A stretch of 64,000 nt of DNA from Epithemia pelagica (lineage: Eukaryota > Protista > Bacillariophyta): positions 62,001-126,000 of the forward strand of contig OX337241.1 of the NCBI GenBank assembly GCA_946965045.2, in the 5' to 3' direction. Under the pieces are notes generated by a model, which made no database searches, was not told the DNA's origin, and was given only the letters and a program-made list of their open reading frames with translations. This document shows positions 1-64,000 of the stretch, in pieces. The position numbers were made by a program, and so were the translations under genes. Positions within the stretch are counted from its first letter, which is position 1. The number at the start of each line of letters is the position of its first letter.

Positions 1-144
1 TGCGTATCATGGTTGTTGCCATGAGCATGGGAATGCACATGCTCATGGCCGTCATGAACATGAGAATGAGAATTGCTGGAATCCTCCTCCTCCATTTTGT
101 CGTCATCGTCGTTGTGCAGGGTGAGAAAGAGCAAGCGAAACTGT
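1..144 (-). CDS. Partial His-rich coding segment running off the left edge (possible metal-binding loop, e.g. ZIP/CDF transporter or metallochaperone)
   Basis: Minus-strand translation reads FRLLFLTLHNDDDDKMEEEDSSNSHSHVHDGHEHVHSHAHGNNHDTH and stays open to position 1. It is preceded by an acceptor-like CTCACAG. Upstream exons were not resolved. Confidence 0.35.
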
Positions 145-1446
145 GAGGACCGCATTATCTTGGATAGCGAGAGAGTACGTAGTATCGTCAATACACTGGA
201 AGTAAAGCCACACTGGGCCACACCAAACACCAAGGTCTACGAGCTAGCGACACCGTATTCGAATCGTCGTAACAGAGAGTGCACCTTTCCCAGTGTGTCT
301 TTTTGCGTGATGCCGAGGATGATGGTGTCTTTGACCAATGTTCGCTGTTGTTTCTTCTTTTTATTATTAGTTTGTGTGTGGAAAACGAGAAATCTACACA
401 GTGAGAAAGAAGACAGTGAGACGACTCTCTAATAGGATGTTGTGTTTGTGTTTGTGTTTTGTGTTGTTGATGGTGTGTCGATTGGTCCAACATACGTCTG
501 AATTCCGATGGACACGCAGGCTGTTTTGCCGTTTCTCTCGAGTTTCTAGTTCCTCATTTTTTGTGCTAACAAATCTAAAGTCTAACTAAAAGGTCGACTT
601 ACATTTGCATAGAGACAAAAAGTGATCGGTTCAATTATGTCTACGTCAAAGATCATAGAGGATGATAGATGAGACAGGTTCATGAGCTTGCTGCTGGCTT
701 GCTACTAGCTGCTCCTAATAGTAGTAAGGTAGAGGGCTTCTGTTCTTCTCTCGCAACTCGGAACTCGGAATGGCGCGACGTTCCCAATTCCCACTGTTAT
801 GAGTAATGAGTATGTTGTAATACTCCTATTTGCTATTATTGAAGTAGGTGAAAGACGCAGAGGCTTTTGTGTCGCAACATCAATTATGCCCAGACGGCGA
901 ACAAAGAAAGAAAAAGAAGGTCCATGGAATGAGATCAGCTTCCGCGTCTGGATCGCGACTTGGAATGCGACCACTGCATCCGTCTGGAGGCCTAGTAGCC
1001 ACACTAGGGCTGCTAGAGGGAGGAATGTGTCCACAAACCAAAACGATACAGCGAGACGCACAAACACAACTCCTACTAGAATCATCACCATCCTCACGAT
1101 CCGCACATGGATCCTTGTCCAGAAAATGGCAGTGCCTTGGAATACAACGACAAGGTCCCTGTCAAAAATAATGATATCTCTGTGGTGCGTCCAACATGGC
1201 CACAACAACTTCGAACAACAGGACCCAATCGCGAGAGTCATTTAGATGCAGACGGAACGAGAACAAACGAGAGAGAATTATCACACAAGTTTCCAAAACC
1301 ATTCTTTTTACGAGATCCATTTGGATTGGTTCGTTTACGCTGTGTTTGGTGATTTGGGGGGTTTGGATACGGAACAGTGCACTTCCATTTCCTAGCATGA
1401 TCCTCCTCCGTTACCTCTTTTTTCCTCGAATCCGTCTGTTTTACAG

Positions 1447-1944
1447 TTACATTCGATCGGCTTGTACCTTTTCCAAAAGTTCTCCCAATTCACCACTTTG
1501 GTACATTTCAATCATGATATCGGATCCGCCAATAAATTCTCCATCAATATACAATTGGGGAATCGTCGGCCATTGCGAGTATTCTTTAATGCCTTGTCGA
1601 ATCGCTTCATCGCTCAAGACATCGACCGTTTCGTACGTGGTCGTGGAGGCCAACAAATTGTTGAGAATTTGAATGGCCGTATTGGAAAAGCCACATTGAG
1701 GAAATAATTTACTCCCCTTCATGAATAACAAAATGGGAGTTTCCGTCACCATGGTTTGAATGCGTTCTTGTGTCGCATCCGTGTCCACAATGTCGTCGTC
1801 GTCACTCAGCGGAGACGAGGCCAGAACCAGGCCTGCTGGTAGTCGAGAGGTCACGGTCGGAGCCATGACTCCAAACGCGGACACCACAGGGACTTGCGCA
1901 GCCACCACGAGCAAGATTCCCACCACAATGTACCGCCAACCCAT
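1447..1944 (-). CDS. Plastid-targeted monothiol (CGFS) glutaredoxin, GrxD/Grx4-like
   Basis: ORF 1447..1968 has LFMKG...PQCGFS, GIKEYSQWPTIPQLYIDGEFIGGSDI. The N-terminus is a hydrophobic signal peptide ending VVSA-F followed by an S/T-rich transit peptide. Start placed at MGWRY; the ORF-track start is further upstream. Confidence 0.93.
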   Translation of the reverse strand: MGWRYIVVGILLVVAAQVPVVSAFGVMAPTVTSRLPAGLVLASSPLSDDDDIVDTDATQERIQTMVTETPILLFMKGSKLFPQCGFSNTAIQILNNLLASTTTYETVDVLSDEAIRQGIKEYSQWPTIPQLYIDGEFIGGSDIMIEMYQSGELGELLEKVQADRM

Positions 1945-2881
1945 GAATGTAAGTTGCATTTGGGACATGATCGAAACGGTTCTCCCTTTTTCTTTGGTGT
2001 TGTTGGAGCAGATCGGTTGTTCTGTGTGTTGGGTGTTGTTGGAGATCGAAAAATCCTTGTGACGTCAGTAGGGAACGTCTGACCGGCGGCCGCTCGCGTA
2101 AGGGTCGTGGATATAAAGAAAGGTGTCACGAGTCACGTGTCTACACGACTGGGAGGGTTGGTTCCGAATCGCTCCGCAATCTCGCCATGACACGACGATC
2201 GGCGGTTCTCGTCACATTTTGGCCGATTGGATTGGGGTCTCCTGTTTGCCTCTACAAGGAATGATGCAAGTAGGTAGACGGTATGGAAAGATGACGGCAT
2301 AGATATTCGAGTGTAATTAATGGAAGACGTCGACCTTTCTTGTTAGTCGCTCGGATGAGATTCCGTCTTCTCCATCCAGATCACACACACAGTGATGAAT
2401 TGTGATACAGACAGACAGTGCGTCCTCTTGCAAGTGGTATACCCTCAACAAAGCCTTCTCTATCTCCTACTAGACTAAAAGCACCACCTTTTGTCGTGCG
2501 ATGATTTTTCTCTTCGCAAGGGCGCGTTCCAGTGGTCGGAAGCAGTGCCGCCCAGAGGCATTCTTTCGAATACACGAATGGGGACTTTATCCAAAAACCC
2601 ACATACTCAGAGATTGATGAGACCGGAACGGCGGAGGAAATTGGCGGACAAAACCACGGTGAGAGTATTGCCTCGGGAAATCCGTGGCCATGAGAGGTGA
2701 AACGTTGTTCATTGATCAAAACGAGAGTTGTTTCTCATTTGGGATCGTCATTGTATCATGGTTCGAACCGTTTCTTGTCATGAGGACACACGCCGACGTT
2801 GTCATCCAGTGGAAACTCACACAAAATAAATGATGGGATTACTCTGTACAGAGGTAGAGCAGCGATGCTACCACACCAGTT

Positions 2882-3099
2882 GCTTCGATCAATCGAACCG
2901 GGTGTGTTGAAACACAATGTGCTGCTTGATTTACACAACAAACCGGACCCCAATGCAGGAAGGACACTCCCAGCTAGCAGCAGGGACAGCGCTTCGATCA
3001 ATCGAACCGGGTGTGTTGAAACACAATGTGCTGCTTGATTTACACAACAAACCGGACCCCAATGCAGGAAGGACACTCCCAGCTAGCAGCAGGGACAGC
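2882..3099. repeat. Perfect tandem duplication, 2 x 109 bp
   Basis: 2882-2990 (gcttcgatcaatcgaaccggg...gcagcagggacagc) is repeated identically at 2991-3099. Confidence 0.95.
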
Positions 3100-3145
3100 A
3101 TCATCCCCTGTAGTCTGTCCAACAGGATGAATTTCCAGGCGTATG

Positions 3146-4480
3146 CTAATGCGTTTCATTCCCCTGTGAACACGGTTGTCTCCGTCGGTGTTCCAAAAAC
3201 ACTTGATAGCGCCGTTTGGTTGTGTGTTGCAGAGGCTCTTTATGAGGTTCGCTTGGTGCATCGTGGTGTTTGTTCCGAGTCCTGAGCGATTCGATAATCC
3301 TCTGGTACCGTTTCTTTGGTCGTTTGCTGTGTGGAATGCTTGTGGAGGTTTTGGTTGGTCCCAAAACCGCCCCAGTTCTATTAGGCAATGCAAGAATTTG
3401 TTTTCCGCTTGGTTCATGGACTGTTGTCCCAGGATAAGGATTGTCGTTTCGGTTGTTTTGAGTTGCTTGGTTGCTCCATCGTGCAGAGGGGCCCGGCTTC
3501 CAAGAGCAAAGATAAAAGTCAGCCGAGGGTAACCCTCGATCCATGTCTTCGTCCACCCCATAGTCTTCGCCATACACGGCCTTCCAATGACGTTGCGTAT
3601 CATGCACAGTTTGCCACCAGTGAGACATGCTGGTGGTACATCGATCGTAGACCAAATCATTTGGAATCAATTGTGTCGATCCGCCTCCTCGAAGGATACG
3701 ACAGTCGTGAATGTAGTTTACAATCCCCCTCAACATGTGCGTTTTCCATATCCAGAGAATCGGATACGTGGGGACCGGGCAAACTGGTTGAAGACTGGAA
3801 CTCAATGCCACAAATTTTTGATATTGCAAAACGGCACCTCGTACAGCATCCTCTTTATTCTCCTGAACAATGAAATGTCGAATATGCCATAAAAATTCAC
3901 GGTGCTGTCTTACCGAAGTCATCAAGTACTTGTTTGTCAAGGAGTAGATCGAATTCTCCTTGGTAGACCGTGAGGGATTGTCCATGAGGTTTATGTTGGA
4001 GGGGAAAAAGGGTTCGTAGGGATAGGTATTCCACCAATATTCCTGAGCCAGATTGTTGTGAACTGTTTCTTGGTCAACAAAGTTAAAGGGTGCCTGACAT
4101 TCTAGAATGCGTCTGAATTGATTTTGACAATAGTCCTCGTAGCGGTTTGGTGACAGGCGATGACAATGCCACAACCAAGCAATGTCTGCTGGAGGAATGA
4201 GGACTGTCTCAGATGGATACTTGCCCAACAAGGGGAGCCAGAAATGGAGATATCACCGTATGGAATGATCCAAAGGGTAACGGAGTGTCACGCCAGAAGC
4301 ATTTAAACGCTGTAAAAAGTCCACATATTTCCAGGCATTGGTGACCAAATCGGATTCCACCCATGGAGGAGTCGAACCAGCCCTGATTCGAATCCTGGCC
4401 GCTTCGTTCATCATGGGAACATCGTTTGGAAGGTCATCCATGGTTCCTTTTTCAAATCTATTCTTCTCAGTTGCGTTCAT
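3146..4480 (-). pseudogene. GRDP-like/DUF1399 gene, copy A, with premature TGA at 4253-4255
   Basis: ORFs 4253..4540 and 3146..4231 are in the same frame and read DHSIR*YLHFWLPLLGKYP. The stop aligns to Arg in the paralogs (HALNRYLHFW, HALDRYLLFW). Family motifs PPADIAWLWHCHRL..RY..YC and VPTY.I.WIW.THML are present. Confidence 0.8.
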
Positions 4481-5509
4481 CGTCGTCTTGTTGTTTTTCT
4501 CTTTGTGGTTCGCATACAGAGGCCAGTCCCGATGGTTCACAGCAACGACAATTGTGTGTTACCAGCACCAACAGCCACGGCTCGCAACCAATGCTCCCAG
4601 TTTGAGAACAACAAGAGTTTGACTACTTGACAAGGATGGACGGGACGTAGGTTTAAGCATTCTCGTTGCCACTTCTATTCCAAACGTCGCAGTCTCTCGT
4701 GTTTCTTCAATCTTGGTGGATTCAACTGTTTGAGGTCCTCTTTTTCTGATGCCTTCGAAGTCAGATCTTATTGATCTTTCAAAATGATGTTGGTACTTCC
4801 AAGAGTCGTCTGCCAAGTTCCACAACGCCTAACAAAATATCATCGTGTCCAACTTGGCGATCAGTGTCGCACCATATTGAATGGCCAAGTCGAGGGATGG
4901 GAGTCATCCAAATAAAAAGGGAAGTTCACCAATTTGAGCATCCCTCTTTCCTTGTACGTTGACCACGGTAGTAAGTGTCGAATCATTTGTAGCCTTGATG
5001 ATAAGAATCACAGAAGAAGAGAGGTAGGAGCGTCGTCGTATTCCATCGATTTCCATGTTGGATCAGCATCTGTCAGAGTTGTGAGAGAATGCGCTCCAAG
5101 CTCTAGTTGATCATTGTACCGCATATCCAAGGTATGCCATTCAACATTCTTCTCCAATGTTTCCGAAACCTGTTTCATATCATGTGGTCAGTCATTATAC
5201 TATCTCCAACATTCAACGTTCGTCACCATGAGAAATAACGCAATGTTGTCATGGCCAATCATTGTTGTGAACAGTCTGTAGGACCAAGGGAAGAATGGCG
5301 TACCATAATAGGCGTTGGACGAGATCAAATTGGGGATATCTTCTCAGCGGATGTTTCATTGTCAATCTGTGGACCTCGCTCTTCATCATACGAGGACACC
5401 TCTTTATCACGGATTAATGAGATCTCGCGTGTATCTTAAAATTCTTATTGTAATACATCAGCAAAAGATACTTTTCATGGGGCTTGTCATGAAATCTATG
5501 TGCGATTGA

Positions 5510-6847
5510 ATGCCTTTCGCGACAGGCACGGCTCCACCCACTACGCTCTCCACGTCCACGCTGCGAAAGCTTCCACGCGTTGTGCTCAGTTATATGCCAT
5601 TTCTCTTGTCAACGTTGGAGAGCACCGTGACCATGACAATGACACTGAGAGAACAAGCGTGGCAGTCGGGCCTAGTCCTTTTGGACGAGACACCTGAATG
5701 GAATGAAAACGATTGGCCTCCTCTTCAGGGTGGATGGCGTTATCGTCCTGCTACGGTTGTACTTGATCATCCCGATCAACACAATAACATCAACAACAAG
5801 AGACAAACGGTCGTCGTGATGGGCGGAAATACACAAGACTTAGTCTTAACCAGCTCCGTTCTTGTAATGAATTTGGAGGGCCAGAACAAGCAGTGGCGAG
5901 AAGGGCCGCCCATGAACAAGAGTCGTCGAACACATGCCGCTGTTGTCTGCAACGGAGCTGTCTATGTGATGGGAGGACACAATCAAGGTCCATTGGATTC
6001 TATCGAACGAATCGATGCCATGGATGTGCTACAATCATCTTCGACATCAAGCAGCACACGTGCGAGCAATTGGACGACATTGAAGTGTCGCTTATCAACG
6101 CGAAGGTATGGATGTTGTGCTGTTGCGGTGCACAACCGATACATAATTGTAATGGGTGGCTACAGCAATCGTTATTTGTCGTCGGTGGATATTATTGATA
6201 CCAGCAATCACACTGTCACTGCTGGACCATCCATGAATGTCCCTCGACAATTTTGTTCCAGTGCGGTCATTGGTCACCGCATCTTTGTTGTTGGAGGTTG
6301 GAACCTGAGTGGCGATCTTGACTCGGTGGAGTATTTGGACCTCGAAAGGCCATGGGATGATGAAGAGATAAAAAAGGAGACTGGTTCGACATTTATTTCT
6401 TTCTCGTCCACCTGGATCACTCATTCTGATTTGGTGCTTTCCATTGCACGAAGTTCTTGTGAAGTGGTTGCCGTGGGCTCTTGTCTGGTGGTGGCGGGAG
6501 GACGAGGCAATGCAACCGTGGAGGTCTTTGATACGCATCACAACCGCATGTGGAATCTCCCATCATTCGTGAATCACCGCAATGGCTTCACCATGGTGAC
6601 TGTTGCCAATCAAGTTGCCATGATTGGTGGTGGATTCAATCCTACCTGTGCGACATTACCACTACTAGACAAGCATACGTGGTGCTTTCGTCAACTCTTT
6701 AAGCAGCAGCCCGACAGATGGTGTCTTTTTCGGGAAGGAATGAATACCCAACATTCTGATATTTCACCCTTCCCCACCTGGACATCAGCTCGTAAACGAG
6801 CAAGGCCCAATACACGCCGTGGTGATGAAGGCAAGGATGGAACTTGA
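5510..6847 (+). CDS. Kelch-repeat beta-propeller protein
   Basis: Six Kelch-type hydrophobic-GG motifs (VVVMGG, VYVMGG, IIVMGG, IFVVGG, LVVAGG, VAMIGG) with W..GP.M spacing. The true start may be an internal Met. Confidence 0.9.
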   Translation: MPFATGTAPPTTLSTSTLRKLPRVVLSYMPFLLSTLESTVTMTMTLREQAWQSGLVLLDETPEWNENDWPPLQGGWRYRPATVVLDHPDQHNNINNKRQTVVVMGGNTQDLVLTSSVLVMNLEGQNKQWREGPPMNKSRRTHAAVVCNGAVYVMGGHNQGPLDSIERIDAMDVLQSSSTSSSTRASNWTTLKCRLSTRRYGCCAVAVHNRYIIVMGGYSNRYLSSVDIIDTSNHTVTAGPSMNVPRQFCSSAVIGHRIFVVGGWNLSGDLDSVEYLDLERPWDDEEIKKETGSTFISFSSTWITHSDLVLSIARSSCEVVAVGSCLVVAGGRGNATVEVFDTHHNRMWNLPSFVNHRNGFTMVTVANQVAMIGGGFNPTCATLPLLDKHTWCFRQLFKQQPDRWCLFREGMNTQHSDISPFPTWTSARKRARPNTRRGDEGKDGT

Positions 6848-8699
6848 AATTTGCAACGTATTGCATGTATGTTGTATGTGCTAACATTGGCGGAACCATA
6901 GCATTGTCATTTTACTCTCAAACAGTAGTTGTATTGTTTCCCTTCATGGCATTGCGACCTGTAGAGATATCATGTACACCATTTTACTAGTAGAAAATGA
7001 AAGTTAAAGAAGTGGAGCCAGGCCTTGTGTGGATGTCCATGGTACCATGCCTCTCTGCTGTTGAATAGGTCGAGTTACCATGCTGTGGAAGATTATGGTT
7101 GCGTTTGGACGGGCGTCTTCGTTCCGACCATGCGTTTTTTTGTGAGGGGTCCGGTCCTTCTATGGCTAATGCCTGCGTCAGAGGACAGTTCCCCCTGTCT
7201 CTCGACGCTTGTGGTTTCAGGTGACAGGACATTTGCGAATCCTTCGGAATTTTTGCAACCGAAGTGTTTGAAATTTCCTCCACTACAGCAACTAGTCTTT
7301 ATCATAAGGTCGGCGATTTGCTCGCAATGGACCAGATTGACAACAAGGAATCGAGTCTAGTCGTTGCCACACCACAACCTCCCGAACTACCAACGCAGGC
7401 ACAAAAGAAGAAAGTCTTCATCTTTCCTCCTCCTAGCATACCTCAATTGGACGAAACTGATAGTATCATTGCCGTGGAACCGACTGTGTTCAATTTCCAC
7501 CACCACTACTTCCTGTCGCAGCATTACTCGTTCAATTGCTCATGCTTGGAAACAAGCTGCTCCCCATCGCGATGTCTTGCCCCTCAATGACAGTTCCGCC
7601 GAAACCTTGTTGCACGATACCCCACTGTCCAACAGCAGTGTCGGACATCGACCACTACAACATTTGTGCCTCGTACACCACCAACAAAACTACGACCCGT
7701 GCCGATCATGTCTTGGCTGTAGTCTACTAGAATTTCTTCTTCTTGTTGTTCTTGTTGTTCTTCTTCTTCTTCGCTGGATTCTGGTTGGTGTTTCTGCCTT
7801 GTCGTCGTTTCGAAAGGAAATGAGAACCTGAATGACACGCAGAATGCACTCGTGTTTTTCAATGTCAAGAATGTCGTGCCATTCAAAGTAACAGGAATCC
7901 AAATCCAATCCATGATGCAGTATGAATTGGTCTCTTGCATTCTGCTATTTGCGATTGCCGAGCTATGCCACTTACTTCGGCGTGTGTTCTGCTTTTAAAT
8001 CTATTGTGCCGTTGCGCGATGAATGTTTCTCTTTTCTTTCTTGGTCGTTTGAGCGCTATCGCATGAAGTGTAGACCATTTGTTCGCCTTCACTGCAGTAT
8101 AGGTCGTCTTCTTGGTTGCTATCTTCTCATTTTGCTTGTTCTGGGGTAGCAGTAGATGGTATATTGTTGGGCATAGAGCCAACATCTCGCGCTTGCCCGT
8201 CACACGTGCAGCGCGGAGGGCGTTGCTTCTTTGACGGCCACAAAATCTTCTCCAAACACAATAAATTCGCGGACGACCCCAACATGTTCCATGGATCCTG
8301 GTTTCTCATGCAAGCTCGCCATTGTACGACAATTCGATTCGATTCGTTCCATCTCATGGCGGTACACTCCGACTCTATCACGCAGTGGGTACTGACAAAT
8401 GTGGATGTGAGGTTGCAATCTCTTCGTCTGCATGCCGCGTCCGCGTTGTTTGTCGACCAAGAACAATGAATATTGTAGATGGATTGATGATAGATTCGGT
8501 TATGGTTCAGTAGCATAGAGAATGGTTTACATGTGTCGTGACACCATTCGTTTCGAGGAATCGAACCTGATTAGTCGTATTTTTGGGACTGCCCCATCCG
8601 ACAAAGTGATCAGCAAGAAGAACCAAGAATCAAAATCAAACGATCGATTGGATGGTTCGTAGGACGTACCAATTTTGTGGTAGGGTCAACCGAAGGTCT

Positions 8700-9977
8700 T
8701 CATGTTCCAATAGGAGTACCTTCCTTTCTCCGCCGGTGCCCCAAAAACACTTGGTAGCGTTTCTTTGGTGGTCTTTTCATTGGCCCTTCATGCGCTGGAT
8801 GGTTTGTTGTAGGATTTTGTTCGGACTGGAGCTGCTGTTGGGGTTTGTTCCCGACCAAAGCTTTAGCCAACACCTGGTACCGCTTCTTTGGTTTTTTGTT
8901 ATCCAAGGTTGACTCTTTGAATTTCGAACGACACCCTGTCTGCGGTGTCCAGGAGGTTCGGTAATATTCGGGAGGAGGAGAGCTACTGCGATACATGTCT
9001 CGGTCGATCAAATAGTCTTCGCCATAGACAGCCTTCCATCGACGCCTCGTTTCATGCACGGCTCCGAGCCAGTTGGACACGTTCGACACAGAGCGATCGT
9101 CGACCAAAAAGTCATGAACCAATGTCGATCCTTGTCGAAGGATCCGGCAATCATGGTTGTATCGTTCAATCCCCATCAAAATATGCGTTTGCCAAATCAG
9201 GGCAATTTGATAGGTAGGGACCAGATCACGCAAGGAAGAAGGTTTCGCAGTGGGACTAATATTGAGAGCCACAAATTTCATGTATTGCGAGACGCCTTCT
9301 CGTAGAAATGAGGTCTGGTCACGAGACAACATTTGTCGTGTGACGTGCCACAAAAACTCACCGTGCAGTCGAGTGCACGCAATGAGATAGTCCCTTGTCG
9401 CAGACGAGCCACTCTTGATGTAATCCTTTTTAGTGTTGTGCTTGTTGAGAAGGAGAAAGTGTTCATATGGATAAGTATTCCACCAATGATATCGCGCCAG
9501 ACTATTGTGGACCGTGCGCTCTTCCACAAAGTCAAAGGGTGCCTGGCACTCCAGAATATGTCCAAATCGTCTATGGCAGTACGCTTCGTAGCGGCCTGTT
9601 GATAGTCGATGACAATGCCACAACCAAGCAATGTCTGCGGGAGGAATCAGCACCGTCTCGGATGGATACTTGTTCACCAAAGGAAGCCAAAATAGCAGAT
9701 ACCGGTCCAAAGCATGATTCGAAGGGTCTTTTACCGTGACGCCAGTGGCATGAAGGCGCAGCATAAAGTCAATGTACTTCAAGGCATGGGCGACCAACTC
9801 CGACTCTACCCAAGGTGGAGACGAACCAGCCATTATTCGAATCCTTGACGCTTCGGTCATCGAGTCAACACCATTTGAGACATCTTCCGTTAATTCTTTG
9901 TCCACTTCATCGTTCAGAGATGATTTCATCATCATTTTCTTGTTGGTGTTTGGTTTTCTCTTTGTGGTCGCTCGCAT
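8700..9977 (-). CDS. GRDP-like/DUF1399 protein, copy B
   Basis: Intact ORF with PPADIAWLWHCHRL and LVPTYQIALIWQTHIL motifs. First in-frame ATG is at 9977; the ORF track starts at a TTG at 10052. Confidence 0.85.
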   Translation of the reverse strand: MRATTKRKPNTNKKMMMKSSLNDEVDKELTEDVSNGVDSMTEASRIRIMAGSSPPWVESELVAHALKYIDFMLRLHATGVTVKDPSNHALDRYLLFWLPLVNKYPSETVLIPPADIAWLWHCHRLSTGRYEAYCHRRFGHILECQAPFDFVEERTVHNSLARYHWWNTYPYEHFLLLNKHNTKKDYIKSGSSATRDYLIACTRLHGEFLWHVTRQMLSRDQTSFLREGVSQYMKFVALNISPTAKPSSLRDLVPTYQIALIWQTHILMGIERYNHDCRILRQGSTLVHDFLVDDRSVSNVSNWLGAVHETRRRWKAVYGEDYLIDRDMYRSSSPPPEYYRTSWTPQTGCRSKFKESTLDNKKPKKRYQVLAKALVGNKPQQQLQSEQNPTTNHPAHEGPMKRPPKKRYQVFLGHRRRKEGTPIGT

Positions 9978-10150
9978 TGTCGGCAACCTGGAGGGTTCGC
10001 GTTGGGAAAGAAAATGCGAACCTCCATGACAAGGTTGACAGTTCGAGAGCAAGACGTTCCAAGGACAAATAAAGTCAAATAATCTCTTGGTTGCTCACCA
10101 GGGCAAACAACGACGACGACGATCACCGAGACCCCCATCCCATCGTCTGG

Positions 10151-12826
10151 TTATATTTCTGGCTTTCTTGATCTCCGTTCCAGAAACACTTGATACCGTT
10201 TTTGGGGCCTTGGACGTGTCGATGACTCTTGTTGATTGCATGTGTGCTTGGCAGTTTGGATTTTTCCAGCTTGCACCTTGTGGCCTCTCGTCCTCACCAA
10301 AGATTCCGCGAACATTTGGTACCTTTTCTTGGGTTGCTTGTTTGGATTGGGTATAGCTTCCTTCAGAAACGGTTCGTCAACTGTGGAAGGGCTTGTAGGA
10401 CTTGTTGGTTTCTTGTTTGGAGTGCTGATACAAGTTTCCTTTGGCGTTGGTTCGTTCCATGTCGAATGAGCTGTAGGATTCGTTTCAATCGCCCCTCCTC
10501 GTGGCTTCCAACTCGCGTAGTAATACTCTGGAGGAGGAGTATCATCATCCCAATCACCATACCATTCTCCATATACAGCCTTCCAAAGACGTTGACTATC
10601 CTTCATGCAAAACCACCAGTGGGGCGTGTTGTCAAGAGAACGATCGTACACCGAGTCATTATGGACCAATTTCGATCCTTGTCGAAGGATCCGGCAATCA
10701 TGGTTGTATTGTTCGATACCCATCAAAATATGCGTTTGCCAAATCAAGGCAATCTGATGGGTGGGAATCAAGGGTCGGCATGAAACGAAAGTCATATGGT
10801 GACGTGACGTCAAATATCGAAAGGATGATGAGGTGACATCAGCGATGGAACTCAGAACGACAAATTTTGTATACTGCGAAACGCCTTCTCGTAGAAAGGC
10901 GTTGTTCCGAAAAGCGGGCTTTGTGATGTACCATAAAAAGTTGCGGTGCCGTTTGGTACAGGCTACCAAATCCTCCATTGTGGACAACCCACTCCAATAC
11001 TTGTTGGACAGCGGTTTGGGATCCGTGTTGCGGACGGCTTGCTCCTCCACAAAGTCAAAGGGTGCCTGACACTCCAGAATCCGTCCAAATCGTTCATGGC
11101 AATACGCTTCGTAGCGATCCGGTAATAGTCGATGGCAATGCCACAACCAAGCAACGTCAGTTTCCGGAACCAGTACCCTATCAGATGGAGCCTTGTCGAC
11201 CAAGGGAATCCAATAATTGAGATAGCGGTCCAAGGCATCAACCGATGGGTCATGTAGTGTCACATCCGTACCATGAAGGCGCAGCAAAAAGTCCACGTAT
11301 TTCAAGGCCTGGGTGACCAACTCCGACTCCTCCCAGGGAGGAGATGAACCGGCCATGATTCGAATCCTTGCCGCTTCCTTCATCAAGTCAACATCGTTTC
11401 GATCATCTTCTGTTGTTTCTTTCTCCCATGCATCGCTCAGGGGTGTTTTCATCATTCTCTTGACGGCATTGGCTTTCCCTTTGAGGTTCACGTTGTCGGC
11501 GACCCCTGCAAGCGTCTGGACTTCTTCTGTTGATTCGTGGACGGTTGTCGTAGAGCAAGGTTTGTGGCGCTGGTTTGTAGGGTCGTTACTGCACCGTGCA
11601 GAGATCTCTGGCTTCCAGGAGCAATGATAATAGTCGGCCGGGGAACAGTCCCGATCCATGTCGCCTTGGTCCAACCCATAGTCTTCAACATACACGGCCT
11701 TCCAATGACGTTGCGTATCGTGCACAGATTGCGACCAATCGCTGGTGGCGCAAGAACGGACGTAGGCCAAATCGTTTGGAATCAGTTGGGTCGATCCGCC
11801 GCCTCCTCGATGAATACGACAGTCGAGATTGTAGTCGGCAATCCCCATTAGCATGTGCGTTTTCCAAATCCAGAGAATTGAATACGTGGGCACCAAGAAT
11901 ACTGGTTGGAGACTGGAACTCAGCGCCACAAATTTTTGATATTGCAACACGGCATCTCGCACAATATGCTCTTTATTTCCCTGAGCAAGGATATGCCGAA
12001 TATGCCATAAAAAGTCGCGGTGCCATCTTGTCGATGTGATTATGTACTTGATTGCCAAAGAGTCAATCGAACCCTCCTTGGTAGACCATGGGGTATTGTC
12101 CATGATGCTAATGTTGGAGGAAAAAAAGGGTTCCTTTGGAAAGGCTTTCTGCCAATATTCCCGAGCGAGACTATTGTGAACTGTTTCTTGATCCACAAAG
12201 TCAAAGGGTGCCTGGCATTCCAGAATGCGTCCATATTGTTGTCGACAATAGTCCTCGTAGCGGTTTGGTGACAGGCGATGACAATGCCACAACCAGGCAA
12301 TGTCGGCCGGAGGAATGAGGACAGTCTCGGATGGATATTTGCCGACCAAGGGGAGCCAGAAATGGAGGTAGCGGTTCAACGCATGGATGAAAGTGTTTTG
12401 CTGTAGAGTGACGCCCGTGGCATGTAACCGCTGTAAAAAGTCCACGTAGTTCAGGGCATTTCGAACCAGGGTGGATTCGACCCACGGCGGAGAGGAAACG
12501 GCGATCATTCGAATCCGTGCCGCTTCTGTACTGCCAAGATTGGTCGAACGTTCGTCCATGGTCTGATTTCCATTGTCATTGTTTGTTTTGTTTTTGTCAT
12601 TGTCGTGTTGGTAGTTGCGTGTGTTGTTCACACATTTTGTCGGCGGCCGAAATGGTTCGCGTTTGGAACGAAAATGAGAACCTCCATGACACGAATGACC
12701 GGATGTACTTGTTTCTGAACCATTGAAAAAGGAATTCAACTCTTTCGGATCAACCAGTAAGGAACTTGGTTGACGCCTACAATCTGTTCCCACATTTCTG
12801 CTTGTCTTGGAGTCATCGACCATCAT
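10151..12826 (-). CDS. GRDP-like/DUF1399 protein with two tandem modules, copy C (891 aa)
   Basis: ATG at 12826. Two full modules, each with EAARIR..PPW.ES, WLWHCHRL and IW.TH.LMG motifs. Confidence 0.88.
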   Translation of the reverse strand: MMVDDSKTSRNVGTDCRRQPSSLLVDPKELNSFFNGSETSTSGHSCHGGSHFRSKREPFRPPTKCVNNTRNYQHDNDKNKTNNDNGNQTMDERSTNLGSTEAARIRMIAVSSPPWVESTLVRNALNYVDFLQRLHATGVTLQQNTFIHALNRYLHFWLPLVGKYPSETVLIPPADIAWLWHCHRLSPNRYEDYCRQQYGRILECQAPFDFVDQETVHNSLAREYWQKAFPKEPFFSSNISIMDNTPWSTKEGSIDSLAIKYIITSTRWHRDFLWHIRHILAQGNKEHIVRDAVLQYQKFVALSSSLQPVFLVPTYSILWIWKTHMLMGIADYNLDCRIHRGGGGSTQLIPNDLAYVRSCATSDWSQSVHDTQRHWKAVYVEDYGLDQGDMDRDCSPADYYHCSWKPEISARCSNDPTNQRHKPCSTTTVHESTEEVQTLAGVADNVNLKGKANAVKRMMKTPLSDAWEKETTEDDRNDVDLMKEAARIRIMAGSSPPWEESELVTQALKYVDFLLRLHGTDVTLHDPSVDALDRYLNYWIPLVDKAPSDRVLVPETDVAWLWHCHRLLPDRYEAYCHERFGRILECQAPFDFVEEQAVRNTDPKPLSNKYWSGLSTMEDLVACTKRHRNFLWYITKPAFRNNAFLREGVSQYTKFVVLSSIADVTSSSFRYLTSRHHMTFVSCRPLIPTHQIALIWQTHILMGIEQYNHDCRILRQGSKLVHNDSVYDRSLDNTPHWWFCMKDSQRLWKAVYGEWYGDWDDDTPPPEYYYASWKPRGGAIETNPTAHSTWNEPTPKETCISTPNKKPTSPTSPSTVDEPFLKEAIPNPNKQPKKRYQMFAESLVRTRGHKVQAGKIQTAKHTCNQQESSTRPRPQKRYQVFLERRSRKPEI

Positions 12827-13010
12827 TCGTTCTTCTCATCTTTTGTTGAGTTGTCCGTGGGGTGCTTCAAGGTTCCTTGTGTTTCGGCCATGACCCGACA
12901 AACGAACGAATCCAGACAGACGAATGATATCGCTTCATGGTTGTCGGATCGTTTGGTTCTTGTTCCATTGTCCTCTTTTGGCTTGGTTCCTCGGGCATCC
13001 GACAGAACCT

Positions 13011-13032
13011 GTGTGTGTGTGTGTGTGTGTGT
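13011..13032. repeat. (GT)11 microsatellite
   Basis: Direct reading of the sequence. Confidence 0.9.
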
Positions 13033-13866
13033 GGGTGGGAAACGATTCTGTGAGAAACGAGATTGGGGTAGTCAAGACGACACGACACGACACGAACAGC
13101 ACATGTACGTACCGATGAAGGACCATGGATCCAAATTCATCATCCTTGAGTTGCAGCCGCATCTTGTTCCAAAGCTACAAGGCGGTAATCAAGGTTTTGC
13201 AGTCAATCAGTTTCATCATGTTGATCTTGTTGTTCTTGCTGTTGTTGTTGAAGTCGTTGCTGTGCGTTGGTGAAACGTTGTCTTGACGAGTGGTCGTTGC
13301 CAAAGATTGTGAGAGCTTTTTCCTCCTGGCTTTTCAACGACACTTGATTGTTTCGCCAACCCTTGCTAACTTGTCACTACAGAAAGTACTGCATGAGGTA
13401 TTTTTTTCGGCTATTCTTTGTTGTGGACGGACGAGAAGAGTTCTCGTTGGTACCAAACCGACCAATATTATAGATGATATAGAACCTTGCCAAGACGTGG
13501 AACACTCCCGAGACTTGGGGGTGGATGACAAGTCTTTCTTTCTTCCTTGGTCCTTAGAATCCATGTGTTTGTTATAAAGAATCCATCGCCTTGTTATACA
13601 GAAAGCCTGGTGAAATTCTCATTGGAACGTGGTCTTCGGTGCCTTCCGTTCTTTCCAAGCTTGAAATGTCGCAGGTTGCTATACAAGGCCGGTCCTGGCA
13701 GCGCAAGCTTCCAAGAACGAGTGAAATACGGCAGTTCGCATTCCATCCAATCTCCAGGAATGTCCCTCTCTTCCCTCCGAGGCCTGGTTGTAGACTGTAT
13801 TCGGAAGCACGGTTGTCAAGAAATCCGTTTGCGTCTTTGTTGTCTCGTCTTGCTCTCGTCGTTGGT

Positions 13867-14178
13867 CACTGCAACTCAAATCCATACTGAATAGGAATGG
13901 AATACAATATTCAGTTGATATTCTGAAGAAGGTTCCCCCAAATGTCACAACGGTTTTTTTTACATATTCAGTTGACGTAATTCCATATTCCGTTGAAAAT
14001 TCACCCGAACAGTTCTTTTTCACTTCAAAATCGACATTCAGTTGAAGCTACATCAAGAACTGTATATTTTACTCAGTTCTTATCGACAGGCATCTCCATG
14101 TGTTCGATTTTAACCAGTTGACCACACTAATTGAACTGTTTCACCTACACTATCAGTTGAAATGAACTGAATATTCCA
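13867..14178. repeat. Left TIR plus subterminal repeat array (ATTCAGTTGA-like)
   Basis: CAGTTG at 13912, 13969, 14039, 14115 and 14154; variant TTCCGTTGA near 13989; inverted copies (TGAACTG) near 14132 and 14163. Confidence 0.85.
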
Positions 14179-14206
14179 ACGAAAGAAAAACGCGACGACG
14201 ACGGCA

Positions 14207-14218
14207 CGAGAGAGAGAT

Positions 14219-14248
<30 letters not shown>
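14207..14248. repeat. Interrupted (GA)n tract just inside the left subterminal region
   Basis: gagagagagatgagagagagagagagagagaaagagaga. Confidence 0.9.
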
Positions 14249-14249
<1 letters not shown>

Positions 14250-14347
14250 TCACACACATATATACCCGAGAGACTGTCAATGAATGTCATCAATATACAT
14301 CTGTGTATCACATATATGTATATAATATCTTAGATGCTAAAGTATAT

Positions 14348-17130
14348 TCACTCTGTTTCGCCTCTCAATCTTTTAATTGATTTCCTGACCCTCGTACTCC
14401 TTGTCCCTGTCGTACTTTCTTTTGCCGCCGCCACCATGAGGTCATTGTAGCATTTGTAACAATACGCAAAGGTACATGTTTCCGTGTCCACAATTGCGTT
14501 CTTACAAGCCATCACCGGATTTCTCTGATTGATTTTCTTTCCATCACCACCAAACCTTACATTGCATTTCACACAATTCTTCGGCCAGATTTTCTTCTTG
14601 CTATAATATGATTCTGTGAAGTACGTCCCAATATCCTGTGGAATCAACAATGAAATATCTTTATGCGCACCCTGCGTGCAACATACTCCATCCTTTCTTT
14701 TTCGCTTACACGATTTAACATTCTTCTCACATCTCTTCTATACAACAACGAACACAATTCATTCTGAGATACGTCTTCAACATACAATCCAAGTGAATCT
14801 TTTGCCATCCTTACCTTTTTCGTCACTGGTTCCTCTTTACTGACATCATTTTCTTTCTCCTTACTCTGTATAGAAATAAAAAAGGAAAAGAACCATTCAT
14901 TAGAATAAATCCAGTATATGACAATAACACAGCAATAACGTGGGACACATGTCTTACCATTTCATTGTTTTGTTTGCTTATTGCATTCTTCTTGCATTCC
15001 TTTTGGTTGTCCCGCAACCCTCCATTCCCTAACACACTTGGATTCTGTGTTTCCAAAGGTACTATCGGATTCCCTCCTGATAATAGAGCACCATTACTGC
15101 TCGCATCCACTTCCTCGATAGAGTTGGCTTCAACATTGTTCTTATCCTTTTCGTTGTTTCCCGATGTCTCCAAATGAACACCATTGTTGCTCTCATTCCT
15201 TATTTCAATCGATTCAGATGGAGCATCATTGGTGCTCCTTTCCATTGTACTACCGGAATTTTGTAGAGCACCATTACTTCTCTCCCTCCTCTCTTGTTCT
15301 TCATCATAGGTTTGCACCCCACCTAGATCCTGCTCAATTTCCGTATTGCGGTCTGTCTCTTCTTGCGTGTCTTTCGAATTGTGTTGACATTCCATATCAT
15401 CCAACAACGGGGGCGACGTTGTAGTTTCATTCCCGTCCTCTTCATTGTCGTTGTCACAACTTTGCGAGTCATCATCGTCTTCTTCCATGTAATCCACTAC
15501 ACCCAACGGAATGATAGGTTGTCTAGGCTGCACTGACCCTCTGTAAGCATCACCATTTTGTTTTGTTATTGATCCATATGATCTTCCTGGCAATTCATGC
15601 ATGGTCTGTGGTTGCCTCCCACTTGCTATCGATCCATCGTTTCTTCCAGTCGACTCAGACAGGGAATTTGGCTGTCTCCCACTTGCTATCGATCCATGAG
15701 TAATTCCAGTCAACTCTGGCCTGGAATTTTGTTGCCTCCCACTTGCTATCGATCCGTGGGTTAGACCAGTCAACTCTGTCTGGGAATTGGGTTGCCTTTC
15801 ACTTGATATCGGTTCGTGGTTTCCATGGGTCAATTCAGGCATGGAATTTCGACGCCTCCCATGTTCAGGTGCATTAGTAATTCGATTCGATTGTCCTTCT
15901 TGATCCGTTAAATTGGAAATTTCAGCAGGATTTTTTTGCTGTACGACCAGATTCTTTCCCACAATATTTTTGTCCACTGGTCTTTCTTGCCGGGGTACGA
16001 AATGTTTTGCCCATAGCATACGAACACAATCCTGATTGATCGACACACCAACCTGTTCCGTCAAAAACTCACTCGCCTTCTCAAAGTCTGGAGTTGCACT
16101 GTTTATCTCGATGTCGGCGGTTTCCTCATCATCGCTAACGGACTGTGTTATCATTTTAAATAGGTAAGAACACAATCGGATCCAATTTAAATCAATAGCA
16201 TACACCACACAAAGTAATTACCTTGTCTGTTCTTACCACAACATAAAAACTCTGGGCTTCATTGTACTTGACTTTGTGTTCGTAGCTATTCTTCTTTCCT
16301 TGACCTTTTGTTAACGCCACACTCCATCCGGCGTTGCGGAGCATTGGCACCATCAGACTCGCTACAATTTGAGATTTGGCGGACCTCCCAACTGCCGAAA
16401 AACCACCCCTGTCTGTTGGACAAGACCTGGTTCGTTTTCCGTTGACATACTTGGGTTTTTGGATAGGAGTCAGAAACATCTTTTCTCTCAACATCCATTT
16501 ATCGATTGCTGTCGACAGCCAATGTCTGTCCTTATGGAACAAACGAACAAGTTCAAAGGCGAGAATCTGACTCTCCATAGTACTTTCCAGTTTGTTGAGT
16601 ATTGTTCGAAAATCCAAAAGCGAAGTAGGAAACGATGACTGCCCTGGGATCATAAGATTGAGATCCTTTGCACGCGAACGAATTCCATCCATGTACGTGC
16701 TGCAAATGAACATACGGAGGCTGTCCCGAATCTCCTTTATTTCCAAAAGCATAGCTTCTCCATCAGGTTCTGATTCTGTATCAGCAAGTCCATCTCTCGG
16801 ACGATTTTTGCGATACATCCACAACCTTGCCGCTTGTTCCGCAGTTTTTGGACCCACACCGATTTTACAATGGAAAAAGTTGCGGGGATATTCCAAGAAA
16901 TGCTCATTCATCACACTGTTCCCTGCTTCTGATACCTGATTTGCCGACACATTCCCACGAGCAACACTTGTCAAACGAGGTTCTGTATGGTTATGGCTGT
17001 CATTGTCATAACTTTGCTGTTCATCATGGTTACGATGTGAGATTGTAGAAACCGCTACCACACTTTCATTAGCATTCCTGATGGATTGAAGAGGAAGACC
17101 CCAATTGATTGAACCAAGTATAGACTGCAT
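14348..17130 (-). CDS. Multi-exon second gene of the transposon (about 810-845 aa) with a C-terminal Cys cluster; candidate TnpA-like accessory protein
   Basis: Exons 17130-16222, 16142-14958, 14865-14815 (or -14710) and 14635-14348 join in phase 0 through GT..AG introns (79 nt, 92 nt, and 179 or 74 nt). The last exon has CVKC...ACKN...CTFAYCYKC. The TnpA-like role is inferred from position only. Confidence 0.65.
15590..15865. repeat. Coding minisatellite, 60-bp unit (20 aa: NS..ELTG.THGSIASGRQP), about 4-5 degenerate copies
   Basis: CTCCCACTTGCTATCGATCC recurs at 15616, 15676 and 15736, with degenerate copies at 15796 and 15856. Confidence 0.9.
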
Positions 17131-17720
17131 CAAACAAAAACGTTTTTTAGACCAAGTAATATCCACCCATTGATATACATGAGGTTAAGACCAACACTCA
17201 CCATCGTTGTTCAACAACAAACACACAGATGTGTGTGGGGGTAACGACAATTTTTGGGACGAGAGACTCCTCCACATTCCAACTGTCATCCAATACCGTG
17301 TGGTACAGGATATTTGAATTTTTGTTAAAAAATATGTCCTTTTTTTGTCTGCTCAGAAAAATACTATGCATGTGGTTTACCTTGAGACACTAGGATTCAA
17401 AATTACATATACGATAACAAAAAATCCATAATCAATGATATGTCACACATGTGTCATTTCGGTATTGAACATAGATTCCACTATATCGGCTACTATAGTG
17501 CGACTGTTCTTGTAGAATATCTTTTTCCTCTCATTCATCGCGTCATTCTCTCGGAACGATCTTTTTTCTCATATCCATTCGTCGTCTCTCTCTTCTGTCA
17601 TCACAGGTCTCTCTCTTCCGTCAGAGCGTTGAATGCTTGCCAGAAATATTTGAGAGTAACAAGCACAGTCTCTATTTGCGGTTCAGATCGAATCATTTGT
17701 GATTTTTTGGGGGAGGGAAT

Positions 17721-20700
17721 ATGGAAACTATACAGATGGATTGTCCCCAATGTGGACGTCCAATATTCTGTGTCGCTTCATCTGAAACTCATTGCTTAAT
17801 GGATGGTTGCCTGTATGTTGGGGCCTGTACGAATCAAAAGGACTCCTGCACAAGATTGAACAAGACTGTTTATTGTTGTTCGTTATGTGCGATGGCACAA
17901 AAGCAAACCAGTTATTCCAGACCACGGGGTTATACATCGCAATGGAAATATATTGATCGCCATTGCGAGAGTATCTTCCACAAAAAACAGATACAGCTTC
18001 GCCAACAAGAGGTCCCATATGAACCAAAAGACACCGAAGATGTCTTCCAACAGATGGAGGGAAGTCAAGAGTCTGATTTGAATGTTATCAACGATTACGA
18101 ACAGAACCCAGACACTACAGCGTTGCCTACGCTCGAACAATTGTCTGCTATGGGATTTCATCCAGATTCAAGAACGCCAAGATTCCTTTACCACGAATTT
18201 CAACAAAAGGGATCAGGTGTGCGATACCTAACCGGTCAAGCTTTCTCTGTTGATCCAAACAAGGTTAGTCCAGAGGAGGCACAATTCTGTCTACAACTAT
18301 CTTCCTTGTTGGTTCAATTAACGGAACGACAGAGGGAAATGCTTTCAGAGGTACTCATGACTGCCGGCAACAACGGTAACCCCGCCTTAAGTATTTTCCA
18401 AACAATACGGCTGCCAACCACTACAGATGACTTTGATGCTTTCTTCTTATCGGGGAGAAAGGCTATTATACCCAACCTCCCACATCCCATTCCAAACGTT
18501 GTGGACAACGGTTCACATTCCTATGTCGGGTTGGTTGATTTGTAAGCAAATGAATTGGGTAAGGCATCATCTTTTGATGACTTTGAATTCTACACAAAGA
18601 TGACTCTTCGTCCCGATGAGGCAGTTCCAAGTGTATCCTGTACCCCAAGTGCTAAACGACTCATGATACAACTGAAGAGTACGTCGGAGACAGGTGATCA
18701 ATCATCTAACGAATTCGATATGTTCCTTTGGATAAGAGAATGGAGGGATGATTTTGATCCCAACAACACCAAGGCATCAAGAAATCAAGTGTGGTGCAAT
18801 ACCTACACAATATTGCCTCCCACCACAGAGTACTTGGCCGGTTCCAACACTTATTTCATGGGAGTTTCGGGTAAGGGGGATGATCATCGAGTGGTGGAAC
18901 AAATGATGTCGAATGAACTAGAACGTCTTTCAGAATCTCAAGTTGTTCTCTTCCATGGTGGATTACGGAAGAAAGTGAGGGTACATATTGGTAAACTCTA
19001 TGTTAGTGTCGATCGTCCAGAGAGGACAGCCATGTTCCAGATCGGAGATCACAATGGGTCCTATTCTACCTGTTGGGGTTACACAACTTTTGTCGACGGA
19101 ACACGGACAGTCAATCATTTACCCGCCTGTAATGACTGCCGGAAGAAAAGAATCTCTCGTTTATCATCAACGAACAATTCATAGGAAGCAACACCTGCAA
19201 CTGCTTGTTCGACATGTTGTGATTGGCGTCTTGAAGACACCAAAATGATATTCCTGGCTCCAAAGGAATATCCCTTATCGTATGATATGGCAGTTGATGC
19301 GCCACTACCACCACCCTTACGTGATTTATGGTTCCGTAAGGAAGAGATACAAGTTGAATCTTCCGAAGGTCTTGTCGATGCTACAGAAGGGGATGATAAT
19401 GAAATGAACAATGCCACGAGTACGGACCAACAGGTAATACCGGTCATTGATGAATCGATGGACGTTGGTAAGAAGAAAAAAAGGAGGAATAAGTCCAAGC
19501 CCAAACCAACACACAAGATATATCTACGTACTGTGAAACTTACCATTACCTGGTTGAAACAAGCCATATGTTTTGCTTACCATCAGATCAAGACAGTGAA
19601 ACCCAACGCTAGAAATCAACAAAAGTTCTGGACCAAAGGAAATTTCGTGTCGTTTTTAAAGACGTGCGGATGCACCAACAAGATTATTGATTCATTGTTT
19701 GCTCAAGCCGTCTCTAAAGAGACGGAAGTCAAAATTCCCGTGAGTTGGTATGATGTGGAGGCGCTTACAAGATGCCACTATGCACCGATGCATATGTTGT
19801 TTTTGGGTAATGCCAAAAGTAACATTGAAATGGTGTCCAGCTGGTTGGGCAAATGGAATAAACTTGCTACCTTTGGAAAACAAGCGAATCGCTATTTGCT
19901 TGCAATCCGAGCGTTGCGATGCACGAAATATTTTGCCTCGCAACCCTTGTCGACATCGACATGGGGAACTGGGGTTTGGGTTAGCGAAAACTACCTTTTT
20001 GGTAGTAGGCTATGGAAATTTCTGGTTTCCATTCCTGCCATATCCGATGACCGAAGTTTACGCAACAGAGAGTACAAGGACGAGTATCAGGCTATTATCA
20101 GGTTCATGTCATCGATGAATTTATGCTTTTCGAGAATCATGACAAACCGAACAGTGATACCACTTCTTCACGAGTATATCCTCTTGTATATGGATTGTAT
20201 GGTCAAAATAGACGACATTCTATTGCGTGCCGAGAAGCAAAAACGGAAAGCAAACTTCGTCAAGTCAAATTCTCTCGGAATGCTTTCCTGTGCGGTTGCC
20301 CATGACAACATGGGGCCGGCGCTATTACATTGGGAAGGTGGCTATTCCGGAGAACGCAAAATACAGCAAATGAAACCGTTGTTACATATCAAACGGAGTA
20401 ACATGGACTGGACGAGGATAACTATGCGAAAGCTGTATCAACAGGATACGCTTGAGTGGATGATGCAAAATATCCAGTCCGAATGCACACCGAAAACGAA
20501 TAACCGACAAGTCAACTCGTTACTCAAAATATACAAGAACAGGGACGAATTACTTCAGGCAATAACACGCAATGATGTGTTGTGTGGGTTTGTTGGTACG
20601 GATGGTGAAGTTCACCTCGCTTACAGACCTGTTGGTGAAGAAAGTGGTAATACAAGAGTTCAAGTGAAGACACTCATGATAGAATTCCGTGACGATGAGG

Positions 20701-21014
20701 GGTGCTATACAACATCAAAGTGCTGGGTAGCCCCAATTCGTGCAACCACAAACACAGTGGTCTACAAATCCCTGTCGGACCTACTGCAAGAATTCATTGC
20801 TGAAGTCATTTTGTTACTGCCACAGATATCGACAGAATCCGACGAACACATGAACTCTTACTACTGTCTGGGAAATCATTGGAGAGAGCGTACGTCCACT
20901 GGTTTTTTTGATCTGCTTCTCTCAATGACGATGTGTTCCGAATATAAGACTGATCTACAAAGGATAAAGTTGTTGGCAATGAATCTCATTAGATGTTGTG
21001 TAATCTACACTTAG
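17721..21014 (+). pseudogene. CMC-type DDE transposase (about 1,097 codons) interrupted by in-frame TAA (18543-45) and TAG (19182-84)
   Basis: ORFs 17721..18545, 18555..19184 and 19245..21014 share one frame. N-terminal Cys/His clusters (CPQC...CSLC...H..S..H), WRDDFDPN (first D), VDRPER (second D), CxxC...CxxC insertion, MHMLFLG..K, and GERKIQQMK (E). These resemble CACTA/CMC catalytic-core motifs. Confidence 0.75.
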
Positions 21015-22432
21015 CGTCATAGATCCATGGATAGTCGAACTTCTCAGATAGTATCGTCCATCCTTGTAGGCGTCGATTAGTTTTGAGTTGCTTTTTGAGG
21101 TACCCTGCTCTTTTGATAAGACGTAGAAGCTTCGTCGTTACACGAAGTGATGGACTGTCGTTAAGGAGGACTGCTTTGGTAACTGTCTCGTGAACGTCCG
21201 ATGTTGCAAACCATCTGGATGGATAGTCATGTTCGAGTAGGAATAAAATAAGATCATACAGACAGTGATGGTTTGCATGATAATCATAACCTGGATGAAT
21301 GAAATTCGGCAAACGAGTCCACTCTAAGACACAGGAAACCGTTTGTTTTGATACTTGTTCTTGTTTCCATTCGGGTATTGCGATTGTTGGGATAGATAGT
21401 GCAGGAGTGTCGTTGAGCAATGGCAAAAGACGATTCTTTGTCCCCAGGCGGGTGCCGACACACTTTCTTGGCATAAAAATAATGAGACCATGTCCCCATG
21501 TCTCGTTTGCATTGAGTCCCACGATTTTAGAAATGCATTTTTGGCGGCGTAGGGGAATTGTGTTTGAGTTCTTGTAAGACTCTGAAATAAGGTAAGGGAA
21601 CACTGCATTTGATTGTGGTTGTAACCCCACGAGCATCCAAAGATTTGTTTTTCCTTTCTAGGTAGATATCCCGTTTGTTGCCTGTAAGAATCATTCCACA
21701 CTTGCACCATTTCCCAACTGTAATATAAGTAACTTGATCCAAGAACCGCCTTGGTTTTTCCATGGTAAGTAGTACTTCTTCGGTACGAGCTCCAGTAAGA
21801 ATTTCGTCAACGATAATTCCAAATCCATGGTGGATGGAGAGATTGCCCAGTTTTTCCAAAAACCTATCGCTTAGTACACTCCCATTGGAGGCCAAGAGGA
21901 GTTCAAGGAATAGGACGGTAATCGGTTGGTCAATTGTCTTTTGATAAACACAACGCTTGTGCAATATTCGTAGACACAAATCTTCATAAGATTCGAGGCG
22001 ACGTTCTTTCATTATACCAGGTAGGTGGTACGGAAGTGGTGTTGTCCTATTTCGGCCAGATGTTGAAACATCTTGGCTTTGGGGACTGTAAATATAGGTA
22101 GGGCCCTCTTCAATTCTGAAATTCGCTGTGGACCAGCATTGCAAGGGTCCCAAGTCTCCCGATATGTAGCTCCCACATCCAACTAGGACACCATTTGTAT
22201 CGCCATTACTTAAACTTGTGATGGCAAACAAATTGGCATCAGAGCCGTTGGGAGTCAATTTCTCCAGACTGAAGAACCCGCGGGTGCATTGATGTATGAT
22301 GGAACGTAGTTCTGTTTCGGCGACTCGGTCGGATGAACATGAGTAATCGATGGCGCGGCGTTTGGTTGCTTGATGATTGCAGTCAATTAGAATGTAGGAT
22401 GCACCCCATTCATTCGCAAAGTCATCACCCAT
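20989..22432 (-). pseudogene. Class-III PLP-dependent aminotransferase-like cargo gene with a +1 frameshift near 21564
   Basis: Motifs in the correct order: TPNGSDAN (cf. SGSEA), GSYISG, LELLLASNG (cf. EPIQGEGG), IIVDEILTGAR (cf. DEVQTGFGR), YITVGK (PLP Lys), RGVTT, and after the frameshift WGHGL (cf. RGxGL). ORFs 21527..22561 and 20989..21636 overlap in different frames. ATG at 22432. Confidence 0.72.
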
Positions 22433-23274
22433 TATGAGGATCGTCCATTGACATATGAGAGAGAGAGAACAACACACGGAGAGACAACGAAAGAGAGTGA
22501 AGTATAATAAAAAAGGAATGAGACAGGATGCGAAAATGTGAGCGAAAAAAAAAATGAGCAAAGATGTGCTGTGTTAGTCTTAACGCCAGCAGAGTCTCGT
22601 ATTCTTATGTAACAATATGCAAGACCAAAAGGATCTACAAGCAAGACCAAATGGGAGCAAGGATGGTATATCTTGACTAGCGAAACAAGACTGAGTGAAG
22701 ATTGCGTGCTAACGGTAGATTTTCAAACAAATACAATTCATATTGGCAGGAAACTTTGGACAAATATAAATCGAAGGAATAGGATATGTAATACTATGCG
22801 AGTAAGACGAGTAGGATAAAGTAATCAGATTCTTTTATCATTGTTAATGGAATGATAGGGATTAGGATAGCTGTTCGAATATGAAAATGTCTTTCCAAAT
22901 ATCAAAATACAATATAGTTAAATGCAAGATGTTTCGGTAAAATATACAACGGGATGTTTCTGTTTGACCGTTGAGAATTAGAAATAATCTTGTATGTATC
23001 TTGTCGAAACATAAGAATACATACAAGCCTATACCAGGCAGGCCGGTATCCAACGGAAGATTCAAAAAAGACCCGTTGTCTCATTTTTTCAAACTTGTAA
23101 TATATATATATATATAGGATGAGAGAGTGAGAGAGAGACGAGAGACGATCGAGAGAGACAAGAGACAAGAGAGAGAGTGTGCTATATGATGATACACAGT
23201 AAGATACAAAAGAAAAGGGGGAATGGAACATAAAAAGGCTGTGTGAATGTTTTTTTATGTAATTACAGGAAACA

Positions 23275-24003
23275 ATGGCGAAAAGTCCGTATACATACTT
23301 CGTGTCGGAAACGACAATACCGGAGGCTGTTCCCAATCAAGCGATTTATTTCGTAATTGGTTTGGATTATCGTAAGAGATATTACAAGAATATGATGGTA
23401 AAGGCACTCGAGGCAGTTGGAGAAACAATTAAGAAGTCCGATTTTATAGAAGAGACAGATGAGGAGATGAAGTGCTTCGGGTACCCGACGTATAAAGTGA
23501 AAAAGAAGGCACCGAAAGAAGGTTTGGTTTTAGCCCAACGATACTTTCATAATCTTGGGTACAGGCCGCATACAATGGACTCGTTTGTGCAAATATACGA
23601 TTTGTGGAGGATGCGGAGTCTTTATCTCATTGTTTTGCAAGGTAAAGTGGTCTCGAAGATGTGTATTCTACATCAGGAAATCTTTACCTACGACGAGAAG
23701 GCAAATATCATGACAATTGCAAAATGTAATGAAGAAATCAATGGATATCCTCCAGAGGCAATGAAAGTAATGGATGTATCGGTGGAAACGCCTTTTGTTG
23801 CTGTGACAGTGTATGGGTTGGATAAAGAAGGTACGTATGATAGTAACTTCTGTGCCATATACACGTTGCCAAAGAAGAAGAACGGTGAAATAATAGATAC
23901 AACGGGAGACCATAATGATCACGATGACAACAACAAAGAGAACGACGATAATAACAAAGGAGATGACAACGATATTACAGCGATGACAACGACGACAAAA
24001 TGA
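23275..24003 (+). CDS. Hypothetical 242-aa protein inside the transposon (orphan cargo)
   Basis: Intact ATG-to-TGA ORF in AT-rich sequence, protein-like composition with an acidic D/N tail. No family recognised. An acceptor-like TTACAG just upstream allows for an additional 5' exon. Confidence 0.65.
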   Translation: MAKSPYTYFVSETTIPEAVPNQAIYFVIGLDYRKRYYKNMMVKALEAVGETIKKSDFIEETDEEMKCFGYPTYKVKKKAPKEGLVLAQRYFHNLGYRPHTMDSFVQIYDLWRMRSLYLIVLQGKVVSKMCILHQEIFTYDEKANIMTIAKCNEEINGYPPEAMKVMDVSVETPFVAVTVYGLDKEGTYDSNFCAIYTLPKKKNGEIIDTTGDHNDHDDNNKENDDNNKGDDNDITAMTTTTK

Positions 24004-24051
24004 CGAGAGAGAGAGAGAGATGTGACGAGAGATGAGAGAGAGAGAGATGAG
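24003..24051. repeat. Interrupted (GA)n tract just inside the right subterminal region
   Basis: gagagagagagagatgtgacgagagatgagagagagagatgaga. Confidence 0.85.
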
Positions 24052-24070
24052 AATTGGTAAAATGCTGAAT

Positions 24071-24310
24071 CAGTTCATGGTGAACTGAATATCAGACAAA
24101 CAGTTGATGTGAACTGTGGAAAGAGTAAAACAGTTGAGTAAAATAAATCAGTCTGCATACAGTTGACGATAAACAGAATAAACTTCAAACAGTTGATAAC
24201 AGTGATTAAATATGAACGGTCAACCTCTGATGTTATACAGTTGAGAAATGACTGATTATTTCTTAGACAGTTCAGATTTGTGAAATTCAGTTCGGATCTG
24301 AAGTGCAGTG
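24071..24310. repeat. Right subterminal repeat array plus TIR
   Basis: CAGTT(G/C) at 24071, 24101, 24131, 24160, 24190, 24238, 24268 and 24288; the element ends ...GAAGTGCAGTG. Confidence 0.88.
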
Positions 24311-24837
24311 GTGCCATTCGACGACATGTTGTTGAGGGAGAGAGAACACTTCCCCTTCGTTTTTCCGCATGGGTGATGTGGCGTCTTTGTTGTGATTGGT
24401 TGGGTTACTTAAGATTTGTCCCTGCCATGTTTTCTGACATCAGGAATGACGTATTTCGCGTGGGGCTTGTTCCCCTTCGAGCGACCGAAAAGGTCATAAT
24501 TCAAACTTTCAAGCTGGACCAATGGCCCCGACGGAGAAATGACAGGGCCATTGATAAAAAAGACTTTTGGATCAAAGCCTCTTATTTTAGCCAGGCGAGC
24601 GTGGCTCAATGGAACATTAGGAAGAAGAAAGAGTCGGGTAGCATGGATAGGTCTCCTCCATGGTGCCAATCGAGATACCTATCCATCCATGATTGTTGGA
24701 AGAAACCGAAGTCCATGAGATGATATGTCCCTCTTTTGTGGTTTAGTAATTTACAATTCAGTAGTCTGTTTCTCTCTCTATATATATCCAAAATTTCCCA
24801 ATAGTCTTCTTGTAGAGACTCCCCACCCCTAGCTGGA

Positions 24838-25824
24838 CTAGGCCGCCGCCGGCAGGTTGTATTGCGCTTGGGCCAAGAGTTGGGCCATGAGGACATGAGC
24901 TTGTGTCACTTGTCGACAACAATTGCGAAATTCCAACCGCAATGCCTCGGCATCGGTCCACAATCCCTGTTGGTGTTCGGTTTGAATGACCGCCACCAAT
25001 TCTTGGACCGATTCGCGGCGTTCCTTGGCATCCAAAAACAAGGTGGCCGACAAGTAATGTTCCAAGCCAATCAATTCAATGCCACCTCCAAACTTTCTGA
25101 GGTACAATTTGGACAATTTCTTGTTGGACAGTTTGGGGATTTGCGAGGCATTGTCCAAGACGTAATTCACCGTCTTGGTCTTGCGCAACAAGCCTTCCAA
25201 ACTCGTGACAAAGTGCAAGGGACTGGCCTTGTTGGTGGTGGTAGCATTCTCCTCTTGATGGTCGTCTTGCTCTTGTTGTCGTTGTTGTTGCTGTTGCTGT
25301 TTTTGTTCGTCCAAGAGTCGAATTTTGGTTTTGGAGACGAGAATTTTTAAATTGTCCCGCATGACGGCATAATCCTCATCGGAATACCACGTTTTGCGAC
25401 AATCCTTAACCAAATTCTTGCGCTTCTTGTCGGCATGGTATTGATTCATGGTTTCGTTGAAGCGAACACTCTTGGGAATGGGGGTACTAGACGTTTTCTT
25501 GGAGGACTTGCTGCTGCTGCTGTTGGACTTTTTTGTTTTGGTACTCTTTTTGCTGCTGAGACTCGTGGTGCTGTCCGACGAGAGACTGGTCGCCGCCGTA
25601 TCTCCCGAGGCCAAACTCCAACTGGAATTGGACTTGGTAAAGGGTTTGGATCGGGGTCTCTTGCTCGTAGTCTTGTTGTTGTTGTTGTCGGATTTACTAT
25701 CGACGGTGGATTTGGACTTTTTGGTTTTGCCCGCCTTGGGCATGCAAGGAGGAGGAGGCAAGTCGGGTTGTTCGTCTTGGGTGGACGTTGCCGAGCGAGA
25801 AATGGATGTGCGTTTGAACAACAT
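24838..25824 (-). CDS. Uncharacterised protein of an SVRF...WY...GLE motif family (paralog 1)
   Basis: KSVRFNE...TWYSDEDY...IGLEHYLS...CCRQVTQ. S/K-rich N-terminus. ATG at 25824 (MLFKR). Confidence 0.8.
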   Translation of the reverse strand: MLFKRTSISRSATSTQDEQPDLPPPPCMPKAGKTKKSKSTVDSKSDNNNNKTTSKRPRSKPFTKSNSSWSLASGDTAATSLSSDSTTSLSSKKSTKTKKSNSSSSKSSKKTSSTPIPKSVRFNETMNQYHADKKRKNLVKDCRKTWYSDEDYAVMRDNLKILVSKTKIRLLDEQKQQQQQQRQQEQDDHQEENATTTNKASPLHFVTSLEGLLRKTKTVNYVLDNASQIPKLSNKKLSKLYLRKFGGGIELIGLEHYLSATLFLDAKERRESVQELVAVIQTEHQQGLWTDAEALRLEFRNCCRQVTQAHVLMAQLLAQAQYNLPAAA

Positions 25825-28198
25825 GGTAAATCGATGAATGTGCCAACGGGAGAATGCTTTGTTTTTTGGAAACACACAAGACAAACTACGACTGGACCAC
25901 CCCAAACACAAAATTATGAACCAACCATCCAATGTGCGAGTGCACAATCGTTCCTTCTCGTTCCGAATGTGCGTGGTTGGTCCCAAACTGCATGATTGGT
26001 TGGGTCAGTCCCAGCAAATCCAACCTTTTCCAGTGAAAGCACGGCGCCTCGCGTTGGCCGGCAGTCATCCACTCACTGTATTGTATTGCCCCCATGACAA
26101 CAATTGGTAGAGGAGTTAGCCCCCAAAGGTTCCAGTGAATTCCAAAAGCCTGCAGAAGAAGGCAGAAAGAAATTTAGCTGCAATGGGGGTCATTCTCTTT
26201 TCCTGCGTACCTACTCCTGGTGACTTTTACTTTGGGGCTTTCCTCTTTCCTCAACACGCACAAGCCAATGAGGATCCAAACCCCAAAGACCATGCTGCCT
26301 GTTAGAGAGACCATCCAAAACAGTTTAGATGGCATCCTATCAGTGGAATGCCGCAGCATCTCTTTCGATCCCACGAGGATACACACACGCGCGCGCTGGG
26401 ATGCCGCCCACACAGAGCAACCATCCACAATCATCCAGTCAAGCAAGCAACAACTCGTGCCTCTCGCGCTCTGCCTCTTTCTCAAGACATGCAGCACACA
26501 CACGCACTCTCTGGAGCAAGCAATTCATATATTATCTGACTCTGAAATCTCTCATGTGTACACCGTAGTGTACTAGCTAGACATGTCACGGTCACGTCTT
26601 GGTACCATTGTCAGCGTCTGAAAAATAAAGGAGTACGACTGCGCCCAAACCCCTTCCAAGTCGTTCGAGTCGAGGCTGCTTCTGCATCCTTGTAAACTAG
26701 GCAGGTAGATCCCCAAGAACACACACAAGACGGGCTGCCTACCTACCTCGAAAAAAAAAGAGAGTCGCCACTCGATACCTCTCATCCAGGAAGCCAGCAT
26801 CCCACACTGTTCTACCTATAGACGATTCTGGACTCAAGTGCTGGTTGTTGTGGTTGTGCTCTTCTCTCCCTGTTTCCAGAGACCCAATCTTGGGCATATC
26901 TGCAATACAACCGTTCGAGGGAGATTCTACATTCCATCTCAAGAAGAGTCCAACACCTACGGTAGTAACTACTCGTGAGATCCGCTTGTGTGCACACAGC
27001 CAGTATCTCAAACGTTTAGCGCAGAGGCCTCGTTTCGTTCGGCTTCCTTGTGTGTGTGTGCTTTTGGTGCGGTGATGATTCTCATTCGGTAGAGACGGAC
27101 TGGGTGTTGGTTGTTTGTTTCCAGATATGCGCTCTCGTGGATGTGGGGCGTCTCTGGAATGACGCGCGCAAGTACTAGAGGTAGTAGTAACGACACACAC
27201 ACATGCCTTGCCATGCGAATCGCCGCCAACCAAAATGGCAGCCAACAGTTCAAGGTCCAACCATTCACGAAAACAACTAAACATGCACAACAAAAACAAC
27301 ACCCCCCTGTCTCGAGTAGTCAACCAGTCGTGTTGTTTCATCTTGGACTAGGTAGAAAGAGACGAATGATCGCACTACCGTACGGAGGAAGAGAGGGAAT
27401 AGGACTAGCTAGTAGTTCTCCGACCATTTGAAGATGGATCATGATAAAATGTGATGATGAGTTGGTTCTAATCTCTCGACGCCCCGACGCCATGATGGTT
27501 GTCGTCCGAAAGCGCATCTCCTTATGGCCCTTTTGGCTGGCAGCGGCTTTACGGTAGTAGCGAAGCAAAATCTCTCCGTTGTAGCTAAAGTGTCGTCGTC
27601 GGCGTGGATTTGTGTAGTATCATCGTCCCACGAACCATCACCATGGCCAAAGAATGGGCCCCTCGACTTTGTGAGGCTATCATTCACTCACTCGTATTCG
27701 TGATTTGTGCGCCAAAAGAATTGCCCCAAAAAGGTCGCGTTCCACGACTATTGCCTCCTTTAATTTGAATCATGGACCTGCCGGCTTGATTCACGAACAA
27801 AATGGTTGGTGGGTCACGAGTCTACGACTGGAACTATTTTAAATCATGTACGATTTCTGTAGAGGGCAATGCAAAGTGGGACACGCCAGAGGAGTCCCCA
27901 ACGCGTCTGCACGCACATGTGGTAGGCTCTTTCTCTCATGTTTTCCCGATTACAAACACACACACTTCAGCTCCCCGAGTTGCTCCCTCCTCCTCTTGGA
28001 TACACCTCTTTTTTGTGTTGTTGTGTGTGCCGCAACAGCACAAGAAGAAGAAGAAGAAGAAGAAGAAATACATTCTATACCTACGATTAGTAATATTCAT
28101 CGTTGCTGCTCGACCGAATAGACACTACATTGTTTCTGTTTCAATAAAAAAACTCGCGCAGTCTCTTTCATCATTCCTCTAATACAATCCTCATCATC

Positions 28199-29218
28199 AT
28201 GCCCACCACCACCGCCACTACCCACCAATCGGCTCTTCTCTTGGTGCCACCTCGAGATGATGCATCGTCCAACCATCATCATAATACTAATGAGCATGAT
28301 GATTATGATGACGGTTCCTCGTTGGAATCCACTCGTTGCGTTCATGCCGACGACGACGACAAGCCATGCTCCACGAATCATATCCTACCACAAGCACCCA
28401 TCACTCCAAAACAATCCAAAAAGTCGGTGCGCTTTTGTCCTGACGACCAGAATTGCATTCATGCCATGCCGGATTGTGTCGTTGATGAAGACGACCATGA
28501 CAGGATTTGGTATTCCCCCGACGAATTGAGCAGTTTCAAACGTCGCGCGCAACGCATGGCCGATCGGATTCAAGACAAGACAAAGTGGTTGCCCCAGGAT
28601 CATGAGCAATCGCCCCACCAATTTCTCTCGGCCCTGGAACATCTCGTGAACCAGTGCACACAGCATCAGGAGCAACAACAAGCACAGCAAGAAGCCGAAC
28701 AAGAAGAAGAAGAAGATGAACAAGAACAACCAGAGGAAGAACAACACGGAGATGCACGACAAGAACAACCACAACCACAACAACAACATGAAGAACAACA
28801 CGAAAAAGATCCATTCACTCTTCCGCCCTTTGTCCAACCATTATTGGACCGTTTGGTTCAATGGTATGCCTTGGCCAATCCACAACAACAAGAGGATGGT
28901 CCATCATTGTTATCCATGAGCAGTCATGACAGCAGTCATGCTTCTTCTTCCAGTCCGACCAAGACGAGTTTGCCCTTGGAATGCATTGGATTGGAAGGCT
29001 TTGTCTCGACCGTGTGGAGTCGCGATGCCGCCCAGCGACGACGCGCCATTTGTCGTGTGGTCCATCATATCACGGAGGAATACGAGTTGGGCTTTTGGAC
29101 AGCCGACGAATTGCCTGCGGGCTATCAAACGTGTTGTCGCCGCATTTCTCAAGTCCCTGCCATTATGGCGCATATCGTGGCTCTGGCGCAATGGCAAGCA
29201 TCTTCGTTCGACTACTAG
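28199..29218 (+). CDS. Uncharacterised protein of the same SVRF...WY...GLE family (paralog 2)
   Basis: KSVRFCP...IWYSPDEL...IGLEGFVS...CCRRISQ; collinear with the protein at 24838..25824. Confidence 0.82.
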   Translation: MPTTTATTHQSALLLVPPRDDASSNHHHNTNEHDDYDDGSSLESTRCVHADDDDKPCSTNHILPQAPITPKQSKKSVRFCPDDQNCIHAMPDCVVDEDDHDRIWYSPDELSSFKRRAQRMADRIQDKTKWLPQDHEQSPHQFLSALEHLVNQCTQHQEQQQAQQEAEQEEEEDEQEQPEEEQHGDARQEQPQPQQQHEEQHEKDPFTLPPFVQPLLDRLVQWYALANPQQQEDGPSLLSMSSHDSSHASSSSPTKTSLPLECIGLEGFVSTVWSRDAAQRRRAICRVVHHITEEYELGFWTADELPAGYQTCCRRISQVPAIMAHIVALAQWQASSFDY

Positions 29219-30327
29219 AGCGACAACAAGGAGACTCTGGGATACAAGTGTGTGAGCACGTCGTACGGGGATACGGCAGACGCACATACCCAACAAGAAA
29301 GGACCTGTGGAGTCCTTGTCGTCGGAACCAGTCCGACGAATGGGGATGATTGCGACGACACGTCGATTCGGTTCTACCAACTAGTGCGCGGAACTGGGCC
29401 GTGAATTCTCTCTCTCTCTCCTTTCTTTTGTATCCACGGTAGGATGATTTGGGGTTTGTGTGTTGTGGATCAAGCGAGGGAGACAATGCTACGCGAAAAC
29501 GACAGCGCCATTCGGAATGTCTGATAGAGAGAGGGGTGTATCTTATAGCCTTTTGGGAATTGGCATGTATAGTAGCTAGTCCTTTCTATACACTCTCTCC
29601 AGAAGACGACCTAGTGTATTCCTACTTCGACCTGTTTCTGTAGCCATTTTACTCCACACCGCAACCGAAGAGTTTCGTGTCGTACAATACTGTATGGGCA
29701 TTCGGGAGTTTTATGCATGCCGAATCTATTATTTTATCGTTCCGAACTATAGAAGAGAGTGTGGAATGCCTCGTCGTCGTGTTGTTGCTTCTTCCAACTA
29801 GGTTTTAGGCACTCTCGTTGGGGATATGGATACATGCTGCCAAGTACTGCAGCAAATACAGTCCTCTCTCTCTCTCTTTACGGATTCCAAGGTATTCCAA
29901 GGTTGAAGGTCCCTTCTACCTCTAGTAGAGAGCGAGAGAGAGAGGTATTGAGCTTTGTCTTGTGTGTTGGGAGTAGTAGTTCGCCTCCATTCGTTCCTCT
30001 AGCAGTCGGAGTACATATGATGTGTGTGCGCTTATGTATAAGTAGTTGGAACCAGGCCCACAATCCATGGTTCGTTCCATTATTTCCCCTGCCATGATGA
30101 ACTGGAGGACTCCTATCGTATTGTGTATTCCAAGCAGGGCGATTTTTGCGAGCATCACAGAATCTCTAGGTCATGTGCTGCTGCTCGACCACTAACACTG
30201 AGCTAGCTAGAGATGAGTCCTTCAACTCCCTTTCTAGGTAGAGTATTTCGATCGAACGACAATGGTAGTGCCGGCATTCAACTCGATGAAGATAGTAGAT
30301 CCTTGGACTGTGGCTGACCTCTATCAC

Positions 30328-31325
30328 TTAGTAGAGACCCAACAGCATCATGGCCACTCCAATCCCCAACACCATTGAGAACGGATTGATGGACAGTGTC
30401 ACACTCGCAGCCGACAACAAGGAGGTCTGGTTGTTGTTGTTGGCGGACAAGGACGACTGGAACAATGCCTCGAATTCCGTCCGTGTAACACAAGTATCGG
30501 CTCCACTCTCTTCTCGAATGTGTTGGGCCAAATCGGGACTGACTACCAAAGTAGCTCCGAAAAACAAGTTGACAAAGTCGACCACATTGTCTGCCATGAC
30601 ACAGATATTATCCAAAGAAGCTTCACTGCCCTCGGCGCCAGTTGCAGCACCAGTACAGGCCACCACATCATTGAACAAAATCTCTCCGGATTGTCCTGTC
30701 GGGAATTGGATATGCTCCATTTCCCAAGCATCAATGGAGCCATCCTTGTTGGTATCAATAAATTCAATCGCATCTTGGATCAATCCATCCATATCCAGTC
30801 CATCTTGACTTGCTGAATCATCCACAAGGCCGGACAACAATGACGTGTAGAGAGACTGGAGTATATCGGTCGAGAACGCTCGCCGAGTCTCCATACGAGT
30901 AACAACGTCTTCCAAGGTTTGAGATCTACTTGTGTCAAAGAAGCACCATTGGGAGTGTTGTCGTCCTTCTTGTCTGGTACTTGAGATTGGCCTCCTTTCT
31001 GAGACGTGAGGAGAAAGCACTTGTAGGTCTTGTCTGTTTCTTCTGGAACAGCCGTCAAGGTACGCCCAAGGTCCAATTGTCCGACCACCAATCCGACAAG
31101 CAGCAACACAATCGCAAGCCCCAGAAAGACCAGAAAGAACTTGAACCGAGGAGGTTTTTCGGGACTTGGTGCAGGTTGTTGTGGACGTTTCGCGGCAATA
31201 TTGACCAAATTTAAAACATCCGCACGGAACGGAACCTGATCACCAGTATTCATAGGATTGAGAGTGTTGACATCGAATTCGTACACCGTCCCGTCACCAG
31301 CCAATGCATAGAGAACTTGATTCAT
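30328..31325 (-). CDS. Membrane/surface protein with one EF-hand and a hydrophobic C-terminal tail; frame change between two ORFs
   Basis: The upstream frame (ATG 31325) has a TM segment FFLVFLGLAIVLLLVGLVVG. The downstream frame has the EF-hand loop DTNKDGSIDAWE and a GPI-signal-like tail. The two are joined either by a 65-nt intron (31063-30999, GTACCT...CTCAG) or by a frameshift. Confidence 0.55.
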
Positions 31326-32288
31326 ACCAATCGAGCAGTCGGCAAGCAATATCAGGACTTGTAATATCGGGACTCACAACCTTTCTTGTCAAGTCACCAA
31401 GAGATTGTATCGAATGACAAATATTCGGAATGACTCCTCCCAGGGGAAGAGTATAATCTATTGTCTAGAGGATGCGGTTGTTTTCATCTAAAACTCCAGT
31501 GTCGTAAACGAAGCAATCGTTCTCCGCATCATCCAGACACTAGATTTTGTTGCAGGTATACTGTTCCCCGGAGAGGAGTAGTTCCGAATATTCGATATCT
31601 AGTAGATACATTCGAATTAGGAAGCAAACGAAGCGAACCAAAGCAGGTACTGTGCCGAGTGCAGATCTCTCACTTTCGTTCGCTTGTCTTGGTGTGGAAA
31701 ATGCCTGTCAAGCTTGTTGCTCTGCAGCATATGGTGCCATGCTCTGCGCAGATCATATGATGAGTTGAGTCTCTGATGAAGAAGAATTGTATGGTACAAG
31801 TTGACCTTTGTTCGTTTCGACGCTTGCTCATATGGGATGTCCCATTCAGCGATGTGATCCAACATCCAACAACAGCAAAAAATGTAATACTAACGCGTGC
31901 TTCGGGATTCGGGATGGTCAGTGGTCAGTGCCGGAGCAAAGCTTCAGACACTACTTGATGTCTTAAATGACGTGGAGGCTGATGTAATATCTTCATTGTA
32001 AGACCTCCGTTCCAGACATGATTCCGTCCTGCGCGACTCACTTCCGAACTGAGTGACGTGAACGGCGGCGCAATCAATGGCTCGCGTGATGTGCGCGCGA
32101 GGGGAACATCATTTTCGTTTCGGCGACGGACACCTGCATTTTTTGCAAATGGATTGATCTTTTTGCAAGGGGACATAGACAAAGAGATCCTTTCATTCTT
32201 GTCTCGTCCTCGTCGTCCTCTTGTCGTCTTTCCCATTGACATACGGTAGTCGCTGTCTCCAAGGAAAACGAAACGTAAAGGCGACGCC

Positions 32289-33591
32289 ATGACCCAAGAT
32301 CCTGCTTCCCACAACACCAACAACGACAACATCAAGGGCCACAACAACACCAACGACCACAAGATGAATCGTTCCCGGTGGACTCCCTTAACGTTGATTC
32401 AGTCGCTCTGGAACCGCTACAACACGTTTCTGTTTGCACGAACACGCAACGGCAGTCGAATTGTCGGATGGATGCGCATGGCGTACGCCGTCTTGTACTT
32501 GTACGATGGGTGGGTCTGGTCGTTTGTATTGCCCGCTTATTTTCATCCCACCACGGGTTTGGTTTCCTATGCCGTCGGTCGACAATCCAGTTACTTTTCG
32601 GATCAGTACGACAACAATGAGTCGTTCTGGCCCCTGGCTTACAACAAACCGTGGTTGTGGAGCTTGTATCAAGTGGCACCTGCCAGTATGGACTGGGTCT
32701 GGTGGATTCACGGCCTGGCCATGATACAGGCCGCCTTGTTGTTGCTGGGCATTGCGCCCCGACTACAACTCGTGTGTTTGCTCGTGCATCAAGGATCCCT
32801 GCATCATCACAATCGCCTCCTCTGGGATGCTCAAGATGTCATGCTCCGTCTCTGGACCTGGATGCTTCTCCTCCTGCCCCTGAACCAAAACACCATTTTT
32901 ACCTGGATGCGAGACTGGAAGCAGCAGTCAAAACGACCAAGCAATCCGACGAACCAGAAGAACACGAAACCAAACCACAACAAGGAGAAGGAAAAGAAAA
33001 GCACCAACCACCAAAAGGAGGAGGAGGACACCAAAATTACAACCAACGAAACAAACGACAAGAAGAGCGGCAACCTCTATAATAATAATCCTCAGAAGGA
33101 CCACAATGAGAATAACCACAACGACGACGACGACACGTGGCCCATGTGGCCCTTTTGCTTGTTTCAGATGGAAATGACTGTGATTTATCTCGGGGCCGGC
33201 CATGGCAAATGGGACGGTACCGTGTGGACGTCGGGGTTGGCCGTCTATGCCTTGGCGCATACGTGGGATCGGTATCCTGGAATTTGGACTCCCGATTGGC
33301 TCTTTAATCGGTTGGGACCACTCCAGTGCATGGCGTGGTTTACGCTCGGTTTGGAACTCGTGGCACCCATTACTCTGTGGATTCCCCGCTTGCGCCGCAC
33401 GACGCTTTGGTTGGTGATACTCTTGCATGTGGGTATGGAAGTGGCCTTGAATATGCACCTGTTTGAATCCTTGACCATTCTGGGATTTTGTAGCTTTTTG
33501 GTCGAACCGCTGGCGGCAAGCAAACCCAAAGAACAACCAACCAAAACCGATACAGAAACAAAGGACCAATCCTCCCACGATGACAGCAACG

Positions 33592-33670
<79 letters not shown>

Positions 33671-34895
33671 GTCGTCCCAATCTGACTCACAGTCGAAATT
33701 ACCCAGCCACACTCGACCAGAAGACTCGTCTTCTTCCGTCTCTACTACTACAACAACTACTGGTACTCCAACTCGTCCCCCCTGGACGATTGCGGCCCAT
33801 GTGGGAGGTCATTTCGTCTTTTTGTTTCTGGCAACCATTATTGTGATTGGCTCCCTGCCCGTGGCCGAACTGAACCGCGTCTGGTCTCGGTGGCTGTTCC
33901 TTGGGATTCCAGAATCGTCCCTGGGAACTGTCTTGCAACAAGGACAATACGAAGTGATGCATTGGGCCCGTCCCGTGGTCCAAACGTTGGCCTTGGAACA
34001 ACATATCTGGACCTTGTATGGCGGTTCCGCTACTTCGACGAATCGCATGGTCCATGCTCGCATTACACTGATACCACGACAAACTCCTTCACCTGCAACC
34101 ACGGATCACACAGACACGCCACGATACCACACTCCTAGAATGGACGACGACAACAAGAACAACCAGAATCACCACCAGGACACAACCACAACAACCACCA
34201 ACCATGACGACAACGACAACCCGAATGCCATGGTCTTGCATTGGTACAGTCCGGATTGGATGGCCTTGACGTGGTGGGAACGCAAATTGGCCGTCCGGGA
34301 CATGAATTATTATACCCATCTCATGGATGGATGGGAGGACATGGTATCGGCGTTGGATAGTGACAATAAAGAAGAACAAGAGAATGACGATGAATTGGAT
34401 CCCGGATTGTTGGCGGCCTGGTCGGCCTTGGGACATGCCTTGATTCGAGAATACAGTAGTGCGGCTGCCTCGTCGTCCTCGAGCAGCAACAAGGGCCGAT
34501 GGTGGACCATGGTTCCCTGGACCCAACCTCCGACCATCCCCGACACTACCAATACGAGGATGGTCGTACAGTCGGTCAATGTGGGCTTTTACACTGATTA
34601 TGCCGTGGCACCTCCGGACCATTTCGGATTTTGGTCGTGGGAACCCGTCCGTCAACCCATGGATGAGAGTGAACCACGACGACCCGTTGTGACCTTGCAT
34701 ATCACGTGTCGTAGCAGGAGCACGACGACCAGCACGACAAATTCTACGACTGCTCAAAGTACGGTTGTGCCACAAGAGTGGACCGATCCGACCGACCCCG
34801 GTGCGCCCTGTACCATTGTTCCCACCTTTGTGCTCACCAATCAAGTGGAACATGACGACGACGACGACGACACGAACGACGATCCGGATTACTGA
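32289..34895 (+). CDS. HTTM-domain membrane protein (vitamin-K-dependent gamma-carboxylase-like N-terminal domain family)
   Basis: Multi-TM region with RMAYAVLYL, LLLLGIAPR, WPFCLFQMEMTVIYLGAGHGKW...WTSGLAV, and FTLGLEL..P..LW.P.LR...FH.G...ALN. These match the HTTM pattern. Confidence 0.78.
33594..33668 (+). repeat. (AAC)25 perfect trinucleotide repeat encoding poly-Asn
   Basis: Direct reading; in frame within the HTTM gene. Confidence 0.95.
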
Positions 34896-35681
34896 GGTAC
34901 TGCTGCTTTCCTGAAATACTAGGAAGGTGGCATCCGCAGAGCCTTGGACCCAACACACACCCATGCCAAAAAAAAACCACGACATTTGGCGATCCACCTC
35001 GATTCTACTCCAAGTCCAAGACAACGACAACAATAACAACAACGACGACGACGACGACGAGTATGACGATAAAGGTTTCAATGGGCAAAGAAATGAGGGA
35101 TGGACCTAGAGGTAGAAGAGAAGTGTGGCTGTGTCTAGGTGACGCCAGCACCATAGCTCTCAAGGATCTGTTTGCCGCCCGTGTACGGTGTACTGTATGA
35201 ATGGTGCATCCAACATCCAAGAAGTATCGGTAAGTGGACATTCTTTGACAGTTCGAGAATCGGATGGGTTGGAACAACTCAGCACTCGGGTTCCTAGTAT
35301 AGTCTTGTATCCTACGTATGTGGTATTGGTGAAGTCATTACTCGTAATGTAGTGCTCGGTTGTGTCATGGGAATCCTCTTGGGTCCTACTTGTTGACGGG
35401 GCAATACTCTGTTCCGTGTATGCAGTCTTTGGACTTCCTCAGGGAGAACCTTCGAGTTATGCCCTGGACACTCGTATTCAAGCCATTGGAAAAAGGCATA
35501 AGTCATGTATGTGGATGGAGCAATCAGCAATAAGTAGTGTACAATACGAAGTTGTATTTTTTGGCATTCGCCGGCATACAAAACAATCGGCGAGAGATCT
35601 ATTGTTGCGTTTTGCCGGACTTCTCTCTCTTGTGTATGTATCTCCATTCTCTCTGTTTGTCTCTCTCTGGTCTCTGCTGTG

Positions 35682-35714
<33 letters not shown>

Positions 35715-35951
35715 CTGCGAGTGTGGATTCTTTTACTCTTGTTTTTCGTCTTTAGAGAAAAAGGAACGAGAGAATACCAGAGACGGACTGTGAGTGTGAA
35801 GCGGAGCAGTGCAACACAGTGTTTTTGCTTCATCACATCTCCAGGCAAAACGAAAAGAAAAGAGACCACCCACACCAGCACACAATCATCCTCTGCCGTA
35901 TCATCCTCTCACAACAAAAGTACTCCGATAAATCAATACGACAACTAAATC

Positions 35952-38222
35952 ATGCCTGTTTTGGTGGCCACCGACTCGCACTGGCATACGGTCCTTCCAA
36001 TCACAAAAGGACAAGTGGAGGAGAAGGAGGAGGACACCCAAACTACAACAGCCGAAGAAGCGAGACCGCATCGATTCGACGAGGCCTCCTCCTCCTCCGA
36101 GCAATCTCCGCCTGTTTCGGCTGCAATTCACGGGGGACGAGACAGTCATGCCACCGTCGTGATACCTGCCAAGCAGCAGGACAACAAGAACCACAACGAC
36201 CCGACAGCCGCACTCTGTCATGTCTTGGTGATTGGCGGCAATCAACAACAACAACAACAACAACAACAGGATGGAGCAGGAGGATCCTTTGAAACTACAT
36301 CTGTCTTGATGTATACGTGTTATCCTTGCCAAACAAAGAAGAAGAATGATACTACGAATGAGGAGTGGACCTGGCAGGTTCGCAGTGGTCCGTCCTTGCA
36401 ACAAGCTCGCGAAGATGTCGCAGCCGTCCTCTGTGGTCCACACGTCTATGCCATTGGTGGTTACAATGGCAGGACCGATTTGGATACTCTGGAATGCCTC
36501 TCGGTCGACCGTCTCCTTTGTGGGTCGTTGGAGGAACAGGACGACGAATTGTCTGGTTCTTCTTCTTCTTGTGGTTGGACCACACTGCCATCTTGTCGCT
36601 TGTCCTCGCCTCGAACGGCCTGTGCCGCTGTGACGATTCGCAATCGCTACATTGTGGTCATGGGTGGCACCAATGGATATCACCCCTTGGATACTGTCGA
36701 TATCCTGGACACGCAACCATTCACAAATGCTACTACTGCAACTTCCATTCCCCACTTGGTGGTAACGGCCGGTCCTCGCTTGACCATTCCTCGATGGTAT
36801 CTCGGTGCCACCGTCACCACCACGACTACATGTCAAACGAAGAAGCAAGTGACCGTGTGGGTCGTGGGAGGCAAGGGACCCTCCCGGCATTTGCATTATC
36901 AATCTAGAGCTACGGCAAGGACGCAGAATGCTGGAACTGCTACGGGGCCTCTACCTACGGCCATGAATACCGTCGAATGTTGGACCCTCTCCCTCGATGA
37001 CACGGAGGAAACGGAAAATGATATGGGTACGAGAGCAGCTGTTTCCAGTTGGTTCGAATCAACCAAGAATACCAATGGTTGGACCTTGTATCATCCACAA
37101 GCACAACCAGCGCCACAACGGTCTAGTTCTACCGTGCCAAACCAACCACCATCCTCCTTGTTCGAGTCGTCGTCCTTGTCATTATCATCATCTGCATGGA
37201 CCAATACTCCATTCCTGCCTCCTTCTTCTTCTTCTTCTTCTTCTTCCTCCGCGGTGGCAACCACTCCTCCCACGCCGTTGGCTGGATTCGTACCACAACC
37301 ATTACCCAATGCACGAACCGACCTGGTACAACGACAAGAAGAACAAGAAGAAGAAGAATCCAATCCTGATGATGAGCAAGAACAACCACCACAGGCCTGG
37401 ATTGGTCGATTTGGTCATGCCGTGGCCACCGTCGGCAACCACGATTCGTCCACCATTGTCGTGGCGGGTGGACGAGATGGACATGGACATGTCTTGTCGT
37501 CCCTGCAAGTCTTGCAATTGCAACGAGTACCGGAACAACCGGCAAATCCACCTGTCGTCACACTGGTAGCGTCGTCCTCCTCCTCGTCGAATCCTTGGAA
37601 TCCACCCCGACACCGAGGACTGGAAACAAAACAAAACAGCACCACCTCCCCCACGTCCCAGTTGGTACACCCCGATCCTTATACTATCCACACAGCCACC
37701 ACAACCACCACCACAACCACAGTACCAACCTCACGACGTGGTCGTCGACTGGCTCCGTCGTGGCCAAGTTTGTCCGTGGCCCGAGAAAATGCGAGTTTGG
37801 TCACCCTGTCGCTTCCCACGAACACTCACTACAACCACCACACCAAACACAACACGAATCGACAAGGACAAGGACAACGACGACAAGTCCTCTTGACGGT
37901 GGGAGGCCGTCTCGTTCCACCCACCGCCTCGTCCGAGGGAGACGGTCCACCACAAGCTCAACCATCATCCGTGTCCTCCTCGACTCGACAATCACAACCA
38001 GCTGTTTGGATGGAAACCCTGCCGGTAGTGGATTTGTCCTGGGAGGGATTGTCCACGGAACTGCAAGAGCTTCGACGACAAGGACGAGAACAACGACAAG
38101 ATCAACAACAAGAACAACGGCCCTCCTCCTCTCCAACGACTCGTTCCTCATTGTGGGAACAAAAGGTGGAAACCTTGTGGAATACTCTCTTGTATTATCA
38201 CTTGACCACACCTCGTCGGTAA
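35952..38222 (+). CDS. Kelch-repeat protein with long low-complexity insertions
   Basis: VLVIGG, VYAIGGYNG, IVVMGGTNG, VWVVGG, IVVAGGRDG and LLTVGG motifs. CRLSSPR..CAAV..RNRYIVVMGG matches the gene at 5510. Confidence 0.87.
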   Translation: MPVLVATDSHWHTVLPITKGQVEEKEEDTQTTTAEEARPHRFDEASSSSEQSPPVSAAIHGGRDSHATVVIPAKQQDNKNHNDPTAALCHVLVIGGNQQQQQQQQQDGAGGSFETTSVLMYTCYPCQTKKKNDTTNEEWTWQVRSGPSLQQAREDVAAVLCGPHVYAIGGYNGRTDLDTLECLSVDRLLCGSLEEQDDELSGSSSSCGWTTLPSCRLSSPRTACAAVTIRNRYIVVMGGTNGYHPLDTVDILDTQPFTNATTATSIPHLVVTAGPRLTIPRWYLGATVTTTTTCQTKKQVTVWVVGGKGPSRHLHYQSRATARTQNAGTATGPLPTAMNTVECWTLSLDDTEETENDMGTRAAVSSWFESTKNTNGWTLYHPQAQPAPQRSSSTVPNQPPSSLFESSSLSLSSSAWTNTPFLPPSSSSSSSSSAVATTPPTPLAGFVPQPLPNARTDLVQRQEEQEEEESNPDDEQEQPPQAWIGRFGHAVATVGNHDSSTIVVAGGRDGHGHVLSSLQVLQLQRVPEQPANPPVVTLVASSSSSSNPWNPPRHRGLETKQNSTTSPTSQLVHPDPYTIHTATTTTTTTTVPTSRRGRRLAPSWPSLSVARENASLVTLSLPTNTHYNHHTKHNTNRQGQGQRRQVLLTVGGRLVPPTASSEGDGPPQAQPSSVSSSTRQSQPAVWMETLPVVDLSWEGLSTELQELRRQGREQRQDQQQEQRPSSSPTTRSSLWEQKVETLWNTLLYYHLTTPRR

Positions 38223-38324
38223 CAACCACAAGATAATAGAATGGGGAATCAAACAAGACATTTCATAACCAAAAGAAGGACTGACACTACAGTCAAACAA
38301 TCTAATAAATCTAGTAGAACAACA

Positions 38325-41300
38325 CTATAGCTTCTTGTGTCCTGTACGTTCTTCGGGCGGGTGACTGTCTTGCGTGGAGGTGACGTGTTGGATGATGGCT
38401 ACCCTTTGTTTCGACGGAGTGGGGTGTTTTTTGGACCATCGCCGTGTCGTTGGAGAGGTTGTTGCGGCTGCCGCTGCTATTACTGCTCCTCCTCCTTCTT
38501 TGTTGCGGCGTTTGACGATTTGATTCGACACCAGAGTGTCGCCCCGTTTCCTGGACCGCATTTCCCTCAAACTCTTGTCGGCATTCACGAGGAGTTCCTC
38601 CATGGCTTGTTGCATCAAATGAAAGGAATCCTGGTCCAGATCCTTCTTAGTGTCCGACAAGAGCGGTTCATGTCTTGGGCGCAGAACTCCAGGGGTCGTA
38701 CATACACGGCCGTGGACTGTAAATGTCTCCTTGTTGTTTTTGGCACTATGAGCAGCAGTAATAGCTCTGTCCCCTCGTCCTCTACTATTACTACTGGGCC
38801 GATTGTCCAACTCACGTTTGCGTTGCATCGTTTTACGAGAGGGGTGTTTGCGGTTGTGTAACGTGCGTTCCAGAACCATGTGAGGGTGAGCTTTGGGATC
38901 CGGTTGGGGTTGGGCCAGTGCTTGCAACTTGTACTGGTGGCGTTGTGACACTCCACGAAACCAAGCTTGTGTCACGATTGCGGCTCGCCGATGTTCTTGG
39001 TATCGGACCCAACATCGTTGACGGCGCCACACGGCTTGAATGCGTACGACAGCCTTGTTCTCCATGGTCGTTTGCTGATACTCGTCGTCGTCATCGTGAT
39101 TCACTGTATGGTCTGGACCTGACGTGCTGGTCTTGCCTCTGGATTTTTCCTGGTGGAGTTTCTCGTCGGGGTGGTTGGTAGGACCACTGCTGTCATGGTT
39201 GATGAATGCCGCTCGACCCAACACGACACGCTTTAACTTTTGCCAGGGACTTTTTGCATTGTGTCGTTTGGTACCGTGTCCCCCTCGGCCTTTGGGACTC
39301 TTGGGTGTGGTCGTTTGCGGTAGATTCACTTCGTGAATCCATGGACCATTTCCGTTCTCGTTATCGTCGTCATGCAAGCTATTGCATTCACTGTAATCTG
39401 GATTGGACGAAGAGTGGTCGTGATGATGGCTACTGGAACAGCCTAACAAGTTTCTCATGGATCCTCCTCCTCCGCCAGATCGCAACAGGGACCGCAATTG
39501 ACGACTTGACGATTGTGAGGCTTGCATCATGCGTCTTCTCCAATTCTCTTGGTCGTTCCCTTCTTGTTCTCTAGATGGGATTTGTGCTGCTGCATCCATG
39601 GGCCCTTGTTCCCTTTCCTCCGCATCGTCGAGCAAAATACCTCGTCGGCTGGTTGTTTTTCGGGGTGAGGACGTCCGTGACAACAAGGACGAAACGGACG
39701 ATGCCTTGAGAGGCATTCCGGGTCGCGCGGGGGGAGTTTCCTGCTCGGACAATACAACAGGATCATTATTGGAAAAGCTTGCCCAATTGTTGTTGTCCTC
39801 GTTGTCATTGCCGTGATTGTCATTGTCCTTCTCGTGAGTCTTGTCATGAGTGGATCCACTCGTCTGGTTGGGCAATAGTTCCGTTTCTTCGTCAATGAGA
39901 TCCTTGGCATGATCCAAATCCAAGGCCGAATCATTCCACAATAGAAAATTGGATTCTTGGGTGGAGTGTTGTTGGTTCGACACCATGCATACGGCTAACA
40001 TGGGATTCGAGTCCTGCAACGAAGGAGAAGGAGAAGACTCTGGTGGCGAATCCAACTCGGTGAGTCGAAACGAATCTTCTCGAACCAGCTCCTTCTTCTT
40101 GGGACACTCTTTGGGAATATGGTCGGTTGCTGTGGAGTCTGTGGTTTCTTCCATGGATTCCATCAAGAGCGACGAGCTGGATTGGCCTAGAAGAGCAACA
40201 CTGTTGCTCTCAGTGTCCTCCTCAGCGACATGGAGCGACCGTGCCGAATGGCCTTGTCCAAACAATTTAGTCCTCCAGGAAGAAGATCCGGATCCTCGAG
40301 TCGGTGAACCATTATTATTTGTGGCAACGGACAATGACGAACTTAGTGACGATACCGACGTCGCTGAGACCAATCCAGGCCGTGTGGGAGAGGATCCAGC
40401 AGAATTGGTCTTTGGGTTTCTCGAGGAGTTGCTCGTTTCGGTTTGACTCATAATAGGTTGATCCTGTTGTGTTCGTGCCAGAGTCATCCAGTCCAATTGC
40501 AAAAACGGATTGGCTTGATCGGCTGAGGAGGAGGAGTCATCCTCCACAGTATTCTTGTTGTTATTGTCATGAACTTTTTTCTTTTTCCTCTTTTTGGTCT
40601 TGCTGTCGGGCCTCATCGTTGGTTCCGGTTCCTTCGGGTCCTCTGGGACAGTTTGTGGCTCGTCCTGGTTGTCCTCATTGTTGTCCTCCGCTTCGTCTTC
40701 AGTAGGAATGACAATGGTCGGCCGACGCAACATGGGCCGCCTACTACTAGTAGGAGTCTTCGGTGTGGTTGTGGTTGTGGTTGCCAGTGGAGCATCAGCT
40801 GCTGCTGCCATCCCTAGTGGTTCTGTGGATGGTGGGTCTTGGGGTGGTGATGTGGGATCCTCCACAGTGCAGCGAGTCGTCGCAGCCGCTGCAGCGGCTG
40901 CTGCCATTGCAGAGGAAGAGGATGACGATGCGCGGGCCAGTATCATTTGCGAGACAACGGCCGAGGCATGTGCGGATGCTCCACCCGTTCCTCCTCGACG
41001 AGGAGACGATTGTTGTTGTTGTTGTTGTTGATTCTGCGCCAGCATGGACGCCTTGAGAGCCGCTACGGTGGTCCTTGTCTTGGTCGGTTTGGGGGTATAC
41101 CTGTCAGCTTCTGTTGTAGTCATTGTAGTCGCAGGGACCAAGATTCGCTTCTTGGTTCTCGTCGTGATGGGTGTCTTGGGACGAATGTGTTTGTTGTGGC
41201 TGGTAGTACTAGTAGTATTTGTATTTGTATTGGAGGAAGAACTGTCGTTCTTTCTGTGGTTCTGGTTCGTGTCGGAGGACAAGGACTGGGGCTTGGCAGC

Positions 41301-42827
41301 AGCAGTGGGCCGTCCTCGACTCGGAGTCGTAGTCGTTGGACCGGCTGTGCCTCTTTCTTCTTCTCCTTCTCTTTGACGTACAAGGCCCGTCCCCAAACTG
41401 GAACTGCGTCGTCGATGGTGACGACGAGAATCTTCCTCCAGGAGACGAACCGCAATTCTCGTTTTGGAGGAGGATGCATCGGAGGCAACAGGGCCTTCTT
41501 CTTCTTCTTCTTCTTCTTCTTCTTCTTCTTCTTTTTCTTCTCTTTTACCAGACGTTGGTTCTTCTTGTGGCTCTTGCAATGATGGCTGGATCGTTCGTGT
41601 GGCACTGCGACATCTCCGGTTGGTGGCACTACTCTTATTATTGGGAGTGGTCCGTTCTTCTTGACCCTGAATGGTGGCTGTTGTTGCAGGGTCGATATTT
41701 TTCTTCTTGGATTGTTGTTGCTGCTGCTGTTGTTGGGCGGACGAGGAAAACACTGGTCCACGGTCGTCCATTCCTCCCGAGGAACGACGACGACTCGTAC
41801 TGCGACTGCGTATTGTTGTTGTTCTCGTGCTAGTACGTTTGGAAGTATTCTGTTCCACCAGAGGAACGACTCGAGAAGGAGAAGAAGTATTCTGTTCCAC
41901 CAGAGGAACGACTCGAGAAGAAGAAGAAGTTTTATCCTGTAATTGGACAGCAGTCGATTCGGAAGGAGCAGGATTCTGCGAGGAGGAGACCGTGGTACTA
42001 GATTCCATGGTTCGACGACGGACACGATTGGTTTTGCTTCGACCACGAGCATGATTATGATTGTGGTGATTGTTATTGTTCGAATGCTTGCCTTTCTGCG
42101 TGGTTGTTGTTGTTGTTGGTCCCCTCAGGTCCCTTGGGTTGTTGTTGTTGGTAGTGGTGTTGTTGGTTGGCGAACTACTACTACTAGGAGTAGTTTCACC
42201 ATTGTCACTTGTGCTCGAAGAAGGCATAATGGCACTGATCGCTCTGGTCGTTCCAGGACGCGACGACGAGGACGATCGTTGCCGATTCGTCCGGATTCCA
42301 TTCTTGGTATTCATATTCGAACAAACACGGCTGGAATCCATACGGGAGGACGACGACGCCTTTGCACCTCCCCCACTGTTGATGGTATGGACATGAGGAG
42401 GAGGAGTGGGAATTCTGGGAACCAGGTCTTGGGTGGGGTCTTCTCTTCCTCCTCCTCCTCCTTCTTGTTCTTCACTGTCCGATGAGTGTGGTTTTTCGTG
42501 CAGCAGTTTGGGCCGTGGTCGTCGTCGCTCCACCGACCGTCCTCGAGGTTGTGCTTGTGGTTGCGATTCGGAACCACGTTCTTGTAGTAGTAGTTGTTGT
42601 GGTTGTGGTTTGGCCGCCGAGTGTGTCTTGTGCAACCGAACAGTATCTTTGCTCCGACGCATCGTCAAAGAAGTACTACTACCAAACTGTTTCCAGGGAT
42701 TTTCCTTCCACAAGGTGGAAGAGGACGAGGACAAGGAGGAAAAGGACGAATCAAACAAATCACAAGTGGGTGCCGTGTTGGCGCTTTCCCCACAACTGGC
42801 GCTGCCGCTACTCGACAGTCCGGTCAT
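38325..42827 (-). CDS. About 1,500-aa largely disordered S/T/Q/E-rich protein with two IQ calmodulin-binding motifs
   Basis: Single long ORF with VRIQAVWRRQRCW and IVTQAWFRGVSQR near the C-terminus. ATG at 42827. Confidence 0.78.
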   Translation of the reverse strand: MTGLSSSGSASCGESANTAPTCDLFDSSFSSLSSSSSTLWKENPWKQFGSSTSLTMRRSKDTVRLHKTHSAAKPQPQQLLLQERGSESQPQAQPRGRSVERRRPRPKLLHEKPHSSDSEEQEGGGGGREDPTQDLVPRIPTPPPHVHTINSGGGAKASSSSRMDSSRVCSNMNTKNGIRTNRQRSSSSSRPGTTRAISAIMPSSSTSDNGETTPSSSSSPTNNTTTNNNNPRDLRGPTTTTTTQKGKHSNNNNHHNHNHARGRSKTNRVRRRTMESSTTVSSSQNPAPSESTAVQLQDKTSSSSRVVPLVEQNTSSPSRVVPLVEQNTSKRTSTRTTTIRSRSTSRRRSSGGMDDRGPVFSSSAQQQQQQQQSKKKNIDPATTATIQGQEERTTPNNKSSATNRRCRSATRTIQPSLQEPQEEPTSGKREEKEEEEEEEEEEEEGPVASDASSSKTRIAVRLLEEDSRRHHRRRSSSLGTGLVRQREGEEERGTAGPTTTTPSRGRPTAAAKPQSLSSDTNQNHRKNDSSSSNTNTNTTSTTSHNKHIRPKTPITTRTKKRILVPATTMTTTEADRYTPKPTKTRTTVAALKASMLAQNQQQQQQQSSPRRGGTGGASAHASAVVSQMILARASSSSSSAMAAAAAAAATTRCTVEDPTSPPQDPPSTEPLGMAAAADAPLATTTTTTPKTPTSSRRPMLRRPTIVIPTEDEAEDNNEDNQDEPQTVPEDPKEPEPTMRPDSKTKKRKKKKVHDNNNKNTVEDDSSSSADQANPFLQLDWMTLARTQQDQPIMSQTETSNSSRNPKTNSAGSSPTRPGLVSATSVSSLSSSLSVATNNNGSPTRGSGSSSWRTKLFGQGHSARSLHVAEEDTESNSVALLGQSSSSLLMESMEETTDSTATDHIPKECPKKKELVREDSFRLTELDSPPESSPSPSLQDSNPMLAVCMVSNQQHSTQESNFLLWNDSALDLDHAKDLIDEETELLPNQTSGSTHDKTHEKDNDNHGNDNEDNNNWASFSNNDPVVLSEQETPPARPGMPLKASSVSSLLSRTSSPRKTTSRRGILLDDAEEREQGPMDAAAQIPSREQEGNDQENWRRRMMQASQSSSRQLRSLLRSGGGGGSMRNLLGCSSSHHHDHSSSNPDYSECNSLHDDDNENGNGPWIHEVNLPQTTTPKSPKGRGGHGTKRHNAKSPWQKLKRVVLGRAAFINHDSSGPTNHPDEKLHQEKSRGKTSTSGPDHTVNHDDDDEYQQTTMENKAVVRIQAVWRRQRCWVRYQEHRRAAIVTQAWFRGVSQRHQYKLQALAQPQPDPKAHPHMVLERTLHNRKHPSRKTMQRKRELDNRPSSNSRGRGDRAITAAHSAKNNKETFTVHGRVCTTPGVLRPRHEPLLSDTKKDLDQDSFHLMQQAMEELLVNADKSLREMRSRKRGDTLVSNQIVKRRNKEGGGAVIAAAAATTSPTTRRWSKKHPTPSKQRVAIIQHVTSTQDSHPPEERTGHKKL
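41842..41925. repeat. 42-bp in-frame tandem duplication (SRVVPLVEQNTS x2)
   Basis: gaagtattctgttccaccagaggaacgactcgagaag at 41842 and 41884. Confidence 0.9.
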
Positions 42828-43501
42828 GGCGATGGTGGTGCTTGAGGATGATATGAGGATGAGAAGGATGAGAATGGGTACCTGTATTTTTCTCGTTGGC
42901 CAATTATGTGGCTGTTGTGGTTTCTTGTTGTAGTATTTCCAATGAACGGAACCGTCAACTTGCAAAGGCTTTCTCTCGCGTTTAAAATCACATCATTGTT
43001 TCCGGCCAAAACGACGCAAAAAGTGTGTGAGAAACTGGAATCTCTCTCTTTTATTGGTTCTGTCCCCGGCATCTCACTGGGTTGGACTCTACCAAAAACT
43101 ATCTGGCATTGTCCAATAAATCTCTCCTCGGGAAGGATTGTAGCCCCCATTCCGGTCCGATGCGAATCACGAATGAGACACTCTACCAATAAAGAATCTC
43201 GATCCCCCATTGCCCCCCTGTGGAATCCGAATCACGTTGGACACACTCTGTGAAAGAGAGCGCTTGGGTGTGATTCATTCACTCCTACCTTTTACTAAGG
43301 TTCCATTTCCACGCCGCAGCGGTTCCATGGAGAGAGACACTCGGGTTCCATCGATGCTCGGTTGTCGGTTGTGGAGTGTGGAGTCCCAAATTTGGAACGC
43401 CCCCGCTCCCAACCAACCAACCAACACAAACATAGATCCAACCGACAAACCATCACGATGGGGGGAGGATCATTCTTATTATATATTATTGGCCCTCGTT
43501 T

Positions 43502-43504
<3 letters not shown>

Positions 43505-43549
<45 letters not shown>
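43505..43549. repeat. (CT)22 microsatellite
   Basis: Direct reading of the sequence. Confidence 0.92.
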
Positions 43550-43552
<3 letters not shown>

Positions 43553-43581
43553 TCGACGACACCCGATCCCAACGGCGCGGT

Positions 43582-45846
43582 TCAATCCACCACCAACACT
43601 GCATGAGGCCGGTTCAGGTTATTGTTCTTTTTCTTTTTGCCATGGGCGAACCAGGAACCAACCAGAGAGTCCTGCTGCCTGCTCATCATTGGATGATGAT
43701 GATTGTTGTTGTTGTTGTTGTTGTGGAACGACAGAGAATGATCCAGGCTCGTCGTCTTGTCCTTTTTGCCCTGCGAGTTTGGGTTCCACCACCACTTGTT
43801 GGAGTGACGTTGCTGCTGCTGCTGTGGCTCGGTTTGGAGCACCATCATTCTTGGATTACGGGACGAAGAATCGTACTCGGGCAAGGACCAGGTCAGGTCT
43901 GTCGAGTCTTTTTTGGGCGGCAACTCGTGAAGCACTCGCAACAGGGCTTGTTTGTTGTGGGCCGTGACATCCTCCTCTTGTTGCAACCGATCCAAGACAA
44001 TATTGCGCAGATTGCGCGACAAGGCTCGATCCAAGGCTTGCACGTGCGATTGTTCGACACCAAACGTGTCCAACAACCAGGACCAACCCCAGGGAGGATC
44101 CTGGTTCGTACGAGTGTTGTCCTTGTTGTTGTTCTTGTCCTTATTTGAATGGCGATTGCCTCGTCGTTTCCCACCCATGGCACTCATACTCCTCACCGAC
44201 GACGACGCCAGTGTCATGGCCCGAACGACTGCCACCTGTGCTGCTGTACCCGATTGCATACGTGACCAACATTGAAATTGCACAAATTCACAGGGTGGCA
44301 ATTGTCGGACCACTTGCGACCGAGAAAGAAGAGTCGTTTTTGTACTTTTGCCATGACTGCTGCTAGTTGGAGGATTCTCGGACGAAAAGGACCACGACAA
44401 TGATAGTGGTTCAGCATCCGTTTCGTCTCCCCGGACACGATCTATATTGCTGCTTCTTGTGCTGCTGCTGGTCGGTAAATGATGCGGCCAGGTTCCCACG
44501 CCATATCCAATGGTAAAGGCACCCGTCGGACACGTGGTCAAGTACGAGGCTGTGGAAGGAACAATCCGGGAGTCGACGGAATGAGGCTTGTCGTCGTCGT
44601 CCTCTAGATCACGTTCCGGATGGGCATGTGTCGGAGGTCGTTTCTTGGCATAATTCCAAACGTGAAAGCGACCAGTAGCACTCGAGGGATGAAGATTCTC
44701 CGGTGAGTCCATTTTGTTCTTCTTGTTCTTTTTACCGGTGTGCTGTTGTTGCTGGTAATGGTGGTTGTTTGGATGCGACCCGTCGTGCTGCCAGACCAAG
44801 ACTTGGGGAGCACACCAATAGCGATAATCGCGGAGTCGTCGATGGGATGATGCTGCGTGATCAGGATGGCTCTTGCTCTTGCGACTACTGGTACTGCTAC
44901 TCGTACGTTGGCCCAAGGACTGCCAGGCGTCTTTTTGAATCGTGTCGACCCAATTGTACGAAATGGCCTGGTCGGCCTCCAAGACCGTTTCCAACACAAT
45001 GCTGACTGTGCCATTGTCCCGTGTCGCGTGCTGCCAGAGATCCGTAATGCTGGCACGACTGCCATGAACAATACTCGATGCGGGCAATCCTCGGGAATAC
45101 CAAAGATCCGATTGTGGTGATGGTGGTTGGTTCATCTTTTGAGTGGATGGCGGTTGTGGCGAATCATGCTGGAGGGATGCTTCCAAACTCATTGTAGTGG
45201 TGCTGGTGATTCCGTCATTACGAGGTTGATAAAAGGACGATCGAAGGGGAGGAATGTCGGCGACTCGGGACGCCACGACGACGATTTGGGGATACTTTTG
45301 CGGCTGTGGTTGCGTTTGTTGTTTGTGGTGTTGGTGGTGGTCTTGCAACAGTGTCACGAGTCGTTGCGTCCAGTCCCGTGGTGTCGCCGGATCGATCCAA
45401 ATTATCCAAGTAACATTGGCATTGGATTGCTGTAAGACACTGGGAAGCGTCCATGTTTGAAACACGTGAAATTGAGCCCGCGCCAAATGCTCCAACTCCT
45501 GTGTGGCGGTTTCGTGGTGCCACAAGCGAGTATGAAGGACATGGACGAGTTGCGTTGACAATGTTGCGGGAGACACCACGGATTGGGACGACGACACGAG
45601 TACTGGTGCCGGCAACAGCTGCTGCAGGGACTGGAACCGGACGCTCCAACGCAAAACGACACCCATGTGAAGGACCAAACCCAGGAGACTCAACAACCAA
45701 ACAAGGAGACAGGTTACTCGTCGTCGTCGTTGCAACAGGGTCAACCACCCAGGATTTTGGGAAAGTGATGATGCAGCGGGACTGATAATGTGACGACGAC
45801 CACGACAGTGACGAGTAGTACGACGAGGAGACGATAGGATCGTCAT
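43582..45846 (-). CDS. Type II membrane protein, putative rhamnosyltransferase-like (GT-A) family
   Basis: N-terminal TM (VTCLLVWLLSLLGLVLHMGVVL), then F.TWTLPSVLQQSNANVTWIIWIDP, resembling the F...LPSL..QT..DF.W...D signature, and TVLEADQAI at the DxD position. Confidence 0.6.
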   Translation of the reverse strand: MTILSSPRRTTRHCRGRRHIISPAASSLSQNPGWLTLLQRRRRVTCLLVWLLSLLGLVLHMGVVLRWSVRFQSLQQLLPAPVLVSSSQSVVSPATLSTQLVHVLHTRLWHHETATQELEHLARAQFHVFQTWTLPSVLQQSNANVTWIIWIDPATPRDWTQRLVTLLQDHHQHHKQQTQPQPQKYPQIVVVASRVADIPPLRSSFYQPRNDGITSTTTMSLEASLQHDSPQPPSTQKMNQPPSPQSDLWYSRGLPASSIVHGSRASITDLWQHATRDNGTVSIVLETVLEADQAISYNWVDTIQKDAWQSLGQRTSSSTSSRKSKSHPDHAASSHRRLRDYRYWCAPQVLVWQHDGSHPNNHHYQQQQHTGKKNKKNKMDSPENLHPSSATGRFHVWNYAKKRPPTHAHPERDLEDDDDKPHSVDSRIVPSTASYLTTCPTGAFTIGYGVGTWPHHLPTSSSTRSSNIDRVRGDETDAEPLSLSWSFSSENPPTSSSHGKSTKTTLLSRSQVVRQLPPCEFVQFQCWSRMQSGTAAQVAVVRAMTLASSSVRSMSAMGGKRRGNRHSNKDKNNNKDNTRTNQDPPWGWSWLLDTFGVEQSHVQALDRALSRNLRNIVLDRLQQEEDVTAHNKQALLRVLHELPPKKDSTDLTWSLPEYDSSSRNPRMMVLQTEPQQQQQRHSNKWWWNPNSQGKKDKTTSLDHSLSFHNNNNNNNHHHPMMSRQQDSLVGSWFAHGKKKKNNNLNRPHAVLVVD

Positions 45847-46332
45847 GCTCTTGCTGCTGCTGATAATGAGGATGATGATCGGTACTGCTTCTCGTTGTTG
45901 TGAAAAGACTTCACAAACAATACAACCCAAAAATTATGACAACAAAAACGACCAGGTATATCACACATTCTAGGGAGAAAAGATACCTTTCGTTTTGTTC
46001 TGTTCTACTTAAATAGATCGCACACATGAAGAGAGCGTAATACTAAGGCTACTCTAGGGGAGGAGGCGCATTGGCGGAGAGGGTAGCGCCATAGTGCTCG
46101 GACTCGGATACCCCGTGACTCCACAGGACCCCCGTCTTGCAGTCGATCGTGCGTGTTTGGTCACACATCCCCATGACTCAAACTACGAGTAGTACTATAT
46201 AGAGCCAAAGACACAGGAAACCTAGTACTCCTAGCCGAAAAACCCAAGCAAAAGCCCGAGACTGTCTCGGATCATTGTTCTCGCTGCGACGAGTGCAATG
46301 TTAGTGTCTTGGTGGTGGTACTATTCGCACTT

Positions 46333-48042
46333 CTATATTCCGTTATGCTTCCTCCCCCACCATGGAACCAACGAAGGACGACAAAACCTAACTCGACTTT
46401 GCAGATGCCGTCGTTCTCGTCGGTATTGCCGTTCTTGGCGTTGTTCTTGTCGGTGACACTGTCGACACGGACATGGCGGTGGTGGCTTCCACTCGGAATC
46501 CAAGTAGTCTGGAGGCGGTGGACCGGGATACATGGCACCCGGTACGATGTAATTGGTCCCATAGGCTTGGTTCCACAATCGACACGTTTCGTCAAAGGCT
46601 TGGTCCAGTGACGAAATTGACGAAGACGAGGATGATTGGGTAGTAGTGTTGCGATCGTCCTTGGTTTCATTCCTTTCTTCTTCTTCTTTGGGAATGGATT
46701 CGTCTTCTCTGGCTTTTCGCGGCTCTGTTTCTGCTTCTTCTTTTGGTGCGGTCGCATTCCGATCATCTCCCATGGCATCGTCATGAAAAAACCATTCTCC
46801 ACGAATCGCCATGCAATCGTCCCGATACTCTTGATTCGACAGCAACATGTGGGTATGCCAGATCCAATCGATTGCAATGGTGGGTACCAATGGCAAGCCT
46901 GCTGTTCCTTGCGGCAAGGCCAGAAATTGAAAATACCGATTCACGGCTTGCTCCAAAAACCAATGATGATTGTCCTTGTCCAGGGATTGCAAAAAGAGCG
47001 GTTGGGACAGCGTCCACAACATTGTAGCTTGTCGACGTGCAGCCGCCATGGCATGGTATCCATGACCAATCTCCAAAGACTGGCCCGTCAATGTATGAGC
47101 AATAGGATGAACGACAGTAGTAGTGTTCATGTTGCCATGATTGTCATTCTGTTCATTCATGGTTGTGCCGTCTTGGTCCGCGTTGCTGTTGCTGCAGCAT
47201 TCGTATTCTTGTGGTTCTTCTTGTTGTGCTTGTGATGATGAAGGAATTAGAAAAAAGGGTTGCGTGGGATAGTGTTCCTGCCACAACTCTTGTGTGTCAA
47301 ATACGGGGTCCTCCTCTGTACAAAACTCAAAGGGACGGGTGCATTCCAACACGCGGCCAAATCGTTCGAGGCAATAGGCTTGATATCGAAGCGGTGCCAA
47401 TCGATGACAATGCCACAACCAGGCAATGTCGGGTGGAGGAATCAACTTGTTTCGTGTGGATACTGTAGTCGATGTCGTAGTGGCTCTTGGAACAGTAGCG
47501 TTCGGCGTTTGGTCCTTCATCTGCAGTTTCCCTTGTTGGTTGTTCTTGTTCTTCTTTGGAACATCCTGCTCCGTGTCGTTGGGAAAGACGACATGGGGTA
47601 TTCTTGGTCGTGTTTCGTCCCGTTTCACTGTCTGCTGCGGGTCGTTGTTGTTGTTGTGGACGTTTGTGGCTGCCTCCGCCACGAGGGGCAACCAGAGGTG
47701 AAGATAGCGATCGAGTTGAACTGGTGTGGATGGTTGCAAGGTGACATTGAGGGCATGCAAGCGTTGCAAAAACCAATAGTGGTGTCGTGCCGAGTCCATC
47801 AAGTGCTGTGCATAGTCCGAATGCCAAGCACTCGGACGTTTCGTCGGACTCTTCTTGTTGTTGTTCTTTTGTTTGGTCAGGTCATTGTCTTTTTTCTTTA
47901 GTGGTTCTTCTCGAGTCTTGTGATTGTTGTTATTGTTGTGCTTCGTGTGCTTCTTCTTCTTGTGATGGTTGGTCGTTGTCGTCTGCTGCTGCTGCTGCTG
48001 ATCCACGACAAAGTCGTCCGTGTTGTCGCTCAGGACTGCCAT
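46333..48042 (-). CDS. GRDP-like/DUF1399 protein, divergent copy D
   Basis: LDRYLHLWLPLV, IPPPDIAWLWHCHRLAPLRYQAYC and LVPTIAIDWIWHTHML. ATG at 48042. Confidence 0.87.
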   Translation of the reverse strand: MAVLSDNTDDFVVDQQQQQQTTTTNHHKKKKHTKHNNNNNHKTREEPLKKKDNDLTKQKNNNKKSPTKRPSAWHSDYAQHLMDSARHHYWFLQRLHALNVTLQPSTPVQLDRYLHLWLPLVAEAATNVHNNNNDPQQTVKRDETRPRIPHVVFPNDTEQDVPKKNKNNQQGKLQMKDQTPNATVPRATTTSTTVSTRNKLIPPPDIAWLWHCHRLAPLRYQAYCLERFGRVLECTRPFEFCTEEDPVFDTQELWQEHYPTQPFFLIPSSSQAQQEEPQEYECCSNSNADQDGTTMNEQNDNHGNMNTTTVVHPIAHTLTGQSLEIGHGYHAMAAARRQATMLWTLSQPLFLQSLDKDNHHWFLEQAVNRYFQFLALPQGTAGLPLVPTIAIDWIWHTHMLLSNQEYRDDCMAIRGEWFFHDDAMGDDRNATAPKEEAETEPRKAREDESIPKEEEERNETKDDRNTTTQSSSSSSISSLDQAFDETCRLWNQAYGTNYIVPGAMYPGPPPPDYLDSEWKPPPPCPCRQCHRQEQRQERQYRRERRHLQSRVRFCRPSLVPWWGRKHNGI

Positions 48043-49676
48043 GATGATAATGATATGGATGATTCCGATCACACTGTGTGTTGTTGTGGTTGTGTTTTCT
48101 TCTCGTCCAATGTTGTGCTTATGGAACAAGCTTGAGGGAAAGGATTTCGTCGTTTGATTTTCTTCGTGTATTTGTGTGCTTCTTCAATTCTGTCTTGACC
48201 TCGCTTCCAGCTTCCGTGTGTGTTTTTGTGTTCTTCCGAATGGAACTTTGGCACAGTTTCTCATCGTTCTGATGTTGAGGGAGAATAACGTCAATGTGTT
48301 ACGTTAACGAGTCGAGGACGCTCGATTCTGCGATTACGGTTCCCCCAGCATAAGTGGGGTTGCCACAAGAATTCCCCCACCCTACCACGAGAGAGCGATC
48401 CAGAGAAGTGGCTTGCGCACAAGGGAAGATGTCTTAGGGAAGCGTTTCCATAAGTCTCCACGTCATTCAATTCTTGATGTGACATCAAAATATGTCTGAT
48501 CCTTTACTCCGGCACTAACCACTGACCATCCCAAAGCACAGCCTTTTCGGCTGTCATAAGGGATGGGACCATGGGACATGAGACGTCCAAACGAAAAAAG
48601 GAACTTGTACCATACTTACTATTCTTCTTCTTCTTCTTCAGAGACTCAACGCATCATCTAAGATATGTGCGTTGGACTTCCAGGGCAGAGCATGGCACAA
48701 CATGCTGAAGAGGAACAAGCTGTACAGGCATTTCCACACCAAGCGAAAGTACTCTGCACATAACCTGCGTTGGTTCGCTTCGCTTGCTTCCTGATTCAGC
48801 CATGTTTCGTCCATCCTTCTTGTTGGTTGGTACTTTGGTCGTTTGGGTAACCTTATTGCCCTGTCTGCTTGTCGAAGCTCAGGATAACAGTCAGTTCGAC
48901 TTTTACGTTGCGGGCGATCAAGGGGGGACTGATTCTATTTATGGATAGTCCGAAGAAAGCAATGAAGCCAGTCGTTTATACACGGTGGACCGGCTTCTTT
49001 CGGAAACAGAATTGTCGTGCGATTCCCCGCCATCGATTCGTGGAATAGAGAGACAAGACAAGACATTGTTCGTCCTATTACGGTCTCCTTCGACTGCAAC
49101 TGGTGTTTGTGATTTCCTCACTGCCGTAATTAAGATCAACCTCGAAACCAGCGATGCCAGTATCATTACTTTTTCGTCATGAGGATTGCCGTTTCTTGGC
49201 CAGGATGCTCGACACAATTCAACCGAAAGCCAACACGGTTTCTGGTCTTCGTCCTGGACTGGGTGGACGAGAGAATGGGAGGCAAGAAAGACCATAACTT
49301 GCAATTTCCGAGGAGAAGAATACAAGAGACAAACGAAGGGGCGTACAGCGCAGTGCACACAGAACCAGAACAGGCCAGTGTCGTTTTGCTTCCGAATCGC
49401 GCTGCAGGAGCGCCAAACGACCTAGCAAAATCGATCGAATGGGCGGTCCTACGGTAGTTTCCATCCCCACTGCTGTTTGGAATTCTATCGTGACTCGTCA
49501 TTTAATCGACAATGGTGGAAATCGATCCATTCGTCTATAGAAACTCGTTTCGTTTTCTATGATACTACGAATCACGCAAAATACCTCTCCAAGAAAGGAC
49601 AGGTTCGTATAGAGTTTAACTGTTGGGATTGTGGTTTCCCGTGAAGTGTCCCCACATGTGGAATGAGAGAAACGCA

Positions 49677-51804
49677 CTAAAATCTGCCTCGCCCACGACC
49701 TCGTCCACCACCACCCCCTCGTCCTCCTCCGCCATAATAGGATCCTCCTCGACCACCACTCATGTATCCCCGTCCACCTCCACCACTGGCCCCATTCATG
49801 TAACTGCGTCCTCCTCGACCACCACGTCCATAGTATCCTCCTCCTCTTGCTCCTCCTCGACCACCACCTCCTCTGGGTCGCGGCACCATGGCTTGCAATT
49901 CGGGCGGAATGACTTGTTCGGCCTTTTCCAAGACTTGGACCAATTTGGCCGCCGCCTTTTTATCGCCATGGGTAAAAAAGGTGAGGGCCCGTCCCTTGGC
50001 TCCGGCCCGACCGGTGCGACCAATGCGATGAATGTAATCTTCGACAGCATTGACACCGGCGGGCATGTCATAATTCACCACGGCCGCGACATCCTTGACA
50101 TCCAACCCGCGAGCGGCCACGTCGGTGGCAATCAAGAGCAACAATTGACCCCGCTTAAAGGCTTGCATGACCTTGGTGCGTTCCCATTGGGGACGATCGC
50201 CGTGCAAGGAATCGACGGCAAAGCCTTGCTCCCACAATTGATTGGCCAAGTCGTGACAAGAAATCTTTTTGGCCACAAAGACAATCACCTTGGCATGCGC
50301 CTTGCCACCACCCACAGGTTGGACTGTAGTAGTACCATTGCGGTGGTGGTTGCCATTCTTTGTGTCACTTGTGTTCTTGTCGTCCTTCTCGTCGTCTGGA
50401 CCCTTGTTCTTGTCGTCGTCCATGAGTTGTTGGAGAAATTCCGTCAACTTGTCATATTTTTCCTCTTCCCGACACACGGTCACGACTTGTTCAATATCCT
50501 TATTGGCCACCAAGGCATTGACTTCACCGACATTGATTTGAATGGGATTGGTCAAAAAGTCGTGTGCCAGGGTTTGAATTTCCCGTGGCCACGTGGCGGA
50601 AAACAACAAGGTTTGTCGTGTTCCCGTGGCGGGCAAGTGTTGCACAATGGATCGAATTTGCGGTTCAAAGCCCATATCCAGCATGCGATCGGCTTCGTCC
50701 AAGACCAAGAATTGAATCTGGCTCAAATTGACCACATTGCGCATGGTCAAAAAGTCATTGAGACGTCCCGGCGTGGCAATGACAATTTCGACACCCCGTT
50801 TCAGGGCCGCCATTTGCGGCGTTTTGGACGAGCCGCCATAACAACAGACGGTGCGAATGCCGAGGGGACGACCAAATTTAATAGCCTCCTCCATGATTTG
50901 GACCGACAATTCCCGCGTCGGGGCCAAGACCAACAAGACGGGATCGCAAAAGCCCTGCCGCGAGTCCTTGCGTTGTTGGACTTGCTGCAAATGCTGATGA
51001 AAGGCCGGTAACAAAAACCCACACGTCTTACCTGTAAAGAGTTGTACAGAAAAAATCGCAACACCAAAAACAAACACAAAACAGTGAGAATTCGGAACGT
51101 TGCGGTCGCAAATCCAACAACCAATCAAACGGTACGCCGCCATGGTCCACGAATGACTTTCTCTCGGAGAGAGAAAGAAAAGGTGTTTGTCGTTGGACCG
51201 TCGGGAGATGGTTGTCATATCGTTTGTTTTGTCGATACATTTTTTTCTCTATAGATAGTAGATACGTACCGGATCCGGTCTTGGCAATGCAAATCATGTC
51301 CTTGTGTTGCAAGGCAATGGGCCAGGCTTGGGATTGAATGGCCGTGGGATGCGAAAAGCCAGCCTGCACAAAGGCTTGTTGAATACGTTCGGCAAAGGGT
51401 GCGTGTCGAAATTCCCGAAACGGAGCCGGAAAGTCGGTCGTGGACGCCTGATCGCCATGACCCCGAATGGTAATGTGATGTTCGCGACGCCATTCGTCCG
51501 GCGACAATTCCCTCTTTTCGTCGTCGTCATTGACGGTTGGTGTTTCTCGTGCTGCTTCGTCTTCGGTCTTGTCCATGGACCGTGTCCGACGACGCGGTTT
51601 GCCGTCGGCATCGTGTTCTTGTTGCTTGTGTTTGTTCTCCAATCGTTCGATATCTTCATTGGAAAAGGTTCGCAATCGCTTGGTTTCTCGTTCGTGTTCG
51701 GCATCTTGTTCCAATGGAGTTTCGCGACGACGCCGCGACGATTTAGACGACGATGAGTCGCCATTCTTGGGTTTGGACGACGATGACTTGGACGATTTGC
51801 CCAT
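49677..51804 (-). CDS. DEAD-box ATP-dependent RNA helicase (DDX5/DBP2-like) with RGG tail; one intron
   Basis: Q-motif, AKTGSG|KT split by the intron at 51269-51032 (GTACGT...TTTACAG, phase 1), PTREL, TPGR, DEAD, SAT, HGDR.Q.ER, ARGLD, HRIGRTGRAG, and a G/R/Y-rich C-terminus. Confidence 0.95.
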
Positions 51805-52226
51805 GATGCTGTGAATTCAAAGAAGGATTCTGTCTTGTTGTTGTTGATTCACCCGCAACACAATCTTCCATACACAAAGCCCTTTTGTTTGTGGTTTGTA
51901 TCTCAACCAACGAACAAAAAAGAGAGAAGGAATGGGTCGGCCGATGAAACCTAGAAACTGGAGATGTTGGTGGGAATTGGTGGTCGTCGCGCTCTCATCA
52001 CTCCTCATCGCGGTTGATTGCAGACGCGCTGTGGAGGTGCGTGTGGGGCGAAGAATCTTCAGATCCAGTCGCGGACGGTCGCACAAATTGCGTTTCTCGA
52101 TCTGTATCCATGAGAGAGAGAGACAGAGATTGGACTCGAGAAGAATAACGTATATTATTCTAGACACTGTTAACTCTCTAGGTGCAAATAAGTATGATTG
52201 GTTCCTTTGCGGTCGACGCTTTTTTG

Positions 52227-53717
52227 TTATCGGTCCGACGAGGGCATGCGGGTCGTTGTCGTTTGCGTGTTGGATGACGACTCGTTTGGGGCCGTCCCAG
52301 TGCCTTTGGGTGCCGTCGTCGTCGTGTCGGGTTCCAGTGGTTCTGACGCCGCAGTATTTGATGTGTTGACCGCCGCAAAGGGTCGTTCATCGGCCAGGGC
52401 CGTCTTCCAGACGCGTTGGACACAGGCCTTGGCCTGTCGAACGGGAAACAAATTTTGCGTCGCACAGAGGGCCCGTTCTTGGACGCACCATTCCGTTTGT
52501 CGTTGTTGCACACTGGCCCAGGACTCGGGATCCAACCAATAGGACCACTTGTTATTTGGGGGGTTGTTGTGATTGTTGTGAGTGTGTTTGGTTGGTAACC
52601 GACACTCGGCTTCGCGAGCGGCGCGGACTTCACTGTAGGCCAAGGTTTCACAATCGCGCAAATCCAATTGCAAGTGTCGGACATCAAAAATGTGGACCAA
52701 TTCGTGTGTGACAATTTCGTCCATTTCCGCCACGGCGGCCGCCGCCAAGGGTGAGGACGACACGACGGGTGGTGATTGCGGTGATGGTGCTGGTGATTGT
52801 TGCGCTTGTTGCTGTACTTGTTGTTGTTGCGCTTGCGCTTGCGCCTGTCGTGCTTGTTGTTGTTGTTGCTGTTGCTGCTGTTGTTCTTGTTCGACCCGTT
52901 CCAAGACGGACGTAGGAAGGCGTTGTCGCAATCGATTGGCACAAATGACCACTTCCAGGGGCTGGGGACCATTGACATAGGCTCGGGCTTGTCCCTGTGG
53001 TCCCGTCGTGGGACAAATTTGACACGACATGTTCATCCATTCGTACAAAGTATTAGTATGATTGTGTAAGTTGGACGTGTCGTCCTTGGTTGCCAAAGGT
53101 GTTGCTTCCAGTGGTGTTTGTTGCTGCGACGGCGGCGGCAAGGCCGAAGACGAAGCGAGAGGAATGTCCTGCTCGAATAACAAGGATGGGGAAGAACCAC
53201 TGTTGGACGTGGCCTGGACCAGGGGTGGAGTGGATGTTGTGGAAGTGGTGCCATTGTCCTTATTGTTGTCGTTCTTGTTGTTGGGATTGGAATCCACTCC
53301 TCCTCCTGCTACAGATGTGGTGGTGGTGCGGGTGGTCATTTCAAACCATTTGCGTCGTTGCCCACTGGCCAAGGGTGGGCGACTTTCTTCGGTCGGAATG
53401 GGCACTTGAATGCCCAACGGGGTCCGGCGCCAGGGCCGTACGATTGGCGGGGTGTTTGTGCTGAGCGTGGCCGTGGTGGACAAGACGGGGGATTCTTCTT
53501 CTTCGTGTGCCGGTGCTGGTTGTGGTTGTACTTGCTGTTGCAATGACTCATCCTCCTCATTGCGCATCATCATGCTCGTCAATAACCGATACGGCCTCGA
53601 ATCGGTTTGTTGCAACACTTGTTGCAACAAGATGCGACACGAACGACAGGCCGGATTCTCTTCCACCTCGTTGCCGCCTGCGGATGGTGTCGGTTCGGAT
53701 TGGGAAGCCTCCGACAT
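52227..53717 (-). CDS. ATP23: Mitochondrial inner-membrane metalloprotease ATP23 (peptidase M76)
   Basis: VVICANRL...THELVHIFD....LDLRDCETLAYSEVRAA..AEC...CV..RAL.A...FP. HExxH motif present. Start placed at MSEAS. Confidence 0.85.
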   Translation of the reverse strand: MSEASQSEPTPSAGGNEVEENPACRSCRILLQQVLQQTDSRPYRLLTSMMMRNEEDESLQQQVQPQPAPAHEEEESPVLSTTATLSTNTPPIVRPWRRTPLGIQVPIPTEESRPPLASGQRRKWFEMTTRTTTTSVAGGGVDSNPNNKNDNNKDNGTTSTTSTPPLVQATSNSGSSPSLLFEQDIPLASSSALPPPSQQQTPLEATPLATKDDTSNLHNHTNTLYEWMNMSCQICPTTGPQGQARAYVNGPQPLEVVICANRLRQRLPTSVLERVEQEQQQQQQQQQQARQAQAQAQQQQVQQQAQQSPAPSPQSPPVVSSSPLAAAAVAEMDEIVTHELVHIFDVRHLQLDLRDCETLAYSEVRAAREAECRLPTKHTHNNHNNPPNNKWSYWLDPESWASVQQRQTEWCVQERALCATQNLFPVRQAKACVQRVWKTALADERPFAAVNTSNTAASEPLEPDTTTTAPKGTGTAPNESSSNTQTTTTRMPSSDR

Positions 53718-54902
53718 GTTGGTATTGGAAACGGAGATTTGAAACAAGAGGTGGGACGGCCACAGAGGTGCTGCTGCTGCGGCCAATCCGGGGATAGGAT
53801 TCTGTTTGGGTTCCAACAAACACCACAATTCACCAATCAGCAGAACTGTCGAAACTAGTTTTTCACACACAATCCGAAATCAATTCACCCAGTAGTAGTA
53901 CGCAATCCAGTTGGTTAACACACTGACAATTGGCACTCTCTCGCTCGTGTCTGTGGTGAGAGAGATGATGCGAGAGCCAAAAACAAAAGTACTATACAAC
54001 ACAGGCGCTTTTTCCAAAATGCACAATGGCAATGGCTGTTTCCCACAATTGCAACAACAACAACAACAACCTTTGCAATCAGAGAGGAGACACTGTCCAC
54101 AACCAGCAACACCCCGAAAGACAAAGACCTGGACGAGGAGGCGAGGGGGAGAAACACGCGAACAGTCATCATCGATCATCGACAATAATCGGTGTGTCAA
54201 ACTGTCAAACCATTGTCATGACGTCACCTTTTGTCTCCTCCTCAGTCCCGAATTCCAATTCGATTATCCGTGTTTGGAAGGCAGCTAGACTAGCTGCAGC
54301 AATACACCAAGTCCTCTACTCTTCATTGGAGTAACTACTCCGGAGTAGTTGCCAATGCCATTCACAAGGACAGAAGGACTCTTTCTGTAATAGTAGACGT
54401 ATGTATGGAAATGGAATGGGCACTTTGTACGAAAAAAGGTCGGTCGTCCATTCTCATCCGTTCCGTTCTCTCGTGACTTGCGCAACAACTGTGAATGGGA
54501 CACCAATCCACATTCGCCCTCCTCCCCGAGACAGAGGAGACTCTCTGTGTTGTGCAATCATCATCTCCCTGGAACGCCCAATCCTGGCGGCCGCTCTCCC
54601 TGTCCTCACTCTATATACTATTCTTATACTCTCTAGTGTGGTTCCATTCCATACTAAAGATAGGAAACAAGACGCATGGAGTTTTGGCGCACACCCTACT
54701 ACAACCTCCAATCCACACCAATTGGAGAGCTCCCAAAGAAGTATACGAATAGAATAAGAAGACGCTACTACCGTGTTTTGGATCCAGCAAGATTTCCAGA
54801 TTTGGAGTCTCGACGAAAGGAGAAGGGTGTTCAAGTCCATACATACCCTTGCTGGTTACTACAACGTGTTTTCCTTCCTTCATGTTTCGTGGTGGGATAC
54901 GC

Positions 54903-55478
54903 TTACACATCTTCGATCCACCGCGCTTCCAATTGTTCCGGGGTAAGCTTTTCTTTGGGCGGCAACCATTTGGAAAGGGAGGGAAATTCCACCTGGCCTT
55001 GCAAAATTTGATACAAGTGATGTTTTTGTTTGTGTTGCAACATGGTTTCTTCCAATTCGTAATAGCCATAATCCACCAAGTGTTGAATAATGCGCGGATC
55101 CTTCAAATGGCCGCGTTCGTAAAAAATACCCCGCACCGCCGCCCGCGCCTCGGCCTCGTCAATGTGCACCAAATCGTAAATCATCAAAATGCGAGGAATT
55201 TCTCTGCGAGTAGACAACGGAACGTAACAAATGAGAGAGAAAAGAAGCAGCCGAGCGAATCGAATCCCAAACAAAAGGACGACACGACATGGTTTCGTGA
55301 GTATTGGTTCACAACGACTGTGCGGTCGAGAACGAGGCATTTCATTTTAAAAGCACATATTGGCAGCGGCGGTTCACCACACATACCTGACGATACGGCG
55401 ATATAACAGGGCTGGACGAGAATTCGCTCCATGCTGCAACGCAACACGAGCTTTGTGTCCCAATTCCAAGGTTGTCAT
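54903..55478 (-). CDS. NDUFA6: Complex I accessory subunit NDUFA6/B14 (LYR-motif protein); one intron
   Basis: Exon 55478-55387 (LLYRRIVR), phase-2 intron 55386-55204, then exon 55203-54903 (EIPRIL.IYDL...FY...H.KDPRII..LV..GY.ELEET..Q.KQ.HH). A GTAAGC at 54906 could indicate a further exon. Confidence 0.85.
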
Positions 55479-55938
55479 GGTGTCTCTCTCTCTCTCGATG
55501 TTATTGTCGTCGGTTAATGGATTGTGTTGCAGCAAGAGTGACGACGTGAGAGCGCCTGCAGATGTACACTTTATCGCTTTTACTTCCATTCACTATAACC
55601 TATAGAGTACGTCTGAATCATTCAACATTCAAAGTAGTATTCATAGTTTCTATGCTAGAGGGCCCTGCGGCCAGTCCGCCAATCCCTAAGACTTTTCCAA
55701 TCCAAAGCACATTCATCATGAAAGAGTTGTCCAATCCAAAGCACATTCATAGAAACTACAATCAAGTTTCCTCACCTAAGGAAAGGTGAGGATAATGCGT
55801 TCAATCAGAGTTGCAGCTATCCAAAAGGCGTAGAGTGGCTCAAAAGATCATGGTAGTTAAAAATAGGTTACCCAAAATAATCTAAAAAAGCTCTAAAACG
55901 ATGCAGTCCATAGCATCCGATAAAAATCCTCTCGCTTG

Positions 55939-57024
55939 TCATTTCAAGAGCGACACGAGTCCGGCTTCGGGTCCGTCGGGACACCGACCCAATTGTCGTT
56001 CCAATTCTTCCAAATCTCGTTCGAGCATGTATTCTTGCAGGGCCATGCCACGGCTCTTTTGAATTTTGCGATTTTCCTTTTGAATCCGCGCCATGCACGA
56101 GTGAATCGATCGTTTGGGTGGACCAAAGGGTTCCCCTCCCGTTTGAGCAGCTTCCACGACAATGGCCCGGCGTTCGCACGCCGTCCGACGACGAACGGCT
56201 TCTCCGGTGGAGGCACTACCACTCTTCTGGGTATGACAGGGAGCCGAGAGGGTGGACGGTCTCCGACTCGACGACGACGACGATCGCTTGGTGGATTTCT
56301 TGGCTTTGGATTTAGAGTGGCGGTGCGGTTCCTGCTCTTTCGGTTGCGGGAGCGGAATGGTTTCATGAAACAAGGCCTTCCAGGCCAAGGTCAAGGGGGG
56401 ACCTTCTTCCACCGAAGGATGATCGCCCAAGATACATTCATGATGGGATTCAATGACATGAGAAAACTGGACCGATTTGCTCCCCGCCGAGGAGGAACAC
56501 GAGGCCATACTGCTGCTCTTGTGGTGGTAGTTCCGGGAAACCCGACTTTGGTGGGCTGTGGATTGCCGGACCTGTGGTTCGTCCTCTACTCCAATCGAGC
56601 TACTTTGCTTGAGAATCGAAGGCAAGGGTCTCTTGTGGCCACTCGTACTTGTACTACTGCCTTGTATTCTGGCGGTACTGCTCGTACTGCTGCTAGCACA
56701 TGGTTCCGGGTCACTGTTGCTGCTACTACTGCTTTCGCTGCAGTCTTCACGGGAAAAGTATTCTGCCATGGTGGCTTCGTCAAAGTCATCTTCGACAAAG
56801 AATTTATTGCACAAGCCTCGTCGTCGCAAAAGCATTTTTTGGTTACTGTGGTGGTTGCTGTTTGGCTTTTTCATGGGCGTGCGGGGTGATTGCCAAAACA
56901 AGAGCTTGTTGCGAAGGTGCAAGGGCAACTTTTTGGTAGTGTGGGTGGGTGGATGCACTTCTGGAGGACTCTCTCGGCGGTCGAAAATTGCGTAGAGTTT
57001 TCGAGTGTTTCGATATCTAGGCAC
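55939..57024 (-). CDS. Uncharacterised protein with a VQF...ILGDHPSV..GPPLTLAW motif
   Basis: Intact ORF with PSILK, KSVQFSHV...ECILGDHPSVEEGPPLTLAW and ERRAIV motifs; otherwise S-rich. Confidence 0.75.
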   Translation of the reverse strand: MPRYRNTRKLYAIFDRRESPPEVHPPTHTTKKLPLHLRNKLLFWQSPRTPMKKPNSNHHSNQKMLLRRRGLCNKFFVEDDFDEATMAEYFSREDCSESSSSSNSDPEPCASSSTSSTARIQGSSTSTSGHKRPLPSILKQSSSIGVEDEPQVRQSTAHQSRVSRNYHHKSSSMASCSSSAGSKSVQFSHVIESHHECILGDHPSVEEGPPLTLAWKALFHETIPLPQPKEQEPHRHSKSKAKKSTKRSSSSSSRRPSTLSAPCHTQKSGSASTGEAVRRRTACERRAIVVEAAQTGGEPFGPPKRSIHSCMARIQKENRKIQKSRGMALQEYMLERDLEELERQLGRCPDGPEAGLVSLLK

Positions 57025-58444
57025 GGAACGCTATGGGCAAAAGAACGACGGCAGCGAACGAGAAAAAAGTGAGACAATCCAGAAAACCATCCAAAATCCA
57101 AACCGAAAGAGGGACGTCACATCTCTGTCTGTAGCTCTGGGTTGTGACGAATAGCACTGCAAAACTAAAGGCACGTAAGAAAGCCTCAGCGTTTCAACCA
57201 TCTGTGTATGGACATGTTCCATGTCTTGGTTTCGACCGAAAAGGTAACAACTCCCAAGAGGGCAGTAGTATGAGTCACATGATATCAGCTGTCGATAGTT
57301 CGTGGGGCACATGCAAGGAAACATTCACTAGGTAGTTCGTTCGTCAATGTATTCCACTCGGGACTCAATTATTTGTACTCCAGAATCCGACGGTCCAAGT
57401 CATTTGCACCGGGTTGATTTATCGTCGCTTTCCAATGGACAATCCATGCAGTCTTTTCTCTCTGTATTCTGTTAAGCCTCCAAGTTCCGGCAGCAGTTTG
57501 TGAATTTGTGAGTGCTCCTTGTCCTGCGTGTTTGGTGTCATACAGCGAATCTCAGTGCCGGGGGCAACAACGCATAAGTCCTCGACTCCATGGATGATGT
57601 CGAAACACTCGGCGACGAGTAGCAAGTTGCTGCAAGTGACAATTGACAATGGCTCGTTCGGTTGTAGATGTACGGTCCGCTACTCCTCGTTCCACATCAA
57701 CTCAAGATACAATCTGCAAAGATGGGCCGATTGCAAACAGGAGCAGATTGAAACGCTGCGCGCTTGAAAAGAACTACCCATCCCAGATCCCAGCCCCATC
57801 CAGATCCAGAAGTGTGATCCGACGGGACCGAGCATCCACGATATGGGTCGATTTTTTTGGCGGAACTGACAAACGCGACTCTACTGCGTTTTAAGGATGG
57901 AAGCTACGTAGCTCGCAGGACTATACCCCCCAAAAGTCAACACTAGGTAGAACATGGATCGCCATGTGGGACACCTTGCCTGGTTGAGAAACAAGAAAAT
58001 GATCCAGTGACAAGGTAATGATGAGGCTATGCCAATCATGATAGTATTATCGTCAAGAACAATCCTATACGGCATAGCTCCGAACGTTGGTGTCCTCCAT
58101 TCACAGCGACTCGTAGTTTGGAGCAATACTACTACTGTTCCGTCGACCCAGTCGTCCGGTGGTATCACACACAGAGAAAGGTACACTGGAACAAAATCTC
58201 CCCAACTCCCATTCATTCTGGACTATTCTGGTGGAACAGGGTGATCTACAGTCACTAGTGAATCTATGGATAAAAAAGGATTGTACTATATCGACATCGT
58301 TTCTTCTCCGTGTGTGTTTCATTCTAGATAGGAGTGTAGATTGCTTGGTTGGTGGAACTCAGAGTTCCCACCACTGTGTCTCGTGCATGAGGACGTCGTT
58401 GGAACCGACTCGCCGATCGAGTCGAACAAGGTGGTGGACTGTAT

Positions 58445-59239
58445 CTACATTTGAACAGGATCCAACACGACCCCGGCAAGGACGGCCACGAGGAGGACGG
58501 CCACGACACCAATGGCGGCAATCACGGCACCCCGTTGTTCTTCTTCGGTTTGCAATTCGACCAAACATTGACTCAAATCATTTTCCAGGCCGCCCACTTC
58601 GCATTCGGTAATGCGATAAAAGTACCCACCCGGTTCCAACCCCGAATTGTCCAAATACCGATAGACGCCACCGTCCAAGCCCTTGCTTTGCAAAGGACCA
58701 TAGTCTTGATACGAGGCAATGACTTGAAACTCCTTGGTCTTGACGGGACGACGCTTGACCAAAAAGCCTTCGGTGTATTTTTCATTGGCCGTGGCCCATT
58801 CGAGTTCGACCATGGTTCCATCAATAATTTTGCTGCGGAGCCCGGCACCCGACAATTCTTGAGCCTGCGAGTCACTCGACAAGACCCCGCGCGTTTCCTT
58901 TTCTTCTTCGGCGCGTCGTTGGCGGGCATTTTCCTTTTCTTGCAACAATTGACGAATTTGTTGTTCGTCCTGGCCGCCATCCAACCACGGCGCGTATTGA
59001 AAGCCGCGTTCGTTGGTGAATTTGCCCATTTTCTTTTGCGTTTCCAATTCTTCTTCCACCAATTGCTCCATATCGTCCGTGTTGCTGTTATTGTCCGACA
59101 GGTAGACACGTACATGACCCGCACGAGACGACACGAGGGGAGATCCCATGCCTGTTGGTGCGGAAAGAGGACCGACAAAGGCCTGTGTTTCCGAACATGC
59201 CAAGAAGGACGCGAGAAGGATGGACACAAAGGTATTCAT
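58445..59239 (-). CDS. Plastid-targeted protein with a beta-sandwich-like (Fn3/Ig-like) domain and a C-terminal TM anchor
   Basis: Signal peptide MNTFVSILLASFLACSETQA-F plus transit peptide; VELEWAT..E....GF.V.RR...Y.Y.D...PG.YFYRI; C-terminal hydrophobic helix. Confidence 0.78.
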   Translation of the reverse strand: MNTFVSILLASFLACSETQAFVGPLSAPTGMGSPLVSSRAGHVRVYLSDNNSNTDDMEQLVEEELETQKKMGKFTNERGFQYAPWLDGGQDEQQIRQLLQEKENARQRRAEEEKETRGVLSSDSQAQELSGAGLRSKIIDGTMVELEWATANEKYTEGFLVKRRPVKTKEFQVIASYQDYGPLQSKGLDGGVYRYLDNSGLEPGGYFYRITECEVGGLENDLSQCLVELQTEEEQRGAVIAAIGVVAVLLVAVLAGVVLDPVQM

Positions 59240-59526
59240 GGTGGATGGAATCAAGAAAGGAGAGTAGATTGATGAATAATGGTTAAGGAGTACTGTGTTG
59301 TTGTTGCCGCAACGATTGGGTGATCTTCTCATTTCCTGCTCATTGTTGACCCATTCCGAGTCAGTTCCGTGTCAGCAACGAGATACCACCACCGAGATTT
59401 GCAAGTGACGCACAATCGGACCAACGTCATTCCATTTGAAATTTTTGAAATTTCAAAAGTGAAGTTCAAACGTCTGCGTCACGGATGCTTCAAGATCGGG
59501 AAAATCGACCAATGGTGAGAATGACG

Positions 59527-60442
59527 ATGATGAAGTTGTTGTTGGTGAACCTTTTGGCGTTGTATATAGCCCCCTTGGCTCAGGCCTTGGCTCCTCGTAA
59601 GTGTGTGTGTATGTGTGTGCCATGGATGGATCTGCTTTCGCGCGACACCTCGAAAGCTGTGTTCCGAAAAAGGACCGTGAGGCGTGATGGTGACACCCTC
59701 CTTTCAAACAACAGGATTGTCCACTCACACAATGATGGATTGGATCTCTCTCGTGTTTCATCTTTTGGGTTGGTTTCGTGTGGAACACCTCGCGTTTCGA
59801 TGTGCTAATGTCGCGATCCTATTCTCTAGGTGCTACACCCACCAAGACGACCACGACACTCCCACCCTTTGTGGCGCACGTGCAAAAGGCCTCGGCCAGT
59901 GTGTTTGCCGCCGCCACCATTGCCGCCGTCTCGGCCTTTGGTCCCACTCCCGACGTCGCTCAAGCGGCGGATTCCGTATATGTTCAGGATGCCGCCCCGA
60001 CCGTGATGGTATCGGAAAAGGTGATTCGCGAAGGAATTTACCGAGAATACGAAGTCGAAGTCCCCGATCAAGTCTATGACGATGCTCGATCCACGTTCAA
60101 GACGGCCAAGGAAACCAAATCCAAAAAGGGTAAGTGTCGAGTGTAGTGACCGTGTAGTGCTTATATTGTTGGCATTTGGACGGACCGTCTCATGCATTGT
60201 TTGGATGGATGGATGATTCTACGTGTCTCTCTCTCTCTGTTGGGTGTCTTGTGTGTGTCAACGTTCCTATTGTGTATATAGGCAAGTACACGGCCTTGTT
60301 GGCCATTTTGATTGTGGGAAGTTTTGTCATTCCCATGGCCCAATATTTTTGGTATGTGCGAGATGACGATTCGACCGAACAGTTTTTTGGACAAACGCAA
60401 AAAGTAGAAGAACCACCTCCCAAGAAAAAGGGATGGTTCTAA
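59527..60442 (+). CDS. Three-exon plastid-targeted membrane protein, probably thylakoid
   Basis: Exons 59527-59596, 59830-60129 and 60282-60442 join in phase 1 through GTAAGT...TAG introns. Signal peptide MMKLLLVNLLALYIAPLAQA, then a second hydrophobic segment ending AQA-A (lumen-signal-like), and TM YTALLAILIVGSFVIPMAQYFWY. Confidence 0.8.
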
Positions 60443-61741
60443 CAAGACTCTATATTATGGAAAAAACCAAGCTACTACGCCACTGTGTGAGGAAGACTAG
60501 ACTACCACTAGTTGGAACCGCAGGCATGGCAAGGGCATTCTGGCAATGTCCTCGAACGAATATACCATTTATAAGGAGAGAAACAACAGAGCTCGCCTAC
60601 CTACACGTGTAACCGAGAAATAGTTCTTGTGTTTGTGGTGGCATGTCGTTTGTTCGTCTTTTGTGTGTGCGTTCTTTCCATGAGAATTGGGCGTCAAATG
60701 TCGAATCCTTTGTTGGGTGCTCCACAAAATGAAACGAAACGAGCACGATCGTATGGAAGGGGTCGGGTGTTCATCGATAATACTTGGAGGGGTGTAGACG
60801 CTGGAAACGAGGTGCTGTGGGTGGGTGATCCCCCCTCTCGGAACCCCAAACTCTCTACTCCTAAAAGAGAGATGGGAGGTCTGTTCCATCCTCCACCGTA
60901 CAACAAGACTAGTTAGGTAGACCTGGCCTTGGGAGATATACACAAGAGCTACTGTCAGTGTCGTATACTTCCTCGTCACTCGCTCGCAGCAACCAGAGAC
61001 CCTTGCCGTCCAGGATTGACTTGTCTTGTGGGTTCGGACTGTTACCTACTATATGTAATATAAAAAAGTAGGTCGAATCCTCTCTCTCTCACACACACAA
61101 CTCTAAAAAGCTACTCGCACGAACGCCGTGGTGTCGTGAATAAGGCTGTTCTTGATCTACAATACCTCGACTCTAGTCGCTCGACACGACGAGACCTGCA
61201 TGTTGGAAGGGTTGTTCTAGGTAGATCGTTGCTATAAAATGCATAGAAGTGTTCTTGGTATTAGTTCCCCGCTTCATGGGAGTAGCCGTGGGAAAGGATT
61301 GCAGGATCTATTCCATATCTTCATCATCTGAGATCTGCGAGATATGATGTGGTCGAGAAGATAGAGGGGCCCAGCTCATTCTCCAAACGCGACTGCATTT
61401 TGGTCTTGGTGCGGACACATGACAAGACTAAATATCGTCGTTGAGTCGTTTAGCGGTTTGGCTCTCTCACAATTTTGGCAAGGGCTTCCTGGATGGAGAC
61501 CATCATGTGATTCAAACAACATGTAATTGTTCCATTGGGTCTCCTTCATCGCCAACAATCACAACACACACGCTTCCATATAACACACATCCTACATCTC
61601 TCTTTGCTACGTAACAACGAAGTGGACCGAACAGGATCGCCAATCATCCAAGAGCCTTTGTTTGGATTGTGGATTCGCCAAGGTTACCACCACCACAAGC
61701 ACCAGAAGAAGAAGAAGAAGAAGAAGAAGAAATTCAAGACA

Positions 61742-62770
61742 ATGCTGCCCAGCTTTTTGATTGGAACGACAACCACACCTTCCTCCACGGTCGAGACCGC
61801 AACCGCAACCGCAACAAGCATACCCTGCGAGCAAGAGGAACTGGAGGTTGTGAACAATAATAACACTGAGGATGACGATGATGACAACTCGATTGTCGAA
61901 GTGGTGACCACGTCCAGCTCCAAATCGGTACGATCATCGTCGCCTCGTCGCATGTTTTCCAGAAGCAACCGAAGTAGTAGCAGTCTCCGCAAACGAGTCT
62001 CTCATCATCATTCATCAGTGACGGAAGATTCTCTGGATGCAACGACCACCATGGCATCCTCCTCCACCGACTCGTTGTCGTCGTCGTCCAAAACCGCCAA
62101 AGACAGACCATCGATTGTCCAACGGTGTACCAGTCCGTTTCGATCCTCCACAACAACAAGAACAACAACGACCAAAGCCACATCTTCTCCTCCTAGCTCT
62201 GCAACGTCCATGACCTCTACGACGAATACGGCGACTGACAAATCGTGTGACAAGCAACAACCACCACTTGTCCAGCGACGATGTACCAGTCCTTTTCGAT
62301 CCGAGTCTACTGCTACTACTAGTAGTAGCACTACCACCAATACTACGACAAAGAATCAAGAAACCGTCACGGGCAATCCGACCTTGGACAAGCACTTGCG
62401 CAAGGCTCGCAAGGCTGGTGCCTCGGCCAAGTCGTTGCAACGAGCGGCCAACTTGGCCCATTGTGTGGGGTTGAAAACACGGGCGGCCAAATTGCAGCGC
62501 ACGGCCCAAGTGGCCGAATTGGCCGGTCGGTTTGCCCATGCCGCCGATCACAATCCGTACGTCAAGCAAGCCTTACAACAACCGCTCGTGCAAACCTTGG
62601 TGGCATGTACCGGCAAAACCGCCGTCAAACTCATGGTGCCCAAGAATACCACCACGACCAGCAGCAGCAAAAAGACAGCTTCTTCTTCTCCGCGACGCTC
62701 TCGACAATCGTCCTCGTCGTCCTCGAGCTGGACCGGTACGTTCTTTCCAACCACCACCACCGCCAAATAA
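61742..62770 (+). CDS. Uncharacterised S/T-rich protein with a basic helical C-terminal region
   Basis: 342-aa ORF from ATG 61742, with repeated QRCTSPFRS and an A/K/R-rich helical segment. No family recognised. Confidence 0.7.
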   Translation: MLPSFLIGTTTTPSSTVETATATATSIPCEQEELEVVNNNNTEDDDDDNSIVEVVTTSSSKSVRSSSPRRMFSRSNRSSSSLRKRVSHHHSSVTEDSLDATTTMASSSTDSLSSSSKTAKDRPSIVQRCTSPFRSSTTTRTTTTKATSSPPSSATSMTSTTNTATDKSCDKQQPPLVQRRCTSPFRSESTATTSSSTTTNTTTKNQETVTGNPTLDKHLRKARKAGASAKSLQRAANLAHCVGLKTRAAKLQRTAQVAELAGRFAHAADHNPYVKQALQQPLVQTLVACTGKTAVKLMVPKNTTTTSSSKKTASSSPRRSRQSSSSSSSWTGTFFPTTTTAK

Positions 62771-64000
62771 AGAGAGAGAGAGGCAAAAGGACACGACAGA
62801 TATGGTTGGTTCTTGTGGCATGTGGATCGCGGTCCATGCTAGAATTGTATCTATTGCGTGGTCGTCCGCGTCTCTGGAAACGTAGAGCCGGTCCAGGCTG
62901 CACATACACACACAAAGGTCTGTGGTGGACATATTCCTGTTTCCTGGTGTCTTCCTGGACCTTGCGGCAGTGTGTGGACCAATGATATGGGAATGATGAT
63001 TGTCCTTCTTTGCTTCATTGGAACACAAAATAGGAATAATGATGGATTGTCCAAAGCAGTATTGGTCGCGGAGAAACAACAAACGACGGCCTCTGGTCAC
63101 GAAACGTATGGTACATCTCTCTCATGAGAGAAACTGCAGGGCTGCCCAGTCGGCCAACAAAACGATTGGTAGATAACGTTGGAATGGCTTTCTTCAACAA
63201 CAGAATGATGTCCGATCCCCATCTCCTATTATTACTACTACGGCTTGTCCAGCAGAGTCGCTACTATACTATAGAAAGGATTCCACCCCATTCGTCTGTG
63301 CTTTCAGTGGCCGATCCACTCGTACCTTATCAGCTTCCTACAAGCGCGAGGTGCGTGGCCGAACGGCATGGATGGAACCTCCATCCCAACTCTTTTCGGC
63401 ACGGTTGTGCAGAGAGCAACTGTTGTATCCGAGAGAAAGAGTGTCTGTTTGTGTCACCCAATGCTTTGGTTCTCACGAGCCTCCACTAGAGAGAGCGACG
63501 AAACCACTAGAGGGAACGGGAATAACTACAGAGTTAAAAAATAATGTGTTGACTCATTACGTAATTGCCAAGTTTGACAAGTCGAACAATACGAAATCCT
63601 AGTCACGCAGCGAACGGCCAACTGAAGTTAGGTTTTGACGTGTGTCAGAAGGGCAAACATTGACATTCATCCATCTGTCCCAAGACGAGACTTGCGCGCT
63701 GCTGATAGTGTGACAGCAGGAGAAGATGGTTCGATTACACAACCAACATTGGAGCGCCATACACGGGTAGAGAGACCACAACATCTGGAGGTGATGATTT
63801 GTAGGACACTTTGGTTGACAATGTTTGCTTGGATACTATCAACAGATGGTCCAGAACGACTACGTCAATCGTCCAGGATTCGCAGTTCGCAGGTGGGCCA
63901 TTCGAACCAATTGTCGTCCCCCCAACACAAAAAGACGCACTTCTCGGAAAACAATGGTGTTGGGAGTTGATAGATCTTCCAACTTTGAAGATCTGCAGAG

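Follow-up and report, generated by a model that had tools for sequence, protein, structure and literature searches.

Eukaryotic DNA transposons that carry conserved extra genes are, to our knowledge, rare. The extra genes that are known (TnpA, the Harbinger Myb-like gene, VANC, TET/JBP and the red-algal PAG genes) have each shown either assembly of the transposition complex or evasion of silencing. Elements of the CMC/CMCT clade (EnSpm/CACTA, Mirage, Chapaev, Transib and Plavaka) display 5′-CA...TG-3′ termini and target duplications of 2–5 bp, and fungal EnSpm/Plavaka elements carry TET/JBP genes (PMC12730594). The giant Plavaka elements of red algae (accessory genes PAG1-3) encode an N6-adenine methylase plus SET protein and a ParB plus 2OG-oxygenase protein (bioRxiv 10.1101/2025.02.11.637652). 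Bacterial MocR proteins bind PLP and an effector through their PLP domain, which controls their binding to DNA (PMC6677901, PMC5320631).

The gene described here, from the window (the whole 64-kb stretch of DNA that was analysed, from a genome reported to be that of a diatom), resembles both groups. Like MocR/GabR, its intact product has a winged helix and a fold-type-I PLP domain in one polypeptide. However, MocR/GabR proteins have an N-terminal GntR-type wHTH, whereas the winged helix of the transposon protein is C-terminal, i.e. the order is reversed. The PLP domain of MocR/GabR is aspartate-aminotransferase-like (class I) and that of the transposon protein matches class III; MocR/GabR are bacterial and the transposon protein is from a eukaryotic element. 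Pfam searches gave no GntR, MocR or Aminotran_1_2 match to the transposon protein. The resemblance is therefore one of design and not of membership.

With the EnSpm/CACTA-lineage accessory genes (TnpA of En/Spm; fungal TET/JBP, PMC12730594; red-algal PAG1-3, bioRxiv 10.1101/2025.02.11.637652) the locus shares CA...TG ends, short duplications, a DDE-type transposase, conserved extra genes (in the known elements, for DNA-binding or modifying proteins) and sub-terminal repeats. Unlike the family found in the window, TnpA, TET/JBP and PAG1-3 include no protein of the PLP or aminotransferase-fold kind. Neither of the two papers contains the word “aminotransferase”, and a full-text literature search yielded no description of a transposon-borne aminotransferase gene. 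The list of conserved accessory genes of transposons is extended here by a PLP aminotransferase fold joined to a winged helix.

The features of the element are listed in Table 1. The element ends were fixed by an alignment of the whole element to a sibling (L011:8128-18575), which shows 97.0% identity over exactly positions 1-10444 and has other flanks and an AA duplication. Elements at loci L001 and L002 end likewise; their duplications are TA and CA, respectively. CACTGCA termini together with 2-bp duplications are thus present at four independent insertions (window, L001, L002 and L011), and in both respects all four agree with the CMC/CMCT clade. No long inverted repeats were reported at the element ends by the repeat finder; the terminal repeats are short and imperfect. 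The two end zones contain ten of the 13 CAGTTGA matches in the 64-kb window. The second accessory gene is present in all six of the other elements compared, and the fourth open reading frame has no match in L002.

Table 1. Positions of the transposon, its genes and its repeats in the window.
Feature	Position	Strand	Details
Whole DNA transposon, 10,444 bp	13867..24310	minus	CACTGCA...TGCAGTG termini; 2-bp target duplication GT
Sub-terminal repeats, CAGTTGA x5, one end	13912..14160	plus	motif count
Second conserved accessory gene, ~300 aa, without Pfam match	16192..17166	minus	L001 orthologue (tblastn) matched in window and L002-L006
DDE-type transposase gene	17721..21014	plus	tail to tail with aminotransferase-like gene; in-frame stops at 18543-18545 and 19182-19184
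Aminotransferase-fold gene, whole	20989-22432	minus	~480-aa product when frame is restored; frame broken near 21558-21566
Aminotransferase-fold gene, C-terminal part (frame B)	20989..21570	minus	small domain of the fold (WGHGLIIF, GTKNRLLPLL), then extension
Winged-helix domain, last 107 residues	20992..21312	minus	predicted; AlphaFold model of the window's own residues
Aminotransferase-fold gene, N-terminal part (frame A), 301 codons	21527..22432	minus	NGSDAN, GSYISGD, LELLLASNG, DEILTGAR, TVGKW, RGVTT
Frame break	21556..21566	minus	2 nt absent from CACA run (CA on minus strand, TG on plus strand), between His and Thr codons of ...QELKH|TIPLRR...
Fourth ORF, 242 aa, without Pfam match	23275..24003	plus	common to L001 and L005 subfamilies
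Sub-terminal repeats, CAGTTGA x5, other end	24101..24244	plus	same strand as first set

The transposase of the window is 52% identical to an intact 1013-aa open reading frame of L001. Its motifs WREWRDDFDPNNTK, DRPERT, C-x2-C, CHYAPMHM and WVSENY are conserved, and the motif order DDFDPNNTK, NHLP-C-x2-C, C-H-YAPM-H, WVSENY is kept at 22%–53% identity to L001 (the catalytic residues were assigned by eye). Pfam searches with the transposase and with the other three open reading frames found nothing even at E = 10; for the transposase this includes the Plavaka transposase model PF18759. Among 43 transposase relatives from a profile search, none has a Pfam domain or an informative name. The Atlas gave a feature similarity of 0.95 to clusters that have PF18759 in 34%–42% of their members, one of these clusters being from Bacillariophyta; the link to Plavaka is a lead from feature similarity only. 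The element had been assigned to the CMC group in the original prediction. Its termini, target duplications and catalytic-region motifs agree with this assignment, but a Pfam transposase match does not accompany them. The element is described here as an EnSpm/Plavaka-like cut-and-paste transposon.

The motifs NGSDAN, DEILTGAR, TVGKW, RGVTT and WGHGL of the aminotransferase-like gene are all on the minus strand and follow the canonical order of class-III aminotransferases, as had been predicted. The positions predicted for the Asp and Lys residues are also exact: the Asp codon (GAC) of DEILTGAR is at 21808-21806 and the Lys codon (AAA) of TVGKW is at 21712-21710 on the minus strand. These motifs are not a chance pattern: 34 homologues, at identities of only ~30%–60%, show no or almost no variation in them. 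The window copy also has the C-terminal string SLRVTTKLLRLIKRAGYLKKQLKTNRRLQGWTI. Extra residues do follow the enzyme fold, although the extension is ~125 residues in length and not ~100 as first estimated.

A break in the frame was correctly foreseen, but its nature is different from that proposed. Instead of one extra T at 21563-65, there is a 2-nt loss in a CACA run relative to the intact sibling P0158 (97% identical), which reads ...QELKHTIPLRR... across the lesion site. Contigs from three sequencing runs (X1-X3) have TG inserted after 21558. Both stop codons of the window transposase are also changed in read contigs (18544 A>T, 19182 T>C). An intron was considered in place of a frameshift, as a 22-nt GT...AG sequence of the right phase is found near the break; it was rejected, since P0158 and all homologues read through (...KH-TIPLRR...). 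With 2 nt missing from the aminotransferase-like gene and two stop codons in the transposase, the window copy is dead. It is a decayed pseudogene of which intact siblings exist.

A fold model was made with AlphaFold for P0002, an intact relative with 65% identity to the window copy (pLDDT 88.7, pTM 0.90). Absence of a fold-type-I PLP domain had been named beforehand as a possible refutation. The predicted structure is that of a class-III aminotransferase: the top 50 Foldseek matches are all class-III aminotransferases (E-values from 1e-9 to 3e-8), and VIA gave Z 25–27 to proteins of this class (310–327 aligned residues, rmsd 3.6–4.5 Å, model residues 1–355). An Atlas shape search with the aminotransferase-fold protein returned Aminotran_3 clusters. 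Sequence profiles give weaker signals. Pfam Aminotran_3 scores 16.2 bits with the window piece (E = 0.004) and 19.4 bits with P0002, both under the gathering cut-off of 30.5 bits; with 9 of 15 aligned sequences (13 family proteins and two window pieces) the E-value is 0.01 or less, the best being 1.1e-6. A family profile matched class-III aminotransferases in the PDB with E-values of 8.5e-5 to 1.7e-4. The intact protein is thus modelled as a compact class-III fold-type-I aminotransferase domain with the signature PLP-site motifs, followed by a basic winged helix.

The residues of the putative PLP site are highly conserved in 34 family sequences. G63 is invariant and position 64 is S in 31 and T in three sequences; E177, D209 and R335 are each present in 34/34, K241 in 33/34 and T272 in 32/34. 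In class-III aminotransferases the Asp of the DE(V/I)xTG motif binds the ring nitrogen of PLP. In HMMER alignments to GABA aminotransferase, E177 falls on the EP motif and the DEIxTG Asp on the DEVQTG motif; DEIxTG was also aligned with DEVATG of BioA. The invariant Arg of the NRLLP motif is presumably the carboxylate-binding Arg. In class-III aminotransferases the Schiff-base Lys is ~29–31 residues past the Asp, beyond the next β-strand. The family Lys is 32 residues past the Asp and immediately after a predicted strand (positions 234–239). In the HMMER alignment to 6jix the PDB lysine is ~5 residues earlier than the family Lys, and a sub-profile search of the PDB for the Schiff-base Lys aligned only the DEIxTG region (E ~0.9). 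Motif, spacing and predicted strand position suggest that this Lys may form the Schiff base. The aminotransferase-fold protein may bind PLP and may be enzymatically active.

Known class-III aminotransferases (PF00202), e.g. M. tuberculosis lysine ε-aminotransferase (2cin), dialkylglycine decarboxylase (1dgd), GABA aminotransferase (4y0i) and omega-transaminases, share with the transposon protein the two-domain fold-type-I architecture over ~320 residues and a common motif order: GS-x-AN, aromatic-x-G, E, DE-x-x-TG, Lys ~30 residues later, a Thr motif, and Arg-x-x-P in the small domain. The identity, however, is only 12%–17%, and the tested transposon members are under the Pfam cut-off. The transposon protein has a compact domain (~355 residues), and its alignments start at about residues 33–51 of the solved chains; it appears to be without the usual N-terminal segment. 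It also differs in its C-terminal winged helix, and in being encoded by a multi-copy transposon gene as opposed to a metabolic locus.

The absence of a wHTH in the C-terminal extension had likewise been named as a refutation, and a winged helix was found by AlphaFold, Foldseek and VIA. The model of the window's own C-terminus (pLDDT 82.6) has H-S-H-H-S-S topology, with helices at positions 11–27, 37–48 and 56–68 and strands at 34–36, 72–76 and 83–87. The top Foldseek matches are PerR/Fur, MecI, AspA, TubR and Z-alpha, with probabilities of 0.93–1.00 but E-values of only 7e-3 to 5e-2. VIA gave Z 9.3 for Fur (rmsd 2.2 Å, 71 residues), 8.7 for PerR and 8.4 for DpnI; the overall range of 8–9.3 covers Fur/PerR, DpnI, cullin WHB and Z-alpha.

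Winged helices that make protein contacts (cullin WHB, ESCRT-II and Cdt1) are also among the VIA matches. Together with the complete aminotransferase motif set, they would fit a small-molecule metabolic enzyme that is of benefit to element or host, for instance through the synthesis or breakdown of an amine, and that uses its winged helix for protein-protein contacts. This appears improbable. The matches closest in rmsd are DNA-binding domains, i.e. Fur and PerR (~2.0–2.2 Å over 71 residues), DpnI and Z-alpha, and of 24 members compared, 23 have a strongly basic helix 3 plus wing (net charge +9 in the window copy; family mean +4.6). A metabolic benefit would also leave the strict linkage to the transposase, described below, unexplained. 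The basic charge suggests that the winged helix may bind DNA.

The window, L001-L006, L008 and L011 all pair an aminotransferase-like gene with a member of one transposase family, at transposase identities down to 20%–28%, and the two genes are tail to tail in every element examined. The pairing recurs in five subfamilies sampled in the assembly, in a second genome and in one metagenome contig; one cluster has 273 members at ≥90% identity in a second assembly. It had been stated beforehand that single-copy host genes unlinked to transposons would argue against the prediction. Instead, every homologue locus that was fetched is in the same kind of transposon by the same transposase family, and no family member was found outside an element at any of these loci. 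Among 47 relatives (all with E-values of 2.7e-43 or less) there is no ordinary aminotransferase. A viral origin was rejected, as IMG/VR contigs gave no relative. No RNA run that contains the gene was found.

The dN/dS of the aminotransferase-like gene is 0.09 and 0.15 in two pairs taken between subfamilies. Intact open reading frames of ~480 aa are kept in elements whose transposases are only 20%–50% identical, and the winged-helix fusion is conserved across the family. These data bear on the possibility that a host aminotransferase gene or fragment was captured and is passive, decaying cargo with no function in the element. DNA transposons do capture host genes and the window copy is frameshifted, but passive cargo is very hard to reconcile with purifying selection between subfamilies, intact reading frames beside such divergent transposases, a conserved wHTH fusion and the lack of both free-standing members and ordinary aminotransferases at the loci and among the relatives just described. 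The original prediction was right to place the gene on a transposon, but “cargo” is too weak a term for a conserved element component. Because the pairing recurs and dN/dS is 0.09–0.15, the aminotransferase-like gene is a core accessory gene of this element lineage, under purifying selection.

The window contains a decayed copy of an EnSpm/Plavaka-like accessory gene. On balance it is considered slightly more likely than not that the intact product is a PLP-loaded dimer that acts as a DNA-binding helper at the element ends. Class-III aminotransferases are obligate dimers with active sites at the dimer interface; the intact protein would therefore be expected to dimerise, loaded with PLP, and to present two winged helices. 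These may bind DNA of the element itself, most plausibly the sub-terminal CAGTTGA-type repeats, and the protein would then serve as the DNA-binding helper of the element, in a role like that of TnpA of En/Spm. The PLP pocket may serve as a sensor for a small amine or an amino acid, as it does in MocR/GabR of bacteria, or may catalyse a reaction at the repeat site.

Catalysis could also be the main function. The protein might be an active PLP enzyme aimed at DNA or chromatin and directed against host silencing, in which a class-III (omega-type) transaminase is targeted to DNA by its winged helix and interconverts an aldehyde or ketone on DNA or chromatin with an amine; formyl-pyrimidine from TET/JBP-type oxidation is a candidate substrate. 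The PLP-site motif set, the invariant NRLLP Arg included, is kept in 31–34 of the 34 sequences. Amine (omega) transaminases, whose substrates are aldehydes and ketones, are among the best structural matches. EnSpm/Plavaka-lineage elements of fungi and red algae carry accessory enzymes that modify DNA or chromatin. Yet MocR-type regulators also keep catalytic residues without turnover, we know of no PLP enzyme that acts on DNA in eukaryotes, and no result points to a substrate. Every element has the gene, even those whose transposases are very distant; a role in transposition agrees better with this than an optional addition against silencing. A DNA-directed enzyme is considered rather unlikely. 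Distinctly improbable is its most specific form, a DNA-tethered omega-type transaminase that acts on the DNA of its own transposon, where it turns an aldehyde base (candidates are 5-formylcytosine and 5-formyluracil produced by TET/JBP-like oxidation, and abasic sites) into an amine as an escape from silencing.

The transposon protein mirrors, in reversed order, the MocR design of a PLP domain that gates DNA binding. No eukaryotic analogue of MocR-type control is known to us; a helper protein that works as a sensor or scaffold would be the first, and might couple transposition to the status of amino acids or vitamin B6. Catalysis on DNA or chromatin would be new chemistry, and conversion of an aldehyde base to an amine would be a previously unknown kind of DNA modification in eukaryotes. 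As the window copy is a pseudogene, intact siblings (e.g. P0158 in L011) are the ones to study.

The transposase has an N-terminal Cys cluster of its own. This cluster, or the other open reading frames, could bind the sub-terminal repeats instead of the winged helix.

The aminotransferase-like gene at 20989-22432 (minus strand) lies in an island of lower GC and is read in two frames (see table). Its minus-strand translation contains all of the motifs claimed in the original prediction, in the same order, and the putative PLP-binding Asp (GAC at 21808-21806, within VDEILTGAR) and putative Schiff-base Lys (AAA at 21712-21710, within TVGKW) are exactly where they had been placed. Searches took the fragments of the broken gene one by one, without a repaired or joined construct, and modelling drew on intact natural siblings. 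Pfam Aminotran_3 gives a sub-threshold match to the window copy (E = 0.004, 16.2 bits; cut-off 30.5), and GABA aminotransferase is matched among PDB sequences at E about 0.07. Identification as an aminotransferase would be weak from this sequence alone.

Features of the transposon, and conserved residues of the aminotransferase-like protein (counts from the 34-sequence alignment)
Feature	Position	Strand	Remarks
Aminotransferase-like gene, frame A	21527-22432	minus	ORF of 301 codons, ATG at 22432
Aminotransferase-like gene, frame B	20989 to about 21570	minus	ORF in another frame
C-terminal segment, last 107 residues of window copy	20992-21312	minus	Modelled; predicted structure
Second conserved gene, about 300 aa	16192-17166	minus	No Pfam match
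ORFs near the about 300-aa gene	14823-16208, 14348-14650	minus	
Element ends	CACTGCAACTCAAATCC... at 13867; imperfect inverted copy ends at 24310		GT duplication
NGSDAN	G63, S64		G63 invariant; S64 is S in 31/34, T in 3/34
Gly-Ser-Tyr	G87-S88-Y89		34/34, 33/34, 33/34
Glu	E177		Invariant
DEIxTG	D209-E210, T213, G214		D209-E210 and T213 invariant; G214 in 33/34
Lys	K241		33/34
Arg-Gly and Thr	R268, G269, T272		32/34, 33/34, 32/34
Trp-Gly	W313-G314		Invariant
Arg	R335		Invariant

A word-based search yielded intact homologues of about 480 aa (49%-66% identity), located on large contigs from a single ENA assembly, together with more distant homologues. A profile search gave 47 family proteins, all with E = 2.7e-43 or lower and none of them an ordinary aminotransferase. 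No relative was found in the IMG/VR viral contigs. The motifs of the original prediction are invariant or nearly so in an alignment of 34 sequences with a mean column identity of 29%. Family profiles match class-III aminotransferases in the PDB (E = 8.5e-5 to 1.7e-4); in these alignments, E177 and the DEIxTG Asp correspond to the EP and DEVQTG motifs, respectively, in GABA aminotransferase. The conserved Lys is 32 residues past this Asp; the spacing in canonical class-III enzymes is about 29-31 residues. The alignment in a sub-profile PDB search does not pass through the Lys, and its putative role as the Schiff-base residue is judged from its motif, spacing and position right after a predicted strand (234-239).

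Since the window product is broken, P0002, an intact relative with 65% identity, was modelled with the 34-sequence alignment as input (pLDDT 88.7, pTM 0.90). The best 50 Foldseek matches of this model in the PDB are all class-III enzymes (E = 1e-9 to 3e-8), including omega-transaminases, GABA aminotransferase, lysine epsilon-aminotransferase and caprolactam racemase. VIA-align gives Z = 25-27 over 310-327 aligned residues; model residues 1-355 are covered, and the aligned part of the chains begins at about residue 33-51 and ends at about residue 416-457. Aminotran_3 clusters were also returned by the Atlas shape search and by a language-model search. These structural matches point to the fold-type-I PLP domain that had been proposed, predicted here as a compact class-III fold whose alignments start at about residue 33-51 of the solved chains.

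The C-terminal segment was modelled from the window's own residues and 23 homologous tails. The model (pLDDT 82.6) has the topology H-S-H-H-S-S. Winged-helix domains head its Foldseek matches, including PerR/Fur, MecI, AspA, TubR, Z-alpha, MarR, ArsR and TFIIE, with probabilities of 0.93-1.00 but E-values of only 7e-3 to 5e-2. A scan of 48,161 chains that does not depend on Foldseek gave Fur at Z = 9.3 (rmsd 2.2 A over 71 residues), PerR at 8.7, the DpnI winged helix at 8.4, and cullin WHB, E2F and Z-alpha at about 8. The model and both scans thus support the suggested winged-helix extension as a predicted fold. The net charge of helix 3 plus the wing is +9 for the window copy, with a family mean of +4.6; the part preceding them averages -2.6. 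We infer that this domain binds DNA.

P0158, the protein of a sibling element (L011), is intact at 481 aa and has 97% and 93% identity to the two window pieces. It reads ...QELKHTIPLRR..., thus the lesion in the window gene is a 2-nt deletion within a CACA run, not the single extra base suggested originally. The window transposase (17721-21014) is interrupted by two in-frame stop codons, 18543-18545 and 19182-19184. In L011 the transposase has one stop, and a third copy of the aminotransferase-like gene in the assembly (P0159 and P0160) is broken at another place. Logan contigs from three DNA runs of the same organism match the region with 1-17 differences per aligned piece and show intact letters at all three lesions (TG inserted after 21558, 18544 A>T, 19182 T>C). 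These contigs may stem from sibling copies or from a different haplotype or strain. Roughly 40 differences from run contigs, mostly transitions, are listed over 18400-22700; in run X1 there are 9 A>G, 7 G>A, 5 T>C, 3 C>T and 5 transversions. At 18614-18738 two variant contigs of 125 nt coexist, thus more than one element version is present in the runs.

The L011 sibling (L011:8128-18575) displays 97.0% identity to the window element and aligns over exactly positions 1-10444, which independently confirms the boundaries; its flanks are unrelated and it has an AA duplication. These termini recur in L001 and L002, which are more divergent, and the duplications there are TA (L001) and CA (L002). 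CAGTTGA occurs 13 times in the 64-kb window, and 10 of these sites are within 300 bp of the two element ends, where they share a single strand. The sub-terminal repeats of other subfamilies are subfamily-specific variants with an ACTGA core.

The transposase has 52% identity to an intact 1013-aa open reading frame of L001 and keeps, in order, the motifs WREWRDDFDPNNTK, DRPERT..GDHNG, NHLP-C-x2-C, C-H-YAPM-H and WGTGVWVSENY. Judged by eye, this order agrees with the D...D...C(2)C...H(3-4)H...E layout of the EnSpm-Mirage-Chapaev-Transib-Plavaka clade, whose elements end in CA..TG and have duplications of 2-5 bp (PMC12730594), as seen here. No Pfam match was found for the transposase, nor any Pfam domain among its 43 relatives, and Plavaka specifically is indicated only by Atlas feature similarity (0.95; one of the clusters is from Bacillariophyta). 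The element is therefore termed EnSpm/Plavaka-like, not proven Plavaka. The N-terminus of the transposase is Cys-rich in the window (17721-17900, plus strand; CPQCG...C...C...CC..C) and in L002; the open reading frames called in L001 and L006 lack it. This stretch is a possible zinc finger and may rival the winged helix as end-binding module.

The original prediction had asked whether homologues in other diatoms sit beside CMC transposases; the homologues examined sit beside this EnSpm/Plavaka-like transposase family. The two genes are tail to tail in five subfamilies sampled in the window's assembly (ERZ21939226) and, in a second assembly (ERZ25042306), in three elements; individual clusters at 90% identity in that assembly hold 273, 119 and 41 members. 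Both also occur on one JGI metagenome contig of 9.9 kb, separated by about 5 kb that holds other open reading frames; the transposase there has only 20%-28% identity. Judged by matching contig sizes, most other paralogues of both proteins also pair up. Nei-Gojobori dN/dS is 0.09 for L001 and L005 (dS 0.65) and 0.15 for L003 and L006 (dS 0.50). The gene is carried by a transposon, as proposed, but the selection and linkage data contradict passive cargo: it has long been kept under selection as part of the element lineage and is not a passenger. Full-text literature searches for aminotransferases carried by transposons turned up no account of such a gene, and the most relevant transposon papers (PMC12730594; bioRxiv 10.1101/2025.02.11.637652) do not mention one.

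The mechanism goes beyond these observations. Class-III aminotransferases work as obligate dimers whose subunits share active sites, so the protein would display two basic winged helices. In the reading we tentatively prefer, at a little short of an even chance, these would recognise the element's sub-terminal repeats and the protein would be a DNA-binding helper comparable to En/Spm TnpA, with its PLP pocket serving as a ligand sensor or structural cofactor, as in bacterial MocR/GabR proteins (PMC6677901, PMC5320631). The main rival, a truly catalytic transaminase directed at DNA or chromatin and used against silencing, seems to us rather unlikely; it would fit with what other elements carry, namely TET/JBP genes in fungi (PMC12730594) and, in red-algal Plavaka elements, accessory genes for a methylase and an oxygenase (bioRxiv 10.1101/2025.02.11.637652).

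The about 300-aa gene is kept in all six other elements compared, with 40%-72% identity to the L001 copy; in the second genome it is on the opposite side of the aminotransferase-like gene. An adjoining open reading frame has a coding tandem repeat of 60 nt (15563-15862). The convergent open reading frames of the window overlap by 26 nt (20989-21014), because that of the transposase extends about 30 codons beyond the end in its relatives; in L001, L002 and L011 they are separated by 26-50 nt. The element on the JGI metagenome contig (L008:96-9505) is distant: its aminotransferase-like gene has 40% identity, and the intervening open reading frames differ, encoding 502 and 380 aa, with a faint LRR match in one of them. 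It appears to share only the aminotransferase-like gene and the transposase with the window element.

Just outside the element are genes with GRDP-like domains at 8700-10052 and 10151-12826 (both minus strand; PF07173, E = 4e-24 and 2e-36), with internal duplications at 11028-11377 and 12174-12526. Ty1/copia-type retrotransposon genes (RVT_2, gag, zf-CCHC) are often near L001, L003, L004, L006 and L011, which suggests that elements of this family sit in repeat-rich neighbourhoods.
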